Under the pieces are notes generated by a model. That model was not told the origin of the DNA and did not search any database. It saw only the letters and a list, made by a program, of their open reading frames with translations. The translations under genes and the position numbers were made by a program. A stretch of 64,000 nucleotides of DNA from assembly GCA_021813145.1 (NCBI GenBank), contig JAKALS010000001.1, forward strand, positions 67,515 to 131,514, written 5' to 3'. Numbering within the stretch: the first letter of the stretch is position 1; each line of letters begins with the position of its first letter. Shown in pieces: positions 1 through 64,000 of this stretch. Source of the DNA: a bacterium. GTDB lineage: Bacteria > Patescibacteriota > Microgenomatia > Levybacterales > UBA12049.

Positions 1-231
1 CTTTCGAAAAAATATAAAGGCGAAGACAAGACAAGGAACATTCTTTCTTTTTCCCAGTCGGAAGGGGAGCCAATGAGGTCTCCTGTTGATATCTTAAGAC
101 TTGGTGATATTGTACTTTCTTATCCGCAGGTTATAAGGGATGCGTCAAGAGACGAAATGCTGGTGGACGATAAGGTCGACGAGTTGGTTGAACACGGACT
201 GATGCATCTTTTGGGAATACATCATGAATAA
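1..231 (+). CDS. ybeY: Endoribonuclease YbeY, C-terminal fragment (5' end outside window)
   Basis: Frame-1 translation ends ...DELVEHGLMHLLGIHHE*. The H-x3-H-x5-H zinc-binding motif is typical of YbeY. Confidence 0.6.
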   Translation, partial: LSKKYKGEDKTRNILSFSQSEGEPMRSPVDILRLGDIVLSYPQVIRDASRDEMLVDDKVDELVEHGLMHLLGIHHE

Positions 232-326
232 AAGATTTTCCATTTTCCACTATCCATTTTCCGTTTAAAATCTTGGAATCAATGGAAAATGATGAATGGC
301 GATCGGTAAATTAAACGAAGCGAACT

Positions 327-1772
327 ATGGTTTTTTACAGGAAATACAGACCCCAAAAAATAGAGGAGTTGGACAGCGAATACGTAAGGGAAAATTTGTT
401 TTCCGCTTTTTCCGGCAATTCATTTACTCACGCTTTTCTTTTTACAGGACCAAAAGGTTTGGGAAAAACTTCTACCGCAAGAATTGTTGCAAAAGTAATT
501 AACTGCGAAAAGCACAATCTGGAGAAAAAACACAAAACAAAAGAAGAGATAGAGCCATGCGGTAAATGCGAGCAGTGCGTTTCGATTACAAACGGCAGCA
601 ATATGGATGTTTTGGAAATAGACGGGGCATCAAACAGGGGAATAGATGAGATAAGGGATTTAAGGGATAAAGTAAAGCTGGCGCCTTTTAAGGCAAATAA
701 AAAGGTTTACATAATTGATGAAGTGCATATGCTTACAACAGAGGCTTTTAATGCTTTGCTAAAGACTCTCGAGGAGCCTCCCGCACACGTAGTTTTTATA
801 TTTTGCACGACCGAACCCCATAAAATCCCCGCAACCATACTTTCAAGGTGCTTTCAGATAATGTTTAAAAAAGCTTCGGAAGAAGAGCTTGTAAGATCAT
901 TCCAAAGAATCGTAAAAGGAGAAAAAATAGATGCAGACAAGGAAGGGCTTAAGGCAATAGCTCATTTATCGGACGGGAGCTTCAGGGACGGAGCAAAAAT
1001 TCTGGAAGAAATGACGCTTCTTTCAAACGGGAAAACAATAACGAAAGAGCTTGTAGAGAAAAAGTACAGGCTAGTTAATGTAGATGCCAGAGTAGAAAAA
1101 ATGCTTTCCTTATTAAAGGAAAAAGACAGGGAAAAAGCTTTTAAGCTTATCGCGGAGCTTATGGAAAACGGAATAGACATAAAATACTTTTTGGAACAGC
1201 TCATTCAAAGAGTCCATGAAAATTTGCTTGAAAATGTCGGAGTACTGGAGAAAAGGGAAGGGACAAAATTCGAGTTGGAGGAAATCAAAAGGCTTGCAAA
1301 TCTTTTATCAAAAGCATACCTCGAGACAAAAACTTCTCTCTTGGAGCAGATGCCGCTTGAGCTTTTAGTGGTCGAATGGACAGAGGAAAATGAAGGAGAA
1401 GTCTTGCCGCATGTTGAAGGAGACGTTCAGGAATCAAAAAGTCAAGGAAAAGTTTCCTCGCCTTCACTAAATGAAAGTCGGCTAACTGGAAAAAATCTCA
1501 ATAAAAATTTAGGCGAAAAGCCGGCCGCCAACTCTAAAACGGACAAGTTGTTTATGGAATTAATAGAGAAGGTTAATGAGCATAACCGTTCTGTTGCGGG
1601 ATTTCTAAGGGGCTGCAGCATAAAAAGTTTTGAGAGCGGAAAGCTGACTCTTGAAACAGGGTATAAGTTTCATAAGGAAAAACTCGAGGATGCAAAGACA
1701 ATGAAAGTGCTCGAGCAGGTAATGGAAGAAATAAATGGAAATAAAGTTGATATAATAATATTATTAAAATAG
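327..1772 (+). CDS. dnaX: DNA polymerase III subunit gamma/tau
   Basis: YRKYRPQKIEEL N-terminus, Walker A GPKGLGKTSTARI, CGKCEQC zinc module. Followed by ybaB and recR, the classic dnaX-ybaB-recR arrangement. Confidence 0.9.
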   Translation: MVFYRKYRPQKIEELDSEYVRENLFSAFSGNSFTHAFLFTGPKGLGKTSTARIVAKVINCEKHNLEKKHKTKEEIEPCGKCEQCVSITNGSNMDVLEIDGASNRGIDEIRDLRDKVKLAPFKANKKVYIIDEVHMLTTEAFNALLKTLEEPPAHVVFIFCTTEPHKIPATILSRCFQIMFKKASEEELVRSFQRIVKGEKIDADKEGLKAIAHLSDGSFRDGAKILEEMTLLSNGKTITKELVEKKYRLVNVDARVEKMLSLLKEKDREKAFKLIAELMENGIDIKYFLEQLIQRVHENLLENVGVLEKREGTKFELEEIKRLANLLSKAYLETKTSLLEQMPLELLVVEWTEENEGEVLPHVEGDVQESKSQGKVSSPSLNESRLTGKNLNKNLGEKPAANSKTDKLFMELIEKVNEHNRSVAGFLRGCSIKSFESGKLTLETGYKFHKEKLEDAKTMKVLEQVMEEINGNKVDIIILLK

Positions 1773-1783
1773 GAGGTGATTTT

Positions 1784-2062
1784 ATGAATAATCCATTTTC
1801 GCAATTAGGAGATCTTAAAAAAATGAGGGATCAGGCCATGAAGATACAAAAAGAACTTCAGGGGGAAGAAGTAAGAGTAGAAAAAAACGGAGTCGAAATC
1901 CTTATTTCGGGGGATCAGAAGATAAAAGAGATAAAAGTTAACGGCAAAGGAGATAACGATATAAAAGAAGCCGTGAATGAGGCAATCAAAAAATCACAGG
2001 AAGTCGCGGCCAGAAAACTTGCTTCTATGCAGGGGGGGCTCGGAGGCCTCTTGGGCCAGTAA
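1784..2062 (+). CDS. ybaB: Nucleoid-associated protein YbaB/EbfC
   Basis: 92 aa. The N-terminus LGDLKKMRDQAMKIQKEL matches the family. Lies immediately downstream of dnaX. SD TAGGAGGTGA. Confidence 0.85.
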   Translation: MNNPFSQLGDLKKMRDQAMKIQKELQGEEVRVEKNGVEILISGDQKIKEIKVNGKGDNDIKEAVNEAIKKSQEVAARKLASMQGGLGGLLGQ

Positions 2063-2067
2063 AGCCG

Positions 2068-2970
2068 ATGAAAATTTTCAGCGGAAGTTCCAATAAGATA
2101 TTGGCAACCAAAGTCGCAAAAGATTTGGGGCATGAACTTTCTCCTGTCGAGATTTTTGTTTTTCCGGACCTTGAAAAAAGGATAAGAATACAGGAAAAAG
2201 TACTCGACCAGGATTGTCTTGTCATACAATCCGCCAGCATACCCCCCGACGAATTCTACATGGAGCTTTTCATAATGATAGACGCCCTCAAAAGATCGGG
2301 GGCAAAATCTGTTAAAGCTCTTATTCCGTATCTTGGTTATCAAAGGCAGGATCATATATTCAGGGAAGGTGAGGCGGTTTCTTTGGAGGTCATAGCAGAA
2401 ATTCTCCAAAGGGTAGGAATGACCGAGCTTTTTACTTTTGATTTACATTCCCCTAAAATTCCGGATATTTTTTCGGTGCCCGTACGCCATCTTTCCGCCT
2501 TACCGACATTCTCCGAAATGATTAAAAAGGACTTTGATCTTAAAGAAATCGTTCTCGTGTCTCCCGATATGGGGGGAATAAGAAGAATTAAAGAAGTTTC
2601 CGAAATGCTAGGCAACATTCCGTATGTAAGCGTAGAAAAAAACCGGGATTTGGCAAGCGGTGCAATTAATGATACCTCGGTCTCCGGCGATGTCCGGGGA
2701 AAGACGGCCATAGTCGTAGACGATATGATTTCTACCGGTATTACGATGGTGGATGCTGCAAACCTTTTGTTGGATAACGGAGCCTTGAAAGTATATTGTT
2801 ATGCGACTCACGCAGTTTTTGCCAAAGACGCCGATAAAATTATGCAGGGTTCAAGAATAGAAAGGGTAATTGTTTCGGATACGATTGCAATTCCGGCTTA
2901 TAAACTTTTTCCAAAACTTGAAGTGGTATCCGTTGCAAAAGTAGCTGCAGAAGCCATAAAAAAATTCTAA
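2068..2970 (+). CDS. prs: Ribose-phosphate pyrophosphokinase (PRPP synthetase)
   Basis: 300 aa. MKIFSGSSN...LA N-terminus. PRPP-binding loop VDDMISTGITM. Confidence 0.9.
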   Translation: MKIFSGSSNKILATKVAKDLGHELSPVEIFVFPDLEKRIRIQEKVLDQDCLVIQSASIPPDEFYMELFIMIDALKRSGAKSVKALIPYLGYQRQDHIFREGEAVSLEVIAEILQRVGMTELFTFDLHSPKIPDIFSVPVRHLSALPTFSEMIKKDFDLKEIVLVSPDMGGIRRIKEVSEMLGNIPYVSVEKNRDLASGAINDTSVSGDVRGKTAIVVDDMISTGITMVDAANLLLDNGALKVYCYATHAVFAKDADKIMQGSRIERVIVSDTIAIPAYKLFPKLEVVSVAKVAAEAIKKF

Positions 2971-2984
2971 TTTTAAATTTTAAT

Positions 2985-3593
2985 ATGATAATTCCCAAAG
3001 CTGTCCAAAATTTAATTGACTCTTTTGAGAGGTTGCCCGGGGTAGGACCTAAAACAGCGCAAAGATTAACCTTTTATCTTTTACACGTGCCTCAAGGTGA
3101 ATTGGATAAATTTGCCAATTCGCTTCAAAGTTTAAAAAAAGATACAGTTTTATGTTCGATATGTTATATGATAGGCGAAAGCGATCCCTGCGGGATTTGC
3201 ACCGATTCAAGAAGAGATCATTCGACAATTTGTGTCGTTGAACAACCTCTGGATGTCCTTGCGCTTGAAAAGTCGGAGAGGTACAAAGGAATATACCATG
3301 TTTTGCACGGAAAGATTGACCCTTTGAATAATATCGGTCCGGACGAAATATTCATCGGTCAGCTTATTCAAAGGATTAAAAATAAAAAACCGGGAATTAA
3401 AGAGATGATAATTGCGACAAATCCGACCATGGAAGGTGAAGCTACGGCGATGTATATTGCCAAACAGGTTAAGGCTCAGGATCCTGAAATAAGGATAACA
3501 AGGATAGGCAGAGGTCTTCCGATAGGTGCGGATTTGGAATATGCCGACGAAATTACCCTGCAAAGGGCCCTTGAAGGAAGGAACGAATACTAA
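2985..3593 (+). CDS. recR: Recombination protein RecR
   Basis: LPGVGPKTAQRL helix-hairpin-helix, C4 zinc finger CSIC...CGIC, Toprim region. Confidence 0.9.
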   Translation: MIIPKAVQNLIDSFERLPGVGPKTAQRLTFYLLHVPQGELDKFANSLQSLKKDTVLCSICYMIGESDPCGICTDSRRDHSTICVVEQPLDVLALEKSERYKGIYHVLHGKIDPLNNIGPDEIFIGQLIQRIKNKKPGIKEMIIATNPTMEGEATAMYIAKQVKAQDPEIRITRIGRGLPIGADLEYADEITLQRALEGRNEY

Positions 3594-3622
3594 GTTAATC
3601 GTTAATTTAGTATAATGTTTCT

Positions 3623-4105
3623 ATGAATTCGGATGATGTTTTCGGAGAAGTTTTAGAAAAAGGCCAGCAGGCGGTCAAACAGACAACCAATGTTGTTTCG
3701 GATGCAGCGAAAATGGCAGCTGACCAGATAGCCGGTCAAAAAGATACTGCAGGAGATCAAGCCTCAAACGACTCAAGTACAGATATACAGGCGGCAAAAG
3801 ATATGGTAAAAGATTTTTATGCGCCTTCAAACCCGGGTCAGGCCCCTGTCTCCAAAGACCTTGTTGCACAAGAAGACGCCTCAAAACTTGCACAGGTAAA
3901 ACAGCAGCTTCATAACGAAGTCTATTATGACCCCTTGGTAAACAGGCCCAAAAAACAGGAGGAGGAAGAAAGGCCGGCGGAAAGGGTTGAAAGACAGGAA
4001 ATGGAGGATTTGCAGGCAGAACAGAAAAAACAAAAAGAAAAACCGGATTTTGCCATGCAAAGGGCCCAAAGACAAGCAGAAGTAAAAGGAGGAGTCTCGG
4101 GCTAA
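3623..4105 (+). CDS. Hypothetical acidic low-complexity protein
   Basis: 160-aa ORF rich in Q, E, K and A. No recognisable domain. Confidence 0.4.
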   Translation: MNSDDVFGEVLEKGQQAVKQTTNVVSDAAKMAADQIAGQKDTAGDQASNDSSTDIQAAKDMVKDFYAPSNPGQAPVSKDLVAQEDASKLAQVKQQLHNEVYYDPLVNRPKKQEEEERPAERVERQEMEDLQAEQKKQKEKPDFAMQRAQRQAEVKGGVSG

Positions 4106-4147
4106 GCCCGAAAAATTTAAAATTAAGGATTACGGATTAAAGAATTT

Positions 4148-5524
4148 ATGTTGAGATTATATAACACATTAACTAGAAAAATAGAGGATTTCAGTCCTAT
4201 AAATTCCCCCGGCGTCGGGATATATTCCTGCGGACCGACCGTTTATGATTACCAGCACATTGGACATATGCGAAGGTATGTGGGAGACGACATTTTGATA
4301 AGAGTACTTAAATACGACGGATATCATGTTAAACAGGTTATGAATATAACCGATGTCGGGCATCTTGTTTCGGATTCCGACGAAGGCGAAGATAAGATGG
4401 AAAAGGGAGCCAAAAAATTTGGAATGTCTGTTTGGGATATCGCAAAAAAATTTGAGCAACAGTTTTTGGAGAGCATGGACTTGCTTAACATAAAAAGGCC
4501 CGATGTTTTGATGCATGCGACGGATTACATTAATGATCAGATAGAGCTTATACAGATTTTGGAGGAAAAAGGTTACACTTACAGAACAGAAGACGGAATT
4601 TATTTTGATACTTCAAAATTTCCTGATTATTACAAACTTTCGAGGCAAAATCCGGAGGAGTTGAAAGCCGGTGCAAGAGTTGAAATGGTTGCGGGAAAAA
4701 GAAATGTCTCGGATTTTGCATTATGGAAGTTTTCTCCCAAGGGCGTTAAAAGGCAAATGGAATGGGAGAGTCCCTGGGGCAAGGGTTTTCCCGGTTGGCA
4801 CCTTGAATGCTCGACCATGTCCATGAAAGCCCTGGGGCCGTCTTTTGATATCCATACGGGAGGAATAGACCATATAAATATCCATCATACAAACGAAATA
4901 GCCCAGTCGGAAGCGGCAAGCGGAAGAAAATTCGTGAATTATTGGGTTCATCATGCCTTTTTGATGGTAGACGGTGAAAAAATGAGTAAATCTTTGGGAA
5001 ACATCTATACAGTAGAGGATATTATCCAAAAAGGTTATGACCCGCTTTCCCTAAGATATCTTTATTTGCAGACCCATTACAGGCAGGAAATGAATTTTAC
5101 TTTTAAAGCTTTGGAAGCCGCACAAAATGCACTTAAAAATTTAAGGGAAGAAGTTTCCAGATGGGACGAACAAAAAGGCCATATAGAGAAGTTCGATAAC
5201 CAATTTTTTGAGGCGATAAATGAGGATTTAAACATGTCTAAAGCTTTGGCGGTAGTCTGGGATTTGGTAAAATCAAAAAATCCAAGTTCTCAAAAAGCGG
5301 GAAGCCTTTTTAAATACGACGAGGTTTTAGGATTAAATCTTTCAAAAGTTAGAAAATTCAGAGAAGAGGACATACCGCATGCCGTTAAAGAACTTCTCAG
5401 GGAGAGGGAAGCCTTAAGAAAAGAAAAGAAATATCATCTGGCTGATGAAATAAGGCACAAAATAAAAAAAATGGGATACGATCTGGAAGATAAAAACGGG
5501 AAAACGGAATTAAAACCTCTTTAA
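4148..5524 (+). CDS. cysS: Cysteine--tRNA ligase
   Basis: HIGH motif (HIGHMRRY), KMSKS motif (KMSKSLGN), zinc-binding Cys and His residues. 458 aa. Confidence 0.9.
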   Translation: MLRLYNTLTRKIEDFSPINSPGVGIYSCGPTVYDYQHIGHMRRYVGDDILIRVLKYDGYHVKQVMNITDVGHLVSDSDEGEDKMEKGAKKFGMSVWDIAKKFEQQFLESMDLLNIKRPDVLMHATDYINDQIELIQILEEKGYTYRTEDGIYFDTSKFPDYYKLSRQNPEELKAGARVEMVAGKRNVSDFALWKFSPKGVKRQMEWESPWGKGFPGWHLECSTMSMKALGPSFDIHTGGIDHINIHHTNEIAQSEAASGRKFVNYWVHHAFLMVDGEKMSKSLGNIYTVEDIIQKGYDPLSLRYLYLQTHYRQEMNFTFKALEAAQNALKNLREEVSRWDEQKGHIEKFDNQFFEAINEDLNMSKALAVVWDLVKSKNPSSQKAGSLFKYDEVLGLNLSKVRKFREEDIPHAVKELLREREALRKEKKYHLADEIRHKIKKMGYDLEDKNGKTELKPL

Positions 5525-5740
5525 ACTCTCCTTGTAGGTTCAGACAGGGGATGTCCTAAATGCCTTCTTCTTGTGAATTCCTTGAGTATTTCCCATTCTC
5601 TGGTGTGGTCTACTAAAGGCGTAGGGGAGCCTTCAGGAGAATGCCCGACATTAACCTTTCCATGGTTGAATTTGGAAATGAAACCCTCAAGCATAAAAAG
5701 CTATGATCTGTAATTAGCGTAGGCTTTGTTTTAAGCCTTG

Positions 5741-6157
5741 TCAAGCCCCTTTTCGGGATATTTTTTCTTTCTGGATTTCGTATTGAGCTCTGCCAACCGC
5801 GTTTACAGCTTCAGTTCCGCTATTGAGATGGTCATATATTATAAATTTCGTGTCAGTAAACGCCTGGTCAAGGTTTCTTATTTGATTTGCGGGAAACACA
5901 ACATGGCCTTCTTCATCGAGCGAAAGTTTAAGCCCAAAAGTTCTCCATAATAGCTGCACTTGTTCAAAATGTTTGTCACCTTCACGTATTCCAAGTCCGT
6001 AATCGGAAAGTCGAACGGGTTCTTCTCCCTGTTGTTCCGCCTGCTCAATCTGGGCTTGAGTAAATAACGGACCTCCGAATTTTCCTTCCGGTATCGGTCT
6101 GTATTCTCCGGGCTTTAAAGGTCTCATTTCCGGTTCTTTTTCAAAATTAGTTGCCAT
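5741..6157 (-). CDS. Hypothetical protein
   Basis: 138-aa ORF. C-terminal KISRKGA* verified against the sequence. No recognised domain. Confidence 0.4.
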   Translation of the reverse strand: MATNFEKEPEMRPLKPGEYRPIPEGKFGGPLFTQAQIEQAEQQGEEPVRLSDYGLGIREGDKHFEQVQLLWRTFGLKLSLDEEGHVVFPANQIRNLDQAFTDTKFIIYDHLNSGTEAVNAVGRAQYEIQKEKISRKGA

Positions 6158-6423
6158 AATAGCCTTTCTTTTAAGCCACGAGCCGTTATACCACTAACAG
6201 CCTCAAAAGTCAAACCGATAGAGAGTTTAGGATGTAGGACTTAAGACAGGCTAAAAAAAGGTGTAAAACTATAACGCCTTCCCGGTGTGAACTTAACGTT
6301 TTGTGTGATAAATGGCACTGAAAAGATAAAGCTTAGAGTATAAGGTAAAACCAATTTTCTACGCAAGTTCTCCCCCTTAAACTGCGAATTTATCTGGATT
6401 GCCTAATTCTTAAATGAAAGGAG

Positions 6424-7563
6424 GTGAAAAATATGAAAAAACTAATGATAGGTCTTTCTTCCGCAGTATTAGGATTAGCTCTTTTAGTAGCTCCTACATT
6501 TGCAGCAACAGGATATACTCTTTTTGGGGGGGCAGATTATGTTTCTCCCGGAAATGCTTCATCAAGAGCAGTTGGGTTAGTATCAAATACCACTCATCCA
6601 TACAGTGGGATTGATTTTACTGTTCCAAACGGTGCTACCTTGGGTAATCTTACAGCATTAAGCACGGATTATAAGATTACGGTAGGAGATTGTGTTGGTG
6701 GTTCTCCAAGATTTTCCTTAAATTACGATAATAATCCGAATACCAATGTGTTTGTATATATTGGTCCAACTCCTAATTTTACAGGATGCACCCTAAATTC
6801 CTGGCAAAATACAGGTAATTTCATCGGAACATCTGATTTGAGGTACGATACCAGCCAGATGGGGGGAGCTTTTTATGATACATATTCTAATGCCGTATCT
6901 CTAACAAGTTCTCACACTCTTACCGGTATTTCTTTGGTCCTTGATGGGTCGTGGAAAACAGATCAGACCGTGCTAATAGACAATACCAACATTAATGGCA
7001 CGATTTATGATTATGAGTTACCGACTTATACTGTTACCATCGCCAAATACCTTGACGGTGTGCCTGCTTCTGCTGCTTTGACAGGAGGAGCATCCTATCC
7101 TATGATTGCCAGTTGGGATGCATTGAACATAGGAGCAGGAAGCGGATCTTACTCGTTAGGACCTACAGGCTTCAATAACCCTAATTCGTATCAGGCTACT
7201 ACTTCTCAGTTAACGCAAGGAGCAAGCTATTCAACATCGGAGGTTACAAATAGTACTTCTAATGTCCTGCCTATTGGCGCCACATGTCAATTGGGTAAGT
7301 ACAGGTTAGTCGGATACAGCACGGGTGATACATTGGCAGCTGCAGCGGCATCAACTCCTGTTTCTGCCACGCCAAGCTTCACAGACTTAACCTCCAATCA
7401 ATACATAATAGTATGGAATGAGTCTTGTACGGCTCCAACAAATAAGGATCAGTGCAAGAACGGAGGTTGGACAAAGTTCAACACACCGGTGTTTAAAAAT
7501 CAGGGGGATTGCGTAAGCTATGTCCAAAGTAATCCTAACGCAACAGGGAATAAAAGCAAATAA
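6424..7563 (+). CDS. Secreted hypothetical protein, N/T/S-rich with C-terminal Cys-rich region
   Basis: Signal peptide MKKLMIGLSSAVLGLALLVAPTFAA. SD AAAGGAGGTGAAAAATATG. Followed by a clean terminator. Confidence 0.5.
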   Translation: MKNMKKLMIGLSSAVLGLALLVAPTFAATGYTLFGGADYVSPGNASSRAVGLVSNTTHPYSGIDFTVPNGATLGNLTALSTDYKITVGDCVGGSPRFSLNYDNNPNTNVFVYIGPTPNFTGCTLNSWQNTGNFIGTSDLRYDTSQMGGAFYDTYSNAVSLTSSHTLTGISLVLDGSWKTDQTVLIDNTNINGTIYDYELPTYTVTIAKYLDGVPASAALTGGASYPMIASWDALNIGAGSGSYSLGPTGFNNPNSYQATTSQLTQGASYSTSEVTNSTSNVLPIGATCQLGKYRLVGYSTGDTLAAAAASTPVSATPSFTDLTSNQYIIVWNESCTAPTNKDQCKNGGWTKFNTPVFKNQGDCVSYVQSNPNATGNKSK

Positions 7564-7579
7564 AATTGCTTTTTATTAA

Positions 7580-7616
7580 GACAACTCCTCGACTTGCGGC
7601 GAGGAGGTTGTCTTTT
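7580..7616 (+). terminator. Rho-independent terminator
   Basis: gacaactcctcg-acttgcgg-cgaggaggttgtc hairpin (about 12 bp with one bulge) followed by a TTTT tract. Confidence 0.65.
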
Positions 7617-7672
7617 GGGAATTTGGGATAGACGTTGACATAGAATCTAATTTTCATTATCATTCCTAAGTT

Positions 7673-7849
7673 ATGCCTTCACTAGAAAATGAAAGAGTTC
7701 GTTTGCCTTCGGCCTTTACGGTTATACCCTTTAACGCACCCGATATAGTAGCAAGGGTTTTAAGAGAAGCTCGCCAGAGAAAGGGTGCCACGCCGCCGGA
7801 AACTGCCGGGACAGTTGACAAAAAAGTAAATCCACGAGAAACTAAATAG
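7673..7849 (+). other. GC-rich element: either a 58-codon sORF (MPSLENERVRLPSAFTVIPFNAPDIVARVLREARQRKGATPPETAGTVDKKVNPRETK) or a structured 5' leader of the downstream gene
   Basis: Uninterrupted ATG...TAG frame ending 3 nt before the next start. Local GC and codon choice (gcc, ccg, cgc) are atypical for this genome. No SD. Confidence 0.25.
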
Positions 7850-7852
7850 TAG

Positions 7853-8764
7853 ATGGAAAATTTGGGATATTCAAAACCTCTTTATATTCTTCCTTTTGAC
7901 CATAGGTCTACTTTTGCCCAAAAAATGTTCAATAAAAGTTCATTAAATGATTTATCCGAAGAAGAAAAGCAAATGATTAAAGATTTTAAGATGATTATCT
8001 ATGAGGGTTTTAAAAAAGCGGTGACAGGGGGAATTCCAAAAGAGTATGCGGCAATATTGGTAGACGAAGAGTTCGGAGAAGAGGTTTTAACCGATGCCAA
8101 ACAAAACGGATTCATAACGATTCTCACAACAGAAAAATCCGGACAGGAAGAGTTTGATTTTGAGTACGGGGAGGATTTTGCGGCTCATATAGAAAAACAT
8201 TCCCCAATCTTTGCAAAAGTTCTAATAAGATATAATCCCGAAGATCCGGAAGATTTAAGACACAGGCAACTCGAGAGGCTAAAAAAGATAAGCGTTTTTT
8301 GTAGGGAAAATGGTTTTAAGTTTTTACTCGAGGTTTTAGTAATAGCAAACGAAAAGCAAAAAGAAGAAACGGACAATTCAAAGGAAAAATTCGATGACTT
8401 ATTGCGTCCGGCTTTAACGGTCGCGGACATTAAAGAGCTTCAGGATTTTGGCATCGAGCCCGATATATGGAAACTCGAGGGTTTTGATACGGCACAGCAT
8501 TATAAAGAAATTGTAGAAACGGCAAAAGAGAACGGCAGGGAAAATGTTAGTCTGGTAGTTTTGGGAAGAGGAGAAGGTGAGGAAAAAGTCGAGGAATGGC
8601 TTAGGATAGGAAGCAAAGTTAACGGAGTCGTAGGATTTGCCGTAGGGAGGACTGTTTTCTGGCAGAGTCTGGTTGACTTTAAAAACAGAATAAAAACAAG
8701 AGAAGAGGCAGTATATACAATAAGCGCCAATTTCACCAATTTTTACAGGATTTTTACTTCTTAA
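7853..8764 (+). CDS. Class I aldolase-like protein (DUF2090 / LacD tagatose-bisphosphate aldolase-like)
   Basis: N-terminal LYILPFDHRSTF resembles the ALAFDQRG motif of the LacD/DUF2090 family. 303 aa. Family assignment is by recollection only. Confidence 0.4.
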   Translation: MENLGYSKPLYILPFDHRSTFAQKMFNKSSLNDLSEEEKQMIKDFKMIIYEGFKKAVTGGIPKEYAAILVDEEFGEEVLTDAKQNGFITILTTEKSGQEEFDFEYGEDFAAHIEKHSPIFAKVLIRYNPEDPEDLRHRQLERLKKISVFCRENGFKFLLEVLVIANEKQKEETDNSKEKFDDLLRPALTVADIKELQDFGIEPDIWKLEGFDTAQHYKEIVETAKENGRENVSLVVLGRGEGEEKVEEWLRIGSKVNGVVGFAVGRTVFWQSLVDFKNRIKTREEAVYTISANFTNFYRIFTS

Positions 8765-8768
8765 ATTT

Positions 8769-10157
8769 ATGGAAGATAAAAGTTTTAAAGGGATTCTTCA
8801 GGATATAATGCTTCGGGAAGTGCCTTCTTATGCAAATAAGTTCTTTTACTCTCTCGGTTTTTTATCAATGACCGCTTTTATGATTCTTATTTTAAGCGGT
8901 TTTGTCCTTGTCTTTAACGGCCCCACGTGGTGGCTTACCGATCCTTTCGGTGTTTACGTAAGAAGCGTTCATCTTTGGGCTACCCAAGCTTTCATATTTT
9001 TTATTTTCTTGCATCTTTTGATAGTTTTTTTGACCTCCGGCTTCAGGCTCGAACGAAGGTTAACCTGGGTTTTTGGATCACTTATGCTTTTTGCGGCTCT
9101 TTTTGAAGCGGAATTCGGGTACGGTCTACGTGGGGACTTTTCTACGCAATGGAGAACCTTGCAGGCGGCAGACTTATTCAACGGTAGCGGACTCGGACTT
9201 TTTATAAATAACCTTAACTATTCTCAAATATATGGAATTCATATAGTGCTTATTCCTCTTATAATCCTAAGCCTTTTGTTTTTCCACTATCTCTTAATAA
9301 GAGTAAGGGGGATAGCAAAACCTTTTAAGAAAGGCACTCAGTATAAGATGGTCAAAGCAAATCATGAGGTTCTTTTTTTAAGAGGTCTTGTTCTGGTAGG
9401 AGCAATTGTTGTTCTTGCATATTTTTTCAGGTCGCCTTTAATACTACCAACTACCATTAAGGATGTAGCCTCCCAGGACCCGCAGCTTATGGCGCAGACA
9501 CTTTTTGAGGAGTATAACCATACATCCGATACCGCGACTTATCTTGACAGCATAGACCCATATAAGTTTGATACAAGAAAAGTCTACATAGACTATCCTT
9601 ATTTACAATACATAAAACTTACGGGAGGAGCCGATATGCTTGGAATGTTCAATTCGGAAAATATTTCTTTGCAAAACAAAAATATAAAAGAAGCGGAAAA
9701 CTATTTTAAGAACGGGGGAACACCCGATACTTCGGTAAATTTTAAAAATCCGTTAATTTCCGTAATAAGTTCGCTTATTCTAATGGGGAAAAGCGGACTT
9801 TATGAAGATGCCCTAAGAGGGGAAGTGCAAGGAGGATTAAACCCGACTTATGTGACAAGATTTATTTCGGATACCGGAGTTCTGGAGGCAAAGGCCGAAA
9901 GACTTAAAATAACAACAGATCAGTACGGAATGCTTAAAGAAGAAACCGGAATCCTACCGCCTGGCGCCTGGTGGCTCGCGCCGGTAGGCATTTTGGATAA
10001 TACGCTTTTAGCAAATGATCCCAATCAGGACAGGGATGGGGCAGAAATACTCGGATTTTTGCTTCTGCTTTTGATAGCTTTTCCTTACATACCGTATCTG
10101 AACAGGATTCCGGAAAAGTTATCCATAGACAAATTCCTCTGGAAAAGTAAGGTTTAG
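8769..10157 (+). CDS. Cytochrome b/b6 homolog (cytochrome b N-terminal heme-binding domain plus C-terminal domain with inserted soluble segment)
   Basis: VRSVHLWATQAFIFFIFLHLLIVFLTSGF aligns with cytochrome b6 [29 protein letters not shown]. His pairs are spaced 14 and 15 residues apart, as in b6 (H86/H100 and H187/H202). C-terminal ...PPGAWWLAP...IPYLNRIPEK resembles the PEWY/subunit IV region. Confidence 0.7.
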   Translation: MEDKSFKGILQDIMLREVPSYANKFFYSLGFLSMTAFMILILSGFVLVFNGPTWWLTDPFGVYVRSVHLWATQAFIFFIFLHLLIVFLTSGFRLERRLTWVFGSLMLFAALFEAEFGYGLRGDFSTQWRTLQAADLFNGSGLGLFINNLNYSQIYGIHIVLIPLIILSLLFFHYLLIRVRGIAKPFKKGTQYKMVKANHEVLFLRGLVLVGAIVVLAYFFRSPLILPTTIKDVASQDPQLMAQTLFEEYNHTSDTATYLDSIDPYKFDTRKVYIDYPYLQYIKLTGGADMLGMFNSENISLQNKNIKEAENYFKNGGTPDTSVNFKNPLISVISSLILMGKSGLYEDALRGEVQGGLNPTYVTRFISDTGVLEAKAERLKITTDQYGMLKEETGILPPGAWWLAPVGILDNTLLANDPNQDRDGAEILGFLLLLLIAFPYIPYLNRIPEKLSIDKFLWKSKV

Positions 10158-10331
10158 TGCCTTACAGCTTTCTTACCCAGTTTTGATTAAAATTTAATCC
10201 CCTAAACATACAATTTTCTAACTTAATGTTCTCTTCTAAATTTTCCGTTTGTTCTTAAGTACTATTCGTCGAGTCAGACTCGATTTGTACACGGCTTTCG
10301 GGAAGGGCGTTAAGAATTTCTAAAGGGGGAG

Positions 10332-10625
10332 GTGAAAAATATGTATATGCCAGACGATAAAATCGATGATATGGGAAATGATGACATGGACATGGATGTT
10401 GATGAAGGACAGCAACAGGCACAGGGAGGAACCCAAAAAGTGAATCCTGTCCAGGTTCAGAAGTTTCTCAAAGGGGTAGATTATCCTGCCGATAAAAATG
10501 AGCTGATACAGGCAGCCAAGGACGAAGGAGCCGACGAAAATGTAATTTCTATGCTCGAATCTTTGCCAGAGGAGCAGTATCAGACTCCGGCAGATTTAAG
10601 CCAAGCAATTGGAGCCGAAGAATAA
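10332..10625 (+). CDS. DUF2795 family small acidic protein
   Basis: VQKFLKGVDYPADKNELIQAAKDEGA...LESLP matches the DUF2795 signature. Strong SD GGGGGAGGTGA. Confidence 0.6.
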   Translation: MKNMYMPDDKIDDMGNDDMDMDVDEGQQQAQGGTQKVNPVQVQKFLKGVDYPADKNELIQAAKDEGADENVISMLESLPEEQYQTPADLSQAIGAEE

Positions 10626-10669
10626 TCTTCCTCCTGTTGGTGCGAAAAATCTATCCTCAAAACTAAATT

Positions 10670-10713
10670 AGGTTGTCGAAAAACCGCCCGGTTATTGACA
10701 ACCTGATTTTTTT
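10670..10713 (+). terminator. Rho-independent terminator
   Basis: aggttgtc...gacaacct stem with T8 tract. Confidence 0.55.
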
Positions 10714-10757
10714 GTATTTACACTATATTTAGCTCGTTTTCCAAAGGGGGTGATTTA

Positions 10758-10988
10758 ATGAAATTCTTCACAAAACAGAATTCAATTCTCGTAATAATTA
10801 TCATTTCCATAGCAGGGATACTTTTTTCGGGTTATTTATCCTACAGGGAATTATTTACATACAGTTGTAATATCGGTTTTGTTGCATGCGGCGCAAAAGT
10901 CGGAACATTGCCTGCCTGTGTTTACGGTCTTTTAATGTACTCTTTGGTATTTATAGTTTCGTTTTTCGGATATAAGAGTAAAAAATAA
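10758..10988 (+). CDS. Small two-TM membrane protein with Cys-containing loop (VKOR/DsbB-like N-terminal fragment?)
   Basis: 76 aa. SGYLSY...C..C...TLPACVYGLLMY resembles the first TM and Cys loop of the VKOR family but lacks the CXXC helix. SD GGGGGTGA. Confidence 0.35.
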   Translation: MKFFTKQNSILVIIIISIAGILFSGYLSYRELFTYSCNIGFVACGAKVGTLPACVYGLLMYSLVFIVSFFGYKSKK

Positions 10989-10990
10989 AA

Positions 10991-11016
10991 AAGCCCCGAA
11001 TAAATCGGGGCTTTAA
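10991..11016. terminator. Bidirectional rho-independent terminator
   Basis: agccccga-ataaa-tcggggct perfect 8-bp stem between convergent genes, flanked by A and T tracts. Confidence 0.65.
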
Positions 11017-11042
11017 ATATTGGATCATAGCTTTAGGAGATT

Positions 11043-11465
11043 CTATCTCTCGATTAAATCCCCTAAATTTTCATGCAATTGAGTCTGGGTATGCAATTGC
11101 AGGTTGGTTTGGGTTTGTGTTTTTAATCTGTCTTGATCGCCATCTTGGTCCTGCTCTTGTTCCCTTGCCCTTACCGAAAATCTGTTAGTATTATTAACCC
11201 CTACGCTTAAATTAACCTGAGAACTGGTAGTTGCCTGGGGCGTAGCTATCGGTTCTTCGGTAGGCGTCGCTGAAGGCGAGGCAGAAGTTTCAGCTCCCTG
11301 TTTTGCGATATTTGCTTCAATATGCGCTTTTGCAATTGCGTTTTTTACCACTTCTTCCGCTCTTTGCAACCCTGTCGTATGGGAAACATTTGCATTTCCT
11401 CCTATGTTAAAAAATGCCGCTCCTCCGAGAATTGCTGTAGCCGCAAGTGCTATTATAAGTTGCAT
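11043..11465 (-). CDS. Secreted/membrane-anchored hypothetical protein
   Basis: N-terminal hydrophobic segment MQLIIALAATAILGGAAFF, then a low-complexity T/Q-rich region. Confidence 0.45.
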   Translation of the reverse strand: MQLIIALAATAILGGAAFFNIGGNANVSHTTGLQRAEEVVKNAIAKAHIEANIAKQGAETSASPSATPTEEPIATPQATTSSQVNLSVGVNNTNRFSVRAREQEQDQDGDQDRLKTQTQTNLQLHTQTQLHENLGDLIER

Positions 11466-11524
11466 ATTTTTTCACCCCCTTCTTTTATAAATATATAAAC
11501 GGAATATGCTAAAAAACGTAACAC

Positions 11525-12292
11525 TTACTCTTCTTTGGTGAAGTTGTGGAAAGCGTTTTCTATGCCTTTTTGTATATTATCTAAAGGGCTTGTCTCCCTA
11601 TTCAGGTTTTGATTTTGTCCTTGGTTTGACTGATTTATATTTTGGCCGACGGGTGTCGGGGAAGGGGAAGGACTTATTTCGTCAAAGGAAGGACTCTGTG
11701 TTCTTAATTCGTAGTTATTATTTTCTTCATGGTTTGTACTCTCTTTCTTTTCCGTCCTTTTTTCCTGATTATTAATTATTGCATTAAGTTTTTCTTCTTG
11801 GGTTTGAAGTTGCGTGTTTATCGTGCTATTTTCCGGAACTACTGTTTTTGCCCGGTTTATACTTTCCTGAAATCTTTGAATGCCCTGTTTTATCTGTTGA
11901 CTGTTTCCTGTTTTTTGTTCTTTAGAAAGCTCCTGATCCCTTCTTTGTACGATTCCAATAGCTACCTGTGCTTTTAATGGAGCAGGAGAGAGATTAAGAG
12001 CAATATTTTCACTTGCAATTTTTATCGGATAGAGGCTGCTTTTAGGGCTTGCAGATTGAGCAGCAAGTATTGTTCCGGAAGAAAGTACTAAAAGTATCAG
12101 AACAAGAGTGAGCGCCAGGCGGAAAGAAAAAAAACTTCTTCTTTCGGAAACAGACGAAGTATCGGGTGAAACGGAATTCATTATTCTTATTTTTGCATTT
12201 TGCCTGAATTCCATAGAGGGAACAGCCTCTTCTTTTGTTTTTAAGGATCTCAGTAATGATTCCAATTGATCAAATTCAGTTTCTTTTTTCAT
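11525..12292 (-). CDS. Putative anti-sigma factor (single-pass membrane protein)
   Basis: Overlaps the stop of the upstream ECF sigma gene. Cytoplasmic N-domain, one TM (LALTLVLILLVLSSG) and an extracytoplasmic low-complexity domain. Confidence 0.5.
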   Translation of the reverse strand: MKKETEFDQLESLLRSLKTKEEAVPSMEFRQNAKIRIMNSVSPDTSSVSERRSFFSFRLALTLVLILLVLSSGTILAAQSASPKSSLYPIKIASENIALNLSPAPLKAQVAIGIVQRRDQELSKEQKTGNSQQIKQGIQRFQESINRAKTVVPENSTINTQLQTQEEKLNAIINNQEKRTEKKESTNHEENNNYELRTQSPSFDEISPSPSPTPVGQNINQSNQGQNQNLNRETSPLDNIQKGIENAFHNFTKEE

Positions 12293-12833
12293 ATATTATT
12301 TTTTTTAATGCCTTGAGAGCCCTTGACTGCAAAACCCTTATATGGTCGACAGGCTTTTCAAGAATTTGGCTTATTTCTATATTATCCTTTTCTTCTATAA
12401 ATTTAAGAATAATTATTTCTCTGTAACTTTCTGGCAGTTGCTTCAGTTTTTCGAATATTATTTCTTTAAGCATTTTGCTCTCAACAATATTCTCCGGAGA
12501 ATCTTCGCTGTCCGGCACGGTTTCTTTTATTTCTTCATTCAGGCTTATCTTTATTTTTTTTGTTCTGTAATAATCTATCACGGTATTTCTTGCTATCCGA
12601 AACGCAAAAGCTTCGAAAGGCAGCCCTTTATCCTTATACGACGGCATGCTTTCCCAAATTTTTATAAACACCGTTTCGGTCAGATCTTCCGCGTCTTCCT
12701 TGTTCCCTGTTTTAAAGTAAATAAAACGGTAAATCTTGTCCAAAAGCAGGTCATAAATTTCCCCGAAAGCTTTTGCATCTCCTTTTTGCACTTTTTTTAC
12801 CAGTGCCTGCATCTTTTTGGTATTTCCATTCAT
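12276..12833 (-). CDS. ECF-type RNA polymerase sigma factor (sigma-70 regions 2 and 4)
   Basis: FGEIYDLLLDKIYRFIYFKTGNKEDAEDLTETVFIKIW (region 2) and the C-terminal HTH ...DNIEISQILEKPVDHIRVLQSRALKAL (region 4). Confidence 0.8.
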   Translation of the reverse strand: MNGNTKKMQALVKKVQKGDAKAFGEIYDLLLDKIYRFIYFKTGNKEDAEDLTETVFIKIWESMPSYKDKGLPFEAFAFRIARNTVIDYYRTKKIKISLNEEIKETVPDSEDSPENIVESKMLKEIIFEKLKQLPESYREIIILKFIEEKDNIEISQILEKPVDHIRVLQSRALKALKKIIYEKRN

Positions 12834-12920
12834 ATTTATTAACGAATAAACAGATAAAATGAAACAGCCCCTACTATAGCACTTTTACGCCTTTCTTACC
12901 TTCTTCTAATTCAAATTTTA

Positions 12921-13601
12921 ATGCATTTTAATAAGATTGGCATTATGGCAAAAGAAAATGAAAACGGAAGAGCATTTCCTATAAAAACCGAGCGCAAAAG
13001 AAAGAGCGAAAAAAGAAAAAGCAGGCATTTTCCAAGCGTAGATTTGAAAATAGAATCCGGATCCGAAGTAGAACTTTCAAGACCCGAAGAGCACAATCTG
13101 GTATTTTTGGCAAGAAATTATGCGAGAGTTTACGATGCTATTTCCGGTCTTGCCAAAACTCAGGAGGAGACATCGGATGAGATAAAAGATATCGCCAGAG
13201 AGCACGAAGGGCTGATGGGCGTAGTCGAGCCGGGAGTGTATGATATTTCGATTTTTCCTTCAGAAGCCGTTTCATATAGCAGACAGGGTTTAAGAGAAGG
13301 ATTAGGTACTTATTATGAAGAGGTAGTCAGAGACGAAGTCTTGTTAACCTTTACCGTTCCCAGAGGTTTTGATCCGCAGCTGGCAAGGGATGCTCTTGGT
13401 CGGCTTCTTTGCGCAAAAGGCAGAATTCCCAAAAGCGAAATAGAAAGATATCTGCAAATGAAGATTAATTCTTACGTTGATGAAATAAAGCTTGAGGAAT
13501 TGCTGAAAAGGGGAGCGGTAACTCTTGCCGATGGGACAAAAAAAGTAGAGACAGCTTGGACGGTAAGGCCGAATAAAGTTCCGCCAAAAGAGGCGGACTA
13601 A
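12921..13601 (+). CDS. Hypothetical protein
   Basis: 226-aa ORF. Start may be the internal MAKENENG. No recognised domain. Confidence 0.4.
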   Translation: MHFNKIGIMAKENENGRAFPIKTERKRKSEKRKSRHFPSVDLKIESGSEVELSRPEEHNLVFLARNYARVYDAISGLAKTQEETSDEIKDIAREHEGLMGVVEPGVYDISIFPSEAVSYSRQGLREGLGTYYEEVVRDEVLLTFTVPRGFDPQLARDALGRLLCAKGRIPKSEIERYLQMKINSYVDEIKLEELLKRGAVTLADGTKKVETAWTVRPNKVPPKEAD

Positions 13602-13936
13602 ATTTCGGGGGGAACAAGGGCGCTTCTTACCATATTAAGAATCGGATTCATTTCTTTTAACTGATTCTCGTGTTCGTCATTAATATATTCCTGATTCCAT
13701 CTGTTTAGTCTCCTGTAACCTTTTCCGGTTACAACATTAAACCATGCTTCGTAATATTCTCTGATAGCCTGCCTGTATTTTTTGAAGTTATTTTTTCTTC
13801 TTTCCCTGTTTTCGGTTCTAGTTACTATAATACCTTCCATAGTTTCCCAACTGGGTGTTGCATGGAAAGTTTTTCTGTAATCCTCAAGCTGAGCTCCGGA
13901 GGGTCTTTGGTAAAGATTTTGAATTTCTACTGTCAT
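13598..13936 (-). CDS. Hypothetical protein
   Basis: 112-aa ORF. Convergent 4-nt overlap with the preceding gene. Confidence 0.4.
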   Translation of the reverse strand: MTVEIQNLYQRPSGAQLEDYRKTFHATPSWETMEGIIVTRTENRERRKNNFKKYRQAIREYYEAWFNVVTGKGYRRLNRWNQEYINDEHENQLKEMNPILNMVRSALVPPEI

Positions 13937-14017
13937 ATTACGGCAGGATAGACGGAATATAGCACAAAGAATATAGGATTACAATAATTTCCATTACTTT
14001 GACAGAGGTTCTAAACT

Positions 14018-14275
14018 TTGTTAGTATGCGGGTATATGGAAGAAACAGGCGAGCTTATAGAGGTGGATTTTAAAAACAGGAAAAGAGTGGAAACGGGAAG
14101 AAGGGCCATGGATAAATTATCACAGGCACTTGCCGGATTTGGACTTTCTGCCGGGGAAGATAATGTTATTCACTCACGAAAACTTCATTCGAGACTTCAC
14201 AGAAGCGTAGTAGAGCAAAATAGGGAGGGACACCCCGACGATTCAAAAGTTGCCCAATTTAAAAGGAATAAATAA
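14018..14275 (+). CDS. Small hypothetical protein, translationally coupled to the downstream nuclease
   Basis: Stop TAA overlaps the ATG of the next gene (TAATG). 85 aa, or 79 aa from MEETGE. Confidence 0.3.
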   Translation: MLVCGYMEETGELIEVDFKNRKRVETGRRAMDKLSQALAGFGLSAGEDNVIHSRKLHSRLHRSVVEQNREGHPDDSKVAQFKRNK

Positions 14276-15030
14276 TGTCAGAATATTACAATCCTAAAAG
14301 AAAAAGTAATTTATACGACCCTAACTCCACGATTCCTTTCAGGCTTAGCCGTAGTAAAATCGACTTATTTTTAAATTGTCCGCGGTGTTTTTATCTGGAC
14401 AGAAAACTCGGAATAGCACAACCTCCCGGTTATCCCTTTTCCCTAAACAGTGCCGTAGATAAACTCTTAAAAAAAGAATTCGATATTTTAAGGGAAAAAG
14501 GTGAAGCGCATCCTTTGATGAAGCAGTTCGGAGTAAATGCAATTCCTCTAAAACACGAAAAACTTAACCGCTGGAGAGATGCCCTTTCGGGAGGAATAAC
14601 TTTTCTGCACCGAAAAACAAATATTCTTATAACAGGAGGGATAGACGATTTATGGATTAATCCGGAAGGAGAATATATAATCGTCGATTATAAAGCGACT
14701 TCAAAAGACAGCGAAGTAGGCATAGACGCCGACTGGCAGATAGGATACAAAAGGCAGATGGAAATATACCAGTGGCTTTTCAGGCAAAACGGGTTTAAGG
14801 TCTCGGATACCGGATATTTTGTATACTGTAACGGAAAAACCGACGGAGAAAAGTTTGACGCAAAACTTGAGTTCGACATTAAAATAATACCTTACAAAGG
14901 TGATGTTTCGTGGGTAGAAAAAGCCGTACAAGAAGCGGCAGCATGTTTAAGAAGCGACAAACTTCCTCCCTCCGGTATAGACTGTGATTTCTGCAAATAC
15001 CGCCAAGCCCTTAAATCTGTAGAAGAATAA
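14275..15030 (+). CDS. PD-(D/E)XK nuclease, Cas4/RecB-like, with predicted Fe-S cluster Cys residues
   Basis: N-terminal CPRC and C-terminal C-x13-C-x2-C, as in Cas4/AddB-type clusters. D...D-Y-K (IIVDYKA) and QMEIYQW (Q-x3-Y) RecB-family motifs. Confidence 0.7.
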   Translation: MSEYYNPKRKSNLYDPNSTIPFRLSRSKIDLFLNCPRCFYLDRKLGIAQPPGYPFSLNSAVDKLLKKEFDILREKGEAHPLMKQFGVNAIPLKHEKLNRWRDALSGGITFLHRKTNILITGGIDDLWINPEGEYIIVDYKATSKDSEVGIDADWQIGYKRQMEIYQWLFRQNGFKVSDTGYFVYCNGKTDGEKFDAKLEFDIKIIPYKGDVSWVEKAVQEAAACLRSDKLPPSGIDCDFCKYRQALKSVEE

Positions 15031-15031
15031 T

Positions 15032-15427
15032 ATGAGGACTTTTGTACAGGAGTACGAGATCCATTCGTCGATAGAGAAAGTCTGGAGTGCCTTAACAGAT
15101 TCATCACAAATGGAAAATTTAGCAGGTCCTGCAAGAATGGATACAAGTGAAGGCATGAAATTCTCTTTGTGGGGCGGCAAGGTTTATGGTACGAATATAG
15201 AAGTTGTCCCTTATCAGAGGCTTGTTCAAGAGTGGTATGCCGGGGACTGGAAGGAACCGTCTATCTTGACAATAAAATTACACAAGGGAATAAATACGGT
15301 TAGAGTAGAAATTCTGCATGAAAACCTGCCGGACAACGAATACGAGAAAACCGAAAACCTCTGGAGAGAATTTATAAAGAATCTTCAAGCTCTTTTCCAA
15401 CTTTTTGAGGTCTTTTATTACGATTAA
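15032..15427 (+). CDS. SRPBCC / AHSA1-like (activator of Hsp90 ATPase homolog) domain protein
   Basis: 131 aa. EIHSSIEKVWSALTD...KFSLWGGKVYGTNIEVVPYQRLVQEW pattern typical of the AHSA1/polyketide-cyclase-like family. Confidence 0.6.
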   Translation: MRTFVQEYEIHSSIEKVWSALTDSSQMENLAGPARMDTSEGMKFSLWGGKVYGTNIEVVPYQRLVQEWYAGDWKEPSILTIKLHKGINTVRVEILHENLPDNEYEKTENLWREFIKNLQALFQLFEVFYYD

Positions 15428-16027
15428 ATGACCGTTTTGAACGATCAATCCTTTTCCCATCAGAAAAAGAAGTTCTCTTGTAGTTGTTTCCCTTGTCAGA
15501 TTTATCGTATTGGCTATATCTTTATGCGTAACGGGAATATCGAGGATTACTCTTCCATTATATTCTTTTCCGAATCTTCTCGAAAGTGATATCAGCCTTG
15601 ATACTACCTTCGTGTAGGCTTTTGTATATTCTAGGTCGTCGATTCTATTTGCATAAACCTTGAGAATATTTGACATTCTGTCTATTATTTCAAGAAGGTG
15701 CCTGCTGTCACTTTTTATAAAAGTCATGAATTCTTCTCTTCCGGCTTTTTTGATTACAACGTCTTCCATTGCCTCGAAAAAAATGTCCCGTGTTTCTCTT
15801 TTAAAAAATGAAACAAGCGGGAACATCTCGGCCGGACCGAAAAAGATATGGGTCATTTCATTTCCCGATTCTGTCAGGGAATATACTTTTACATGGCCTT
15901 TTTCGATGTAGTAAATGTCACGGGGAATTTCTTCGTCGGGATGAAGAATAATCTGTCCCTTTTTATAATTTTTCGCCTTGAATGCCGAAAAATATTTTTC
16001 GATGCCGTCCGAGGTTAAATCACTCAT
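15278..16027 (-). CDS. Crp/Fnr family transcriptional regulator
   Basis: cNMP-binding beta-roll (GQIILHPDEEIPRDIYYIEKGHVKVY) followed by HTH (DIANTINLTRETTTRELLFLMGKGLI). The 3' 150 nt overlaps the convergent SRPBCC gene. Confidence 0.75.
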   Translation of the reverse strand: MSDLTSDGIEKYFSAFKAKNYKKGQIILHPDEEIPRDIYYIEKGHVKVYSLTESGNEMTHIFFGPAEMFPLVSFFKRETRDIFFEAMEDVVIKKAGREEFMTFIKSDSRHLLEIIDRMSNILKVYANRIDDLEYTKAYTKVVSRLISLSRRFGKEYNGRVILDIPVTHKDIANTINLTRETTTRELLFLMGKGLIVQNGHLIVIKDLKKLEKSLKILYKFSPEVFGFLVFVVRQVFMQNFYSNRIYSLV

Positions 16028-16097
16028 TAAACCTCACTTTTTGCGAATATCTTATAGCCACATTTATTATATCATAGCAAATCAATGGGGATTTTTC

Positions 16098-16114
16098 TCA
16101 CAGACTTTCTGTGA
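16098..16114. promoter_or_regulatory. Perfect inverted repeat TCACAG-N5-CTGTGA in the divergent promoter region of the Crp-family gene
   Basis: 6-bp arms and 5-bp spacer, about 70 bp upstream of the regulator start codon. Candidate operator. Confidence 0.3.
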
Positions 16115-16208
16115 CTGTTCATACTGAGACTTATAGCGTTGTTCTGCTAAAAAGTACACACTTTCTTTCAGCTGAGTTCTACATTATTAACCTGAAACAG
16201 GGAAGGAG

Positions 16209-16736
16209 GTGAATAAAATGTTTAAGAAACTAATAATAACAAGCGTGGCGCTTAGCCTTTTGCTTACATCTGCAGGGGGAGCCTTTGCTCATGGTAGGGA
16301 CCACAATACTGGTTCTATGGCATTTCTGGATATTTCAAATTCCGGATGCATAACGAATAATGTAAACACCAGTTCAAATACCGGTGTTAATAGTTTAACT
16401 ACTGTGGGCATGATGGGTTCCGGAATCATAAATAGTTCCATGAATACAGGTGCGGCAAACTCAAGCGCCAATGTCCAGAGCCAGCTTAACTGGAACCAGG
16501 CAAACGGAAGCTTAAGCCTTAGCGGTGTAAAAATGTTGGATTTTGACCTGAACAATCACGGTCATATCGCTAACAACATAAATACATCTGCTTATACCGG
16601 CAATAACGCAATGACGGCAAGCGGAGGAATAAGCTTTATATATCAGTCTCCTATGGGTACCGGAGTTGCAAATTCCAGTTCGGTTGTAAGCAGCATTGTA
16701 AACACTAACATGTTCAATGTTGATACCAGTAAATAA
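16209..16736 (+). CDS. Secreted repeat protein (N/S/T-rich)
   Basis: Signal peptide MFKKLIITSVALSLLLTSAGGAFA. Internal NN(V/I)NTS..TG.N repeats. SD GGAAGGAGGTGA. Confidence 0.5.
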   Translation: MNKMFKKLIITSVALSLLLTSAGGAFAHGRDHNTGSMAFLDISNSGCITNNVNTSSNTGVNSLTTVGMMGSGIINSSMNTGAANSSANVQSQLNWNQANGSLSLSGVKMLDFDLNNHGHIANNINTSAYTGNNAMTASGGISFIYQSPMGTGVANSSSVVSSIVNTNMFNVDTSK

Positions 16737-16762
16737 CGTTGCTGGATGCTCGTTCCTTCAAG

Positions 16763-16790
16763 AGGAGAGAGAAATCTCTCTTCTTGTTTG
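16763..16790 (+). terminator. Hairpin terminator
   Basis: aggagagag-aaat-ctctcttct stem-loop after the stop codon, with a weak T tract. Confidence 0.4.
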
Positions 16791-17138
16791 GCGTTTAAGT
16801 GTATCTTTCCTTCTCATTTATGCCTAAAATCACTGCAGGCTAAATTTCTTTCTGATAATTTAATGGCCCGCATGGGAAAGGGGGGATGAATATGAAAAGA
16901 CTTACCCTTTCGTTGTTTGGTAAATTTAACCCTCAGGATATCTTTGTTGCTTTGCTTAAATATTCAAATAAGGAGAAGATAGTTGAAATCAAAAGAAACT
17001 TAAGAAAGGAGGCTTCCAAAAATGCGGGATATGTGGCATTCGGTTAAAGAAATGTTTAAAGATACCGGATGGTTCTTCAGATCCTGGTTTTTAATCTGGA
17101 GAGCGCCGGTAGGGTAATGGGGAAGGAGGTGAGTGATA

Positions 17139-17461
17139 TGTATTGGGTAACAGGAATTTTAGGATTGCTCTTGGTCTTTGCGCCGTTTTTAGTAGACTAT
17201 TCGCAGAATCCGGCCGCGTTGTTTATAAGTCTTTCGGCAGGAGTTTTGGTAATTGCGGTATCGGCGCTTGAAGCCTTAAGGCACGAAAGCGAAAGATGGG
17301 AATATTGGGTCGCATTAATTCTCGGCGTGGGAGTACTTTTGTCTCCTTTTGTATTCGGGTTTGGTGCGCATTTTGAAGCCGTCTGGAGCACGTTTATTCT
17401 CGGTGCATTAATAGCAATAAGCGCAGGAGCAATACTGTATATAAATTCATACAGAAGATAG
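17139..17461 (+). CDS. SPW-repeat membrane protein
   Basis: Two hydrophobic repeats with FAPF/LSPF motifs. Start chosen at the ATG after SD GGAAGGAGGTGAGTGAT (the ORF track extends to 17069). Confidence 0.5.
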
Positions 17462-17485
17462 GTGGGAATATGAGGCATGTGACAC

Positions 17486-17517
17486 AACACCGCCCTTTGG
17501 GGGCGGTGTTTTTTTGC
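17486..17517 (+). terminator. Rho-independent terminator
   Basis: acaccgccc-tttgg-gggcggtgt stem followed by T7. Confidence 0.7.
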
Positions 17518-17564
17518 TTTCCTTCCGTAGCCTTGGCGAAACAGGGAGAATTTGACTAAACCTT

Positions 17565-18860
17565 GTGATAGATATTACACTAATATTGATGGCATTAATT
17601 CAAAATTCCAAAGGACTTTCCCGAACACCCCAAAGAGAAGTTGCCCTCAAACTTATCGAAGCAGGTCTTTTATCGATACAGCCCGGTAAAGTGTTTAAAG
17701 ACTCGTTTAAAGTTACAGGTTCGTTGCTAAGGGTAAAGGACAGGGAATTTAATCTTAAAGAGTTTGAAAGAGTGTATCTCGTAGGATTCGGTAAAGGTTC
17801 GGCAGGAATTTCAAAGCTGATAGAAAAAGAGCTCGGAGATTTTCTGACGGAAGGTTACGTAATAGATAATGTCGAGCAGAAGTTTAAAAAAATAAACTTT
17901 ACAAAAGGTACACATCCTTTGCCTTCGCAGATAAATATGGATTTTACTTCAAACGTACTTTCTAAAATAAAGGACCTTACCGAAAAAGACCTTGTTTTAA
18001 TAGTCATCTGCGGAGGAGGAAGCGCAATGTTTGAATTACCTTATGCGGTCAATTTGGAAACTTTGGTAAATATATTTAAGCTTCTGTTAAAAAGCGGGGC
18101 GACAATATCCGAGATGAATGTTATAAGAAAACATCTTTCAAGGGTAAAAGGGGGAAGCTTAGCAAAAAGTCTTTATCCGGCTACGGTCTTGAGCCTTGTT
18201 TTTTCCGACGTTCCCGGAAGCGACCTTTCAACGATTGCGTCAGGTCCGACAGTTTTTGATTCCTCTACTTTGGATGACGTTTTTGAAATCATAAATAAAT
18301 ACGGTCTTTCTGAAAAATTTAAGAAAGAATGGTTTACGAAACTCCCCGGAGACGAAAGATTCTTTAATAAAGTATCAAATCTTATTATTGTTGATAACAA
18401 AACAGCTCTTCTTGAAATGAAAAAGACTGCAGAAAAATTAGGCTACGGAGTTGATGTATATTCCGACAGATTTCAGGGGGATGCGAAAGAAGCGGGTAAA
18501 ATTTTAATTGAACACGCAAAAAAAGGGAGGGTTTTTTTAGCAGGCGGAGAAACAACCGTTAAGGTAAAGGGAAACGGAAAAGGCGGCAGAAATCAGACAT
18601 TGGTGCTTGCTTCCCTTCCGTATCTGGAGGAAGGAACTTTGATTGCCTCATTCGATAGCGACGGAATAGATTTTTATACATTTGCCGGGGCAATAGGGGA
18701 CAGCACAACAATTAGGAAAGCTAAAAAATTAAACCTTGACCTTGACGAATATTTACGTAATGATAATAGTTACGGGTTCTTCGAAAAGACAGGCGACGGA
18801 ATTCTCACGGGGAAGCTTGAGTCTAATGTATCGGACCTGATGCTCGTATTAAAAAGTTAA
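17565..18860 (+). CDS. Glycerate kinase (MOFRL family)
   Basis: VGFGKGSAGIS..., CGGGSAMFE and C-terminal GGETTVKVKGNGKGGRNQ motifs of glycerate 2-kinase / MOFRL. Confidence 0.8.
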   Translation: MIDITLILMALIQNSKGLSRTPQREVALKLIEAGLLSIQPGKVFKDSFKVTGSLLRVKDREFNLKEFERVYLVGFGKGSAGISKLIEKELGDFLTEGYVIDNVEQKFKKINFTKGTHPLPSQINMDFTSNVLSKIKDLTEKDLVLIVICGGGSAMFELPYAVNLETLVNIFKLLLKSGATISEMNVIRKHLSRVKGGSLAKSLYPATVLSLVFSDVPGSDLSTIASGPTVFDSSTLDDVFEIINKYGLSEKFKKEWFTKLPGDERFFNKVSNLIIVDNKTALLEMKKTAEKLGYGVDVYSDRFQGDAKEAGKILIEHAKKGRVFLAGGETTVKVKGNGKGGRNQTLVLASLPYLEEGTLIASFDSDGIDFYTFAGAIGDSTTIRKAKKLNLDLDEYLRNDNSYGFFEKTGDGILTGKLESNVSDLMLVLKS

Positions 18861-19703
18861 ATGTTTGAACTTACGGATAGAAAGACAGATGAGCTGGAGA
18901 AAAAGGCAAACAGGATAAGAGAGCTTATAATAACAAGTCTTGTCGAAGCCGGTTCTGGACATACCGCCGGTCCCTTGGGATTGGCGGATATTTTTTCCGC
19001 ATTTTATTTTGACATACTAAATCACGATCCGAAAAATCCGGAATGGGAAGACAGGGACAGGCTGGTTCTTTCAAACGGTCATACCTGCCCGGTAAGATAC
19101 GCGGCAATGGCGCTTTCCGGCTATTTTCCCCTTGAGGAGTTAAAAACTTTAAGAAAAATTAATTCCAGGCTTCAGGGACATCCCCACAGGACTTCTTTGC
19201 CAGGACTCGAAACAACATCTGGCCCTTTGGGCGAGGGTCTCTCGCAGGCGATAGGAATTGCTCTTGCGGCAAGGATGGATAAGAAAAAATATAGAGTCTA
19301 CTGTGTAGCGTCGGACGGCGAACACGAAGAGGGGAATACCTGGGAAGCAGCAATGTTTGCCGGAAAAGAAAAGTTAGATAATCTTACTCTTGTAATCGAC
19401 AGAAACAATATCCAAATAGACGGAAATACCGAAAACGTAATGCCTTTGGAGCCTTTAAGAGCAAAATATGAATCGTTTAATTGGAACGTTCTGGAAGTGG
19501 ACGGAAACAACATAAGAGCATTCATAGATGCCGTGAATCAGGCGAAGGCAACCCATGAAAAACCTACAGTAATAATTGCAAACACTATTCCCGGCAAAGG
19601 CGTAGATTTTATGGAAAACGATTATACGTGGCACGGAAAACCGCCGACAAAGGAAGAAGCAAAGAAAGCCCTGGAAGAGCTTTCAAGGGTTAATGATTAT
19701 TGA
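18861..19703 (+). CDS. Transketolase, N-terminal subunit
   Basis: GSGHTAGPLGLADIF...NGH TPP-binding motifs. Stop and start abut (TAAATG). Confidence 0.9.
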   Translation: MFELTDRKTDELEKKANRIRELIITSLVEAGSGHTAGPLGLADIFSAFYFDILNHDPKNPEWEDRDRLVLSNGHTCPVRYAAMALSGYFPLEELKTLRKINSRLQGHPHRTSLPGLETTSGPLGEGLSQAIGIALAARMDKKKYRVYCVASDGEHEEGNTWEAAMFAGKEKLDNLTLVIDRNNIQIDGNTENVMPLEPLRAKYESFNWNVLEVDGNNIRAFIDAVNQAKATHEKPTVIIANTIPGKGVDFMENDYTWHGKPPTKEEAKKALEELSRVNDY

Positions 19704-19706
19704 TTA

Positions 19707-20714
19707 TTGATAAATGTCATGTTAAATACTTATTTGCATTTGAATACAAAACTTTTCGACAAAGATGTCGAACAAAAGCCGACACGGGACGGGTACGGAG
19801 AGGGGATTGTGCATTTGGGGCTTACGAACCCTGATGTAGTTGTCCTTACCGCCGATTTGTCCGAGAGTACGAGATGCGAAGAATTTGCCAAGAAGTTCCC
19901 CGAGAGGTTTTTTGAATGCGGAGTTGCCGAACAGAACATGGCAGCAGTTGCAGCAGGTCTTGCCGTCACGGGTAAAATTCCTTTTATAACTTCTTATGCC
20001 ACATTTTCTCCCGGAAAAAATTGGGAAACAATAAGAACGACAATCGTTTATAACAGGGCAAACGTTAAAGTCGCAGGACACCACAGCGGAATAGTAACGG
20101 GTCCGGACGGAGCAACTCATCAGGCTACGGAAGATATAGCAAGTGTCAGGTCATGGCCGGATATACGGGTGGTTATTCCCTGTGATTATATAGAAGCGAA
20201 AAAGGCTACTATTTATGCGGGCGAAACCGAAGGACCTTTTTACCTAAGATTCACCAGAGATAAGACTCCTGTAATTACGACAGAAAAAACTCCTTTTGAA
20301 AAAGAAAAGATACAGACTTTCTGGGTGAGCGAAAATCCCGTCGCAACAATATTCGGGACAGGACACCTTTTATATTACGCGCTTTTGGCGGCGAGAAATC
20401 TTGAAAAAAAGGGAATAAACGTTCTGGTCGCAAATGTTTCTTCAATAAAACCTCTGGACGGGGAAAAGGCAGTTGAACTGGCCCAAAAAACAGGTGCGGT
20501 TGTAGCCGTCGAAGACCATCAGACAACAGGAGGTCTGGGCGGAGCCTTAGCCGAATATTTTGCAAAAACAAAACCCGTACCGATGGAATTTATCGGACTT
20601 GCGGATACATTTGCAGAATCCGGGTCCGCTTTGGAACTCATTAAAAAATACGGAATGGACGAAACCGCAATAGAAAAAGCAGTGGAAAAGATAATAGAGA
20701 GAAAAGCGAAGTAA
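19707..20714 (+). CDS. Transketolase, C-terminal subunit
   Basis: Pyrimidine-binding and C-terminal domain sequence. Split-gene organisation continuing from the N-terminal subunit. Confidence 0.9.
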   Translation: MINVMLNTYLHLNTKLFDKDVEQKPTRDGYGEGIVHLGLTNPDVVVLTADLSESTRCEEFAKKFPERFFECGVAEQNMAAVAAGLAVTGKIPFITSYATFSPGKNWETIRTTIVYNRANVKVAGHHSGIVTGPDGATHQATEDIASVRSWPDIRVVIPCDYIEAKKATIYAGETEGPFYLRFTRDKTPVITTEKTPFEKEKIQTFWVSENPVATIFGTGHLLYYALLAARNLEKKGINVLVANVSSIKPLDGEKAVELAQKTGAVVAVEDHQTTGGLGGALAEYFAKTKPVPMEFIGLADTFAESGSALELIKKYGMDETAIEKAVEKIIERKAK

Positions 20715-20826
20715 ATTTTCGAAGTAGGAAGTAGGATATTTTTGAATTTGAACCTTTGATATATAAGGAATTCTGGAATTCAAGATCAAGAATCTCAAAG
20801 ATATCTGACTTTAAGAAATCAAATCT

Positions 20827-22479
20827 ATGGACTCGAATTTAATTGATGAATTAAAAAAAACGATAAAGGGTGATGTGCAAACAGACGAAGACACTCTTAA
20901 AACCTACAGCCATGATGCTTCTTTGTTTGAGGTAAAGCCCCAGGTTGTCGTCTTTCCAAAAGATAACGAAGACGTGGAAAACCTTGTAAAGTTTGTCCTA
21001 AAGCATAAAAATCAATATCAGAACCTTTCCTTAACCGGAAGAAGTGCCGGGACGGATATGGGAGGAGGTTCTATAAACGATTCCATAATAGTAGCCTTTG
21101 GAAAATACTTTAATAGTCCTCCGGTTATTTCGGGAAATACCGCAACTACCCAGCCGGGCGTTTTCTACAGAGATTTCGAAGCGGAAACCTTAAAACAGAG
21201 GCTTATTTTCCCTTCTTATCCGGCATCAAGAGAACTTTGTGCAATGGGCGGGATAGTAAATAACAATTCGGGGGGAGAAAAATCGCTTCAATATGGTAAG
21301 ACGGAAAAATATATAAAAAGAGTAAAAGTAGTCCTCGCCGACGGAAAGGAATACGAATTTAAAAAATTAAAGGAGGAGGAACTCAAAAAGAAAATCGAGC
21401 AAAAAGATTTTGAAGGCGAGATCTACAGAAAAATGTACGACCTTATTACAAAAAATTTTGACCGTCTCCAAAAAGCCAAACCTACGGTCTCGAAAAATTC
21501 GGCGGGGTATTACCTTTGGAATGTGTGGGATAAGGAAAACAAGACATTTGACCTTACAAAACTTTGGACAGGGGCTCAAGGAACTTTAGGATTATTGCTT
21601 GAGGCAGAGTTAGAGCTGGTTCCTGTATATAAACATCAGGAGATGGAAGTAATTTTCTTGAGGGATATGAGCCATTTAGGGCAGATAATAGATACTGTCT
21701 TACCGTTAAAACCCGAGAGTTTTGAAAGTTATGACGATAATACACTAAAACTTGCCCTCAAATATTTCCCGGAGTTTGCAAAAAAGCTGGGAATTTTCGG
21801 AATGTTTGAGGCCGGTCTTGCATTTTTCCCCGCATTTTTACAAATGTTGACAGGAAAACTCCCGAAGCTTATTTTACAGGTAGATTTTACAGGAGACGAT
21901 CCGGAAGTTCTTAGGGGAAAAATAAATACGCTGAGGGAAAAACTTAAACCTCTGCATCCTGTTACAAAAGTTTCGGTGGATTCTGCCGAGAAAAAATACT
22001 GGCTGGTAAGAAGGGAGAGTTTTAATTTGTTGCGTAATAAAATAAGAGATAAGCATACCGCTCCTTTTATAGACGATTTTGTAATAAATCCTCACGATAT
22101 TGCGGAAGTTATACCTCAGGTAACGGGAATTTTAGACAAACATCCGGAGTTTATTTTTACCGTGGCAGGACACGTCGGGGACGGTAACTTTCATATAATT
22201 CCTCTTGCTGACATTACCAACCCAAATGTGAGAAAACTTATTCCGCAGATTTCAAAACAGGTTTACGGCATAGTTTCCAAATATCACGGGTCCATAACGG
22301 GAGAGCATAATGACGGACTTATAAGAACGCCCTTTTTAAAGGAAATGTACGGAGAAGATATAGTAAAATTATTCGAGGAAACAAAGAAAATATTTGACCC
22401 ACAGAATATCTTTAACCCCCGTAAAAAAGTAGGAGGGGATCTTAATTATTCAATGGAGCATATAAGGGTTGACTGGTAA
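20827..22479 (+). CDS. FAD-linked oxidase (GlcD / D-lactate dehydrogenase-like, FAD_binding_4 plus C-terminal domain)
   Basis: VVVFPKDNEDVENLVKF...SLTGRSAGTDMGGGSI FAD-binding PCMH-type region. 550 aa. Confidence 0.8.
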   Translation: MDSNLIDELKKTIKGDVQTDEDTLKTYSHDASLFEVKPQVVVFPKDNEDVENLVKFVLKHKNQYQNLSLTGRSAGTDMGGGSINDSIIVAFGKYFNSPPVISGNTATTQPGVFYRDFEAETLKQRLIFPSYPASRELCAMGGIVNNNSGGEKSLQYGKTEKYIKRVKVVLADGKEYEFKKLKEEELKKKIEQKDFEGEIYRKMYDLITKNFDRLQKAKPTVSKNSAGYYLWNVWDKENKTFDLTKLWTGAQGTLGLLLEAELELVPVYKHQEMEVIFLRDMSHLGQIIDTVLPLKPESFESYDDNTLKLALKYFPEFAKKLGIFGMFEAGLAFFPAFLQMLTGKLPKLILQVDFTGDDPEVLRGKINTLREKLKPLHPVTKVSVDSAEKKYWLVRRESFNLLRNKIRDKHTAPFIDDFVINPHDIAEVIPQVTGILDKHPEFIFTVAGHVGDGNFHIIPLADITNPNVRKLIPQISKQVYGIVSKYHGSITGEHNDGLIRTPFLKEMYGEDIVKLFEETKKIFDPQNIFNPRKKVGGDLNYSMEHIRVDW

Positions 22480-22533
22480 AAACTCTTCTTAATTTTTCAG
22501 TTAAACTTCAGAAAATAATGTAAAATAATATCT

Positions 22534-23067
22534 ATGAGAAAATATTTTCAGATCAGTTTTTTTCTCGGACTATTCGGACTTTTGGTATTTGTTAGACAAT
22601 CTCTAGGTTTTGGAGACAGCCATAGAGTTATCGGACCGGTTGCAACGCCATTGTCTCCGGTAAATCCCTCAAGCAATCCTCAAGCTACCCCAGTCCCTTC
22701 ACAAGCGCCTTCTTCTTCCGGTTCAACTGCGGCAACTCCTAGTCCCGTTCCCGTGGGGCCGCAGATGATGCAAAAGAGGATGGGGCAGTATAAAGACGGA
22801 ACTTATACGGGAAGCGTACAGGACGCCTTTTATGGAAATATCCAGGTTCAGGCGGTTGTTTCGGGAGGAAGAATTACAGCCGTTAATTTTTTGCAGTATC
22901 CGAATGACAACGGTACTTCCCAGTATATAAACAGCCAGGCCGATCCGATGCTTGCCCAAGAAGCGATCCAGGCACAAAACGCGAACGTTGATATTATCTC
23001 GGGTGCTTCGGATTCCAGTATGGCTTTTCAGGCCTCTTTGACGGATGCTCTTTCTCAGGCTAAATAA
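22534..23067 (+). CDS. Secreted FMN-binding-domain protein (NqrC/RnfG/PplA-like), candidate flavinylation substrate
   Basis: Signal peptide, P/S/T linker, then YKDGTYTGS...VDIISGASDSS. The [ST]GA[ST] motif is the site of ApbE-mediated covalent FMN attachment. Confidence 0.7.
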   Translation: MRKYFQISFFLGLFGLLVFVRQSLGFGDSHRVIGPVATPLSPVNPSSNPQATPVPSQAPSSSGSTAATPSPVPVGPQMMQKRMGQYKDGTYTGSVQDAFYGNIQVQAVVSGGRITAVNFLQYPNDNGTSQYINSQADPMLAQEAIQAQNANVDIISGASDSSMAFQASLTDALSQAK

Positions 23068-23073
23068 TTAACA

Positions 23074-23808
23074 ATGAAAAAAACAACAACCGTAATGGGT
23101 ATGCCTTCTACAATAAATTTGGCCCAAGGCAATGCAAAAGAAGAGGATATAAATGAAGTTTTTTCATACTTTCATTACATTGATAATAAATTCAGCACTT
23201 ATAAAAAGGACAGTGAAATTTCACGAATAAACAGGAGAGAAATACGAAAAGAGGAATGGAGCAGGGAAATGGAAAAGATAATGAGCCTTTGCGAAAAGAC
23301 GAAAAAAGAAACAGAGGGTTATTTTGATATCAATATAAAAGGTTTAATGGATCCTTCGGGACTGGTTAAAGGTTATGCAATCTTGGAAGGGGCAAAAATT
23401 CTTCGAAAAAGGGGATACAAAAACTTTTTTGTGGAGATTGCGGGAGATATTCAGGCAGACGGATTTAGCAAAAAAGGTGAGAAATGGAAAATAGGCATAC
23501 AAAACCCTTTTGATTCAAGACAGGTAATTAAAATAGTACAATTAAGTAATATGGGCATTGCCACATCGGGAACATATATCCGGGCAGGACATATAAACAA
23601 CCCCAAAAGCGGTAAGCCTGCCGATGAAATCGCAGCAATTACAGTGATAGGGCCTGATGTTTACGAAGCGGACAGATTTGCGACTGCCGCTTTTGCTATG
23701 GGAGAAAAAGGAATAAATTTTATAGAAAACCTTAACGGCTTTGAGGGATATATGGTAAAGAAAAATAAGAAGGCTGTTATGACAAGGGGATTCCATAATT
23801 ACTTATGA
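23074..23808 (+). CDS. apbE: FAD:protein FMN transferase (ApbE family)
   Basis: GLVKGYAI, GDIQADG and IATSGTY motifs of ApbE. Adjacent to the FMN_bind protein. Confidence 0.8.
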   Translation: MKKTTTVMGMPSTINLAQGNAKEEDINEVFSYFHYIDNKFSTYKKDSEISRINRREIRKEEWSREMEKIMSLCEKTKKETEGYFDINIKGLMDPSGLVKGYAILEGAKILRKRGYKNFFVEIAGDIQADGFSKKGEKWKIGIQNPFDSRQVIKIVQLSNMGIATSGTYIRAGHINNPKSGKPADEIAAITVIGPDVYEADRFATAAFAMGEKGINFIENLNGFEGYMVKKNKKAVMTRGFHNYL

Positions 23809-23882
23809 TTTGCTTGCCATTTCTATTTATTTAAAAACTATGAATCAGTGGTAAATGGAAATCGAAAAATGAAAAATATGTT

Positions 23883-25409
23883 ATGAGATATATCGACAGA
23901 TTTTTAAATAAATTTACAATGTACAGGTTTACCCTGTACTATCTTATTTTTCTAATTGTCGCAGCCGCGCTTTTAGCGTACTTCGGACTTTTAAATTATA
24001 ACCCGATGGATATTCTTATAGAGGCCGGAGTTGCCGTGATAGTTTCTTATGCGGCAAACACTTTTTTTGCAAAGCTTTTCGGTGCGGTTACAAATTACGA
24101 ATCGGTATTTATTACGGCTTTAATCCTTGCCCTTATTGTTCCGGTTCAGTTTCCCCTTAACATGCTTTTTATGGTAGGAGCCGCGGGGGTTGCGATGGGG
24201 AGCAAATACCTTTTGACAATAGAAAAAAGACATATATTTAACCCTGCTGCTGTTTCTGTTGCTATGATATCCCTCCTTTCTCCCGAGCATGCGGCGACCT
24301 GGTGGGTTGGAAATCCTGTCATGCTCCCTTTCGTTCTAGCAGGAGGACTTTTGCTTGTTAGGAAAATTCAAAGAGAAACAATGGTTTTTTCTTTTCTCAT
24401 AGCATATTTTATAGCAATAGCTATAGCTGCGGTCATCAATACAGGTTCTCTTGTTGATATTGTTACAATTTGGCAGTCAAGCGTTTTCCATTCGGCGGTT
24501 TTTTTCTTTGCTTTTGTTATGCTTACGGAGCCGCTTACATCCCCTTCTAAAGAAAAAAAGCAGGGATATTACGGGTATTTTACCGCAATTTTGTATGCTA
24601 CGCCTATTCTGAGGGTTCTGAACTTTACTCCCGAGCTTTCACTGTGTATCGGAAACGCCTTTTCCTATTTCATCAGTCCCAATTACAGATATTCGCTGCC
24701 ATTAAAGTGGAAAAAACAGATTTCCCGGGACACATATGTTTTTGCTTTCGAACAGCCAAAATCAATTAAATATGAACCGGGTCAATATATGGAATGGACC
24801 CTTACGCATAAAAACACCGACAGCAGAGGGAACAGGAGATACTTTAGTCTTTCATCTTCTCCGACGGAAGGTGTGCTTATGACAACAGTAAAGTTTTATG
24901 ATCCTTCCAGTTCTTATAAAAAAGAACTTATAAATCTTCCCGAAGGACGCCAGGTCATTGCGGCTCAAGTGGCGGGGGATTTTGTGCTTCCTAAAAATTT
25001 AAAGGAACCTCTTGTTTTTATAGCTGGAGGCGTAGGTATAGCACCATTTAGAAGCATGGTGCAGTATATAATAGATAAAAATCTTCAGGTGAACATAATA
25101 CTTATTTATACAAACAGGACAAAAGAAGATATTCTTTTTGCAAATACATTTAAGGAAGCCGAGAAAAACGGAGTAAAAACAATATATAACCTTACAGATA
25201 TTAAAAGCGTTCCGGCCGACTGGCAAGGGACAACAGGTTATGTGACCAAAGAATTGGTGGAAAAAGAAATTCCGGATTACGGAACGAGGAAATTCTATAT
25301 CTCTGGTCCGCAGCTTATGGTACAAAGATTCGAGCAGACGCTTTTAGATACGGGAGTTTCTTCGAAAAATATTATTACGGATTTTTTCCCCGGTTATAAC
25401 GAGACCTGA
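23883..25409 (+). CDS. Membrane RnfD/NqrB-like domain fused to FNR-like FAD/NAD(P)-binding reductase domain
   Basis: N-terminal polytopic domain with the FNPAA motif of NqrB/RnfD. C-terminal RRYFSLSSSP (R-x-Y-S FAD motif) and GGVGIAPF (NAD(P) motif). Ends DFFPGYNET, like the FNR paralog at 48.5 kb. Confidence 0.7.
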   Translation: MRYIDRFLNKFTMYRFTLYYLIFLIVAAALLAYFGLLNYNPMDILIEAGVAVIVSYAANTFFAKLFGAVTNYESVFITALILALIVPVQFPLNMLFMVGAAGVAMGSKYLLTIEKRHIFNPAAVSVAMISLLSPEHAATWWVGNPVMLPFVLAGGLLLVRKIQRETMVFSFLIAYFIAIAIAAVINTGSLVDIVTIWQSSVFHSAVFFFAFVMLTEPLTSPSKEKKQGYYGYFTAILYATPILRVLNFTPELSLCIGNAFSYFISPNYRYSLPLKWKKQISRDTYVFAFEQPKSIKYEPGQYMEWTLTHKNTDSRGNRRYFSLSSSPTEGVLMTTVKFYDPSSSYKKELINLPEGRQVIAAQVAGDFVLPKNLKEPLVFIAGGVGIAPFRSMVQYIIDKNLQVNIILIYTNRTKEDILFANTFKEAEKNGVKTIYNLTDIKSVPADWQGTTGYVTKELVEKEIPDYGTRKFYISGPQLMVQRFEQTLLDTGVSSKNIITDFFPGYNET

Positions 25410-26387
25410 TCATTTTTTAAGTTCCGGAACAACTTCACGTCCTAACATTTCTATGAGGGATTTTCCATCTCCCGATGTTGCCGTTTGGATTGCTATTATT
25501 TCTGCGCCCATTTCTTTTAAAGGAAAATATGTTTTGATGTAATCCTGCGGTGTTGAGACAAGGGAATATTTTGAAAGTATTTCTTCTCTGCCCAGGGAGT
25601 CTGCCTGCTCCTGCAGTTTTTGCGGGTCATGTTCTTTGTTCCTCCCCGGAGCCCTAAGGCCGCGCCAGGGGCCTAACGCTTTCCATGCTTCGTCTTTATT
25701 CTTTCCGTATATACTCCATCTATTTGCAACTACTTTTAAAGGACTTTTTTTAAGCTGTTTTCTTTTTTCTTTTGCTGGGTTGATTACTTTTTCAATTTGT
25801 TCCCTAGGGTCTTTTACGCTTACTATTATTCCATCTGCAAATTCTGCGGCAAGTTCTGCCGATTTGGGTCCGCCTGCGGCCATATAAATAGGTATGTTAT
25901 GGAGGGGAGGACTGTAGAGTTTAACATCCGAAGTTTTATAAAACTCTCCGTTAAAAGTTAATTTTTCCCCGCTTAAAAGACTGCGCATTATTTTTAGCGA
26001 TTCGCGCATTCTGTCGGAGCGTTCTTTATAGGCAGGGAATTCAAAGCCGAGAGGAACTTCGTTTATTGCTTCTCCCGTTCCGACTCCCAAAGAAAATCTT
26101 CCGTTTGAAAGTCTGTCTATTGTGGCTGCCGCCTGAGCTACAACAGCGGGATGGTATCTGAAAAGAGGAGTTACAACTCCTGTCATAAGTTTTATCTTTT
26201 CCGTTTGCGCCGCAATTGCGCCTAGCGTTGAAAATGCAAATCCCGATGCTCCTAAATCGGCTACCCATGGATTAAAATGTTCGGACACAAAAAGTCCGTC
26301 AAAACCTGCTTTTTCCGCCGCTTTTGCAAATTCGAGCAGTTCTTCCGGATGAAAATCTTCGTGGCCTAAAAAGTAGTAAATTTCCAT
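25410..26387 (-). CDS. LLM-class (luciferase-like) flavin-dependent oxidoreductase
   Basis: FDGLFVSEHFNPW, SLGVGTGEA and TIM-barrel LLM signatures. Stop abuts the convergent upstream gene. Confidence 0.75.
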   Translation of the reverse strand: MEIYYFLGHEDFHPEELLEFAKAAEKAGFDGLFVSEHFNPWVADLGASGFAFSTLGAIAAQTEKIKLMTGVVTPLFRYHPAVVAQAAATIDRLSNGRFSLGVGTGEAINEVPLGFEFPAYKERSDRMRESLKIMRSLLSGEKLTFNGEFYKTSDVKLYSPPLHNIPIYMAAGGPKSAELAAEFADGIIVSVKDPREQIEKVINPAKEKRKQLKKSPLKVVANRWSIYGKNKDEAWKALGPWRGLRAPGRNKEHDPQKLQEQADSLGREEILSKYSLVSTPQDYIKTYFPLKEMGAEIIAIQTATSGDGKSLIEMLGREVVPELKK

Positions 26388-26424
26388 GTAATAATTATAA
26401 ACCCGGGAGGAAAGGGAAAAGCGG

Positions 26425-27051
26425 TTAAATTAGCTGGGCCACCTGGAGAGTTTTTTTAATCTGAAGCTTATTCATACCGAGTTTATCCAAAAGGTTTTTC
26501 CCTACCTGAAAAAAGCCAAGTGCTCTTATCGCTGCTTCTCTTGACCTGTTAAGATTGCGCGGTTTGATTTCTCCTTCTGCTATTCCTCCTACGAATTTTT
26601 TTAGTTCTGCTATTCTTTCAAGTGTTTCTCCCGCATTTCTAGGCGGCATAAGTGCTGCAAAAGTGGGCCAATCAGGATTTGTGGTAAGTTCAGGAGTAGC
26701 CAGTTCATGCATTGCTATAAAAATTCCCAGGGATATGCTGTAGCTTTCATTCCACCTTTTTTGAGAAGGCGTACCCTGAGACATCAATTGTGAATTCTCA
26801 TTGACGATTCTTTTTAAATCTCTTAAAGAAAACTCTTTTACGAGCTCGGGTCTCATGTTAAATCCCCTTTGTGCATCCTCTAAAAACGGGAGTGTACTTT
26901 GTTTTAAAAATTCTCTTCCCATTGAAGGGTTTGGGAGAGTGTCGGATAAAAGAAGGGGAATGAGAATTCCCGTTTCTCTCACAACATGAGAAGGCGAATC
27001 TATTTCTTCGCTTTTAAAAGCGGGCGCGGGAAAATATTCTCTTTCCGGCAT
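26425..27051 (-). CDS. Hypothetical protein
   Basis: 208-aa ORF. No recognised domain. Confidence 0.4.
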   Translation of the reverse strand: MPEREYFPAPAFKSEEIDSPSHVVRETGILIPLLLSDTLPNPSMGREFLKQSTLPFLEDAQRGFNMRPELVKEFSLRDLKRIVNENSQLMSQGTPSQKRWNESYSISLGIFIAMHELATPELTTNPDWPTFAALMPPRNAGETLERIAELKKFVGGIAEGEIKPRNLNRSREAAIRALGFFQVGKNLLDKLGMNKLQIKKTLQVAQLI

Positions 27052-27135
27052 ACAAAAAACTATTTCTGGATTTTATTTAAAAGCAGTGGTTTTTGTCAAT
27101 ATCAAAAAACTTCAGTGTTATAATTTAACCTAATT

Positions 27136-28302
27136 ATGAAAAGAGGAATAGCTACATTTACGCTCGATTACGGTAAAGCTCCTCCATGGCTTTTTGAAAG
27201 AATGGTAAAACTTTCAAGGGAAATGATAAGGGTTCTCGTTTTTGAATACGGGTCCGACGAATTTGTAAAAAGAATAGCCGATCCCGTATGGTTTCAGTCT
27301 TTAGGTACGGTTTTGGCATTCGACTGGAATGCGTCAGGTCTTACAACGGTTCTTACGGGAGCCTTAAAAGAAGCGATTAAAGGAGAAGAAAATGATTTGG
27401 GGGTTTTTATCTGCGGAGGAAAAGGAAAAGCTTCGAGAAAAACCCCTTCACAGATAGAAGGATGGGCCGGGGTAATAAATCTTTCAAAAAACATGACTGA
27501 CACTCTTATTAAAAATTCAAAGATGTCGGCAAAAGTAGATAGCGCACTAGTTCAGGACGGGTATTCGCTTTATCACCATGCTTTCTTTTTCTCCAAACCT
27601 TCAAAAAATTCTAAGGGCGCCTGGGCTGTCGTTCAGCAGGGAATGAATACAGGCAATAAGACGGCCAGAAGGTACCATTGGTACGATACTTTTTCCTCAA
27701 AACATGATTTCGTAAATGAACCCCACAAAGGAATTGCGTCGCAAAGATTTGAAAGGAATGTGCTAAATCTTGTTGCAGAGAAAAGTTCAAAGAATAGGGA
27801 AGTGAGCATGGGACTTATCGGTGAGGGTTATCAAAGCATGAAAAACGATATTGAGCTTTTGAGAAAATATGAAAATTCTCTTACTAAAATGCTTTCTCTA
27901 GGTTTTAAAGGGGACGAGTATACAGCAATAAATCTTAGAAGGGAAGATTTTAAGCATCATGAGGTGGAGTTTGAAAATTTTATAACAAACGGATATCTGG
28001 ATAAAATATTAAGGAAAATATCCGATGAAAACCCAAAAAGCTATGAACAGCTTGTAGCAACCGAAGGAGTGGGGGCAAGAACAATTAGGGCCATATCCCT
28101 TGTTTCCGAAGTTATTTACGGAGCAAAACCGTCCTACGAAGATCCCGCCCGCTACAGTTTTGCACACGGTGGAAAAGATGCGATTCCTTATGCCGTAGAA
28201 AAAGAAGTATATGATAAAACCATAGAAACAATAAGAAATGCGGTTAAAAAGACAAAACTTTCGCCTTTAGATAAAGACAAGATGCTAAGGAGAATTTCTT
28301 AA
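27136..28302 (+). CDS. DUF763 family protein
   Basis: N-terminal LDYGKAPPWLFERM and overall length of about 390 aa match my recollection of DUF763. Confidence 0.5.
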   Translation: MKRGIATFTLDYGKAPPWLFERMVKLSREMIRVLVFEYGSDEFVKRIADPVWFQSLGTVLAFDWNASGLTTVLTGALKEAIKGEENDLGVFICGGKGKASRKTPSQIEGWAGVINLSKNMTDTLIKNSKMSAKVDSALVQDGYSLYHHAFFFSKPSKNSKGAWAVVQQGMNTGNKTARRYHWYDTFSSKHDFVNEPHKGIASQRFERNVLNLVAEKSSKNREVSMGLIGEGYQSMKNDIELLRKYENSLTKMLSLGFKGDEYTAINLRREDFKHHEVEFENFITNGYLDKILRKISDENPKSYEQLVATEGVGARTIRAISLVSEVIYGAKPSYEDPARYSFAHGGKDAIPYAVEKEVYDKTIETIRNAVKKTKLSPLDKDKMLRRIS

Positions 28303-29324
28303 CTCGCAATTTCTTCGAGTTCCTGATTTTGGCTACTCTTTGTTTTTTTCCTGATTTTAATCGGTTCTTTAGGAGCCTCGCGATAAGTTCTTACTATTTC
28401 GGAGGGAGCAATATTTCTTTCAAGTACCTCAATGAGTTCTGAAACTGAATAAAAGGAATAAAGATCCTGGTTTCCTGCCCAACTTAAAAATCTTTGTGCT
28501 AGTTTACTTTCGGGCTCATCAAGATTATCTTCGCTTTTCTGGTATTTCCTTAACTCCTCCATCAAAGACCTCAAAGTTTCCCGCATCTGCAGGATTATTT
28601 TTCCCCGGTTTTTCCCGTAGCTTCTTGTATTTTTAAAAGTTTCATCGGAAGCTTTTTCAATTGTCGGATAAAGATAATTTTCGAGATCCGGAGAAATTAG
28701 CATCATCGAATATATCGTTCTTTCGGTGTTTCCCAAAACCTTTGCTTCTATTGATGGAAGAGGAAGGACATCTTCCGCTTTTATGCTTTCTTTAGTTTGA
28801 ACACAGAAAATCTCTACCGGCCGTCTTATTATCTGTCTTCCTTTTCCCATAATTACGGATGTCATGTACGGATCATAATAATCTTTATCCTGGGGTTTCG
28901 GGACATAATCCGTTTGGGGTTCATCTTCCCTAAGTACAGAAAGCAATTCCTCCGGTGTCATGTTTTCATTCCCCGGCTGCTGTCTTATTTCACCCAGAAG
29001 CTGGCTGATTTCTATATGAGGAATTCCTTCCTCCATTTCTTTAAGCCTTCTGACAACTCCGTCTACGGCTTTTACCGCAAGACGTTCGTATCTTCTTTTC
29101 AGCTTCTCTAAATCGGTATTCCCAGGATTGGATAATTGTGTATTGTAAACAGAATCCAACAGTGAAGGATCATGTCTTCCGCTGTATCTATATGTCCCGT
29201 CAGGATTTTTTTCGGTAATTCCAAGTATTAGTTTTCTTTGGGAGAAACCGACAGTGTAGTCTTTATGTATAAATCTTTCCCCGGCCACGAAGGTTTTTAT
29301 ACATTTTTTATATTCAAATGTCAA
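28299..29324 (-). CDS. Hypothetical protein
   Basis: 341-aa ORF. Convergent 4-nt overlap with the DUF763 gene. Confidence 0.4.
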   Translation of the reverse strand: MTFEYKKCIKTFVAGERFIHKDYTVGFSQRKLILGITEKNPDGTYRYSGRHDPSLLDSVYNTQLSNPGNTDLEKLKRRYERLAVKAVDGVVRRLKEMEEGIPHIEISQLLGEIRQQPGNENMTPEELLSVLREDEPQTDYVPKPQDKDYYDPYMTSVIMGKGRQIIRRPVEIFCVQTKESIKAEDVLPLPSIEAKVLGNTERTIYSMMLISPDLENYLYPTIEKASDETFKNTRSYGKNRGKIILQMRETLRSLMEELRKYQKSEDNLDEPESKLAQRFLSWAGNQDLYSFYSVSELIEVLERNIAPSEIVRTYREAPKEPIKIRKKTKSSQNQELEEIAS

Positions 29325-29365
29325 TCGGGTTTCTTAACAAATTCTTACAAGCCTTTTAGTAAGTC

Positions 29366-29815
29366 TTGAAATTTTTAACACATAATCCTTTTATGCAAGA
29401 TATTAATGACAAGAGAATTCTTGTAATTGCCGCAGACAGGAAAAATGGAAGAATATTCACCATTTTTTTGGGGAACTTTGAAGACGAAGGTAGAGTAATC
29501 AAAGACAGCGTTGTCCCGCAAAAAATTAAGGACGATAATGCAAGACAGGGAAAAGTAGACAGACATGTAAGAAATCACCTTCATAAGCATTTAAGACTCG
29601 TAATAGACGAAGCAGAAAAGTACGTAAGCAAAAATAAGCTTTTGATAAACGCGGTCGTGATAGGCGGGCATAAGGAACTTCTTTCCGAAATAAGAAGTTG
29701 TCTTCCCCCGCACTTAAAAAGGATCGTTGCCGGGGAGCTTGTGTGCGAGCCCGATGCACCGCTTGGGGAAATCACCGAAAAGGTTAAACAGAATTTTCAG
29801 CTATTTTTAAGGTAA
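29366..29815 (+). CDS. Hypothetical protein, possibly host-attachment / baeRF (eRF1-fold) family
   Basis: KRILVIAADRKNGRIFTI resembles the (V)LVADGxxARIF start of host-attachment-like proteins. Low confidence. Confidence 0.3.
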   Translation: MKFLTHNPFMQDINDKRILVIAADRKNGRIFTIFLGNFEDEGRVIKDSVVPQKIKDDNARQGKVDRHVRNHLHKHLRLVIDEAEKYVSKNKLLINAVVIGGHKELLSEIRSCLPPHLKRIVAGELVCEPDAPLGEITEKVKQNFQLFLR

Positions 29816-29833
29816 TGGGATATAATTGTATAT

Positions 29834-30505
29834 GTGAAGATACTCGTAATAGAAGACGAACACAAAATAGCAAACCTTTTAAAACAGGGTCTTGAGCAGG
29901 AGAGATATGTCATCGATGTTGCTTATGACGGAACATCGGGATTTGATTTCGCAACTGCCGAGGAATATGACCTTATAATCCTAGACAGGATGCTTCCGGG
30001 GCTCGATGGGATGGATATTTGTAAAAACCTCAGAGAAAAGGGGAATAACACTCCCATTTTGATGTTGACCGCAAAAGTACAGATACAGGATAGGGTGGAG
30101 GGCCTAAATTGCGGGGCAGATGATTATCTTACAAAACCCTTTGCTTTTGAAGAGCTTTTGGCAAGGGTAAAAGCTTTGGGCAGAAGACCAAAAGGAGCAG
30201 TTGGAAACATTTTTAAGGTCGAAGATTTGACTTTAGATGTTTCGGGATTTGAAGTTAAAAGAGGAAAAAGGATTATTCCTCTTTCTTCAAAAGAATTTGC
30301 TCTTTTGGAATATCTTGTAAGAAATAAAAATAAAACTCTCACGAAAGAGCAGATAATAAGCCATGTTTGGAGTTACGATTCCGATATTCTGCCGAATACC
30401 GTAGAAGTTTTTATAGGGTATCTAAGAAATAAGATAGATAAGCCTTTTAAAGGCAAAAAGCCGTTGATCAATACGATAAGAGGATTCGGATATAAAATAG
30501 GATAA
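29834..30505 (+). CDS. OmpR-family two-component response regulator
   Basis: Receiver domain with phospho-acceptor Asp (LIILDRMLPGLDG) and winged-helix C-domain. Confidence 0.9.
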   Translation: MKILVIEDEHKIANLLKQGLEQERYVIDVAYDGTSGFDFATAEEYDLIILDRMLPGLDGMDICKNLREKGNNTPILMLTAKVQIQDRVEGLNCGADDYLTKPFAFEELLARVKALGRRPKGAVGNIFKVEDLTLDVSGFEVKRGKRIIPLSSKEFALLEYLVRNKNKTLTKEQIISHVWSYDSDILPNTVEVFIGYLRNKIDKPFKGKKPLINTIRGFGYKIG

Positions 30506-30507
30506 AT

Positions 30508-31548
30508 ATGCATGTTTTTAATTCTGCAAGAATAAAGTTATCCCTCTGGTATCTTCTGATAATAATGATAATCAGCATTTCTTTCAGCGCCTTTATCTAC
30601 TATGGCGGGACACGGGAATTAAACAGGATAGTAAGAGTAGAGCAATATCATGACCAGCATCCCCAGCTCAGGGCTCTTCCTTCGGCTTTGCCGGATTCCG
30701 ACAGGATTTTAATTATTACGAATCCCAACCAGCAGATAATCGAGCAGGAAAAACTCAGGATCTTTGAAAGTCTTCTGGTCGTAAACATTTTTATACTTTT
30801 AGCTTCTTCTCTTGCAGGATATTTTCTTGCCGGAAGAACTCTCGGGCCAATAAAAAATATGGTAGATGAGCAAAACCGTTTTATAACAGATGCTTCGCAC
30901 GAATTGAATACTCCGCTTACTTCTTTAAAAACCTCTATTGAGGTAAACTTGCGGGATAAAAATTTGAATCTTGAAAAATCAAAAGGTGTGCTTTTGAGTA
31001 ATCTTGAAGAAGTAAATAATCTTCAGGCTCTTTCCGCCGAGCTTATAAAGATAACTCAATACCAAAAGGTAAACGGAAACCTAAATTTTGAAAAAATCGA
31101 TATAAGAAAGCCTATAGCTACAGCGGTATCCAAGGTTAACACTTTGGCGGCCAAGAAAAAAATAAAGATCAACGTAAAAGCAGCAAGACAATTCGTAGAC
31201 GGTGACGCAAGAAGTCTTACCGAACTTTTTACGGTACTTTTGGATAATGCCGTAAAATATAGTCCTAATAAGAAAGACATTTTTGTAACCGCGGATTCTT
31301 TCGATTCAAAAGTTAGAGTAAGCGTAAAAGACAGAGGAATGGGAATAGACAAGGAAGATTTGCCCCTTATATTCGACAGATTCTATAGAGCCGATAAGTC
31401 GAGGACAAAGCAGGAGGTTTCAGGATACGGGTTGGGATTGTCTATTGCAAAAAGGATAGTAGACCTTCACAATGGAACAATAAACGCCGAAAGCGAAAAA
31501 GGAACGGGAACAACTTTTACGGTTGTTTTTCCAAGGTCCAGAGTTTAA
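30508..31548 (+). CDS. Sensor histidine kinase
   Basis: Two N-terminal TMs, H-box HELNTPLTSLK, and HATPase N and G boxes. Confidence 0.85.
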   Translation: MHVFNSARIKLSLWYLLIIMIISISFSAFIYYGGTRELNRIVRVEQYHDQHPQLRALPSALPDSDRILIITNPNQQIIEQEKLRIFESLLVVNIFILLASSLAGYFLAGRTLGPIKNMVDEQNRFITDASHELNTPLTSLKTSIEVNLRDKNLNLEKSKGVLLSNLEEVNNLQALSAELIKITQYQKVNGNLNFEKIDIRKPIATAVSKVNTLAAKKKIKINVKAARQFVDGDARSLTELFTVLLDNAVKYSPNKKDIFVTADSFDSKVRVSVKDRGMGIDKEDLPLIFDRFYRADKSRTKQEVSGYGLGLSIAKRIVDLHNGTINAESEKGTGTTFTVVFPRSRV

Positions 31549-31584
31549 GCAGTTTCTCAGCTTTTAGAGAATATAATTATTTAA

Positions 31585-32856
31585 ATGACTAACTTTATTT
31601 CAGGTATTAATAAGTTTGTAGGACGGCATAAAAAAATTACGGGGTTAATCATAATAATTGCACTGGTGGGTGTATTTTTATACACCAGAGTTTCTTCTTC
31701 GTCTAATAAACCTCAATATCAAACGGCACAGGTAACAAAAGGGACACTTGTTGTGAGCGTGACAGAATCTGGACAGGTTTCTGTTTCCAATAAGGCAAGT
31801 GTTGTTACGCAGGCAAGTGGTATCGTTAATAATGTATATGTTAAAACGGGAGATTATGTAAGTGCGGGGGCGAAAATAGCGGATGTTACGCTTGATACCG
31901 CGGGTCAGCAAAGACAGGCCCAGGCATGGTCTTCGTATCTTAACGCCCAGAATTCTCTGGCAAGTGCGCAGGCAAATCTTTACACCCTGCAAAATCAGGA
32001 ATTTGTCGCAAACCAGAAATTCATGAACGATGCCGTCGCAAATAATATGCCGACCAATGACCCCATTTATATAGAAGAACAGGCAACATGGCTGGCGGCA
32101 GAGGCTGCTTATAAAAATCAGACGGGAGTAATAAACCAGGCTCAGTCTGCATTAAACAACGCAAGTTTGGCATATCAGCTTACTTCGGGAACTATTACGG
32201 CGCCCACTTCCGGAACGGTAGGCGATTTGACTATCACCAAGGGGATGCAGATAGGCTCAAGCAATACTACAGCTGGTTCTTCCACGAATGTCTCAAACCA
32301 GCAAATAGCGTCTATAAGTACGGGAAACCCGAACACGGTTTCTATAAACATAGCCGAAGTGGACGCGCCTCAGGTTAAAGTTGGGCAGGATACAACGGTA
32401 ACATTTGATGCTTTGCCGAATAAAACATTCACGGGAAAAGTTATAGGCATAAATACAACGGGAACCGTAACCTCGGGAGTAACGACTTACCCGGCGGTAA
32501 TAGAACTGGACAGCTCGGGAGGAGATATTTATCCTAATATGAGCGCAACCGCAAATATTATTACAAAGATAGACAATAATGTCTTGCTTATTCCGACAAG
32601 TGCAGTTCAGACAGTAGGTACCCAGTCGACAGTAAGGGTGATTAATAACGGACAGGTAACGACTGTTCCCGTAACAACTGGAGACAGTTCAAGTACCCAG
32701 ACGGTTATTACTTCCGGTCTTACAGATGGAGAAACTGTTGTTACGGGAGTAATCTCCGGAGGAAGTTCTTCTTCAAGCTCGCCGTTTGGAGGGGGATTAA
32801 GAGTAGGGGGCGGAGGCGGCGCTGTCTTTAGAGGAGCAGGAGGAAGAGGTGGCTAA
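31585..32856 (+). CDS. Efflux transporter periplasmic adaptor subunit (HlyD/MacA-like) with Gly-rich C-terminal tail
   Basis: N-terminal TM, then coiled-coil and beta-barrel adaptor architecture. Precedes MacB-like ABC genes. Confidence 0.7.
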   Translation: MTNFISGINKFVGRHKKITGLIIIIALVGVFLYTRVSSSSNKPQYQTAQVTKGTLVVSVTESGQVSVSNKASVVTQASGIVNNVYVKTGDYVSAGAKIADVTLDTAGQQRQAQAWSSYLNAQNSLASAQANLYTLQNQEFVANQKFMNDAVANNMPTNDPIYIEEQATWLAAEAAYKNQTGVINQAQSALNNASLAYQLTSGTITAPTSGTVGDLTITKGMQIGSSNTTAGSSTNVSNQQIASISTGNPNTVSINIAEVDAPQVKVGQDTTVTFDALPNKTFTGKVIGINTTGTVTSGVTTYPAVIELDSSGGDIYPNMSATANIITKIDNNVLLIPTSAVQTVGTQSTVRVINNGQVTTVPVTTGDSSSTQTVITSGLTDGETVVTGVISGGSSSSSSPFGGGLRVGGGGGAVFRGAGGRGG

Positions 32857-32861
32857 TAATT

Positions 32862-33560
32862 ATGGATCAGATTTCGGTTTCGAACGTAAGCAAAATCTAC
32901 AAAACGGGTGATGTGGATACAACCGCCCTGGATAATGTTTCATTTTCCGTAAAAAAAGGTGAATTTGTTGCCATAATGGGCCCTTCGGGAAGCGGAAAAT
33001 CTACTTTAATGCATATTTTGGGGGCTTTGGATACTCCTACTTCGGGCACTTATATTCTTGACGGTGAGCAGGTAGGAAAACTTTCAAAAGATAAACTTGC
33101 AGAAATAAGGAATAGGAAAATCGGATTTGTTTTTCAGGCATTTAATCTTTTACCAAGGACAACCGCTCTAAAAAATGTTGAATTGCCGATGACTTATGCA
33201 GGGGTAGATAAAGATGAAAGAATAAAAAGAGCAGAAGAGCTCCTAAAAGAGGTAGGGCTTGGTGACAGAATGGACCATACCAGCAATCAGCTGTCGGGAG
33301 GACAGATGCAGAGGGTTGCTATAGCAAGAGCATTATCTATGAATCCCGCAATAATTTTAGCAGACGAACCGACCGGAAATATCTCTTCCGCTCAAAGCGA
33401 CGAAATAATGCATATTTTCCAGAACCTCCAAAAGCAGGGACACACAATAGTAATGATTACACACGAACCTTCGGTTGCCAGATGGGCAGAAAGGGTGATA
33501 CATATAAAAGACGGAAAAATAGAAAAAGAAGAAGGAAACGGAAAGGGGAGAAAGAAATAA
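32862..33560 (+). CDS. ABC transporter ATP-binding protein (MacB/LolD-type)
   Basis: Walker A GPSGSGKST, signature LSGGQMQRVAIARAL, Walker B ILADEPTGN. Confidence 0.9.
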   Translation: MDQISVSNVSKIYKTGDVDTTALDNVSFSVKKGEFVAIMGPSGSGKSTLMHILGALDTPTSGTYILDGEQVGKLSKDKLAEIRNRKIGFVFQAFNLLPRTTALKNVELPMTYAGVDKDERIKRAEELLKEVGLGDRMDHTSNQLSGGQMQRVAIARALSMNPAIILADEPTGNISSAQSDEIMHIFQNLQKQGHTIVMITHEPSVARWAERVIHIKDGKIEKEEGNGKGRKK

Positions 33561-34783
33561 TGAATTTTTCGGAACTAATTGCCTCCTCGTTTGAAGCTTT
33601 AAAACTAAATAAAGTAAGAACGGCTTTGGCGGGATTGGGAATAGTTATAGGTATAGGTGCGGTTATTGCTCTTGTTTCTTTGGGTCAGGCAACACAGCAG
33701 TCTGTACAAAACTCGATTGAAGGGTTGGGAGCAAATCTTATTACCATTATTCCGGGCTCCCAGGCAACTGCCGGTGGGGTTCAGGGAGGATTCGGCACGA
33801 GCGAGACGCTTACGCTCGATGACGCCAATGCAATAGCTTCGGCTAATTTTCCCTCCATAAGCCAAGTTTCACCCGAACTTTCAAGACGTGCCCAGGTAAC
33901 AGCAGGAAAAAATAACACAAATACTTCAATTATCGGAGTTACCCCAACTTATCCTGCGGTCCATAATGTAACGATGGATTCGGGAACATTTATAACCGCT
34001 TCGGATGTGGCTTCAAACAGGGAAGTTGCGGTTTTGGGTCCCACGGTGGTAAGCGATTTATTCGGGACGGGCGTTGATCCGACAGGGCAGTCTATAAGGA
34101 TAAACAAAATCCCGTTTACCGTAATCGGGGTAACGGTTTCCAAGGGTGGAACGGGATTCGGAAATCAGGATGACACCGTTTTTATTCCGATAACAACTGC
34201 CCAGAAGACAGTTTTTGGCGTAAATTATATATCAGATATTTCATTGTCTGCTTCAAGTTCCAACGATATGACACAGGCCGAAAACGATGCGGGTTATCTT
34301 TTATTAAGGCTTCATAAAATTTCCAATCCCCAAAGCGCGGATTTTAGTATGGTTTCCCAGTCGGATATCCTAAGTACCGCGTCGTCTGTGACCGGGACTT
34401 TCACTGCCCTTTTGGCAGGAATAGCCGCTATATCTCTTTTGGTAGGAGGAATAGGAATTATGAACATAATGCTTGTTACCGTAATAGAAAGAACAAGGGA
34501 AATCGGATTAAGGAAAGCTCTTGGCGCAAAGGATAACACGGTTATACAACAGTTTCTTATAGAATCCATAATACTTACAATCGGAGGGGGAGTAGTAGGT
34601 ATGATTCTTGGAATAATTCTTTCTTATATAATATCGACCGCGATAAGCCTTCCATTTACGATTTCCTTAACTTCAATCGCATTGGCGATCGGTGTTAGCG
34701 GCGGAATAGGAATTTTGTTTGGATGGTATCCTGCAAAAAAAGCAGCAGATCTTTCTCCAATTGAAGCATTGCGTTATGAATAA
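33560..34783 (+). CDS. ABC transporter permease (MacB/FtsX family)
   Basis: N-terminal TM, large periplasmic domain and C-terminal FtsX 3-TM bundle. ATG at 33560 overlaps the ATPase stop (ATAATG). Confidence 0.85.
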   Translation: MNFSELIASSFEALKLNKVRTALAGLGIVIGIGAVIALVSLGQATQQSVQNSIEGLGANLITIIPGSQATAGGVQGGFGTSETLTLDDANAIASANFPSISQVSPELSRRAQVTAGKNNTNTSIIGVTPTYPAVHNVTMDSGTFITASDVASNREVAVLGPTVVSDLFGTGVDPTGQSIRINKIPFTVIGVTVSKGGTGFGNQDDTVFIPITTAQKTVFGVNYISDISLSASSSNDMTQAENDAGYLLLRLHKISNPQSADFSMVSQSDILSTASSVTGTFTALLAGIAAISLLVGGIGIMNIMLVTVIERTREIGLRKALGAKDNTVIQQFLIESIILTIGGGVVGMILGIILSYIISTAISLPFTISLTSIALAIGVSGGIGILFGWYPAKKAADLSPIEALRYE

Positions 34784-34830
34784 CGTAAATGATTAAAGAG
34801 TAGGTTCTAGGTTTTAAATTTTAAAAGGGG

Positions 34831-35307
34831 GTGATAAAAATGAACAAAAATACGGGAATTATAATTGCGGTAGTCTTAATAATTGTGGCCGGAATCGGCG
34901 GATTTTTGGGAGGAATGCAATATCAAAAAACCCGGGCCGGAGTCACAGCGCTAGGTGGAGCAAACGGGACATTCAGAAGGTTTAACGGTGCAGGTGGAGT
35001 CCAAAATGGACAGAATCTTGCCCCTGTAAGAGGAGAGGTACTGTCCGTCAGTAACGGGACGATGACCGTAAAATTGGCAAACGGAGGGACAACAATAATC
35101 GTTCTTCCTTCCAGTGCAAATTACATGCAAACGACCAAGGCCTCTCAAAGCGACATTAAAACAGGGGACACAGTAACAGTAATAGGAACAAAAAATTCCG
35201 ACGGTTCGGTAACTGCGCAAGATGTACAGCTTGGGAATGGAGCTTTTCAAAGACCATTAAGGTCACCTTCGGGTTCACAGCCTTCTGCATCGGGGACAGG
35301 ATACTAA
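34831..35307 (+). CDS. Membrane-anchored hypothetical protein (beta-rich extracytoplasmic domain)
   Basis: N-terminal TM. Strong SD AAGGGGGTGA. Confidence 0.45.
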   Translation: MIKMNKNTGIIIAVVLIIVAGIGGFLGGMQYQKTRAGVTALGGANGTFRRFNGAGGVQNGQNLAPVRGEVLSVSNGTMTVKLANGGTTIIVLPSSANYMQTTKASQSDIKTGDTVTVIGTKNSDGSVTAQDVQLGNGAFQRPLRSPSGSQPSASGTGY

Positions 35308-35334
35308 AGTTTATTTACTTGTTATAATAGGTAA

Positions 35335-36252
35335 ATGGAACAGAAAGTATCTACAAGAAGAGTTTTGTTTACGTCGTTTGCGGTAGATATATTGGACGTA
35401 TTATTAAATCTTGTAGTCGCGGTTTTGTCGGGAAGCGTTGTTATGCTGACGCAGGTACTGGAAGGGGCAGCGGATCTTGCCTCTTCCGGTTTTGTTTTAT
35501 TCGGTTTTGAGAGGGCCCAGCAAAAAGCAGATGAACTTCATCCTTTCGGTTACGGAACCGAAATATATTTTTGGAGTTTTCTTTCAGCCATTATAATGTT
35601 CGGCCTCACCTCGACTCTTTCTTTTTACTTCGGGTATGAAAGATTTATAAATCCCAAACCGATAAAAGATATAAACTTTGCCTTTATAATTCTCCTTCTT
35701 ACGCTATTTACCAACAGTTATGCTTTTTTTCTCAGTTTTTTCCGGCTTTTAAGAAAAAGACCCCCAAAGCATATAGTAAGAATTTTTTACAGGTCGTCTT
35801 TGGTGGAGACAAAAACAACTTTTATTCTTGACCTTATGGGTACATTAGCGTCTTTTTTGGGGATACTTGCTTTGGGAATTTATGCCTGGACGGGTGATTT
35901 GAGATTCGACGGATTGGGGGCAATGGTTATAGGGGTTATCCTTGCAATATTTTCTCTGTTTTTGGTTTTGGGAATAAGGGAGCTTCTGATAGGAAAAAGG
36001 GCATCTCCCGAGACCGAAGAAAAAATTAAGTTGGCTGCTTTGGAAGTTGAAGGGGTAAGGACGGTGTTGGGGATTAAAACTTTACACCTGGGCTCTGAAA
36101 AATTATTGGTCGATTTGGACGTGCATATGTCTTCTCACCTAGGTACCAGAGAGCTTGAAGTGATGATGGATAAAATAAAAGACAGAATAAGAGAAAAGGT
36201 TCCTTCGGCAAGATATATACAGGTAGAACTGGAAACTCCGCGGAAAGAATAA
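35335..36252 (+). CDS. Cation diffusion facilitator family transporter
   Basis: Six TMs plus a C-terminal cytoplasmic domain. The VAVLSGS...HPFGYGTEIYF pattern is typical of CDF/CzcD. Confidence 0.85.
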   Translation: MEQKVSTRRVLFTSFAVDILDVLLNLVVAVLSGSVVMLTQVLEGAADLASSGFVLFGFERAQQKADELHPFGYGTEIYFWSFLSAIIMFGLTSTLSFYFGYERFINPKPIKDINFAFIILLLTLFTNSYAFFLSFFRLLRKRPPKHIVRIFYRSSLVETKTTFILDLMGTLASFLGILALGIYAWTGDLRFDGLGAMVIGVILAIFSLFLVLGIRELLIGKRASPETEEKIKLAALEVEGVRTVLGIKTLHLGSEKLLVDLDVHMSSHLGTRELEVMMDKIKDRIREKVPSARYIQVELETPRKE

Positions 36253-36260
36253 CAATATAT

Positions 36261-36701
36261 TTATTTTTGATAAAGGTAAATATTATCTTTAATTGTTTTT
36301 TCTTTCCAATGGAGAAAAGGGAAGTAATTTAAAAGAACTCTTGCATCAGGTTTTAGCTCTTCTTTTAATTTTTTTTCGAGCCTTCCCATAATAGCCGGCA
36401 TTGGATAACAGCATATAATAGAATATTTGGAAAGGTCCTCCCTCCAAAAGTCTTTATTAATTATTTCCACATTAGTTAACCCCTCGTTTTTTATTAGCTT
36501 TTCCGATTTAGCTCTTAGTTCTTGGTCAATTTCAAAACCATTCATTTTTACTCCCGCTTTTGCAAAGGCTATGGAAATTCTTCCGTCTCCACTTCCCAAA
36601 TCCGCCCCAAAGTCGCCGGGTTTTATATTTGCCAGTTCAACCATTGTTGCAACCCTGTATCTTGAGGTTTGAAAATATGGAATTATAGGAACATTTTTCA
36701 T
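36261..36701 (-). CDS. Class I SAM-dependent methyltransferase
   Basis: Motif I DLGSGDGRI. Confidence 0.65.
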   Translation of the reverse strand: MKNVPIIPYFQTSRYRVATMVELANIKPGDFGADLGSGDGRISIAFAKAGVKMNGFEIDQELRAKSEKLIKNEGLTNVEIINKDFWREDLSKYSIICCYPMPAIMGRLEKKLKEELKPDARVLLNYFPFLHWKEKTIKDNIYLYQK

Positions 36702-36720
36702 TAAAAAATTCTATCACAAT

Positions 36721-38115
36721 TTAAGTAGGACTTGGTGTGGGGGAAGAGGAAGGAGTAGAAGAAGCAGAAGGCGCCGGTGAAGGAGAAGAGCTTGGAATGG
36801 GAGTTGAAGTGGGCGCAGGAGTCGGAGTAGCACTTGGCGAAGGGGTGGAAGCCGGAGAGCTAAAATTTACACTCGGATTATTGTTGTTCGGATCCGTCAC
36901 CGTAAAGTTACTTGTAGTGTCTTTTACCGTAAAAGTGTCTGTTCCAGCATTTGAAGAACCGACGTTAAATGTTGCCTGACCGTTTACGGCCTGAATATTA
37001 AAAGTAGAAGAAGAGCCGTTTATTGTAAAGGTAGAATCGCTTGAAGTTTGAGTGACAGTAAGGTTCTCGGTAGTGGATACAGTATTTTTATTGCAATCGC
37101 GTATTACTACCGAAAATTGTACGGAAGAACCGGCGGTTCCTGAGACCGGCGAGGCCGGATAAATATCCGAGTACCAGCCGTTGGCAATTCCCGTCCCCGT
37201 TGTGCAGTTTGAATTACCTGAGGTATTATTTGTAAAAGTAATTGTAGGGTTATTATTGTTGATGTCGGTGACCGTAAAGTTTCTTGTGGTATCTTTAATC
37301 GATAGAGTTACCGACCCCGAAATCTGGGAGCTGACCGAAAATTTTGCTTCTCCGTTTTGTGTGGTAACAGTTGTAGGAAGGCTATTTCCGTTAACTTTTG
37401 TGTTTGAGTCGCCCGAAACAAGGGAAATAGAAATAGTATCACTTACCGGTGCCAAGTTAACATTGCAGTCACGTATGTCCACAATTAATGTTACCGAGCC
37501 GGTGTTTGTCGTAACAGGAGGATTGGGGTAAACATCGGAATACCAGGAATTGGGAGTACCTGCTCCGGTTGTGCAGTTGGGGTTGGAAGGCGCGGAACTT
37601 GTGTTTGAAGAATCATTGGTGGTAACTGGTACAAGGTTAGGCGTAGGCAAAGGTTGGATTGTAGGAAGAGGGGTAAAAGTAGGGAAAGGTGTTTGGGAAA
37701 CGGAATTATCGGAAGGTGGAGTATATGTAGTATTTCCCAGGACAGTGCTGGTTGAGGGCGAAGGAAAAGAAATGGGAGAAACAGTCGGCAAGGGGGCATC
37801 TGTTGATTTTGCAAAGTAATTTCCGCTTCCTACAAACTGGGAAGTTTCACTTAGTTTGGACATTATATAATCTCTTGAAAAAAGAGCCGCAGAAATAAAC
37901 AGGGTCACAATAACCAATACCGAGAGCAAAATTTTATGTTTTTGCGCGAGAATAAAAGGCCTTTTTAAAGGTTCAAAATTCAATCCCGGAATTTTTGGCA
38001 AAGAAGGAATTTTCAAAGCATTTATTTTAGGAGTCTTTGGAATTTTGGGAAGTTTGGGAAACTTAACTCTCATAAAGAAATTATACACCCGTTTTAAGGC
38101 GTATTTCTTTAACAA
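36721..38115 (-). CDS. Surface/secreted protein with two tandem ~110-aa repeats and P/T/S-rich C-terminus
   Basis: Signal-anchor. Repeats CTTGAGTPNSWYSDVYPNPPV...IRDCNVN and CTTGTGIANGWYSDIYPASPV...IRDCNKN. C-terminal PSPSATPTPAPTSTP tract. Confidence 0.5.
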   Translation of the reverse strand: MLKKYALKRVYNFFMRVKFPKLPKIPKTPKINALKIPSLPKIPGLNFEPLKRPFILAQKHKILLSVLVIVTLFISAALFSRDYIMSKLSETSQFVGSGNYFAKSTDAPLPTVSPISFPSPSTSTVLGNTTYTPPSDNSVSQTPFPTFTPLPTIQPLPTPNLVPVTTNDSSNTSSAPSNPNCTTGAGTPNSWYSDVYPNPPVTTNTGSVTLIVDIRDCNVNLAPVSDTISISLVSGDSNTKVNGNSLPTTVTTQNGEAKFSVSSQISGSVTLSIKDTTRNFTVTDINNNNPTITFTNNTSGNSNCTTGTGIANGWYSDIYPASPVSGTAGSSVQFSVVIRDCNKNTVSTTENLTVTQTSSDSTFTINGSSSTFNIQAVNGQATFNVGSSNAGTDTFTVKDTTSNFTVTDPNNNNPSVNFSSPASTPSPSATPTPAPTSTPIPSSSPSPAPSASSTPSSSPTPSPT

Positions 38116-39091
38116 AAGAATTTAAAAACATAATAACCGATATGGAAATTAGCGTATATAATGCGGGAATTAGGGCTCTTATATTTTCCAGAGTGGGGAT
38201 TAGTCCCTGGATAATTCTAAGATAATTAAACACAACCGGGTGCCAGGCAAAAAGAATAAGCGAATTTTTTCCCAGAACTTCCAAAATCCTATTTTTATTT
38301 AAAATCATCGAAAAGCCTATCCACGAAAATATCCCAAGGAATGCATCCATATAGAAGAGAAAATAGTTATTAAGATGGTTAAGTCTCATGTCTATCTGAT
38401 GTCCTGCCACCGTAAAATCTATTGTTGAAAAAATAATCATAAAAAAAAGAAAGACAGGAAAAATTATTTTTTTGTTATTAAAAATAAATCCTTTTGCTTT
38501 TTGAGACTTATACCATAAATAACCGGCCCCATAAAATACAATTGCCGAAAAAGCTGTCTCGGTTCCAAAGGGCAATTTAACCCAAGGAGCAAATATAGAA
38601 AATAAATATCCGAAAATAGAAAAAGACAAAAGTACTCCTCCCAAGAATTCTGTTTTTTTAAAATATTTGAAAATGAAGAAGAAGCAGAGCCTTGTTATAA
38701 AAAGGGTAGGCAAAAACCAAAGGACATCGTTAAACAGCATTAAATTGTCATTGCTGTTTGCGTAAAATATGCTTAAAAACTGCCTGACGGCTTCCCAAGA
38801 GCTTAAATTCGCAGTTCCTATTATCCAAAGAAAATAAGAGATAAATGCAATTATAAAGTAGGGGACTAAAAGCCCTCTTGAGGATTTTTTAAGGAAAATC
38901 CTAAAACTTCCGTAATCTTTAAAAAATATGCCGGAGAGAAAGAAAAAGAAAGGGATGTGGAAAGCATAAAAAAGGTAGCGAAAATCGTGGCTTCCCAAAA
39001 CGTGGGCATAAATTACAAAGATAATTCCCACTGCGCGCGCGATATCTACCCAGGATATCCGCTCTTTATTAATCACGTTTTTATTATACAT
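38081..39091 (-). CDS. Acyltransferase family 3 (OafA-like) membrane protein
   Basis: ISWVDIARAVGIIFVIYAHV motif and about 10 TMs. Start set at MYNKNV (ATG at 39091); the ORF track extends to 39217. Confidence 0.75.
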   Translation of the reverse strand: MYNKNVINKERISWVDIARAVGIIFVIYAHVLGSHDFRYLFYAFHIPFFFFLSGIFFKDYGSFRIFLKKSSRGLLVPYFIIAFISYFLWIIGTANLSSWEAVRQFLSIFYANSNDNLMLFNDVLWFLPTLFITRLCFFFIFKYFKKTEFLGGVLLSFSIFGYLFSIFAPWVKLPFGTETAFSAIVFYGAGYLWYKSQKAKGFIFNNKKIIFPVFLFFMIIFSTIDFTVAGHQIDMRLNHLNNYFLFYMDAFLGIFSWIGFSMILNKNRILEVLGKNSLILFAWHPVVFNYLRIIQGLIPTLENIRALIPALYTLISISVIMFLNSFVKEIRLKTGV

Positions 39092-39175
39092 AATCAAAAG
39101 TTTTGTGACTTGACATAAAGTGGTTTCGGAGTTAATATAACGATATAACGCTATATATCGAAAAGGAGGTGAATT

Positions 39176-39691
39176 ATGTACAGGCACCATGATTTTGAAT
39201 ACGGAGGCCATAGGCACTACCGTTTCTTCGAAAGAGGAATTCTAAAATATGCTGTTCTAGATTTAATAAAAGAAAAGCCAAGACATGGATACGACATCAT
39301 ACAAGAGTTGGAGGATAAATTCCATGGTTTTTACACTCCCAGCGCAGGATCTGTTTATCCAATACTTCAGTTACTGGAAGACCAAGGATTTGTTAGGATA
39401 GACCAGAAAGAGGGAAAGAAAATATACTCTATAACAGAAGAAGGAGAAGATTATCTTGACGATCACGAAGACGAACTCGAGCACTTAAAAAGAAGAAGCG
39501 AACATTTTGAAGAAAGATTCGGTCCCTATGCCTACGATTTACTTTCCGAAGTAAAAGATATAATGCCCTTGATCATCAAAAATATAAGACACGGAGCTCT
39601 TAAAGACGGGAAAAAAATGACGGAGCTTAGAATTGCACTCAAGGAGTTTAGAGAAAAAGTAGAAACAATCTTTCAGGAAGAGGGGGAATAA
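39176..39691 (+). CDS. PadR family transcriptional regulator
   Basis: LKYAVLDLIKEKPRHGYDIIQELEDKF...GSVYPILQLLEDQGFV winged-helix PadR signature. SD AAAAGGAGGTGA. Confidence 0.8.
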   Translation: MYRHHDFEYGGHRHYRFFERGILKYAVLDLIKEKPRHGYDIIQELEDKFHGFYTPSAGSVYPILQLLEDQGFVRIDQKEGKKIYSITEEGEDYLDDHEDELEHLKRRSEHFEERFGPYAYDLLSEVKDIMPLIIKNIRHGALKDGKKMTELRIALKEFREKVETIFQEEGE

Positions 39692-39824
39692 ATCTAGAAT
39701 TTCTTGACAGAATTTTGAATTCTTAATTCTTAAATCTTTGCTATAATCTTTTCATGTCTTTATCGATAGGACCGGGTAAGCGAAACGAAGGAATTTGCCT
39801 GCTTGAAAAGCGTGGAGGTAGAGG

Positions 39825-40886
39825 ATGTCACTAAGCATCGGGATTGTCGGACTTCCTAATGTCGGAAAGAGTACCCTTTTTAACGCCTTACTTAAAAAAC
39901 AGCAGGCGTTTGTCGCAAATTATCCGTTTGCGACTATAGAACCTAATATCGGCATTGTTCCTGTTCCCGATGAACGTCTCAAAGTTTTATCAGAAATTAT
40001 TAGTCGGCAATCAACAATCACTCCGCCTTTGGTGCCGGCCACGGTATCATTCGTAGATATTGCCGGTTTGGTGAAAGGGGCAAGCGAGGGAGAGGGTTTA
40101 GGAAATAAATTCCTTTCCCATATTAGGGAAGTAGATGCCATCGCTCAGGTTGTAAGGTACTTTAAAGATTCAAACATTACCCGCTCGGAAAGTTCTTCCG
40201 ACCCAAAAAGCGATCTGGAAGTTGTAAATGCCGAATTAATCTTGGCAGACTTGCAGACCTTGGATAAACAGCAGGAGCCGAGAAAATCTCCGACAAAAGA
40301 AGATGTTTACCGCTGGGAAGCGGTCCAAAAATTAAAGGATGGACTAAATGCGGGTAAACTTGCAAAAGATGTAGCGCTTTCCGATGAAGAAAAAGATGCT
40401 TCGAAGAGTCTTCAGTTATTAACAGCAAAACCGATGTTTATAATTGCCAATGTTGACGAAGAAGATTTAGGAAATGATTTGGGTTCGGATACCATTCCGG
40501 TTTGCGCAAAAACAGAAAGTGAGCTAGCCGAACTTTCCGAAGCAGAACAGAAAGATTATTTAAACTCTTTGGGCGTTGAAAAATCGGGACTGGAAAGAGT
40601 TATTACCGAAGGTTATAAAATCCTGGATTTGATATCGTTTCTTACTGCGGGGGAGAAAGAGGTAAGGGCATGGACTATTAAAAGAGGGACAAATGCCGTA
40701 AACGCCGCGGGAACAATTCACACCGACTTTACTAAAAAGTTTATAAAGGCAGAGGTTGTTTCTTATGAAGATTTTGTCCAATACAACGGTTGGAAAGGGG
40801 CAAGGGAAGGGGGCAAAACAAGATTTGAAGGAAAAGACTATGTAATGAAAGACGGCGAAGTTGTAGAATTTAAGATAGGGACTTAA
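39825..40886 (+). CDS. ychF: Redox-regulated ribosome-binding ATPase YchF
   Basis: GIVGLPNVGKSTLFNAL G1 motif and C-terminal TGS domain. Confidence 0.9.
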   Translation: MSLSIGIVGLPNVGKSTLFNALLKKQQAFVANYPFATIEPNIGIVPVPDERLKVLSEIISRQSTITPPLVPATVSFVDIAGLVKGASEGEGLGNKFLSHIREVDAIAQVVRYFKDSNITRSESSSDPKSDLEVVNAELILADLQTLDKQQEPRKSPTKEDVYRWEAVQKLKDGLNAGKLAKDVALSDEEKDASKSLQLLTAKPMFIIANVDEEDLGNDLGSDTIPVCAKTESELAELSEAEQKDYLNSLGVEKSGLERVITEGYKILDLISFLTAGEKEVRAWTIKRGTNAVNAAGTIHTDFTKKFIKAEVVSYEDFVQYNGWKGAREGGKTRFEGKDYVMKDGEVVEFKIGT

Positions 40887-40911
40887 ATTACTCGGGTGAT
40901 ATAATTTCTGC

Positions 40912-41793
40912 ATGAATGCAGAAAATCCTCAGGCAGAATCCCCAAGAATATTAAAAGAAATCGAATATTGGGAACAGGATAAAATTTCTATGCTTCCCTT
41001 GCTTGAAAAATATCCGCTTAAACACGGTTTTACGTGGGGGAAAATGTCGGAAAATATGTCTCCTGTTTATGCCAAAGAAGAGGGAGCAGAAACCGTAGAA
41101 GCAAGAATAGTTAATTTTCTAAAATCCTGCAATATGGAGGGGAAAAGAATAAATGCCCTTGGAGTTTTTGAAGGAACTCATATGCAAATAATGGAAGTCT
41201 CGCAAAAAGATACAGAAGATATTCCGGAAACCCCGGTAAAAGCAAATTTTATTTACACTAAAGACAGAAAAGTTATCTTATCTATAAGGCCCGGAGACTG
41301 TAATGTCTCGATAATTTTTGCAAAAGACAAAGAGGGAAGAAGTATTGCGGGACTTATTCATTCTTCTGCCCACAGCACAAATATGGGATTACCAAGATAT
41401 GCAATAAGGCATCTTATAGAGGATGAGGGGGTTGAGCAGTCCTCGATAATAGTAGGAATTACTCCGGGGATTTCTAAAGAGCATTATTCAATAAGCTGTG
41501 AGGCCGATGTTTTGAATAATCCGAATTTGGATAAAGTAACCGTTGAAAGAAACTGGAAAGGGCATATTTCTTCCAAAGATTTATCAAAAGGAGACAGCAG
41601 GCCAAGGCAAGTAGATATTCTTGGCGCTACAATTATGCAATTCGAAGAAGAGGGGGTTCTACCTCAAAATATCCAAGTATATGAAATAGATACATATGAT
41701 GCGGCAGAAAAAGGAGAAGGATTTTCCAAAAGATATTCCGATGACAGCGGTAAACCACAGGCAAGAATAATGGTTGCGGTACAACTAGCCTAA
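40912..41793 (+). CDS. Putative laccase-domain / YfiH (PgeF) family protein
   Basis: RPGDCNVS and HSSAHS positions resemble the conserved Cys and His of the DUF152/YfiH family. Tentative. Confidence 0.4.
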   Translation: MNAENPQAESPRILKEIEYWEQDKISMLPLLEKYPLKHGFTWGKMSENMSPVYAKEEGAETVEARIVNFLKSCNMEGKRINALGVFEGTHMQIMEVSQKDTEDIPETPVKANFIYTKDRKVILSIRPGDCNVSIIFAKDKEGRSIAGLIHSSAHSTNMGLPRYAIRHLIEDEGVEQSSIIVGITPGISKEHYSISCEADVLNNPNLDKVTVERNWKGHISSKDLSKGDSRPRQVDILGATIMQFEEEGVLPQNIQVYEIDTYDAAEKGEGFSKRYSDDSGKPQARIMVAVQLA

Positions 41794-42095
41794 TTTTTAA
41801 TTTTTCCCTGATCCTGGTATCGTCTTATCGCATAATAAAGGGAAAAAGCAAGAGCAGCTGCCGCAACACCAGCGTTTAAAATAAGAGGAGCTTCCTGTTT
41901 TGAGCTTAAGTTAATATCCGTAAGCATTACTGCGCCCAAAAAGAAAAGGGTACTTTTATCTCCGTTTATTTTTACGCTTCTTTTTAGAGTTTCGTAATCT
42001 GCAATAGTAGCTGTTTTTTCTGTGGTATTTTCAAAATTCTCCGAGATACCTAATTCTCTTGCGGGAATACTTCTTATTCCTTCAGCTGTAGCCAT
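41790..42095 (-). CDS. Hypothetical protein with C-terminal TM
   Basis: 101-aa ORF. Confidence 0.35.
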   Translation of the reverse strand: MATAEGIRSIPARELGISENFENTTEKTATIADYETLKRSVKINGDKSTLFFLGAVMLTDINLSSKQEAPLILNAGVAAAALAFSLYYAIRRYQDQGKIKN

Positions 42096-42222
42096 AGTTG
42101 TGGATTTTATCTTACCGTATTCACTTTGTCAAACAGTCCGATTGGCCCTATAGATTTTCTTCTTGCTTTAAAAGTATTCTTATGGTAGGATATTTAGGCA
42201 TCGCGTACGCGTGTAATTTTAT

Positions 42223-42501
42223 ATGAGAAGTTATCAGTTAGTGCTCGTTTTAAAGCCTTCATTAAAAGAAACAGACAGAAAAAAAGTCGTGGATACAGTT
42301 AAATCGCTGTTAAAAGATATAAAAATAGAAAAAGAAGAAGATTGGGGAGAGAAGCCTCTTGCTTATCCTATTAAACACTCACAATTAGCTTATTATGTAA
42401 ATATGCTATTTGAAGTAAAAGATGTGTTACCTCAGGATCTTGAAAAAAGAATTCAGACAAACGATGATATACTTAGACATCTACTCCTTAGAAGAGAGTA
42501 G
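42223..42501 (+). CDS. rpsF: 30S ribosomal protein S6
   Basis: MRSYQLVLVLKPSL... start. Position upstream of ssb and rpsR. Confidence 0.85.
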   Translation: MRSYQLVLVLKPSLKETDRKKVVDTVKSLLKDIKIEKEEDWGEKPLAYPIKHSQLAYYVNMLFEVKDVLPQDLEKRIQTNDDILRHLLLRRE

Positions 42502-42527
42502 ATTCAATGATTAAAAGATTATAAGAT

Positions 42528-43001
42528 ATGGCAAGAAGTTTAAACAGAGTACAACTTATAGGAAATTTAACAAGGGATCCGGAGTTAAGGTATACACCTC
42601 AGGGCACTGCTGTTTGCTCTTTTAGTATTGCTACCAACAGAAATTGGACAACGGATACCGGGGAGAAAAAAGAAGAAGTCGAATTCCACAGGATTGTTGC
42701 CTGGAATAAGCTTGCAGAACTTTGCTCACAGTTTTTGGTGAAAGGCAGAAAGGTTTATGTAGAAGGAAGACTTTCCACAAGAAGCTGGAATGCCCAGGAT
42801 GGAACACAGAAGCAGACGACAGAAATAATTATTTCGGATATGATTCTTCTTGATTCAAAGAGACCCGAAGGAGAAGCGGTAGAACGTGTTTCCGAGCCGA
42901 CAGAGGATAAAGCTCCAAAAAAGGCAAAAAAACAAAAAGAAGAAGCGCCGGAAGAGCAAAATGAAGAGGAGGAAATAGTACCGGACGATATTCCTTTCTA
43001 A
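42528..43001 (+). CDS. ssb: Single-stranded DNA-binding protein
   Basis: OB-fold. Acidic C-terminal tail ending DDIPF. Confidence 0.9.
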
Positions 43002-43002
43002 T

Positions 43003-43251
43003 ATGGCTAAAAAATCTCAACCAAGAAAAAGAATGCAGAAGGTAAACACTCCGAAGAAGTGTTATTTTGACGAGGCAAAAAAAGAACCCACGTTCTCCGA
43101 TGTGGCGGAGCTTCAGAGGTTTATAACCGAAAGGGGAAAAATTATACCAAGATCCAGAAGCGGACTTTGCGCAAAACACCAAAAGACTCTAACGACAGAA
43201 GTAAAGCACGCAAGATACCTTGCATTATTACCTTTTGTAGTCAGAGGCTAG
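43003..43251 (+). CDS. rpsR: 30S ribosomal protein S18
   Basis: [10 protein letters not shown]...RYLALLPF motif of S18. Confidence 0.9.
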
Positions 43252-43267
43252 TCGATAGTAAATAATC

Positions 43268-44026
43268 ATGACTTTACTGCCTGTTCTTCTTCCAGAAGGT
43301 TATGCTCCTACGGTTTCTGTTAATGATAAATTAACGGCAGGGCAGGTTGTTGCCGAAAAAAGCGAAAAAGGCATAGAAGAAATTATTCACGTTTCCCAAA
43401 TTCTCGGTATAAATTCAAAAAAGTTCATAAAAACTCTTAAAAAACATCTGGGGGACGGAATCCAAAAAGGGGAAGTTCTTGCCGAAACAAAAGGAGCGCT
43501 TGGTTTTGGTGGAAAGAAAATTATCAGCGAATTCTCAGGAACGGTTATTAAGATAGATGAAGAAACAGGCGATGTCCTTATTCATACTGCGACCGCAAAT
43601 AAGGCTCCGGTGACTATAGTTTCGCCTGTTGAAGGAACAGTAGATTTTTGTAATAATGACAAGATTGTCATTAAAACAGAGAAGGAGACACTTGTCGCAA
43701 AAGATGCAAAAGGAGATGACTTAAGGGGAGAATTGTTTGTTATAGAGGGTGAGGAAGTAGATTTTAACAGAGTTACTGCAGGGGTTTCCAAAAAAATTGT
43801 TTTAGGCAGGAATTTTGAAAAGGGTGTAATTTTTAAGGCTTTCGGACTTGGCGCATTGGGTGTCGTTGGAATACAAATCAGAAAAGGAGACTTGGAAGAT
43901 TTGGAGGAAAAAGGGATAAAATCTCCTGTTCTTACAATCGGGGAGGAAGATTTTAAAAAAGTCCTAAAACACAGGGATGAACAAGTTTATCTTGATCCCA
44001 AAAATAAAGCGCTTGTCATTTTATGA
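43268..44026 (+). CDS. Hypothetical protein with two biotinyl/lipoyl-like (barrel-sandwich hybrid) segments
   Basis: Occupies the position where rplI is commonly found but is not L9. GDGIQKGEVLAE-type motifs. Confidence 0.4.
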   Translation: MTLLPVLLPEGYAPTVSVNDKLTAGQVVAEKSEKGIEEIIHVSQILGINSKKFIKTLKKHLGDGIQKGEVLAETKGALGFGGKKIISEFSGTVIKIDEETGDVLIHTATANKAPVTIVSPVEGTVDFCNNDKIVIKTEKETLVAKDAKGDDLRGELFVIEGEEVDFNRVTAGVSKKIVLGRNFEKGVIFKAFGLGALGVVGIQIRKGDLEDLEEKGIKSPVLTIGEEDFKKVLKHRDEQVYLDPKNKALVIL

Positions 44027-45321
44027 AAGATAAAAGTTTAAAAGACAGAAATCTAAAAATACAAATCGGATTAATGGTACTTATTGCCCTTCTGGTAGGA
44101 TATTTTTTTGGAGTTAACAAGGTAAATTATGATTGGCAGAATTATAAGCCCCAGCTGCAGATAACCAGCAAAGAGCCTCCTTCCGGGGTAATACCGGTTG
44201 ATTTCACTCCTTTTTGGACTGTCTGGCAGAAACTGGAAACAAGCTACTATGATAAGTCCAAACTCAATACTCAAAAAATGGTAAACGGCGCCATAGAGGG
44301 AATGGTACAGTCTATAGGTGACCCTTATACCCTATATCTGCCTCCGACACAAAACACCAATTTTAAACAAGGGCTTTCAGGCGAATTTGACGGGATAGGC
44401 GCAGAATTAACCCTCAACGGAAAACAGCTCATTGTCATAGCTCCTTTAATAGGAAGTCCGGCAGATAAAGCGGGATTAAAGGCAGGGGATGCTATTATGG
44501 CAATAGACGGACAATCGACTTCTGGAATGGACTTAAATACTGCTGTTGACAAAATAAGAGGGCCAAAAGGTACAACAGTTACTCTTACCGTTTTACATAA
44601 AGGGGATAAGAATCCAACAGATATTACCATAACAAGAGACGTGATAACCGTAAAAAGCGTTGACGGATGGGTCAAACCGGTTTCATGCTCCTCGGGTACA
44701 TGTCAGGTAATAGACCAGTCGAAAGCCACTGCAAATGGCCCTTATGTTGCCTATATACAGCTTTCGCAATTCGGGGACAACACAAATCAGGAGTGGACAG
44801 CGGTTGTAAACAATATAGAGTCCCAGATAAAAGCCGGAAAACAGATTAAAGGTGTAATTCTCGATGTAAGAAATAACCCCGGAGGTTATCTGACCGATGC
44901 GACTTTTATAGCCTCGGAATTTCTTAATCAGGGGGCACCTGTTGTAACCGAAGACGACGGGATTCCGGCAGATAAACAGACTCTGTACGCGACAAGAACG
45001 GGCGTATTCGCAAACACACCGGTCGTTGTTTTGATAAATAAAGGGAGTGCTTCGGCGAGCGAAATAGTTTCGGGAGCATTGAGGGATAACGGTAGGGCAA
45101 AACTTGTCGGGGAAACATCTTTCGGAAAAGGCACAGTACAGCAGGCGGAAGACTTAGGCGGAGGAGCAGGTCTTCATGTAACGATAGCAAAATGGTTAAC
45201 GCCAAACGGTACATGGGTTAACGGAAAAGGTCTTACTCCCGACTACACGGTGGCCCTGAATCCGAAGGATCCGAGCGAAGATACCCAACTTGAAAAAGCA
45301 ATCGAGGTGTTGGTACAATGA
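44023..45321 (+). CDS. ctpA: Carboxy-terminal processing protease (S41 family) with PDZ domain
   Basis: N-terminal TM. PDZ (GIGAELTLNGKQLIVIAPLIGSPADKAGLKAGDAIMAIDG). S41 catalytic region. Confidence 0.85.
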   Translation: MKDKSLKDRNLKIQIGLMVLIALLVGYFFGVNKVNYDWQNYKPQLQITSKEPPSGVIPVDFTPFWTVWQKLETSYYDKSKLNTQKMVNGAIEGMVQSIGDPYTLYLPPTQNTNFKQGLSGEFDGIGAELTLNGKQLIVIAPLIGSPADKAGLKAGDAIMAIDGQSTSGMDLNTAVDKIRGPKGTTVTLTVLHKGDKNPTDITITRDVITVKSVDGWVKPVSCSSGTCQVIDQSKATANGPYVAYIQLSQFGDNTNQEWTAVVNNIESQIKAGKQIKGVILDVRNNPGGYLTDATFIASEFLNQGAPVVTEDDGIPADKQTLYATRTGVFANTPVVVLINKGSASASEIVSGALRDNGRAKLVGETSFGKGTVQQAEDLGGGAGLHVTIAKWLTPNGTWVNGKGLTPDYTVALNPKDPSEDTQLEKAIEVLVQ

Positions 45322-46487
45322 GTTCGCCTATGAGAAGACTAATACTTTTAGTCGTAGTATTGCTGGTATTTTTGGGCATTTGGAGTGCCTTGTATACTTA
45401 TGTGCCTCAACTTACACAAAGTTTAAACCTTGGTAAAATTGCTCCTGTTTCACAGCCCAAGGAAACTGTAAAAGTTCTTTCAGAGCAATCGGTTACAATA
45501 AACGATGTCAAGAAAGTAGGCCCTTCGGTTGTTACGGTAGAGGAGGAAGCACCCGCTTCTTCGGGTCAGTCGTATAATTTCGGTCCTTTCCAGATTTTCG
45601 GACTTCCGCAACCGCAACAGCAACAGAATCAACCGGCAGCAATAGGCTCCGGCTTTATTGTTTCTTCCGACGGACTTGTTGTTACGAGTAAGCACGTAGT
45701 TGCGGATATAGGCGCTACTTATCATGTAATTACAAACAACAATAAGACTTATACTGTTCAGAATATTTATAGAGATCCTTTAAATGATATTGCTCTTCTT
45801 AAAATAAATCCTTCCGATAATCCCGGACAGACTTTAACTCCGGTTACCTTGGGAGATTCTTCACATCTTCAGGTTGGACAGTTTGTCGTTGCGATAGGGA
45901 CAGCTCTCGGACAATTCAGAAACACCGTAACAACGGGAGTGATTTCGGGACTGGGAAGGTCAATAACTGCCGGTGACCAGTTTCAGGGCTATGTAGAAAA
46001 TCTTAATAATGTCATACAAACCGATGCGGCAATAAATCCCGGCAATTCAGGAGGACCATTGGTAGATTCTTCGGGGGATGTAATAGGAATAAATACTGCC
46101 ATAGCCCAAAACGGGCAGAATATAGGATTCGCCCTTCCTATAAATGTTGTCAAGAACTCGATAAATAACTTCAATCAAACAGGACAATTCAACAGACCTT
46201 TCCTCGGTGTTTCGTATACGATGCTTTCGCAAAGCGTGGCGCTTTTAAATAACGTTGTCCAGGGCGCTTATGTTCAAAGCGTCGTTACCGGTTCTCCCGC
46301 AGACAAAGCCGGAATACAGCAAGGGGATATAATTGTCAAATTCGACGGACAGCAGGTAACGACAAATAATGATCTCGCGACTTTGATAGCAAAGAAAAAA
46401 CCGGGAGACAGTGTATCTTTGACTATATGGAGAAATAGAAAGACGCAGGATCTGAATGTAGTCCTCACAACTGCGCCGAACCAATAG
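45318..46487 (+). CDS. htrA: HtrA/DegP-family trypsin-like serine protease with C-terminal PDZ
   Basis: His (TSKHVV), Asp and Ser (GNSGGPLVD) catalytic motifs. PDZ (GSPADKAGIQQGDIIVKFDG). Confidence 0.85.
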   Translation: MSSPMRRLILLVVVLLVFLGIWSALYTYVPQLTQSLNLGKIAPVSQPKETVKVLSEQSVTINDVKKVGPSVVTVEEEAPASSGQSYNFGPFQIFGLPQPQQQQNQPAAIGSGFIVSSDGLVVTSKHVVADIGATYHVITNNNKTYTVQNIYRDPLNDIALLKINPSDNPGQTLTPVTLGDSSHLQVGQFVVAIGTALGQFRNTVTTGVISGLGRSITAGDQFQGYVENLNNVIQTDAAINPGNSGGPLVDSSGDVIGINTAIAQNGQNIGFALPINVVKNSINNFNQTGQFNRPFLGVSYTMLSQSVALLNNVVQGAYVQSVVTGSPADKAGIQQGDIIVKFDGQQVTTNNDLATLIAKKKPGDSVSLTIWRNRKTQDLNVVLTTAPNQ

Positions 46488-46597
46488 CTTCGCGTTGAAT
46501 ATTTATAATTCCCCATACACAGTTAATTTTGAAATTGATTCATTATTCAATTAAATGGAGAATGGAAGATATTAAATGGAAAATGTATAATTAGATT

Positions 46598-47530
46598 ATG
46601 ATTCAAAGAGACGTTTCTCTTAGGGATTACAGTAACTATAAAATCGGGGGTCCGGCCTCATATTTTTCCGAAGCAAACTCCAAAGAAGAGCTTATAGAAT
46701 GTCTTAAGGAATGGAAAGAAACAGGTCTTCAAAAACCGGTATTTGTCTTGGGAAAAGGTACGAATCTTCTGATAAGCGACAATGGTTTTGACGGATTCGT
46801 AATTCGCAATTCGATAAAAGGCCTTAGTAAAAATGGAAATCTGATAACAACAGGAGCAGGCGAGCTTATGTCGGATGTGCTTAGTTTTTGTACAGTTAAT
46901 TCGTTGTCGGGACTTGAATGGGCCGGCGGACTTCCCGGAACGATAGGAGGAGCGGTGAGAGGGAATGCAGGTGCCTTCGGGGGCGAGACAAAGGATAGCG
47001 TATTCGAAGTTTTGAGCATAGACATAAATACTTTCGAAGAGAAAAGAAGAGCAAATCGGGATTGTTTATTTGATTACAGGTACAGTATCTTTAAAGGCGA
47101 GGCAAAAAATGAAATTGTAATTTCCGTAAGTCTGGAACTGAAACCCGGGGAGAAGGATTTGATAAAAAAATTAACAGAGGAGAGAATAAATTATAGAAGA
47201 GAAAAACATCCCATGGAATATCCCAACATCGGAAGCACGTTCAAAAATATAAGAAAAGAAAAAATTCCCGTGAAATTCAGAGAAGAGCTTATGCAATATG
47301 CCAAGGATGATCCGTTCCCTATAATTCCGGTTGCAAAAGTTCTTTACCTATGCGGATTAAAAGGAGAAAGGGAAGGGGATGCTCAGATTTCCGAAAAGCA
47401 CCCTAATTTTATAATTAATTTAGGAAATGCAAAATATGAAGATGTTATTAAACTTATTAATTTTGCAAAACAGACGGTACGGGAAAAATATGAGATAGAA
47501 CTCGAAGAGGAGATAATGTATTTAAAATGA
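46598..47530 (+). CDS. murB: UDP-N-acetylenolpyruvoylglucosamine reductase
   Basis: FAD-binding N-domain (YKIGGPASYF, VLGKGTNLLISD) and C-terminal MurB domain. Confidence 0.85.
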   Translation: MIQRDVSLRDYSNYKIGGPASYFSEANSKEELIECLKEWKETGLQKPVFVLGKGTNLLISDNGFDGFVIRNSIKGLSKNGNLITTGAGELMSDVLSFCTVNSLSGLEWAGGLPGTIGGAVRGNAGAFGGETKDSVFEVLSIDINTFEEKRRANRDCLFDYRYSIFKGEAKNEIVISVSLELKPGEKDLIKKLTEERINYRREKHPMEYPNIGSTFKNIRKEKIPVKFREELMQYAKDDPFPIIPVAKVLYLCGLKGEREGDAQISEKHPNFIINLGNAKYEDVIKLINFAKQTVREKYEIELEEEIMYLK

Positions 47531-48237
47531 GCGAAGAAGAGGCAAAAAAATATCACGAAAAACAAAAAATAGACTCTCCGCAGTATAGGGCAAATCTTGA
47601 AGCATCAAAAGAAGTGGCCTTCAGATTTGCAATGGATAACAGGGAACTTTTAGAGCAGGCAAGAGAAAAGGTCTTCATAGCAACAGTCGGTTTTACTCAT
47701 AGCGGAAAAACAGTAATTGTCAATGAACTTAAAAAAAGAGTTCCTTATCTTGTAAGCGTAAATTCCAATCAGATACATTCTGTTATCGATGTAAAGTTTA
47801 CAGAGCTTGCAGATGATAACTCTATTACGGGAAAAGGATATTACTTGCGTAACATTATTACAGAGGAAATAAGAGAGTATCTGATAGAAAGGCTTTCCGA
47901 AGAAGGCTGGTGGATAGCAAGCGATTCGGCAAACCTTAAAAGAAACGAGAGAATGCAAAGGTTTCAGGTTCCGAGAAGACTGGGGTATAAGACAATAATA
48001 TTATGGATAGATTTACCCCAGGAAGAAATCGCACGACGCGTAATGGAGGCGGATAAAGAGGAACAAAGAGCAGGGAAAATTCCGGTCTGGTTCGATCTTT
48101 TTGAAAAAGTGCAAAAACCGGCTTTTGAAAAACCGGAGGAAGGCGAAGCCGATGTTATAATATCTGCCGAAAACGAGTCGTTTGTAATAGATATGATTAT
48201 GAACAACTTAAATAATTTTAAAGGGGGTGATAACTAA
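47527..48237 (+). CDS. P-loop kinase-like protein (AAA_33 / zeta-toxin-like fold?)
   Basis: Walker A GFTHSGKT. ATGA overlap with murB, and TAATG overlap with the downstream DUF3467 gene. Confidence 0.5.
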   Translation: MSEEEAKKYHEKQKIDSPQYRANLEASKEVAFRFAMDNRELLEQAREKVFIATVGFTHSGKTVIVNELKKRVPYLVSVNSNQIHSVIDVKFTELADDNSITGKGYYLRNIITEEIREYLIERLSEEGWWIASDSANLKRNERMQRFQVPRRLGYKTIILWIDLPQEEIARRVMEADKEEQRAGKIPVWFDLFEKVQKPAFEKPEEGEADVIISAENESFVIDMIMNNLNNFKGGDN

Positions 48238-48491
48238 TGGCTGATGAACAAAATCAAGTTTCTGTCGATATAAATCTTGAGACCACACCTATTTACTATA
48301 CGGATAATGTTTCCATAAATGCTAATGAAGACGGTGTTGTTTTTGATTTTATACAAAGAGTAGGGAATACAAACAGGGCAAAAGTTGTAACAAGAGTGGG
48401 GATGAGCAGGGTTCATGCAAAGAAATTTGCGAGCGAGCTGGGGAGACTTCTTGCGATAACCGAAGAAGGAAAGAAAGAAGGTAAAAATTAA
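48237..48491 (+). CDS. DUF3467 family protein
   Basis: ...IYYTDNVSINANEDGVVFDF...AKVVTRVGMSRVHAKKFASEL pattern recalled for DUF3467. SD AAGGGGGTGA. Confidence 0.55.
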   Translation: MADEQNQVSVDINLETTPIYYTDNVSINANEDGVVFDFIQRVGNTNRAKVVTRVGMSRVHAKKFASELGRLLAITEEGKKEGKN

Positions 48492-49180
48492 GTTTCGTAT
48501 CCCGGGAAAAAATCTTCCCTTATATTCTCAGGCAATGCTCCTGTTTCTTTTAACGTAGAACTTAAAGCCTCCACCATCGGCTCCGGACCGGAAATGTAAA
48601 AAATTGGGCTATGTAAACCGGAAACGTTTTCTTTAATTATCTCTTTGTCTATTCTTTCCGTAAGGTAGATTATTTCCAAACCTTCAAGATTATTCGTTAT
48701 TTCGTCTAATTCTTCTTTGAGTGGGATTAATCCGCTTTTATTGGAGTAGAGAAGAGTAATATTAATAGGGCCTTCTTTGGCTGTTGAGTGGGTATGGTTG
48801 AATTCTTTAAGAATAGAGTAGAAAGGAGTAATCCCTATTCCCCCGGCCAAAAAAACATAATTTTTTTTAGGATCGTCTATTACAAAATGACCGTCGGGCC
48901 CTTTTGCACTCATAGTATCTCCCTGTTTCAAGTTCATGAGTGCCTTTTTAAACGAGCTTCCTTTTTCTGTATTTATTCTCGTGGTAATTGAAGGGTTTTT
49001 CTCAAAAGGTGCGGAAGAAATGGTAAAAAATCTCATCTTTCCCCTCACGTCCTCATTCTTATGGGAAAGAGAGTAAATAAGAAATTGTCCGGCTTGCCAG
49101 GTAAGCGGAGACTCAGGCTTAAATCTGAATGTCCAAACGTCTTCGGTTTCCGGAATTTTATCTAAAAGGGTAAGCTGCAT
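48488..49180 (-). CDS. FNR-like FAD/NAD(P)-binding oxidoreductase (stand-alone)
   Basis: RFFTISSAP (R-x-[FY]-[ST]), GGIGITPF and the C-terminal PENIREDFFPGYET, which is nearly identical to the end of the 23883..25409 fusion. Confidence 0.7.
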   Translation of the reverse strand: MQLTLLDKIPETEDVWTFRFKPESPLTWQAGQFLIYSLSHKNEDVRGKMRFFTISSAPFEKNPSITTRINTEKGSSFKKALMNLKQGDTMSAKGPDGHFVIDDPKKNYVFLAGGIGITPFYSILKEFNHTHSTAKEGPINITLLYSNKSGLIPLKEELDEITNNLEGLEIIYLTERIDKEIIKENVSGLHSPIFYISGPEPMVEALSSTLKETGALPENIREDFFPGYET

Positions 49181-49198
49181 GGGAACATCTTACTACTA

Positions 49199-49262
49199 CA
49201 ATTTTCAATTTCCAAGTATCAATTTTCAAAAATGAAAAATGTAAATTGCCAAATGTAAATTG
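49199..49262. promoter_or_regulatory. Two pairs of direct repeats in divergent promoter region (caattttcaa x2, aaatgtaaattg x2)
   Basis: 10-bp repeats at 49199 and 49220. 12-bp repeats at 49237 and 49251. Between the FNR-like gene and the kef-like gene. Confidence 0.3.
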
Positions 49263-49278
49263 TTTATGTATCATTTAA

Positions 49279-50970
49279 ATGATGGCTAATTTTTTCTTTG
49301 AGATAACGGTCATTATCTGCTTTGCTGCAGTCCTTTCCATAATATTTCGAATCTTCAAGCAGCCGGAAATTTTAGCTTATATTCTTACAGGAATTCTTAT
49401 CGGCCCATTAGGCCTTTTTAGGGTGAGCGACCAGGCAAGCCTTTCGGCCATGTCGCAGCTTGGCATTACTCTTCTTCTTTTTATGGTCGGCTTAGAGATA
49501 AGAATTTCCGACCTGATGTCCTTGGGAAAAACTCTTATTATTGCGGCCGTGGGACAGATTATTCTAACTTTTTCGGCGGCTTTTATCGTTTCCCAGTTTT
49601 TCGGTTTTAATCCTATTTCCTCGATTTATGTAAGTATGGCTCTTACTTTTTCCAGCACCATAATAATTGTCAAGATACTTTCCGATAAAAGGGATATGCA
49701 TAGTCTTTACGCAAAAATTTCTCTTGCTATACTTTTGGCACAGGATCTTTTGGCAATACTTGCCCTTATGTTTTTATCGGGCTTTAACAGCGAGACAGGG
49801 GGTTTAGGTTCTCTTCTGGATTTCGCTCTAGTTGCTGTAAAAGCAGTAGTACTTTTTGAAACGGTAATATTTTTAAGCAGGAATGTTTTTCCTAGAATTG
49901 TCGAAATCATTGCAAAGTCTTCGGAAACTCTTTTTCTTGTAAGTATTGCCTGGGTATTTGGATTGGCTGCTCTCGTCAGTTCTCCTCCAATAGGATTTTC
50001 CATAGAAATAGGAGGATTTCTGGCCGGACTTTCGCTTGCAAACTCGATGGCTAATTACCAGATAATTGCGAAAGCAAAGATATTAAGAGATTTTTTTATT
50101 GTAATATTTTTTGTCCTTTTGGGAATGCAGATGAGCTTTGCAAATTTGTCCCAAAGCCTTGTTCCTGCAATAATACTTTCGATTTTTGTACTCTTATTAA
50201 AACCCTTTATTGTTATGGTAATGCTAGGCCTTTTAGGTTATAGAAAAAGAACATCTTTTCTAACAGGTTTCACCCTTTCTCAGATTTCCGAGTTTTCGTT
50301 AATCCTTGCATTTGTAGGACTAAAGCTTGGACATATATCACAAAATATAGTTTCGATAATTACTATTACGGGGATAATAACTTTTACCATTTCGACATAT
50401 CTTGTCTCGAACGGAAACAGGCTATATCTTCTGGTAAATAAAAGACTTAATTTCCTGGAAATAAAGAATAAAAAGAAAGACGAGATGGAAGTTTCGGACG
50501 GATTCGACAATCTCAAGGACCACATAGTTATAATAGGAGGAGATCAGATGGGGCAGAGTATTGTTGATGCCTTGGAAGACCTTGATCAGGACGTTGTGGT
50601 AATAGATTTTGACCCGGAAATTGTCAAAAAAATTGAAGGACGGAATATTCACAGACTTTTCGGAGACATTTCCGATTTAGATATTCAGGAAAGGGCACAG
50701 CTGGATGAGGCAAAACTTGTAATATCTACAATACCTGATATAGAAGATAATCTTTTGTTGTTAAAAGAACTTCAACACGAAAACAGGAAAGCCAAGGTTG
50801 TTGTTATGGCGCTTGATACAAGAGACGCAAAAGAATTATACAAAGCAAAAGCCGATTATGTAATTTTACCTCACTTGGCCGGCGGGATGCATATTGCAAA
50901 AGTTTTAGTAGAAGGGGATTGGGAGAAGATAGAAAGACTTAAGAAGAAAGATTTGGAGTATCTGAACTGA
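49279..50970 (+). CDS. Cation:proton antiporter (CPA2/Kef-type) with C-terminal TrkA-N (RCK) domain
   Basis: About 12 TMs. RCK Rossmann motif [29 protein letters not shown]. Confidence 0.85.
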
Positions 50971-51844
50971 TCTCAAGTTCTTTCATGCCGCCTATAACTT
51001 CGCCCAGATTTCCGTCCAAAATTCCCTCAAGGTTATGGAAAGATTTGTTGATTCTATGATCGGTTAATCTGTCCTGTGGAAAGTTGTAAGTCCTTATTTT
51101 TTCCGCTCTCATTCCGTGTCCTACCTGTGTTGCCTTAAGTCCGGCAATTTCGCCGTGCTGTTTTTCTACTTCGATTTCCCAAAGTTTTGCCCTTAACATT
51201 TCCATTGCAAGCTCACGGTTTTGCGCCTGGAACCTTTGAGTCTGGCAGGTTACAACAATTCCCGTAGGTTTATGTATAAGTCTTACGGCTGTAGAGACTT
51301 TGTTTACATTTTGTCCTCCGTGTCCTCCCGAGCGGAATGCTTCAAAAATAACATCATCGGGGTTGATGTGCAGGTCTATATCTTCAAGTTCGGGAAGTAC
51401 CGAAACTGTTGCTGTTGACGTATGGACTCTTCCTCTTTTTTCCGTAACCGGAACTCTTTGAACGCGGTGAACTCCCGCTTCGTACTTGAGCATTTCAAAG
51501 GCTCCGTTTCCCGAAATTTTTATAACATTTTCGTCCAGCTGTTCAACATTAAGCCCTTTAATTTCGGCAAAGCGCATGTACATTCTTAAAAGCTCCTGCC
51601 CCCAGAGTTTTGCCTCTTCGCCTCCGGCGGCTCCGGAAACTTCCAGAATTACATTTCTTGTATCGAGTTCGCCTCCCTTATTTTCTTCTTCCCCCCCGAA
51701 AGTCGCCATTATATTCTGCTTTTGTTTTTCCAATTCGGCTATTTCCGCTTGTGCCATCTCCGCAAGCGTGGGATCTGCCAGAAGAGTCTTTGTTTCCTCA
51801 ATTTTTTTGTCGAGTTCCTGAAGTTGTATTTCTCTGTAATCCAT
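50939..51844 (-). CDS. prfA: Peptide chain release factor 1 (short form)
   Basis: GGQ motif ([11 protein letters not shown]). [17 protein letters not shown] contains the RF1-type P-x-T tripeptide rather than the RF2 SPF. SD GGAGG. Confidence 0.8.
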
Positions 51845-51862
51845 GGGGGACCTCCGTTTTAT

Positions 51863-52156
51863 CTACTTGAGAGCTTCAAGCATTTCACGGAGAGTCTTGG
51901 GAGCATTATCTTCTCTTGGAGCCTGTTTTTCTTTTTTCTTTGCAATATATTGGGCTGCAGCCTGCTGTTTTTGCTGGAACCTTTGAATCTTTGATTTGGA
52001 ATCTACAAACCTTTGCTCACCTGTATAAAAAGGATGGCATTTGCTGCAAAGTTCCACTCTAATTACCTCCTGTGTGGAGCCTGTCGTAAAGGTGTTTCCG
52101 CACTGGCAAATAACGGTTGCATTCGGATAAAATTGTGGGTGGATTGCCTGTTTCAT
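51863..52156 (-). CDS. rpmE: 50S ribosomal protein L31
   Basis: MKQAIHPQFY...CQCGN...CSKCHPFYTG C4 zinc ribbon of L31, with an extended C-terminus. Confidence 0.85.
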   Translation of the reverse strand: MKQAIHPQFYPNATVICQCGNTFTTGSTQEVIRVELCSKCHPFYTGEQRFVDSKSKIQRFQQKQQAAAQYIAKKKEKQAPREDNAPKTLREMLEALK

Positions 52157-52206
52157 AACCTAGTAATTATACAGGAATTCCGAATGTAAGGCAAGCATTT
52201 AGTATT

Positions 52207-52656
52207 TTGTATTTGGCATTCGGTAGAGCTATAATCACATTTATGAGTAGTTCCGAAATTCCGCAGGAATATCGTGTTGTAATGTTAAACCATAACAGGG
52301 CAAGAGTTAAGTTTTTAAGGGAAAAATTGGAGGAGTACTTAGACCGGTTAAATCCGAAACTGAGGACATGGCGGGAGCACCTTATTTTTGAAGCGGGGGA
52401 CTCATATAAAATAGCGTTACTTGAGCCTCTTTTGCGCTACGGAACAATGGATCCCCTAAATGTACGGAGGGAGATAGAAAATCTTACAAGAGATGACTTT
52501 AGTCCCGTTACATTTGATAACTCACTGTTTGTTGTTGATGACTATAATAGGACGGGAGGAAAAAATCTTTATAAAAGAGTACCGAGCGAAATACCCAACT
52601 CAAGTTTACCCGAGGGAACTACCATCCACCCTGTTTTTGTAAGAAGGCGCCAATAG
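52207..52656 (+). CDS. Hypothetical protein
   Basis: 149-aa ORF (start may be MSSSEIPQ at 52243). First gene of a co-oriented hypothetical block. Confidence 0.3.
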   Translation: MYLAFGRAIITFMSSSEIPQEYRVVMLNHNRARVKFLREKLEEYLDRLNPKLRTWREHLIFEAGDSYKIALLEPLLRYGTMDPLNVRREIENLTRDDFSPVTFDNSLFVVDDYNRTGGKNLYKRVPSEIPNSSLPEGTTIHPVFVRRRQ

Positions 52657-52673
52657 TAGTATAATTTGCCCCT

Positions 52674-52925
52674 ATGTTAGGAAGGGAAGTGGAGCCGATA
52701 GAAATTATAGATTCAAATCCCAGGGAAAGGAATTTTTGCTATATTGCGCCCCTTTCGGTTGGTAAAAGCCTTACCGTCATTTTAGACCTTGAAAAAAAAT
52801 TATCTGAAGGCAATCTCTCCCAAACACAATGGGAAAAATTAATTCATAGACATATCGTAGAGTGGGGAAGACTGCCCGATTATTATAAGTCCGAACTTTG
52901 CGATGCCGACAATATCGCTTTTTAA
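52674..52925 (+). CDS. Hypothetical protein
   Basis: 83-aa ORF. Confidence 0.3.
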   Translation: MLGREVEPIEIIDSNPRERNFCYIAPLSVGKSLTVILDLEKKLSEGNLSQTQWEKLIHRHIVEWGRLPDYYKSELCDADNIAF

Positions 52926-53296
52926 TGCATTCTTCGCTTTTCGCGTTTGTGTACAAACCTGACTTTTCGTGGTTTGGGAGACACATCAGTTTTTATATCC
53001 ATGTCAAAATGTTCTCCGTCTTTTAAATCCGCAAGAGGTATTTCCGTTCCAAAAATAAAAACAGCTCTATCTTTCCTGTTTACAGTATCAATTCCAGGCT
53101 CAGACCTTGTTATCGTTGAGTGCGAATCGTCGTTTGCGCATCTAAAAATTATTATGTCCCTTCTTGTCCCCTGATTATGGGAAAGAGTTCCGGGACTGTC
53201 TCCGGGTCTGACTTCGGCATATTTAATCCATTTATCTTCATCTTTTCCGTTTTCGGGAACTCTTGGATTCCGTATCCATAATTCAAGAGGTGACAT
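52922..53296 (-). CDS. Hypothetical protein (basic C-terminus)
   Basis: 124-aa ORF. Preferred over the overlapping + strand 75-aa ORF on composition. No clear SD. Confidence 0.3.
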   Translation of the reverse strand: MSPLELWIRNPRVPENGKDEDKWIKYAEVRPGDSPGTLSHNQGTRRDIIIFRCANDDSHSTITRSEPGIDTVNRKDRAVFIFGTEIPLADLKDGEHFDMDIKTDVSPKPRKVRFVHKREKRRMH

Positions 53297-53618
53297 ACAC
53301 TTAGATTATATTCCAGCTGTCAAGTGAAATTTTTCCTGAAAGGCTTTCTACTATTAGGAGAAAGAGCTGCCGTAATGAGGGGTATGTCTTGCTCCGATTA
53401 CCCGTTGAGCCTGGGATTGTATAATATCCGGATTTCTTTCAAAAACAGTATTGAGGGCAACAGGTTTTCGGGAAAAGGCTTCTTTTTTTACTTTTTCCCC
53501 GCCTTGTGCCGCTTCAGGTTCACTTTGCCTTTCAAGCTCCGCCATGATTGGATAATAGCATAAATTTTTTCCGTGTCAAATTTGCTTTTGCAGGATTACA
53601 AGTCTATAATCTTTTTCT

Positions 53619-53936
53619 ATGACAAAAGCAGAGGGGGATAAAGATCCCAGATTTGCCCAAGTTACAATTTTAGGAGAAGTGCACGTAAAAGACGTGGTTC
53701 TTGGTGCTGCAATAGCAGGGGCAACGGACCCGGAGATGATGGAAGAGGCAATAGAAAGTTTACATGACAGATATGGGGTAGAGGTCATAGATATAAAAGA
53801 AGTTCCAAATGCACAACGGGATAGGCTTATTCCCTCAGGCGGAACAACTATTATTTTCTCAGCGGAAGCATGGAGAGCTCCTTGGCAGCCGAAGGGCCCG
53901 ACCCCAAACTGGAGAGGAAAAGAACCCATACAATGA
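53619..53936 (+). CDS. Hypothetical protein, upstream member of a translationally coupled pair
   Basis: 105 aa. TATAAT box 9 nt upstream of the ATG. The stop overlaps the next start (ATGA). Confidence 0.35.
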   Translation: MTKAEGDKDPRFAQVTILGEVHVKDVVLGAAIAGATDPEMMEEAIESLHDRYGVEVIDIKEVPNAQRDRLIPSGGTTIIFSAEAWRAPWQPKGPTPNWRGKEPIQ

Positions 53937-54196
53937 GCGCAGAAATTATCGCATTGACGGCTGTTCAAATGAGAATCACTCCCTTAGTAAGCGAAGTAAC
54001 CTACAGTTCGAGGATTATTCCGGAGGAAGAAGCCCAAAAAACTGCTAAAGCGGTTTTCGGGGGAAAAGGAGCAACAAATGTTAATCTTATATATCCTAAA
54101 GGAGAAAGTGTTTCTTTTATGTTATGGCAGGTAGAATGGAATCATTTAAAGGCCGAACAAAGGCCGCCGCTAGAGGGAAATTTTTCCAAAAATTAG
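53934..54196 (+). CDS. Hypothetical protein, downstream member of the coupled pair
   Basis: Starts MSAEIIALTAVQM at an ATG overlapping the previous TGA. The ORF track lists a longer form from 53870. Confidence 0.35.
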
Positions 54197-54246
54197 TCCT
54201 ATATTGTTGACAAAAAGTTTTATTTTTTGTAAAATCCCATTCGTTT

Positions 54247-54816
54247 ATGGCACTTGCAATAGAAAGAGAACAGTTAAGAACTCCAACACCCAGAGAAAGG
54301 TACTACAGGGTGCTAGGGAGATATTTTCCAGATTTGACTCCGGAAAAAAGGTTGGCGGATACAACTACAGTTCCCGCCGTCGTATTCTTTCAAGACCCGG
54401 AAAAACCCGAAACTACTTTTAAGATGCCTGCTCTCTTGGACAAATTATTTAAAAGTACACAATTGCCCGGCGCTAAAGGACAATTAAGGGATATAGTTTT
54501 TAGTCCCTATGATGTAAGTATCCATGTTAGGGAAACTTTCAGCGGTTATTCCCAGGAAATGCGGGCACTTTTGGAAGCCGGGGTTGAAAACCGTAAGGAA
54601 TTTAAAAAGATACATGACATTGACAGAAGTTTTCTCCATACACTGACTGTCAATCTTGAAGATTCAAGAGTTATTGCAACGTCTGAATTTAAAGTTATAG
54701 CCCGGGAAGTTTATAAAACGAAAAAACAAGAAATTATTACTCCGCAGGGAATTATGGAAGAACTTACAGGTCTTTTAGAACATATCGGATCAAAGGAGCT
54801 TTCCTCTACAAAGTAA
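54247..54816 (+). CDS. Hypothetical protein
   Basis: 189-aa ORF with globular composition. Confidence 0.4.
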   Translation: MALAIEREQLRTPTPRERYYRVLGRYFPDLTPEKRLADTTTVPAVVFFQDPEKPETTFKMPALLDKLFKSTQLPGAKGQLRDIVFSPYDVSIHVRETFSGYSQEMRALLEAGVENRKEFKKIHDIDRSFLHTLTVNLEDSRVIATSEFKVIAREVYKTKKQEIITPQGIMEELTGLLEHIGSKELSSTK

Positions 54817-54863
54817 TATTTCTCACTTTTTACCCCCAAATCTTCTGATAAAATTTTGCCCGT

Positions 54864-55292
54864 ATGGAAGACGAAACTTATTTTGACAGAAGAGATCATA
54901 TAAGAATACGCGAAATGAAAGTAAATCCTAAATTTCGGACTAAAGTCAGACCTCATCAGCCCCATGAGCACAAAGAAAAACGGGACAAAGAAAAACCACA
55001 CGGGAATTTGAAAGAGCAAAGAAGAATGGTGGCAAACTTTAGCACTGTTGAGCTTTTGGAGGTATATTCGTGGATGGAGAAGGTAAGTGGGAGTTTCCCG
55101 GATTTAACTGTAGATAGTGCCCTTGAAACCGTGGATGGGCTGGAGGCAAGAAAAAAAATGAGATATGGGATAAAAGCGCTGCTTGAGATTTGCTCCTCGG
55201 GACATGGGCCGCAGGAGGTAAGAAATGTCCTTGTTTGGGAAGAGCCCGATAGGAAGTTGTCCGTGGAACCAAGGTATTTTTCTTCTAAATAG
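54864..55292 (+). CDS. Hypothetical protein
   Basis: 142-aa ORF. Basic His-rich N-terminal half. Confidence 0.4.
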   Translation: MEDETYFDRRDHIRIREMKVNPKFRTKVRPHQPHEHKEKRDKEKPHGNLKEQRRMVANFSTVELLEVYSWMEKVSGSFPDLTVDSALETVDGLEARKKMRYGIKALLEICSSGHGPQEVRNVLVWEEPDRKLSVEPRYFSSK

Positions 55293-55383
55293 CCACAGTT
55301 TTTCTTATATTTTTCTTACTTAAACTTTAACTTCTTGTATAGCACTTCTTATACAATTTTAGGTCTTAAAGGAGGTGATAAAC

Positions 55384-55953
55384 ATGGCAAAAGCAAAGAC
55401 GCTTATAGGTTTATTTCAGGATAAAAGTGACGCCGATTCTGCAGTAGCAGACTTGGAAGATAACGGATATGACCCAAAAGACATGTCCCTAGTAATGATG
55501 CAAACCGAAGAAGATGTAGCTACAAATGACAATGAAGGCAGGCCTAATTACGCTGGAGACATAGGAACAGGCGTAATTGCTGGTGCCGTAATCGGCGGAA
55601 TTGCAGGTTTACTTATAGGAGTAGGTACTCTTGTTATTCCCGGCGTAGGAGCCTTTTTAATAGGAGGTCCTTTGGCCGCGGCGCTTGGATTAACCGGTGC
55701 CGCAGCAACAACAGCCGGCGGAGCCGTTACCGGAGCTTTAGCGGGGGGAATAATAGCAGCCCTTATGGATTTGGGGCTTTCAAGAGGAGAAGCCCAGCAC
55801 TATGAGGCGAGAATAAGGGAAGGGGCTATACTTCTTGCGGTTCCTGCCGAAAACCCGGGGGACGTGGAAGACATACTTTCAAAAAACAACGCCTCCGATA
55901 TAAAAACTCTGCAAGCAGAAACAGAACATGTACATACGCGCATGCATGCCTGA
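55384..55953 (+). CDS. General stress protein (YflT/GSP17M-like N-domain plus glycine-zipper membrane segment)
   Basis: TLIGLFQDKSDADSAVADLEDNGYDPKDMSLV resembles the YflT domain. Gly/Ala-zipper TM region. C-terminal HYEARIREGAILLAV. SD AAAGGAGGTGA. Confidence 0.55.
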   Translation: MAKAKTLIGLFQDKSDADSAVADLEDNGYDPKDMSLVMMQTEEDVATNDNEGRPNYAGDIGTGVIAGAVIGGIAGLLIGVGTLVIPGVGAFLIGGPLAAALGLTGAAATTAGGAVTGALAGGIIAALMDLGLSRGEAQHYEARIREGAILLAVPAENPGDVEDILSKNNASDIKTLQAETEHVHTRMHA

Positions 55954-55960
55954 TAGATTA

Positions 55961-55997
55961 GGAGAGAGGGGACTCTGAAAGGAGCTCCTCTCTTTTA
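55961..55997. terminator. Bidirectional hairpin terminator between convergent genes
   Basis: ggagagagg...cctctctttt. Includes the self-complementary aggagctcct. Confidence 0.4.
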
Positions 55998-56010
55998 TTG
56001 TCTAAACCTT

Positions 56011-56529
56011 TTATGAAAAATGGCATCCGGGATTATTTATTATATCTCTTATTGTTCGAAGAAATATTCTTTCAGTTATTTCTGAGATTTTTACCTTTAT
56101 TCTTTGCAATGATAGATCTTGATCAACTGTTGTTAAATGATCGGGAGTAAGCAAAATGGTTTTATTTTGATTCCAGTTTTGACCCTCATCGGCGACGCCA
56201 AGCGCTAAACCCTCCCAAGATATAAATGCTACTTTCCCAAGGGGATAATCTTTCCCCAAAAAAGTTCTTCCATCCGCTATGATTGCTTTTAATCCTGTAG
56301 CTTTAAAATAAGCGTTTACGTGGGGGAGAAAAATTGCTCTGTTAATCGCAAAAATATTCTCTTCAAGACCTTCATTATCTTTTTCGCTCTCCGCTGTGAT
56401 ACTCAATTCGGCTTCTCTTTGGAAAGTATCTTCCATAGCACATTTTTCAAGTTCCTTTAATTGTTCATTCGTAGGGATTGTTTCCATTTTATTTTGCCGC
56501 GATGTGAATTGAAAAAGAAGGTGCGCCAT
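56011..56529 (-). CDS. Hypothetical protein
   Basis: 172-aa ORF. An alternative start at METIPTNEQ (56487) lies 1 nt after the upstream gene's stop. Confidence 0.4.
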   Translation of the reverse strand: MAHLLFQFTSRQNKMETIPTNEQLKELEKCAMEDTFQREAELSITAESEKDNEGLEENIFAINRAIFLPHVNAYFKATGLKAIIADGRTFLGKDYPLGKVAFISWEGLALGVADEGQNWNQNKTILLTPDHLTTVDQDLSLQRIKVKISEITERIFLRTIRDIINNPGCHFS

Positions 56530-56833
56530 TTTGGTAGCCTATTACTGCCATCTCGCACCCTTCGATTGGACCCACCGTCATTGTCATCGAGTGATTAATG
56601 AAATCCTGATTGCTTCCTAATCTATTTCGCACATAAGAAGGGAGAGAGGCCAAGGCTTTATTTTTCTCTCCCAGGCATCCCGCGGCTGTCAAATTTGCGT
56701 TTGTTGTAGGAATTCTCATCGTAAGCCCTAAGCTTATCCCTACATTTAATAACATCAAAACAAAGCCAAGAGTTATTACGACAAAAAATCCCGCAAATCC
56801 TATATGAGGTTTTGGTCCGTCCGATTTTGCCAT
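56489..56833 (-). CDS. Membrane-anchored hypothetical protein
   Basis: N-terminal TM FAGFFVVITLGFVLMLLNVGISLGL. 114 aa. Confidence 0.4.
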   Translation of the reverse strand: MAKSDGPKPHIGFAGFFVVITLGFVLMLLNVGISLGLTMRIPTTNANLTAAGCLGEKNKALASLPSYVRNRLGSNQDFINHSMTMTVGPIEGCEMAVIGYQNGAPSFSIHIAAK

Positions 56834-57141
56834 GACAAAAGATTAGGGTGGAAAATGATTTTTGTCAATGATAATTCTTACAGATTAATCAAATTTTTGA
56901 CCGGAAGATTGGGGACGTGAAGCTCTTTGAGCCCTTGAGTCTAATGCTTGTGCCAAAAAAACAGTCGTAGAGGCGTGCGCTTTCCTTTCGGTTCTGCATA
57001 CAATGTGCTCTGCTAATTTTTGAATAGAATCTCCTGTATGCCTAGATAATTTCAGCTTCTCCATGTGTGATTAATATCACAAATAAGTATATTTCTATAT
57101 ATACGCTTTGTCAATAGGAATTTATGCTATAATTCCGCTGA

Positions 57142-57699
57142 GTGGAAGCAGAAAGTAGACCAAGAAAATTACAGCAAAACGAATTTGAATCCGCCAAGGC
57201 GGAGTATATGCATGTTTTTTGGAGCTTTTTTGAAAAAAACGGTTTGACGATGGAAAAGGCAATCTTTGCATCGAGAGTTCCCAAAGAGCCTTGGATAATT
57301 GCATTTAATTTGAGCACGGAGTCAGAACTAGAAAGCGGAATATTGAGCGCCTTTACGGATGATTTCGGGGGAAGAATAGGCGTACCCGAAAGAATAGATT
57401 TTGGTATGGATAATATAAGAATCACCGCCTTACTCAGTGGTCCTGGGAACCTTAAAGAAGAAAGAGTTATTGAATTTCCCAATACCTATTCTCAGGAATA
57501 TGAGGGAGTTGTAGAAATCGATTTTTCGGGAGACCGTGTTATTGCAGTTGCAAAGAGAGTGAATATGCTAACCGGCGATACCGGTCTTTTAGAATCTCCT
57601 GTTTCAAGAGTTTACAGCCCTTCGCTTTTAAGTGATTTTGCCTCGGTTATTCCGGACTTAATGGGAAAATCCAATGTTGTCTGGACAGGTAAAGTTTAG
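57142..57699 (+). CDS. Hypothetical protein
   Basis: 185-aa ORF. Convergent 4-nt overlap with hisS. Confidence 0.35.
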   Translation: MEAESRPRKLQQNEFESAKAEYMHVFWSFFEKNGLTMEKAIFASRVPKEPWIIAFNLSTESELESGILSAFTDDFGGRIGVPERIDFGMDNIRITALLSGPGNLKEERVIEFPNTYSQEYEGVVEIDFSGDRVIAVAKRVNMLTGDTGLLESPVSRVYSPSLLSDFASVIPDLMGKSNVVWTGKV

Positions 57700-58901
57700 G
57701 ATTTGAGCTTTGCTACAATTTCTTCGAGAGTAAGTTCTTCCTGATTTCCTGTTTGCATATCCTTAAGGATAAAATTATTTTCGTTTGCTATTACTACAAA
57801 GGGTATTCCTTTTTTATCGGCATACTTCAATTGTTTTTCGAGGTCTTTTGTATCTGCAAAAAGTTGCGTGTTTATTCCGTATTCTCTTAAGGTTTCACTG
57901 ATTTTTGGCGAAAACTTGTTTGTATTGGTAACAAGGGCCTTTATTACGGCAAGATTTTGAGGAAAAAGCGAAAGATCTTCCATTGCTTCCATAAGTCTGT
58001 CAAATCCGAAAGCAAGACCGACTGCAGGAATATCTGTTCCGGCGAATATGCCTATAAGATTATCGAATCTTCCTCCTCCGGCAACCGAACCAGCATCGTA
58101 GCCTTGTACCTCTATTTCAAAAATTGTTCCGGTATAGTAATCAAGGCCACGTGCAAGGGTAGGCAGGTACTTTACTTTTTCATCGGGAATTCCGTATTGT
58201 TTAAGCAATAAAAATATTTCGTTCAGGCTTTCATCGGGCTTCGCATTTTTGACATTATCAAGGATCTTTTGCGCTTCTTGCTCATCTATTCCGAGATTTT
58301 TAATTTCCTCTATGACGGCTTCATTGCCTATTTTTTTCAGCTTATCAAGAACTCTTATTACGGAAGTAATATCTTTTTCAGAAATATTCTTTCCGATGAG
58401 CCTATTAAGATTTTGTCTGTTATTCACATATATTACATAATCTAAAAATCCCAAAGCTTCAAGTGATTTTGCTGCAACAGCGATTATTTCCGCATCCGCA
58501 GAAAGGGAAGGGGAGCCTACCGTATCGACATCGCACTGAATAAATTCCCTGTATCTTCCTTTTTGCGTGTTTTCGGCTCTCCAGACATTTTGTATCTGAT
58601 ACCTTTTAAAAGGAAGAGAAATATCATTTCGGTACTGGGAAACAACACGGGCAAGAGGAACCGTCTGATCGTATCTTAAAGCAACTTTTCTCTTTCCCAA
58701 ATCTTCGAATTTGTACATAAGTTTGTCTCCCTCATCCCCGTATTTTCCCGTTAATATCTCTTCGTATTCCAAAGCAGGGGTTTCCAATGGCTCAAAGCCA
58801 TACAACTCAAACACCTTTTTCAAGGTGTTTATTACATACCCACGTTTTTTTGCTTCTTTAGGGAGAAAATCCCTGAATCCCTTAAGTGTCTGAACATTCA
58901 T
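57696..58901 (-). CDS. hisS: Histidine--tRNA ligase
   Basis: Class II motifs. N-terminus MNVQTLKGFRDFLP. GGRFD motif 3. Confidence 0.9.
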   Translation of the reverse strand: MNVQTLKGFRDFLPKEAKKRGYVINTLKKVFELYGFEPLETPALEYEEILTGKYGDEGDKLMYKFEDLGKRKVALRYDQTVPLARVVSQYRNDISLPFKRYQIQNVWRAENTQKGRYREFIQCDVDTVGSPSLSADAEIIAVAAKSLEALGFLDYVIYVNNRQNLNRLIGKNISEKDITSVIRVLDKLKKIGNEAVIEEIKNLGIDEQEAQKILDNVKNAKPDESLNEIFLLLKQYGIPDEKVKYLPTLARGLDYYTGTIFEIEVQGYDAGSVAGGGRFDNLIGIFAGTDIPAVGLAFGFDRLMEAMEDLSLFPQNLAVIKALVTNTNKFSPKISETLREYGINTQLFADTKDLEKQLKYADKKGIPFVVIANENNFILKDMQTGNQEELTLEEIVAKLKS

Positions 58902-58987
58902 ATAGTAATGATATCACAAAGAGCCTCAACTTTCAGTTTTCGGTTTACATTTATTAATAATTGGGAATTATAAATTTTATCTGAAAA

Positions 58988-60007
58988 TTAAGAGGAACTC
59001 TTGGTGGGGTTTATGAAGTAGTGGCCCAGTTCTCTGAAGATTATTCCTATAATTCCCAAAACAGGTACCGCAAATATGGCGCCAATAGGCCCCGCAACTT
59101 TTGCGCCTATAATAAACGATAAAAGTATTATTATCGGATGGAGTTTAAAAGCTTTTCCCAAAAGTCTCGGGCCGAAAGCGTTAAAAGTAAGTTGTTGTAT
59201 GAGAAGAAGTATTACGAATATAAGTATGGCTTTGGTGGGGTTAGCGGGATCGGATATGAGGGCAATTAAAGCCGGGGGAATGATGCCGAGAACGGGACCG
59301 ACAAGAGGGATTATGGTTAAAAGCCCTGCCAGAAGCGAGATAGAAGCGGCAAAATTTATTCCTAAAATCGTTAAAATGATCCATGTCGTTATTCCCGCTA
59401 AGATTCCGAATATTACCTGAACCCTTAAAAAAGAGGCAAAAGTATCATCAATGACTTTTTGTATGAATTTTAAATTATCATGCCATTTTTTAGGCGCAAG
59501 ATTATAGAGTTCATTGTTAATTCTTACCTTGTCTACAATAAAATAAAAAGAGAGTATTAATACCATTAATATAGAAATAAGTGTTTGGGCAACCGAGGGG
59601 ACATAACCTACAAAATTATCGAACGAAGATGCAATGTTAAAATTCCAGGATTGTATAAACCTCGGAGCGGAATGAAGATAAGCCGGAATCAGCGTTGAAA
59701 GTATATAAAATTGCGAAAGGACGGTAGGGATAAAAACAACGGTTGCGACAGTAAATATTGCCGCAATTATTACATAAACAATAAGAGCAGACCATACGAT
59801 AGGAAGTTTTGTTATTTTTGAAAGTCTGTAAGAGGGCGGCTCGAGTATAAAACTCAGAAGCCATGCGAAAATAAGTATGGCGATAACATCAGAAAAGTTT
59901 CCCAAGAATGTCCAAAGAATCTGAAAGAGATAAATGCCGACAGCAATTGTCAGCAGAATCGCCAAAAGTCTGAAAGATGTAAGTTCCTTTTTAAGATCAT
60001 CGAACAT
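58988..60007 (-). CDS. AI-2E family transporter (UPF0118/PerM-like)
   Basis: 8-TM topology. Conserved C-terminal ...GPIGAIFAVPV... Confidence 0.8.
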   Translation of the reverse strand: MFDDLKKELTSFRLLAILLTIAVGIYLFQILWTFLGNFSDVIAILIFAWLLSFILEPPSYRLSKITKLPIVWSALIVYVIIAAIFTVATVVFIPTVLSQFYILSTLIPAYLHSAPRFIQSWNFNIASSFDNFVGYVPSVAQTLISILMVLILSFYFIVDKVRINNELYNLAPKKWHDNLKFIQKVIDDTFASFLRVQVIFGILAGITTWIILTILGINFAASISLLAGLLTIIPLVGPVLGIIPPALIALISDPANPTKAILIFVILLLIQQLTFNAFGPRLLGKAFKLHPIIILLSFIIGAKVAGPIGAIFAVPVLGIIGIIFRELGHYFINPTKSSS

Positions 60008-60017
60008 ATGGCTTATA

Positions 60018-61040
60018 TTATAGATAATAAATCTTGTTAGGGGAATGAGTCAACTTTTTAAGCCCTTTGGCTGTTAAAAAGAACAAATCTTCAATTCTTA
60101 TTCCGCCCCAACCGTTTATGTAAATACCGGGTTCAATTGAAAATACCATGCCGAGTTTTAATAAATCTTTACTTGTTGGAGATATACTTGGAGCTTCGTG
60201 GACTTCTATTCCGATACCGTGTCCTAAGGAATGAGGTATAGAATCAAAATCCTTTTTTACGATAAATTCACGGGCAGATTTATCTACGGCACTTGCTTTC
60301 AGTTTTCCTTTGGCAGCCAGGTATTCTTTATTTATTTTTTCTGTTGCCGTTTTTTGAGCTCTAAGAACGGTTAAGTATATGTCCTCAAATTTTTTATTCC
60401 TTTTCCCGTAAAAAAGAGTCCTTGTCATATCGGAGCAATACCCTTTGTAATTTACCCCGAAATCCAAAAGTATAATTTCTTCTTTTCTTAATCTTCTTTT
60501 GGAATTCTGATGATGGGGAATTGCTGAGTTATTCCCAAAAGCGACAATGGGCTTAAAAGATATTTTTGCATTTTGTCCTAAGATGAATATTTCTATCATG
60601 GATGCAAGCTCTTCCTCGGTTACTCCTTTTCTGATGTTCTTGAGTAAGTAATTAAATGTAATATCTCCTATCTTGCAGGCTTTTCGGATATTTCTTATCT
60701 CGTTTGCGTTTTTAATTTCCCTAAGTTTTAGAACAGGCGAGGAGGAAGGTTTTAAGTTACCGAAGACTTTTTTGAATTTTTTGTATTCCGAGAAACTCAA
60801 GGAGAAATCTTCAAATACGAGTTCTTTTACTCTCTCTTTTTTGAGTATTTCCAGAAAATATTTATTTTCCAGAATCTTAAAATTTTTCAGATGTTTTACT
60901 TCCTCAAGATATCTCTTATCGGTAAAAAGATATTTTTTGTTTTTAAAAAGAAGTATTTTTGCGTCCTTTTCTTCTCCCAAAAATCCCGGATACTGTGTGA
61001 GGTAAAAAACGTTCCGGGGAGAGTCTATAAGGAATACCAT
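60018..61040 (-). CDS. M24 family metallopeptidase (Xaa-Pro aminopeptidase / prolidase-like)
   Basis: HSLGHGIGIEVHE metal-binding region. Pita-bread C-domain. Confidence 0.85.
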   Translation of the reverse strand: MVFLIDSPRNVFYLTQYPGFLGEEKDAKILLFKNKKYLFTDKRYLEEVKHLKNFKILENKYFLEILKKERVKELVFEDFSLSFSEYKKFKKVFGNLKPSSSPVLKLREIKNANEIRNIRKACKIGDITFNYLLKNIRKGVTEEELASMIEIFILGQNAKISFKPIVAFGNNSAIPHHQNSKRRLRKEEIILLDFGVNYKGYCSDMTRTLFYGKRNKKFEDIYLTVLRAQKTATEKINKEYLAAKGKLKASAVDKSAREFIVKKDFDSIPHSLGHGIGIEVHEAPSISPTSKDLLKLGMVFSIEPGIYINGWGGIRIEDLFFLTAKGLKKLTHSPNKIYYL

Positions 61041-61814
61041 TTATTTTACAATGGGAGTTAATCTCACTCCGCTTCCCGTAGATGGAATCGTCGATGCGTT
61101 GGGATTAAGTGCGGGAACAACATTTATCTTGGGGCTCGTCGCAACATCGGGTAAAAGAATTACTACGGTGGCGATTATATGAGAAGGGTTTTGCTTATCC
61201 GGATATCCTTGGACAACAGCCATTTCACCCTGTTGTATTTTTGAAAATCCCGATGTAATAAGTGAGCCTGCGGTATAAGAATAAGTTTTTGTAACTACCT
61301 CTACATCTATAAATACCTGTTTATCTTCTTCAGTCGCTATATAAAAATTAAAGTTTTTATTATCTATCGAAGAAACGGCTCCCGTAACCGTTTTAGGAAT
61401 ATTAAGAACCGTAACGTCTCTGGCTAAAATCCTTTCGGACTGCTTATTGTAAAGACCTAGTATTCCAAGTTGCATGCCACTCGTGATATCGGAAATTCCG
61501 AAATCCGTACCCGATACGTTTGGATTTGAAAATTTGGTAAGCTCGTCTACATCTATATATCTGGTGTTTCCCAAAAGATCGGTAACGGTTATTTGGGTGT
61601 CGTTGACATCGCTTACTTTTCCTATTATTCCTTTTTTTTCAACAAGATTAAGCTGGGCTACTTTTGATGCTATATTAGTTTTTAATTCTTGTAACTGTTG
61701 TTGGATTACAGAGTCCGAGGGAGACGGGCTTGCGCTTTGAGCATATGTCATATCTTTAGAAAAGATAAAAGCGGTTGCCGTAATTAAAATTAGAGTAATT
61801 AAAAATTTTTTCAT
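61041..61814 (-). CDS. Secreted hypothetical protein
   Basis: Signal peptide MKKFLITLILITATAFIFS. Confidence 0.45.
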   Translation of the reverse strand: MKKFLITLILITATAFIFSKDMTYAQSASPSPSDSVIQQQLQELKTNIASKVAQLNLVEKKGIIGKVSDVNDTQITVTDLLGNTRYIDVDELTKFSNPNVSGTDFGISDITSGMQLGILGLYNKQSERILARDVTVLNIPKTVTGAVSSIDNKNFNFYIATEEDKQVFIDVEVVTKTYSYTAGSLITSGFSKIQQGEMAVVQGYPDKQNPSHIIATVVILLPDVATSPKINVVPALNPNASTIPSTGSGVRLTPIVK

Positions 61815-61816
61815 AT

Positions 61817-62245
61817 TTAAAATTGTTCGGTTGAATAGGTTACGGTCCTTTGTGCCGTTTGAGAAAGGCCGTCGGGACCAAAAGATATTACTTGTAAAAG
61901 ATTTTCTCCGTTATCGAGTGTTATTGTTGTGGAAAAGTCTCCCTGCTGGGAAGGTTGTACGACTTGATGGGAAGAGGAGGTAAGAATAACAACCGTGGCT
62001 CCGGGCACTGTTTTTCCGGAGACAGCCAATACCTTATCCGTTACGACAGATTCGTCCTGCGGATTATCAAGGCTTAAATAAACGCCCATAGGAGTAGCGC
62101 TCGGAGTCGGAGACTTTATCGCGACGGTCTTTAATTTTGAGGCAGGTATTGTTTTTGTCCCCTGATAGAGGTAGAAAGCTACTCCCGCTACCAATAGCCC
62201 TATAAGAACCATGACAAACGAAAGTATCACTCTTTCTTGTTTCAT
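61817..62245 (-). CDS. Membrane-anchored hypothetical protein
   Basis: ATG at 62245 (MKQERVILSF...). The ORF track's 62314 start is a TTG codon. Confidence 0.4.
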   Translation of the reverse strand: MKQERVILSFVMVLIGLLVAGVAFYLYQGTKTIPASKLKTVAIKSPTPSATPMGVYLSLDNPQDESVVTDKVLAVSGKTVPGATVVILTSSSHQVVQPSQQGDFSTTITLDNGENLLQVISFGPDGLSQTAQRTVTYSTEQF

Positions 62246-62317
62246 ATTCGGTAAGTCATGATAATAAAAATTGATTATCTTGTCAAGGAAAAAAAGATAT
62301 GCTACTATGACCAAATG

Positions 62318-62833
62318 GAAGTATCGCTTCTTGATGCATCATCAATAAGAATAAAAAGTAAAAGAACGACGATCGTGGTAGACCCCCAGGAGAAAACTCC
62401 GAAAACTCCCGCCGACGCTATCTTGGCATTGTCTGATTCTTACAGTATCGCAAAGATCCCCGATTTTAGGGTAGTCATAAAAGCGCCGGGCGATTATGAA
62501 GTCGGAGGAGTAAAAATTTCGGGTATAAATCCGGAAGGTCCGACCGTTTTTGATATGAACGTCGACGGAGTCGAGCTTTTACTTGCAAGAACAAGTTCCA
62601 TGACAAAAGTAACGGATAAGATAGAGGAGGCCCAGGTCGCAATCTTTAACGCTGACGCGGAGATTAATCCTGCCGTTGTGACAGCGCTGGAGCCAAGAAT
62701 AGTTGTTTTATACGGGGAAAAGGCAGAAGAAGCAGCAAGGGCTCTCGGAAAAGACACTGTAGAAAAGGTATCGAGATTAAGCGCTGTAAGCGGAAAATTG
62801 CCCGAAGAAATGCAAGTCATAATCTTAAAGTGA
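62318..62833 (+). CDS. Hypothetical protein
   Basis: Start at MEVSLLDASSIRIK. The ORF track's start at 62258 would overlap the divergent gene. Confidence 0.35.
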   Translation, partial: EVSLLDASSIRIKSKRTTIVVDPQEKTPKTPADAILALSDSYSIAKIPDFRVVIKAPGDYEVGGVKISGINPEGPTVFDMNVDGVELLLARTSSMTKVTDKIEEAQVAIFNADAEINPAVVTALEPRIVVLYGEKAEEAARALGKDTVEKVSRLSAVSGKLPEEMQVIILK

Positions 62834-62913
62834 GTTTTACGGCTTCTTGATTTTGTTTCCGATTGATTTCTTTAAAAAAAAGAGTTATTGTAAATTGCTG
62901 ATTGTTGTTATTT

Positions 62914-64000
62914 ATGACAAATCCAAAACTTCCTCCAAGCAATGAAGAGGCAGAAAGAAGTGTCCTTGGATCAGTCCTCATAGACAAGGATGCAATTAGC
63001 TTGGTTTCCGAAGTATTGGGCCCCAAGGATTTTTATAACGATATAAACGGGATGATTTACGGTGCAATGCTTTCCCTCTACGATGAAAGAAAACCAATAG
63101 ATATCCTTACGTTAACGGCAGAGCTTAAAAAAAATAAGACAGACGGTAAAGTGGAAACCTCCTATCTTGGCTCTCTGGTAGATGAAGTTCCAACTGCGGC
63201 AAACGTGGAGCAGTATGCACGACTTATTAAGGAGTCTTCTACAAAAAGGTCGTTGATACATATAGGAACCCAAATTGCAGAAATGGGCTACGATAATGAA
63301 AAGGAACCCGCGGAGCTTCTTGACAGAGCGGAAAGTTCAATTTTTGCTGTTTCTCAAGGACACAATATAAAAGGTTTTACGCAAATTAAAGAAAATCTTG
63401 CTGCAAGTTTTGACAGAATCGACGAACTGCATAAAAAAGGAGCAGGGTATAGGGGAGTTCAGACTGGTTTTGTTGATTTAGATAACGTTCTTTCGGGTAT
63501 GCAGGCCTCGAATCTTCTTATTCTGGCGGCAAGGCCAGGACAGGGAAAAACCGCTATGGTGGTAAATATTGCGCAAAATGTCGCTGTGGCGCAGAAAAGA
63601 CCAGTAGGGATATTTTCCCTGGAAATGAGCGAGGAAGAACTCGTAGACAGGCTTTTGATAGGACAAGCAGATGTTGACGCCTGGAAATTAAAGACAGGAA
63701 GGCTTGCAGAAAGCGATTTTACAAAATTATCCCAGGCGATGGGAGAACTGGCGGAGGCACCGATATTTATAGATGACACGCCCGGAATTTCCATATCCGA
63801 GATGAGGACTAAGGCAAGAAGACTCCAACTCGAGCAACATATAGAACTTCTTATAGTCGATTATCTTCAACTTGCTGATCCGGGTAGAAGATACGACAAC
63901 AGGGTGCAGGAAGTCTCGATTGTTTCGCAGGGAATGAAAAATCTTGCAAGAGAACTTAAGATTCCCGTAATTGCATGCTCACAGCTTTCAAGGGCGGTTG
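62914..64000 (+). CDS. dnaB: Replicative DNA helicase DnaB (3' end outside window)
   Basis: N-terminal domain (EAERSVLGSVLID). Walker A ARPGQGKTAMVVN. Walker B LLIVDYLQL. No intein in the portion present. Confidence 0.9.
   Translation, partial: MTNPKLPPSNEEAERSVLGSVLIDKDAISLVSEVLGPKDFYNDINGMIYGAMLSLYDERKPIDILTLTAELKKNKTDGKVETSYLGSLVDEVPTAANVEQYARLIKESSTKRSLIHIGTQIAEMGYDNEKEPAELLDRAESSIFAVSQGHNIKGFTQIKENLAASFDRIDELHKKGAGYRGVQTGFVDLDNVLSGMQASNLLILAARPGQGKTAMVVNIAQNVAVAQKRPVGIFSLEMSEEELVDRLLIGQADVDAWKLKTGRLAESDFTKLSQAMGELAEAPIFIDDTPGISISEMRTKARRLQLEQHIELLIVDYLQLADPGRRYDNRVQEVSIVSQGMKNLARELKIPVIACSQLSRAV

Follow-up and report, generated by a model that had tools for sequence, protein, structure and literature searches.

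A cytochrome b6-like protein fused to a modified subunit-IV-like part in Patescibacteria: a putative Rieske-independent transmembrane electron wire

Among described systems, PetB and PetD of the b6f complex, and of the b6c complex of Firmicutes, are close to the cytochrome b homolog analyzed here. They share with it a di-heme four-helix bundle with His spacings of 14 and 15, a C-terminal 'IRxxGIxxP' motif, and the succession of helix E, Qo loop, and helix F in that order, and the petB-petD arrangement is mirrored by its split relatives. However, the protein encoded in the window (the whole 64,000-nucleotide stretch of DNA that was analyzed) is fused, has an invariant Ser28 instead of the Cys that binds heme cn, and has no Rieske partner. 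Its subunit-IV part has two transmembrane (TM) helices rather than three, helix E and the Qo loop are separated by an ectodomain of ~180 amino acids (aa), and the loop carries GAWW where PetD has PEWY or PDWY.

Other known systems resemble it in narrower respects. Actinobacterial QcrB and bc1 cytochromes b are the top Foldseek matches by E-value, and the alignment of the family profile to cytochrome b extends through helix E. In contrast, the global rmsd to full-length cytochromes b is ~20 Å, and the window protein lacks helices G and H, a Cytochrom_B_C domain, and QcrA/QcrC neighbors. ExtP, from a selenite/tellurite reduction operon, is a short b6-type cytochrome named for a non-bc operon, but its profile, of length 205, covers only query residues 10 to 184 and has no counterpart of the subunit-IV-like part or the ectodomain. 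MsrQ/YedZ, NOX/FRE, and cytochrome b561 are alike in the action proposed below, with two stacked b hemes across the membrane and no Q cycle, whereas their folds and families are unrelated and neither PF01794 nor b561 matches the window protein. Lastly, NQR/RNF-like flavinylation systems are enriched in CPR bacteria (Patescibacteria) and have no assigned acceptor (Meheust et al. 2021, eLife; PMC8238504). The FMN_bind-ApbE-NqrB/NqrF genes of the window fit such a system, which is also a recurrent operon partner of the family, although the cytochrome b is homologous to no NQR or RNF subunit; the term 'cytochrome b' is absent from the full text of PMC8238504.

The cytochrome b6-type bundle and its predicted heme ligands

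The open reading frame (ORF) at positions 8769 to 10157 of the forward strand starts with ATG and encodes 462 aa (ORF listing); the features of this protein given below lie on the same strand. Together, the ORF, Pfam, and PDB searches, the alignment, and the AF2 model (pLDDT 85.4, pTM 0.81) point to a fused cytochrome b6-like/subunit-IV-like gene with an ectodomain. The best explanation of this cytochrome b is a Rieske-independent two-heme transmembrane protein, in which a b6-like portion (helices A to D, hemes bL and bH) is fused to a modified subunit-IV-like part composed of helix E, the helical ectodomain, the G-A-W-W 'Qo-motif' loop, and helix F. A hydrophilic stretch, residues ~220 to 419, separates TM5 from the final TM.

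An earlier note on this DNA had described the product as a full-length cytochrome b/b6 homolog. The homology holds, as both PF13631 (4.8e-13, 49.9 bits; gathering cut-off, 27) and PF00033 (2.1e-7, 31.4 bits; cut-off, 27.2) match above their gathering scores and the structure matches are to b6. 'Full-length' has to be withdrawn: the model has six confident TM helices instead of the eight of a full-length cytochrome b, there is no PF00032 (Cytochrom_B_C) match at an E of ≤0.1, and the neighboring Rieske or cytochrome c gene of a bc1 cytochrome b is missing. Nor is this a typical PetB. The NCBIfam model for PetB, PRK03735, reaches 65.8 bits where 325 are required, tying as best NCBIfam match with that for ExtP, NF040969 (4.9e-18, 65.7 bits against a cut-off of 290), both being below cut-off; the CxGG cysteine is lacking, no Rieske (PetC/QcrA) gene adjoins, and there is no subunit IV encoded apart with three TM helices.

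The bundle itself spans residues ~6 to 190 (8784 to 9338), as placed by phmmer, Foldseek, and identity to the split forms. Among solved structures it is nearest to cytochrome b6 chains (1q90_B, E = 1e-17 over residues 6 to 185 in a phmmer search of the PDB), and a PDB search with the family profile matches b6 at an E of 1.5e-23. The comparison with b6f and bc1 structures that the earlier note had proposed separates the two: superposition of the AF2 model on b6 with Foldseek gives an rmsd of 2.7 to 3.1 Å and a TM-score relative to the target of 0.71 to 0.75, against the far larger value for full-length cytochromes b given above. Identity of the N-terminal region to b6 is 27 to 30%, so that the alignment claimed earlier stands while the word 'closely' does not.

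All four heme ligands of b6 are found in a gap-free alignment and are invariant in all 111 homologous sequences of the family alignment. His68 (8970 to 8972) in helix B and His158 (9240 to 9242) in helix D are the predicted ligands of the outer heme (bL/bp), with His82 (9012 to 9014) in helix B and His173 (9285 to 9287) in helix D as those of the inner heme (bH/bn). The spacings, 14 for H68/H82 and 15 for H158/H173, are those of b6, as had been noticed from the letters. R65, R96, W100, G30, and G44 are also invariant in the 111 sequences. At the place of b6 Cys35, which binds heme cn covalently, all 111 have Ser28 (8850 to 8852), b6 'NIFYCIGG' aligning with 'KFFYSLGF' of the window protein, and the window protein contains no cysteine at all. 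These comparisons support the N-terminal domain as a genuine cytochrome b6-type di-heme domain, with heme binding predicted.

A relic without heme, which would have lost electron transfer and kept a structural or transport role (e.g., in heme or lipid uptake), is extremely improbable. It would suit the lack of heme biosynthesis in CPR, and cyanobacterial cytochrome b paralogs without His ligands do exist (subfamily K; PMC5600118). However, more than 100 sequences diverged to 57% identity show no change in the four His, the heme-packing glycines, or the propionate-binding arginines, a signature of retained heme binding. A heme protein had been called unexpected in such a genome; it is less so, given that oxidases requiring heme and quinone are found in soil CPR that lack the pathways to make either (PMC6031116, PMC8407418).

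Both faces of the bundle show further conservation. On the outer face, the cd loop (residues ~120 to 150; 9126 to 9218) is strongly conserved and differs from that of canonical cytochrome b, with R121, D123, S125, R129, L131, D135, N138, G139, G143, and N147 invariant among the 111 sequences; its motifs recur in the split-form b6-like proteins. On the inner face, R96, Y174, H199, and R205 are conserved next to heme bH.

The C-terminal half and its relation to a split gene pair

Helix E (residues 199 to 219; 9363 to 9425) runs from the inner to the outer face according to the AF2 helix and the family-profile alignment, and is followed by an all-helical domain at residues 220 to 396 (9426 to 9956), delimited by AF2 and by homology to the split-form ectodomain. 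The DE loop has five Lys/Arg and no Asp/Glu, and the C-terminal tail has five Lys/Arg and two Asp/Glu. These positive-inside counts, with the six confident TM helices of the AF2 model, show an outward-facing (extracytoplasmic) position for the extra domain in the predicted topology. It has no Pfam or NCBIfam match, a fold search of the PDB returns no match (best E = 0.25), and the family alignment contains no conserved Cys/His pair in it. It defines a new extracytoplasmic domain without structural relatives among solved folds. We also considered the ectodomain as a target of ApbE flavinylation and rejected it, as a [ST]GA[ST] motif occurs in the ectodomain of just 1 of 111 family members and the conserved S-[DG]-T-A-T-Y of the family alignment does not fit the flavinylation motif.

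The ectodomain leads into a Qo-motif-like loop, LPPGAWWLAPVG (residues 397 to 408; 9957 to 9992), identified by conservation and hhalign and placed just before the last TM. G399, A400, W401, W402, L403, P405, and G407 are invariant among the 111 sequences. Topologically, G-A-W-W occupies the position of PEWY, with no carboxylate at position 2 of the motif. The last TM helix (residues 420 to 440; 10026 to 10088), equivalent to helix F by AF2 and charge counts, is followed by a basic cytoplasmic tail, and helices G and H are missing. Known variants of the Qo motif include APWY, GPWF, and GPWY, and its Trp is 96% conserved over all cytochromes b (PMC4122944). The resemblance to PEWY and subunit IV seen by the earlier note is borne out in register and position, as hhalign against PDB PetD sequences sets GAWW opposite PEWY, the register that homology predicts, and 'FPYIPyLNR' opposite PetD 'VPFIEsvNK'; it is not borne out in significance (E = 0.31 and 0.038, neither significant). 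An attempt to prove from sequence that the C-terminal part represents subunit IV was given up, there being neither a Cytochrom_B_C match nor a significant hhalign score, and PetD not being recovered by the family profile in the PDB search.

The C-terminal module also exists as separate proteins of ~320 to 330 aa with the order TM, helical ectodomain, G-x-W-W loop, TM. In Alicyclobacillaceae and Thermaerobacter (Firmicutes) and in Chloroflexota, a b6-like gene of ~200 aa and a ~330-aa gene of this kind are adjacent, accompanied by one for a ~75-aa 2-TM protein. The ectodomain gene abuts the b6-like gene in all five contexts; in four of them the two overlap by 4 nucleotides (nt), and in L092 the ectodomain gene starts 2 nt past the end of the other. 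The window protein and the split pair are collinear (36 to 39% identity in the N half; E of ~1e-10 for residues 192 to 459) and have in common the cd-loop motifs, the ectodomain, the P-G-x-W-W-L loop, the cytoplasmic tail, and a Rieske-free operon. The window protein differs in being one polypeptide instead of two and in lacking a detectable CPR counterpart of the conserved small 2-TM subunit, for which a hidden Markov model search of 17,421 small ORFs, taken from the window and CPR loci, yielded no significant match. What had been read as a soluble insertion into cytochrome b is instead a fusion: gene order and collinearity show the window gene as the product of joining two adjacent genes, one b6-like and one encoding the two-TM ectodomain protein, which are separate in Firmicutes and Chloroflexota. 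The architecture adds to the reuses of the cytochrome b/subunit IV module outside bc complexes.

We found no functional description of the split two-gene system in the literature, and its ~330-aa proteins are labeled 'hypothetical protein' or 'cytochrome B6'. The split operons of Firmicutes are mostly self-contained; the ancestral function need not involve flavoproteins. With homologs in cultivable Alicyclobacillus and Fodinisporobacter, the Rieske-less system is open to experiment.

The conserved Qo-like loop and inner-face residues are equally compatible with a quinone-dependent, Rieske-independent enzyme, a reading that we consider rather unlikely. The GAWW loop, cd loop, and ectodomain would then form a closed outer quinol/quinone pocket and the inner residues a Qi-like site, and the protein would shuttle between scavenged host-derived quinone pools or anchor a quinol-linked reaction, of the kind that di-heme cytochromes b serve in NarI, FdnI, and Geobacter Cbc-type complexes. 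Invariance at the Qo position, including the widely conserved Trp, and conservation on the inner face both agree with it, as does the presence of split-form homologs in cultivated, non-reduced Alicyclobacillaceae and Thermaerobacter; Alicyclobacillus contains menaquinone. ExtP, with its selenite/tellurite-reduction operon, is among the top NCBIfam matches, and soil CPR with cyo operons have been suggested to scavenge quinones (PMC6031116, PMC8407418). Against this, the window contains no quinone biosynthesis genes, the Qo motif has no carboxylate at position 2, and what recurs as a partner in operons is a flavoprotein system rather than a quinone reductase. Furthermore, one-electron quinol oxidation by heme bL is thermodynamically unfavorable without a high-potential acceptor such as Rieske.

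Distribution of the family and redox genes around it

The gene is no orphan, as it had first been called. A homolog search returned 633 matches, the best 120 of which are full length with 57 to 99% identity, and a published cytochrome b phylogeny already includes the family (Dibrova 2017, PMC5600118). Homologs are carried by 80 species-level genome loci, from Daviesbacteria, Levyibacteriota, Doudnabacteria, Berkelbacteria, Adlerbacteria, Saccharimonadia, and Paceibacterota, and by another 80 metagenome loci; locus titles name soil, peat, and groundwater as habitats. The family is thus widely conserved across Patescibacteria/CPR, and the conservation survey that the earlier note had suggested finds both gene and ectodomain kept. 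In the literature searched, CPR cytochrome b came up only in that phylogenetic mention, the other matches in CPR papers being to bo3 and bd oxidases.

Rieske and cytochrome c genes are systematically absent beside the cytochrome b gene, in the window, at 79 genome loci, and in five split-form operons. A motif scan finds no Rieske motif or credible c-type cytochrome in any window ORF and no Rieske protein or cytochrome c in 947 ORFs of the 79 genome loci, the scan covering the window and these genome loci. As the earlier note had stated, the window shows no Rieske, cytochrome c, quinol oxidase, or quinone-biosynthesis family, here in Pfam annotations covering ~1 to 61.8 kb, and the 25 most frequent Pfam families among 150 flanking genes include no Rieske, cytochrome c, or oxidase family. 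Inside the five split-form operons no Rieske or cytochrome c gene is called; the sole Rieske gene seen lies, with a SoxE gene, ~6 kb from the operon at locus L090. As no bc partner is nearby, a non-bc use of the cytochrome b fold, which the first reading had ventured, is therefore the best reading.

A conventional bc-type subunit, whose Rieske, cytochrome c, or other partner genes would lie at distant sites of the genome, is very unlikely. Room for it is left by the extent of inspection, ~64 kb of the window genome and ±6 to 10 kb of the others, by the L090 Rieske and SoxE genes, and by the JGI label of some members, 'ubiquinol-cytochrome c reductase cytochrome b subunit'. Yet in prokaryotes a Rieske gene nearly always sits next to that for cytochrome b (Dibrova 2013/2017), and such a neighbor was seen at none of 79 genome loci and in none of 5 split operons. 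The window protein also lacks helices G/H and the Glu/Asp of the Qo motif, the 180-aa domain covers the Rieske-head docking surface in the AF2 model, and no CPR genome surveyed by Beam et al. (PMC7507113) has a complete electron transport chain.

The view of the window as devoid of redox partners does not survive annotation, which reveals an FAD-linked oxidase/FMN_bind/ApbE/NqrB-NqrF cluster at 20.8 to 25.4 kb. Within it, three forward-strand genes (22534 to 25409) match the description of an NQR/RNF-like system, with an NqrB/NqrF fusion, ApbE, and an FMN_bind protein with an intact Dxx[st]GA[ST] motif (PMC8238504). The first (22534 to 23067; PF04205) encodes a secreted or anchored FMN_bind protein with an N-terminal anchor and the flavinylation motif DIISGAS, a candidate outer-face partner of the cytochrome. 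The second (23074 to 23808; PF02424, 8.5e-46) encodes an ApbE FAD:protein FMN transferase. In the third (23883 to 25409; PF03116, PF00970, and PF00175), an NqrB/RnfD-like membrane domain is fused to an NqrF-like FAD/NAD-binding domain, and its product is predicted to be the NAD(P)H dehydrogenase of the 'NQR/RNF-like' system.

In the window, this flavin module lies 12 kb downstream of the cytochrome b gene and is separately transcribed. Elsewhere, an FMN_bind gene is found directly 3' of the cytochrome b homolog in L013, L059, L070, L072, L082, L103, and L170. The operon reads cytochrome b-FMN_bind-ApbE-NqrB/F in L059, L070, L072, and L082, ending with full-length NqrB/F orthologs (44 to 47% identity), which are also found within 6 kb in L022 and L083. 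Cytochrome b and flavin module share a common operon in one lineage, are close in several, and are separate in most genomes. With lineages defined at 70% identity, FMN_bind or ApbE occurs within 6 kb in 8 of 50, for a rough binomial P of 1e-4 to 1e-6 under a crude null, the lineages not being fully independent. Strict NqrB/F orthologs alone (3 lineages) are not significantly enriched, and at ~80% of loci the surrounding 6 kb are free of flavin-module genes. Metagenome loci L103, L170, L117, L100, and L109 reproduce the link in part, and split-form L090 adjoins two FMN_bind and two NOX-like genes.

A proposed electron path and the immediate neighbors

Our main reading, to which we give a probability of about 0.4, is that the cytochrome b works as a two-heme electron wire through the membrane, independent of Rieske and possibly coupled to extracytosolic flavoproteins. 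The wire would connect a remodeled outer-face site by bL, made of the cd loop, GAWW loop, and ectodomain, with the conserved inner-face site by bH. In CPR, the most likely outer-face partner would be the ApbE-flavinylated FMN_bind protein, reduced by the NqrB/NqrF-type NAD(P)H dehydrogenase, from which electrons would pass from bL to bH, outside to inside, with heme, and any quinone, being scavenged. An inward course from bL to bH is that of every characterized cytochrome b and is favored by the heme potentials. Such flow would furnish a return branch for an otherwise unidirectional 'NQR/RNF-like' system, and we propose the cytochrome as a candidate acceptor or partner for these systems, which have had no endpoint.

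The opposite direction, as in outward reductases of the Dcytb, NOX, or MsrQ kind, seems unlikely. A cytoplasmic donor would feed bH, then bL, and finally an extracellular acceptor such as Fe(III), humic or host-surface quinones, or oxidized surface proteins, serving disposal of reducing power or iron uptake. NOX-like and MsrQ-like ferric-reductase-domain (PF01794-type) proteins and glutaredoxin recur near cytochrome b homologs, the membrane potential favors outward flow, the habitats would suit it, and some NQR/RNF-like clusters are tied to iron assimilation (PMC8238504). However, neither a donor nor a docking domain can be discerned on the cytoplasmic side, the heme potentials of characterized cytochromes b point inward, and the activity would be redundant, with NqrB/F and NOX-like proteins already providing an outward path.

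The electron wire could be taken a step further, into a minimal quinone-free redox loop of which the cytochrome b would be the return branch: from NAD(P)H through NqrB/NqrF to surface FMN_bind, then inward and electrogenically to an acceptor at the cytoplasmic face. We regard this extension as decidedly improbable. If true, CPR deemed purely fermentative would possess a small chemiosmotic circuit, or else a means of redox contact with the host cell surface, built of parts with no previously known joint function.

CPR account for much of bacterial diversity and have been described as lacking electron transport chains. A strongly conserved di-heme membrane cytochrome in many of their classes clashes with that picture, and would imply heme scavenging and some transmembrane electron transfer. 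We infer that the protein is probably a transmembrane electron carrier in cells regarded as non-respiring.

The genes that flank the cytochrome b gene are incidental. Pfam confirms the aldolase-like and DUF2795 neighbors noted before, a DUF2090/DeoC-like aldolase gene (7853 to 8764, forward strand) ending 4 nt upstream and a DUF2795 protein at 10332 to 10625. As functional partners both were rejected, since none of the 79 genome loci and none of the 80 metagenome loci has a homolog of either near cytochrome b. A 76-aa Cys-rich ORF (10758 to 10988; weak VKOR match) is not conserved near homologs and was set aside too, and a universal operon partner can be dismissed, the commonest neighbor family occurring in just 13 of 79 loci. 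The window has no Rfam matches, hence no upstream riboswitch or RNA element by this search, and no tRNAs. A promoter-like site (7635 to 7663) follows a hairpin (7585 to 7606) upstream of the aldolase gene, which is probably co-transcribed with the cytochrome b gene here, yet without a functional link. Among the genes that recur near homologs are also FNR/Crp regulators.

A b6-type domain in a CPR family

The open reading frame at 8769-10157(+), confirmed at exactly these coordinates and with an ATG start, encodes a 462-aa protein with a predicted di-heme scaffold of the b6 type, on which purifying selection is strong. A Pfam search recovers its cytochrome b domain (PF13631, 4.8e-13; PF00033, 2.1e-7; both above gathering scores), and among solved structures the protein is closest to chains of cytochrome b6 (1q90_B, residues 6-185, E=1e-17). 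The bis-His spacings proposed in the earlier note are confirmed, being 14 for H68/H82 and a b6-specific 15 for H158/H173, and all four residues align ungapped to the b6 heme ligands. The proposed likeness to b6 is further supported by an AF2 model (111 homologs as input; pLDDT 85.4, pTM 0.81), the N-terminal bundle of which superposes on b6 at 2.7-3.1 Å. Six transmembrane (TM) helices are predicted (26-50, 59-88, 94-119, 151-180, 199-219, and 420-440), with a hydrophilic all-helical domain between the last two. Because of the positive-inside counts (5 K/R versus 0 D/E in the DE loop; 5 versus 2 in the C-tail) and the known b6 topology, this domain is predicted to be extracellular.

Whereas b6 has a heme-cn-binding cysteine, the family has an invariant serine there, and the window protein is entirely without cysteine. 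It also lacks helices G and H of the b6f and bc1 cytochromes, and the place where the Rieske head docks in those complexes is, in the model, taken by a 180-aa domain. NCBIfam models for b6, ExtP, QcrB, and SoxC all give scores far below their cut-offs.

The description of this protein as an orphan is not borne out, as 633 matches were found among 5.8 billion proteins, a scan of one genome per species confirmed 108 loci (80 kept), and a metagenome scan yielded 112 further loci (80 kept). The best 120 of the 633 matches are all ~445 to 500 aa long, with query coverage of 95 to 100% (nearly all 97 to 100%) and 57 to 99% identity, and their named sources are Patescibacteria, Levyibacteriota, or Saccharimonadales. 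The kept genome loci are labeled Daviesbacteria, Levyibacteriota, Doudnabacteria, Berkelbacteria, Adlerbacteria, Parcubacteria/Paceibacterota, and Saccharimonadia, along with a few metagenome-assembled genomes (MAGs) labeled Actinomycetota; the closest named homologs (62% identity) come from MAGs of Levyibacteriota, Daviesbacteria, and Doudnabacteria. On these grounds, the window belongs to a CPR bacterium. The family is already known in that it is present in databases, as "cytochrome b N-terminal domain-containing protein" at NCBI, and placed in a phylogeny, where Saccharibacteria and Patescibacteria cytochromes b were put in a heterogeneous "subfamily G" and not analyzed further (Dibrova et al. 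2017, PMC5600118). Of the features reported here, namely the fused architecture, the relatives encoded by two genes, the ectodomain, the consistent lack of a Rieske protein, and the link to flavinylation modules, we found none described in the literature. The family, its function being inferred, is of interest for CPR physiology and cytochrome bc evolution.

Invariant in 111 sequences are the four His ligands, R65, R96, W100, and the helix-A glycines; a polar outer-face block in the cd loop (R121, D123, S125, R129, D135, N138, and N147); and, in the C-terminal part, E248, S253, T255, Y258, P264, Y265, R364, D368, G399, A400, W401, W402, L403, P405, and G407. There is a conserved outward surface beside the predicted outer heme, together with conserved inner-face residues. 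Set beside these invariant ligands, a heme-less relic is scarcely credible.

The C-terminal half and its two-gene relatives

The protein had been read as a full-length cytochrome b with a soluble insertion. This does not hold: Pfam gives no Cytochrom_B_C match, and the protein is collinear with a two-gene pair. Against full-length cytochromes b, the family profile alignment ends at helix E, and Foldseek comparison of the model gives an rmsd of ~20 Å. With residues 186-462 as the query, 1.84 billion cluster representatives yielded only 52 matches, some joined to cytochrome b domains and many of them ~320-aa proteins without a Pfam domain. The latter consist of an N-terminal TM helix, the homologous soluble domain, a P-G-[PAQ]-[WA]-W-L loop (PGPWWL, PGAWWL, or PGQAWL), a C-terminal TM helix, and a basic tail. 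A profile built from them found 962 relatives, including Alicyclobacillus, Sulfoacidibacillus, Fodinisporobacter, Thermaerobacter, and Chloroflexota.

In all five split-form contexts examined (loci L089-L093), the ~330-aa gene comes immediately after one for a ~200-aa cytochrome b6-like protein; the two share 4 nt in four contexts, and in L092 the second begins 2 nt downstream of the first. No Rieske or cytochrome c gene is within the operon. The N half of the window protein shares 36 to 39% identity with the b6-like proteins of the split form (E 1e-43 to 1e-48) versus 30% with Chlamydomonas b6, and the product of the second gene matches residues 192-459 from end to end (E~1e-10). On this collinearity, the CPR protein is the fused product of the two genes of a Rieske-less cytochrome. 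Each split operon ends in a conserved ~75-aa two-TM ORF with a basic tail (68-81 aa; ~7990-8360(+)), and three of the five have a ~31-54-aa ORF 5' of the b6-like gene. These small proteins, likely additional subunits, have no detectable counterpart in CPR loci.

Topologically, the second part of the window protein (helix E, outer-face loop, helix F) occupies the same position as subunit IV, or the cytochrome b C-domain. In profile-profile comparison with five authentic PetD sequences from PDB, the resemblance to the PEWY/subunit IV region that the earlier note described appears in the expected register, although without significance (fused form, E=0.31; split form, E=0.038): "ILPEWYFYPV" of PetD falls opposite "lPPGAWWLaPlG", and "VPFIEsvNKF" opposite "FPYIPyLNRiP" and "VPFIPGLNKLP". 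Homology to subunit IV is likely, though unproven. Natural Qo-motif variants include APWY, GPWF, and GPWY, with Trp at position 3 being 96% conserved (Kao and Hunte, PMC4122944); G-A-W-W fits this series, but without a carboxylate at position 2. A quinone-dependent, Rieske-independent enzyme working on scavenged quinone is a less probable alternative to the reading proposed below. Scavenged heme must be assumed under every redox model, and there are precedents in CPR bacteria that have cyo operons but lack heme or quinone biosynthesis (PMC6031116, PMC8407418). Modeled by itself, the ectodomain has a core pLDDT of 80 to 93; it has no family annotation and matches no solved structure (best E 0.25).

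Gene neighborhoods and bc partners

In line with the earlier note, the 64 kb contain no Rieske motif and no credible c-type cytochrome, and Pfam annotations of the called genes (~1-61.8 kb) include no quinol oxidase or quinone biosynthesis. The Rieske motif is likewise missing from all 947 ORFs called and clustered in 79 genome loci, and Rieske, cytochrome c, and oxidase families are outside the top 25 families of 150 flanking genes, in which FMN_bind is joint commonest. Features that define Q-cycle enzymes are missing: a Rieske partner (not found at the surveyed loci), the heme-cn Cys, and the Qo carboxylate. A conventional bc subunit with partners encoded far away is very unlikely. The sole Rieske gene seen near any member of either family lies in the split-form locus L090, followed by a SoxE (sulfocyanin-like) gene, ~6 kb off.

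No neighbor is widely conserved, the commonest occurring in 13 of 79 loci. The flanking genes are the aldolase-like DUF2090 and DUF2795 genes described earlier; homologs of these occur near the cytochrome b gene in no surveyed locus, and their adjacency is incidental. In the window, however, the DUF2090 and cytochrome b genes are probably co-transcribed, to judge from the 4 nt between them and a promoter-like site at 7635. Recurrent redox neighbors are membrane NAD(P)H reductases, either NOX-like or NqrB/NqrF fusions (13 loci), ApbE (9), secreted FMN_bind proteins (8), MsrQ-like proteins (5), and glutaredoxin (5).

A hint of redox or oxygen-responsive control comes from Crp/FNR regulators, which are encoded no more than 6 kb away in 6 of 79 loci (L012, L031, L036, L048, L069, and L073) and, in the window, at 15278-16027(-), at a distance of 5 kb. 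A type IIIA plasma-membrane proton-efflux P-type ATPase-like gene (567 bits against TIGR01647, cut-off 615) adjoins the homolog in 11 of 79 CPR loci, immediately 5' on the same strand in L012, L054, and L084 and recurring in L021, L027, L035, L014, L020, and others, with L093 and L168 also listed; a fragment adjoins the Thermaerobacter split operon. This recurrence may mark a membrane-energetics neighborhood.

Flavin modules and a proposed electron path

The window carries at 20827-25409(+) a complete cluster of a 550-aa GlcD/YdiJ-like FAD-linked oxidase, an FMN_bind protein with a signal anchor and flavinylation motif (DIISGAS), ApbE, and a 508-aa fusion of an NqrB/RnfD-like membrane domain, lacking the [ST]GA[ST] motif, with an NqrF-like FAD/NAD domain. 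The cluster corresponds to the "NQR/RNF-like system" known chiefly from Actinobacteria and CPR, for which unidirectional electron transfer from NAD(P)H to extracytosolic FMN has been proposed, with the acceptor undefined (Meheust et al., PMC8238504); the NqrB/F fusion was singled out in a soil Saccharibacterium (Starr et al., PMC6031116).

In four loci (L059, L070, L072, and L082), cytochrome b, FMN_bind, ApbE, and NqrB/F genes follow in this order on a single strand, with 63-86-nt gaps after the cytochrome b gene, and the last large proteins are full-length orthologs of the 508-aa protein (44 to 47% identity); L022 and L083 have such orthologs, too, at distances of up to 6 kb. With the 79 loci collapsed to 50 lineages at 70% identity, FMN_bind or ApbE occurs within 6 kb in 8 lineages (P 1e-4 to 1e-6 under a crude expectation of 1.5 to 3% per lineage) and some flavin or NAD(P)H-reductase module in 10, while enrichment of strict NqrB/F orthologs by themselves (3 of 50) is not significant. 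The metagenome set replicates this in part, FMN_bind adjoining in L103, L170, and L117 and NqrB/F being near in L100 and L109, some replicating loci being duplicates of genome loci. Two FMN_bind and two NOX-like genes also stand alongside the split form in L090.

With a probability of roughly 0.4, we infer that the protein is a transmembrane electron wire that would exchange electrons at its outer face with a flavinylated FMN_bind protein and relay them through bL and then bH in the direction of the cytoplasmic face, by which the NQR/RNF-like system would gain a return branch. An outward-directed reductase of the Dcytb/NOX kind is an unlikely reading.

On its 1.6-Mb metagenomic contig, L090 has a Haem_bd protein with these FMN_bind and NOX-like genes; the stretches 8320-13383(-) and 13852-14993(+) take in these genes as well as those for the Rieske protein and SoxE. 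FAD-linked oxidases (FAD_binding_4 plus FAD-oxidase_C) lie within ~8 kb of the homolog on several Saccharimonadales contigs; listed sites are L004/L006 (1-384), L132 and L173 (-7.6 kb; 47% identity to the 550-aa protein), L039, and L092 (10227-11645). Next to the split operon of Fodinisporobacter there is also one, accompanied by a CCG/Fe-S subunit. The window also encodes a stand-alone 230-aa ferredoxin-reductase-like FAD/NAD-binding protein at 48488-49180(-), domain relatives of which recur near the homologs as part of NOX-like and NqrB/F proteins.

No tRNA genes (ARAGORN) or Rfam families at gathering score were found in 1-64000. A two-TM, 76-aa ORF at 10758-10988(+) with four cysteines and a weak VKOR-family match (E=0.0019, below cut-off), not conserved near the homologs, may represent a thiol-oxidoreductase-like membrane protein in truncated or minimal form. 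At 11525-12833(-), on the strand opposite to the cytochrome b gene and 1.4 kb downstream of it, an ECF-type sigma factor gene (Sigma70_r2/r4) overlaps that of a DUF5667-like putative anti-sigma membrane protein.

Follow-up and report, generated by a model that had tools for sequence, protein, structure and literature searches.

Gene content of the locus

The window is the whole stretch of DNA analysed (64,000 nucleotides of a bacterial genome). Five neighbouring genes encode an FAD-linked oxidase, an FMN_bind protein of 177 aa, a flavin transferase (ApbE), a protein of 508 aa in which an NqrB/RnfD-like membrane domain is fused to an FNR-type reductase domain, and, on the opposite strand, a luciferase-like (LLM) oxidoreductase. 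The features are listed in Table 1. All five open reading frames are real at the coordinates given, and each domain assignment of the initial annotation scores above the Pfam gathering cutoff (FAD_binding_4, FMN_bind, ApbE, NQR2_RnfD_RnfE and FAD_binding_6/NAD_binding_1). The oxidase resembles the N-terminal half of GlcD/YdiJ, and its NCBIfam matches are all far below the equivalog cutoffs; the LLM oxidoreductase passes the NCBIfam model TIGR03557 (225.9 against a cutoff of 210.4).

As had been claimed, Pfam finds no Nqr or Rnf subunits, NDH-2 or quinone-biosynthesis genes among the approximately 55 other open reading frames of the window. No genes for Ndh2, EetA/EetB, demethylmenaquinone (DMK) biosynthesis or PplA of the FLEET system were found in the window either. 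The only related match in the window is a sub-threshold one to RnfC_N at 43268–44026 (20.1 bits; cutoff 25.6).

Table 1. Features of the locus (positions counted from the first nucleotide of the window)
Feature	Position	Strand	Evidence
FAD-linked 2-hydroxyacid-type oxidase/dehydrogenase, cytoplasmic; neighbour outside the conserved unit	20827–22479	+	FAD_binding_4 83 bits, FAD-oxidase_C 128 bits
NqrC/RnfG-like FMN_bind partner, predicted flavinylation target, 177 aa	22534–23067	+	Pfam FMN_bind 31.9 bits (cutoff 22)
N-terminal signal-anchor helix of the partner (predicted), residues 7–25	22552–22608	+	Hydropathy peak after MRK
Flavinylation motif D153-I-I-S-G-A-S159, S159 the predicted FMN-phosphoester acceptor	22990–23010	+	Conserved motif
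Leaderless ApbE, FAD:protein FMN transferase	23074–23808	+	Pfam ApbE 157 bits
RnfD/NqrB–FNR fusion, 508 aa	23883–25409	+	Pfam NQR2_RnfD_RnfE 53 bits, FAD_binding_6, NAD_binding_1
NqrB/RnfD-like 10-helix membrane domain, residues 1–266	23883–24680	+	
FNPAA motif, residues 119–123	24237–24251	+	Common to RnfD
Seven-residue loop EHAATWW (predicted outward), residues 135–141	24285–24305	+	Remnant of the NqrB/RnfD flavinylated-Thr loop
T-E-P motif, residues 215–217	24525–24533	+	E216 aligns with NqrB D346 and the RnfD TDP motif
Cytoplasmic FNR-type FAD/NAD(P)H reductase domain, residues 272–508 plus stop codon	24696–25409	+	
LLM oxidoreductase, tail-to-tail with the fusion gene; neighbour outside the unit	25410–26387	−	Bac_luciferase 207 bits
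Loosely associated block: OmpR-type response regulator, histidine kinase, membrane-fusion protein, MacB-type ABC ATPase and permease, DUF5666 protein, CDF cation-efflux protein	29834–36252	+	Pfam

The FMN_bind partner and ApbE

The FMN_bind protein begins with MRK and a 19-aa hydrophobic helix, which by hydropathy is consistent with a signal anchor, followed by a Pro/Ser/Thr-rich tether of 63 aa. In its relatives the median linker is 51 aa long, with P/S/T/A/G/Q/N making up 74% of the residues; low-charge Pro/Ser/Thr tethers are typical of extracytoplasmic stalks. Among 58 homologues, the flanks of the helix carry on average 2.3 K+R on the N-terminal side and 1.3 on the C-terminal side, so that an N-in, C-out orientation is predicted; the bias is clearest in the Chloroflexota members (3–4 K/R before the helix, 0–1 after it). 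Based on these features, the protein, previously annotated as secreted, is better described as membrane-anchored. Its [ST]GA[ST]-type flavinylation motif stands: all homologues examined carry D-x-[IV]-[ST]-G-A-[ST] at a distance of 21–25 residues (mostly 22–23) from the C-terminus, and the window contains no D..[ST]GA[ST] motif other than the copy in the partner.

The best PDB match of the FMN_bind domain profile is 8p2a_A (SaFMN3-D2, E 7.5e-20), and no PDB match to NqrC or RnfG appears at E≤1. In sequence, the domain is similar to free-standing actinobacterial FMN domains, which counts against the electron-export reading that we prefer below.

ApbE matches PDB ApbE 5mgy_H (E 3e-23), and its C-terminal core (residues 92–236) aligns full length to 5mgy and 6nxi, with a deletion of about 45 aa in the helical insert. 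Together with the Pfam score, these alignments place the protein in the ApbE family by fold and by core FAD/Mg2+-binding motifs. The assignment therefore holds, with the correction that the enzyme lacks a signal peptide: the reading frame begins seven residues before the first conserved strand and is preceded by a stop codon, which leaves no room for a leader. Neither a signal peptide nor a transmembrane helix is present in any of the 68 related loci in which ApbE was found, whereas an extracytoplasmic lipoprotein or secretion signal is typical of the family, although not universal. As judged from the predicted topologies, a leaderless ApbE conflicts with a target facing the outside, unless flavinylation precedes export. 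No discussion of the consistently leaderless enzyme was found in PMC8238504 or PMC10979944, and the point seems not to have been raised before.

The membrane–reductase fusion protein

The FNPAA motif reported in the membrane domain was confirmed. F119, N120, P121 and A123 are invariant among 25 homologues and A122 is conserved in at least 90%; the motif aligns with FNPAMLA at residue 121 of RnfD 8ahx_D. The T-E-P motif aligns with FFMATDPV of NqrB and ATDPVTSP of RnfD, and E216 and P217 are invariant among the homologues. The AF2 model has a pLDDT of 83.5 and a pTM of 0.72.

In the profile alignment, residue 120 of the fusion corresponds to residue 121 of RnfD and residue 150 to residue 221, so that about 70 residues spanning the flavinylation loop have been deleted. 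The periplasmic loop in which canonical D/B subunits carry covalent FMN-Thr in an SGAT-type motif is missing, and none of the 25 fusion proteins contains an [ST]GA[ST] motif. In the short loop that is left, A138, W140 and W141 are invariant. Its K+R content is about 0.08 and it is therefore predicted to face outward; by the K+R pattern of the protein as a whole, the FNR domain would lie on the inner side of the membrane and the ATWW loop on the outer side.

Conservation of the gene cluster

We sampled 80 related loci from Patescibacteria (Levybacteria, other Microgenomates, Saccharibacteria) and Chloroflexota. Only three of the five genes form the conserved unit, namely those of the FMN_bind protein, ApbE and the fusion, whose order and strand are kept in 61 of the 80 loci; the FMN_bind gene precedes the fusion gene, in the same orientation, in 67. 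The median intergenic gaps of 2 and −2 nt indicate an operon, and ApbE is translationally coupled to its FMN_bind target in most loci. The co-oriented four-gene conduit proposed initially is thus conserved as a trio but not with the oxidase, a homologue of which lies near the fusion gene in only two loci (L008 and L028). The LLM oxidoreductase, which had also been counted as part of the module, adjoins the fusion gene in one locus (L007). These counts mark both neighbours as lineage-specific. The closest relative locus (L003, 79% identical) lacks the oxidase upstream of the cassette and also the five-gene block that contains the LLM gene.

Relatives of the fusion protein are found in at least 586 species genomes, across which the fused architecture is kept at 44–79% identity. 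At E≤1e-30 there are 235 clusters (50% identity) with a match to the N-terminal domain, and most of the 150 clusters listed are approximately 480–530 aa long, i.e. of the fused form. Concerning the recurrent neighbours in the 80 loci, there is no acceptor gene conserved beside the cassette and no other subunit of the six-subunit RnfABCDGE or NqrABCDEF sets. The two-component and ABC-efflux block occurs with the same genes and order directly after the cassette in L003; in flanks sampled up to about 8 kb, a response regulator–kinase pair is present in about 20 of the 80 loci and a MacB module in about 9–11.

Proposed function and alternative explanations

We consider it likely that the three conserved genes constitute an NQR/RNF-like transmembrane electron-export cassette of a Levybacteria-like (Patescibacteria/CPR) genome; it probably carries electrons from intracellular NAD(P)H across the membrane to a flavin protein tethered on the outer side. 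The trio fits the earlier view of a pared-down NQR/Rnf relative. In the cytoplasmic FNR domain, FAD would oxidise NAD(P)H and pass the electrons to the membrane domain, probably through a putative non-covalent flavin situated near the cytoplasmic face, at the riboflavin position of NqrB/RnfD. In NqrB/RnfD, this riboflavin and the FMN near the periplasmic face are about 8 Å apart (PMC12174285). The electrons would then reach the FMN covalently bound to Ser159 of the partner, whose FMN_bind domain, held outside the membrane by the N-terminal helix and the flexible linker, would dock in the outward pocket that houses the covalent FMN in NqrB/RnfD and whose flavinylated loop has been lost here. 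We infer this docking from a published AlphaFold-multimer model of a Ktedonobacter homologue, a two-subunit complex with the FMN of the partner docked on the NqrB/RnfD-like subunit (PMC10979944). ApbE would install the FMN from FAD. The tethered flavin may finally reduce an external acceptor encoded outside the cassette (O2, Fe(III) or another soluble oxidant are candidates), and overall a fermentative cell would thereby regain NAD(P)+. A potential of −184 mV and reoxidation by O2 are described for SaFMN3, the FMN_bind domain closest to that of the partner among solved structures (PMC10339131).

An unlikely alternative is that the FMN_bind domain is flavinylated and works in the cytoplasm, where it would link the FNR domain to the membrane domain as an electron shuttle, or pass electrons to an acceptor in the cytoplasm or membrane, with no export. 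Flavinylation inside the cell is suggested by the invariably leaderless ApbE, tightly coupled to its target, and cytoplasmic ApbE enzymes that modify cytoplasmic FMN_bind domains are known, e.g. for Klebsiella fumarate reductase (PMC12052999). Against it, the positive-inside rule puts the FMN_bind domain outside, the low-charge tether is of the stalk type, the vacated FMN pocket with the ATWW loop is predicted to face outward, and the published multimer model has the partner on the outer face.

It is even less probable that all five genes, including the convergent LLM gene, form one conduit fed by the FAD-linked 2-hydroxyacid oxidase. The oxidase gene stops 54 nt short of the FMN_bind gene, which shares its strand, with no convincing terminator between them, and in L028, another Levybacteria locus, a close homologue of the oxidase is located 3.1 kb ahead of the fusion gene; there, however, two opposite-strand genes separate the two, and FMN_bind and ApbE are absent. 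The rarity of both flanking genes near the fusion, their absence from L003 and the position of the LLM gene in a block inserted relative to that locus argue against a single conduit. Nor is there an evident route by which the oxidase could feed electrons in: the substrate of the FNR domain is NAD(P)H, and the oxidase lacks any domain for reducing NAD(P) or docking to a partner.

That the locus is simply part of a canonical Rnf or Nqr operon, or what is left of a decayed one, as the label 'RnfABCDGE type electron transport complex subunit D' given to homologues in some databases might imply, is hardly credible given the lack of any further subunit in the window, the wide retention of the fused form, the family-specific deletion of the flavinylated loop, and the intact reading frames with many invariant columns.

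Comparison with known systems

The proposed electron-export cassette shares with Na+-NQR and Rnf the FNPA and T(D/E)P motifs and an FMN_bind subunit that is, in the cassette by prediction, flavinylated by ApbE, and with Na+-NQR an NAD(P)H/FAD module of the FNR type, comparable to the C-terminal portion of NqrF. Those complexes have six subunits, whereas the cassette complex is predicted to have two: it lacks the NqrD/E or RnfA/E intramembrane [2Fe-2S] unit, NqrA, RnfC and RnfB, its B/D-type subunit has lost the covalent-FMN loop, and the FNR domain is fused straight to the membrane domain without the ferredoxin domain of NqrF. Electron flow in the cassette is presumed to be one-way outward, in contrast to the semicircular path of Na+-NQR and Rnf.

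The likeness to a FLEET-like device, suggested initially, is one of analogy only. Listeria FLEET (Ndh2, EetA/B, DMK, PplA, FmnA/B, RibU) likewise uses an ApbE-type transferase to flavinylate a surface-tethered FMN_bind protein and moves electrons from cytoplasmic NADH to outside acceptors, the role proposed for the cassette. FLEET relies on Ndh2, EetA/B and a demethylmenaquinone step, which the cassette lacks; membrane passage in the cassette would be through an RnfD-like flavoprotein. The cassette partner scores 19.6 bits against the NCBIfam PplA model (cutoff 325) and is helix-anchored with one FMN domain instead of being a lipoprotein. Listeria FmnB is itself anchored as a lipoprotein. While FmnB is located outside the cytosol (PMC9973259), the cassette ApbE has no leader.

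Streptomyces azureus SaFMN3 (PDB 8p2a; PMC10339131) has an N-terminal anchor like the cassette partner, but it contains three tandem domains and has no identified electron donor, whereas the single domain of the partner is encoded beside its likely donor. The cassette also differs from transmembrane NAD(P)H oxidoreductases of the NOX/FRE type: these enzymes (e.g. SpNOX, PDB 8qq7/8qt6) have a six-helix di-haem ferric-reductase domain, in contrast to the Amt/urea-transporter-related RnfD fold of the cassette, and H117 is the only invariant histidine of the fusion, which makes bis-His haem ligation unlikely.

The cassette shows no essential difference from the 'NQR/RNF-like system' described by Méheust et al. 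2021 in eLife (PMC8238504) and Huang et al. 2024 (PMC10979944), mainly in Actinobacteria and the candidate phyla radiation; its architecture is already published, and the initial annotation overstated its novelty. No biochemical characterisation of any member was found in the literature. As in the definition of Méheust et al., one protein joins a PF03116 membrane domain (NqrB/RnfD) at its N-terminus to an NqrF-like PF00175 NAD-binding domain at its C-terminus, and where ApbE and/or FMN_bind are expected within five genes, both are here immediately upstream on the same strand. The refinement of Huang et al., in which the NqrB/RnfD flavinylation site is lost, agrees with the loop deletion and with a motif carried by all partner homologues and by none of the fusions examined. 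CPR hosts and a proposed one-way path from NAD(P)H to the outside are also shared. Our analysis adds a tighter three-gene unit, a wider spread that includes many Chloroflexota, frequent adjacency to a two-component system and a consistently leaderless ApbE.

Gene and domain content of the locus

The five ORFs of the locus and their domains are as the initial annotation had given them, the coordinates being exact and each domain scoring above its Pfam gathering threshold. They are presented, together with the other features of the window, in the table below. The oxidase is similar to the N-terminal half of YdiJ/GlcD, with a score far under every equivalog cutoff (NCBIfam). The neighbouring genes (split transketolase, glycerate kinase, DUF763 and a baeRF-family gene) are consistent with a CPR genome, and among named organisms Candidatus Levybacteria/Levyibacteriota and other Patescibacteria stand nearest. 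It had also been claimed that the window contains no other Nqr/Rnf, NDH-2 or quinone-biosynthesis gene, and none is found by Pfam among the ~55 further ORFs scanned.

Features of the window and their domain assignments
Feature	Position	Strand	Length (aa)	Domains and remarks
Protein of no assigned family	6424-7563	+	379	No Pfam/NCBIfam match
Cytochrome b/b6-like protein	8769-10157	+	462	Cytochrom_B_N_2, Cytochrome_B (Pfam)
FAD-linked oxidase	20827-22479	+		FAD_binding_4, FAD-oxidase_C (Pfam)
FMN_bind protein (partner)	22534-23067	+	177	FMN_bind (Pfam)
ApbE	23074-23808	+		ApbE (Pfam)
NqrB/RnfD-FNR fusion	23883-25409	+	508	NQR2_RnfD_RnfE, FAD_binding_6, NAD_binding_1 (Pfam)
Five genes additional to L003	25410-29815			Between cassette and regulator/efflux block
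LLM gene	25410-26387	-		Bac_luciferase (Pfam); above TIGR03557 subfamily cutoff (NCBIfam)
Protein of no assigned family	26425-27051	-	208	No Pfam/NCBIfam match
Protein of no assigned family	28299-29324	-	341	No Pfam/NCBIfam match
Regulator/efflux block	29834-36252	+		Same genes and order as in L003
Putative barrel protein	43268-44026	+	252	RnfC_N, sub-threshold
Stand-alone FNR-type protein	48488-49180	-	230	FAD_binding_6, NAD_binding_1
Na+/H+ exchanger	49279-50970			TrkA_N domain

Other redox-related ORFs are also present in the window. The cytochrome b/b6-like protein, a second membrane redox candidate in a CPR genome presumed to be fermentative, carries its domain at the N-terminus (Cytochrom_B_N_2 49.9 bits, Cytochrome_B 31.4 bits) and matches the NCBIfam cytochrome b6 and ExtP models at ~66 bits, under their cutoffs; it contains two His pairs as for di-haem cytochrome b (H68/H82 and H158/H173), and no Rieske or cytochrome c partner is found among the scanned ORFs of the window. 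The stand-alone FNR-type protein is a paralogue of the reductase domain of the fusion (phmmer E 4e-32) and its gene adjoins that of the Na+/H+ exchanger. The match of the 252-aa ORF to RnfC_N (barrel-sandwich hybrid) is below threshold (20.1 bits vs a cutoff of 25.6); an S41 peptidase and an HtrA-like protease are located downstream, and the ORF probably codes for a generic lipoyl/HlyD-like barrel and not for a subunit of Rnf.

Concerning regulatory elements, promoter and terminator counts in 20500-27300 do not exceed the shuffle expectation, so the limits of the operon are not definable by that scan. The Rfam scan of the 64-kb window gives no match at gathering score, so that tRNA, rRNA and riboswitches, a flavin riboswitch included, are undetected.

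Distribution and neighbourhood of the three-gene unit

Relatives of the fusion are encoded in at least 586 species-representative genomes. Its N-terminal domain alone gives 235 clusters (50% identity) at E<=1e-30, and among the 150 listed the fused length prevails; judged from these sequences, the family is sizeable. We selected 80 related loci from species-representative genomes and searched their ORFs with the proteins of the window. The loci belong to Levybacteria, other Microgenomates, Saccharibacteria, several Paceibacteria-type groups and many Chloroflexota, and their fusion proteins are 44-79% identical to the window copy. The order FMN_bind-ApbE-fusion on a single strand is found in 61 of the 80 loci, and 7 of the 19 exceptions are truncated at contig ends. 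The genes are closely spaced: usually a few bases at most separate the ApbE start from the FMN_bind stop (median gap 2 nt), and the median ApbE/fusion gap is -2 nt. In six variant loci (L024, L027, L029, L032, L046 and L059) FMN_bind lies directly 5' of the fusion. ApbE is undetected within five of these loci, and L027 contains a distant ApbE-like ORF (38 bits), likewise leaderless, upstream of FMN_bind.

The initial annotation had proposed a four-gene module beginning with the oxidase, and had placed the LLM gene with it. The trio stands, as the counts above demonstrate, and the two flanking genes fall outside it: the oxidase is near the fusion in only two of the 80 loci (L008 and L028), and the LLM gene is next to it in only one (L007). 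In L008 the oxidase is 8 kb away on the opposite strand. In L028 (Candidatus Levybacteria CG2_30_37_29, 4848-9521) a close oxidase homologue is located about 1.4-3.1 kb upstream of the fusion, with two opposite-strand membrane or secreted ORFs between them, and FMN_bind and ApbE are absent. A further ORF of L028 (9846-10604) resembles a transposase/integrase by eye, which hints at a local rearrangement. The closest relative, L003 (79% identity), has no oxidase within the 1.7 kb of upstream sequence present. Based on their rarity and on the layout of L003, the oxidase and the LLM gene are lineage-specific neighbours. Also, the oxidase is without an obvious route into the NAD(P)H-taking FNR domain.

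Right after the cassette, L003 contains a response regulator, a histidine kinase, a membrane-fusion protein, a MacB-type ABC ATPase and permease, DUF5666 and a CDF transporter. The same series is present in the window, where it is separated from the cassette by five additional genes: the LLM gene, two of no assigned family, DUF763 and baeRF. The 208-aa and 341-aa ORFs without a Pfam/NCBIfam match lie in this intervening block.

Looking at the sampled flanks (up to ~8 kb), a two-component system is found in ~20 of the 80 loci, and in ~12 of them it is immediately adjacent to the cassette. Across Patescibacteria and Chloroflexota, an OmpR-type response regulator with a histidine kinase is found repeatedly beside the cassette, often accompanied by the membrane-fusion protein, MacB-type ABC transporter, DUF5666 and CDF transporter; the MacB-type efflux module with DUF5666, sometimes with a CDF transporter or P-type ATPase, is near the cassette in ~10 loci. 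These neighbours suggest a regulated, envelope- or metal-related use of the cassette. No conserved acceptor gene is found near it, families beyond regulators and transporters occurring in at most ~11 of the 80 loci each.

The fusion protein and its partner

The AlphaFold2 model of the fusion (25 homologues) is confident (pLDDT 83.5, pTM 0.72). The C-terminal half matches FNR-type reductases, among them cytochrome b5 reductase, NqrF and the SpNOX dehydrogenase domain. For the N-terminal domain phmmer returns no match in PDB, and a profile search reaches RnfD and NqrB where phmmer failed. The FNPAA motif named in the initial annotation is real and corresponds to residues 119-123, of which F119, N120, P121 and A123 are invariant in the 25 homologues and A122 is conserved in at least 90%. 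In the profile alignment FNPA falls on RnfD residue 121 and query residues 150-249 fall on RnfD 221-320; these offsets indicate that ~70 residues are missing, which correspond to the outward loop with the flavinylated Thr in RnfD/NqrB. The remnant of the loop is seven residues long (EHAATWW; A138, W140 and W141 invariant), and the [ST]GA[ST] motif is found in none of the 25 fusion proteins. The alternation of K+R in the loops predicts an outward ATWW loop, an inward N-terminus and, with a count of either 8 or 10 helices, an inward FNR domain. A T-E-P motif with invariant E216 aligns in the profile alignment to the RnfD TDP motif and to D346 of V. cholerae NqrB, which belongs to a set of acidic residues that have been implicated in Na+ translocation. 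Passage of electrons through the membrane by haem is unlikely because the membrane domain contains a single invariant histidine.

All homologues of the 177-aa partner share one layout: a short, basic N-terminus ([KR]-K-[YF]), a single hydrophobic helix, a linker of low charge, an FMN_bind domain of ~95 residues and the flavinylation motif. The linker varies from 25 to 87 residues (median 51), and the median linker consists to 74% of P/S/T/A/G/Q/N. The motif, D-x-[IV]-[ST]-G-A-[ST], is present in every homologue at 21-25 residues (mostly 22-23) before the C-terminus; in the window protein it is D-I-I-S-G-A-S (residues 153-159), the motif already recognised in the initial annotation and the only one of its kind in the window. 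The positive-charge bias, strongest in the Chloroflexota members, predicts an N-in, C-out orientation. The nearest solved structure to the FMN_bind domain by sequence is SaFMN3-D2 of Streptomyces azureus (8p2a, E 7.5e-20), and no NqrC or RnfG structure in PDB is matched at E<=1 in the profile search. The published midpoint potential of SaFMN3 is -184 mV, and O2 reoxidises the protein at 1.2 s-1 (PMC10339131).

A leaderless ApbE

The C-terminal core of the window ApbE (residues 92-236) aligns to characterised FAD:protein FMN transferases, with a deletion of ~45 residues within the helical insert. The ORF starts 7 residues ahead of the first conserved strand and 6 bases after the FMN_bind stop; gene callers begin it at Met8, giving 237 aa. 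A signal peptide is found in none of the 68 loci which carry the gene (L003-L082 set), and all 68 have in common the leaderless start MK(Q/K)T..IMGMP.T.E. Cytoplasmic ApbE enzymes are known, and these serve cytoplasmic targets (PMC12052999). A leaderless ApbE conflicts with a target domain predicted to lie outside the cell, and we found no discussion of this mismatch in Méheust et al. 2021 (PMC8238504) or Huang et al. 2024 (PMC10979944).

One way out would be a second, secreted ApbE, possibly encoded elsewhere in the genome. Another is suggested by the tight translational coupling of FMN_bind and ApbE, which would be compatible with flavinylation of the nascent partner in the cytoplasm before export. 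Export of the pre-folded, flavinylated partner by Tat is unsupported, the N-terminal [KR]-K-[YF] having no twin arginine; no Tat genes are seen within the 64-kb window. A conserved read-through or frameshift fusion of FMN_bind and ApbE is ruled out, since loci differ in the relative frame of the two genes: the three relations are found in 30, 14 and 11 of 55 loci, the last being the same frame. The window ORFs share a frame, with TAA and two codons between them.

Proposed electron path and its implications

In the mechanism that we consider most likely, NAD(P)H would reduce the FAD of the cytoplasmic FNR domain, which would hand the electrons to a flavin bound non-covalently in the RnfD-like domain, at its riboflavin position. 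The riboflavin site and the outward FMN site are ~8 A apart in NqrB and RnfD (PMC12174285). The non-covalent flavin would in turn reduce the covalent FMN of the partner, a tethered protein that would dock at the ATWW pocket, and from this FMN the electrons would finally reach an external oxidant. As no conserved neighbour encodes an acceptor, O2, Fe(III) or another small molecule is plausible.

We consider it rather improbable that the cassette is more than a passive electron vent, in either or both of two ways which do not exclude each other. The outward flow of electrons might be coupled to Na+ or H+ movement, making the cassette a minimal redox-driven ion pump; this is conceivable because an invariant acidic residue, E216, is kept at the position of NqrB D346 (the TDP motif). 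The NqrB/RnfD domain is the subunit proposed as the Na+ carrier in NQR. Such a pump would provide 'fermentative' CPR bacteria with a two-protein, quinone-free, energy-conserving NAD(P)H oxidoreductase. Also, the leaderless, translationally coupled ApbE may attach FMN to the partner in the cytoplasm, ahead of its export, which would make FAD export needless. We know of no description of such a route for extracytoplasmic flavoproteins.

The usual model of CPR/Patescibacteria is that of strict fermenters which have no respiratory chain. A conserved two-protein transmembrane device for NAD(P)H electrons would let them regenerate NAD(P)+ with outside oxidants; it would possibly also serve O2 detoxification or iron reduction, and may shape the interaction with the host. 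The NAD(P)+-regeneration idea for CPR is already in the literature, and the present case is confirmatory. What is added here is the definition of a three-gene unit, wide in Patescibacteria and Chloroflexota, with two spurious components removed, and a directly testable point, the leaderless ApbE with a target predicted outside the cell. The remaining interest lies in that ApbE, in the terminal acceptor and in possible ion movement by the retained NqrB-like domain.

Comparison with known systems

The initial annotation had compared the locus with FLEET and with NQR/Rnf. Ndh2, EetA/B, DMK and PplA are all absent from the window, and so the cassette is not FLEET. Nor is it a canonical Rnf or Nqr, since it lacks both their subunit set and the covalent-FMN loop. 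The description as a pared-down NQR/Rnf relative was right: the cassette shows every defining feature that could be tested of the published NQR/RNF-like system. As defined by Méheust et al. 2021 (PMC8238504), this is a PF03116-PF00175 fusion within a flavinylation gene cluster, with 127 clusters chiefly from Actinobacteria and the candidate phyla radiation. Huang et al. 2024 (PMC10979944) modelled a two-subunit complex of Ktedonobacter racemifer, in which the NqrB/RnfD-like subunit has lost its flavinylation site, and proposed that the covalent FMN of the partner samples the vacated flavin site. The novelty of the architecture had thus been overstated, as these two papers already contain it (PMC8238504, PMC10979944). 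Our literature search found no biochemical study of the system, and the window cassette is a further case of a published, biochemically uncharacterised one. NOX/FRE enzymes are functional analogues with a different, haem-based membrane domain. Compared with Rnf, the proposed path resembles the RnfC-to-RnfD-to-RnfG half in reverse, with the FNR domain in place of RnfC.
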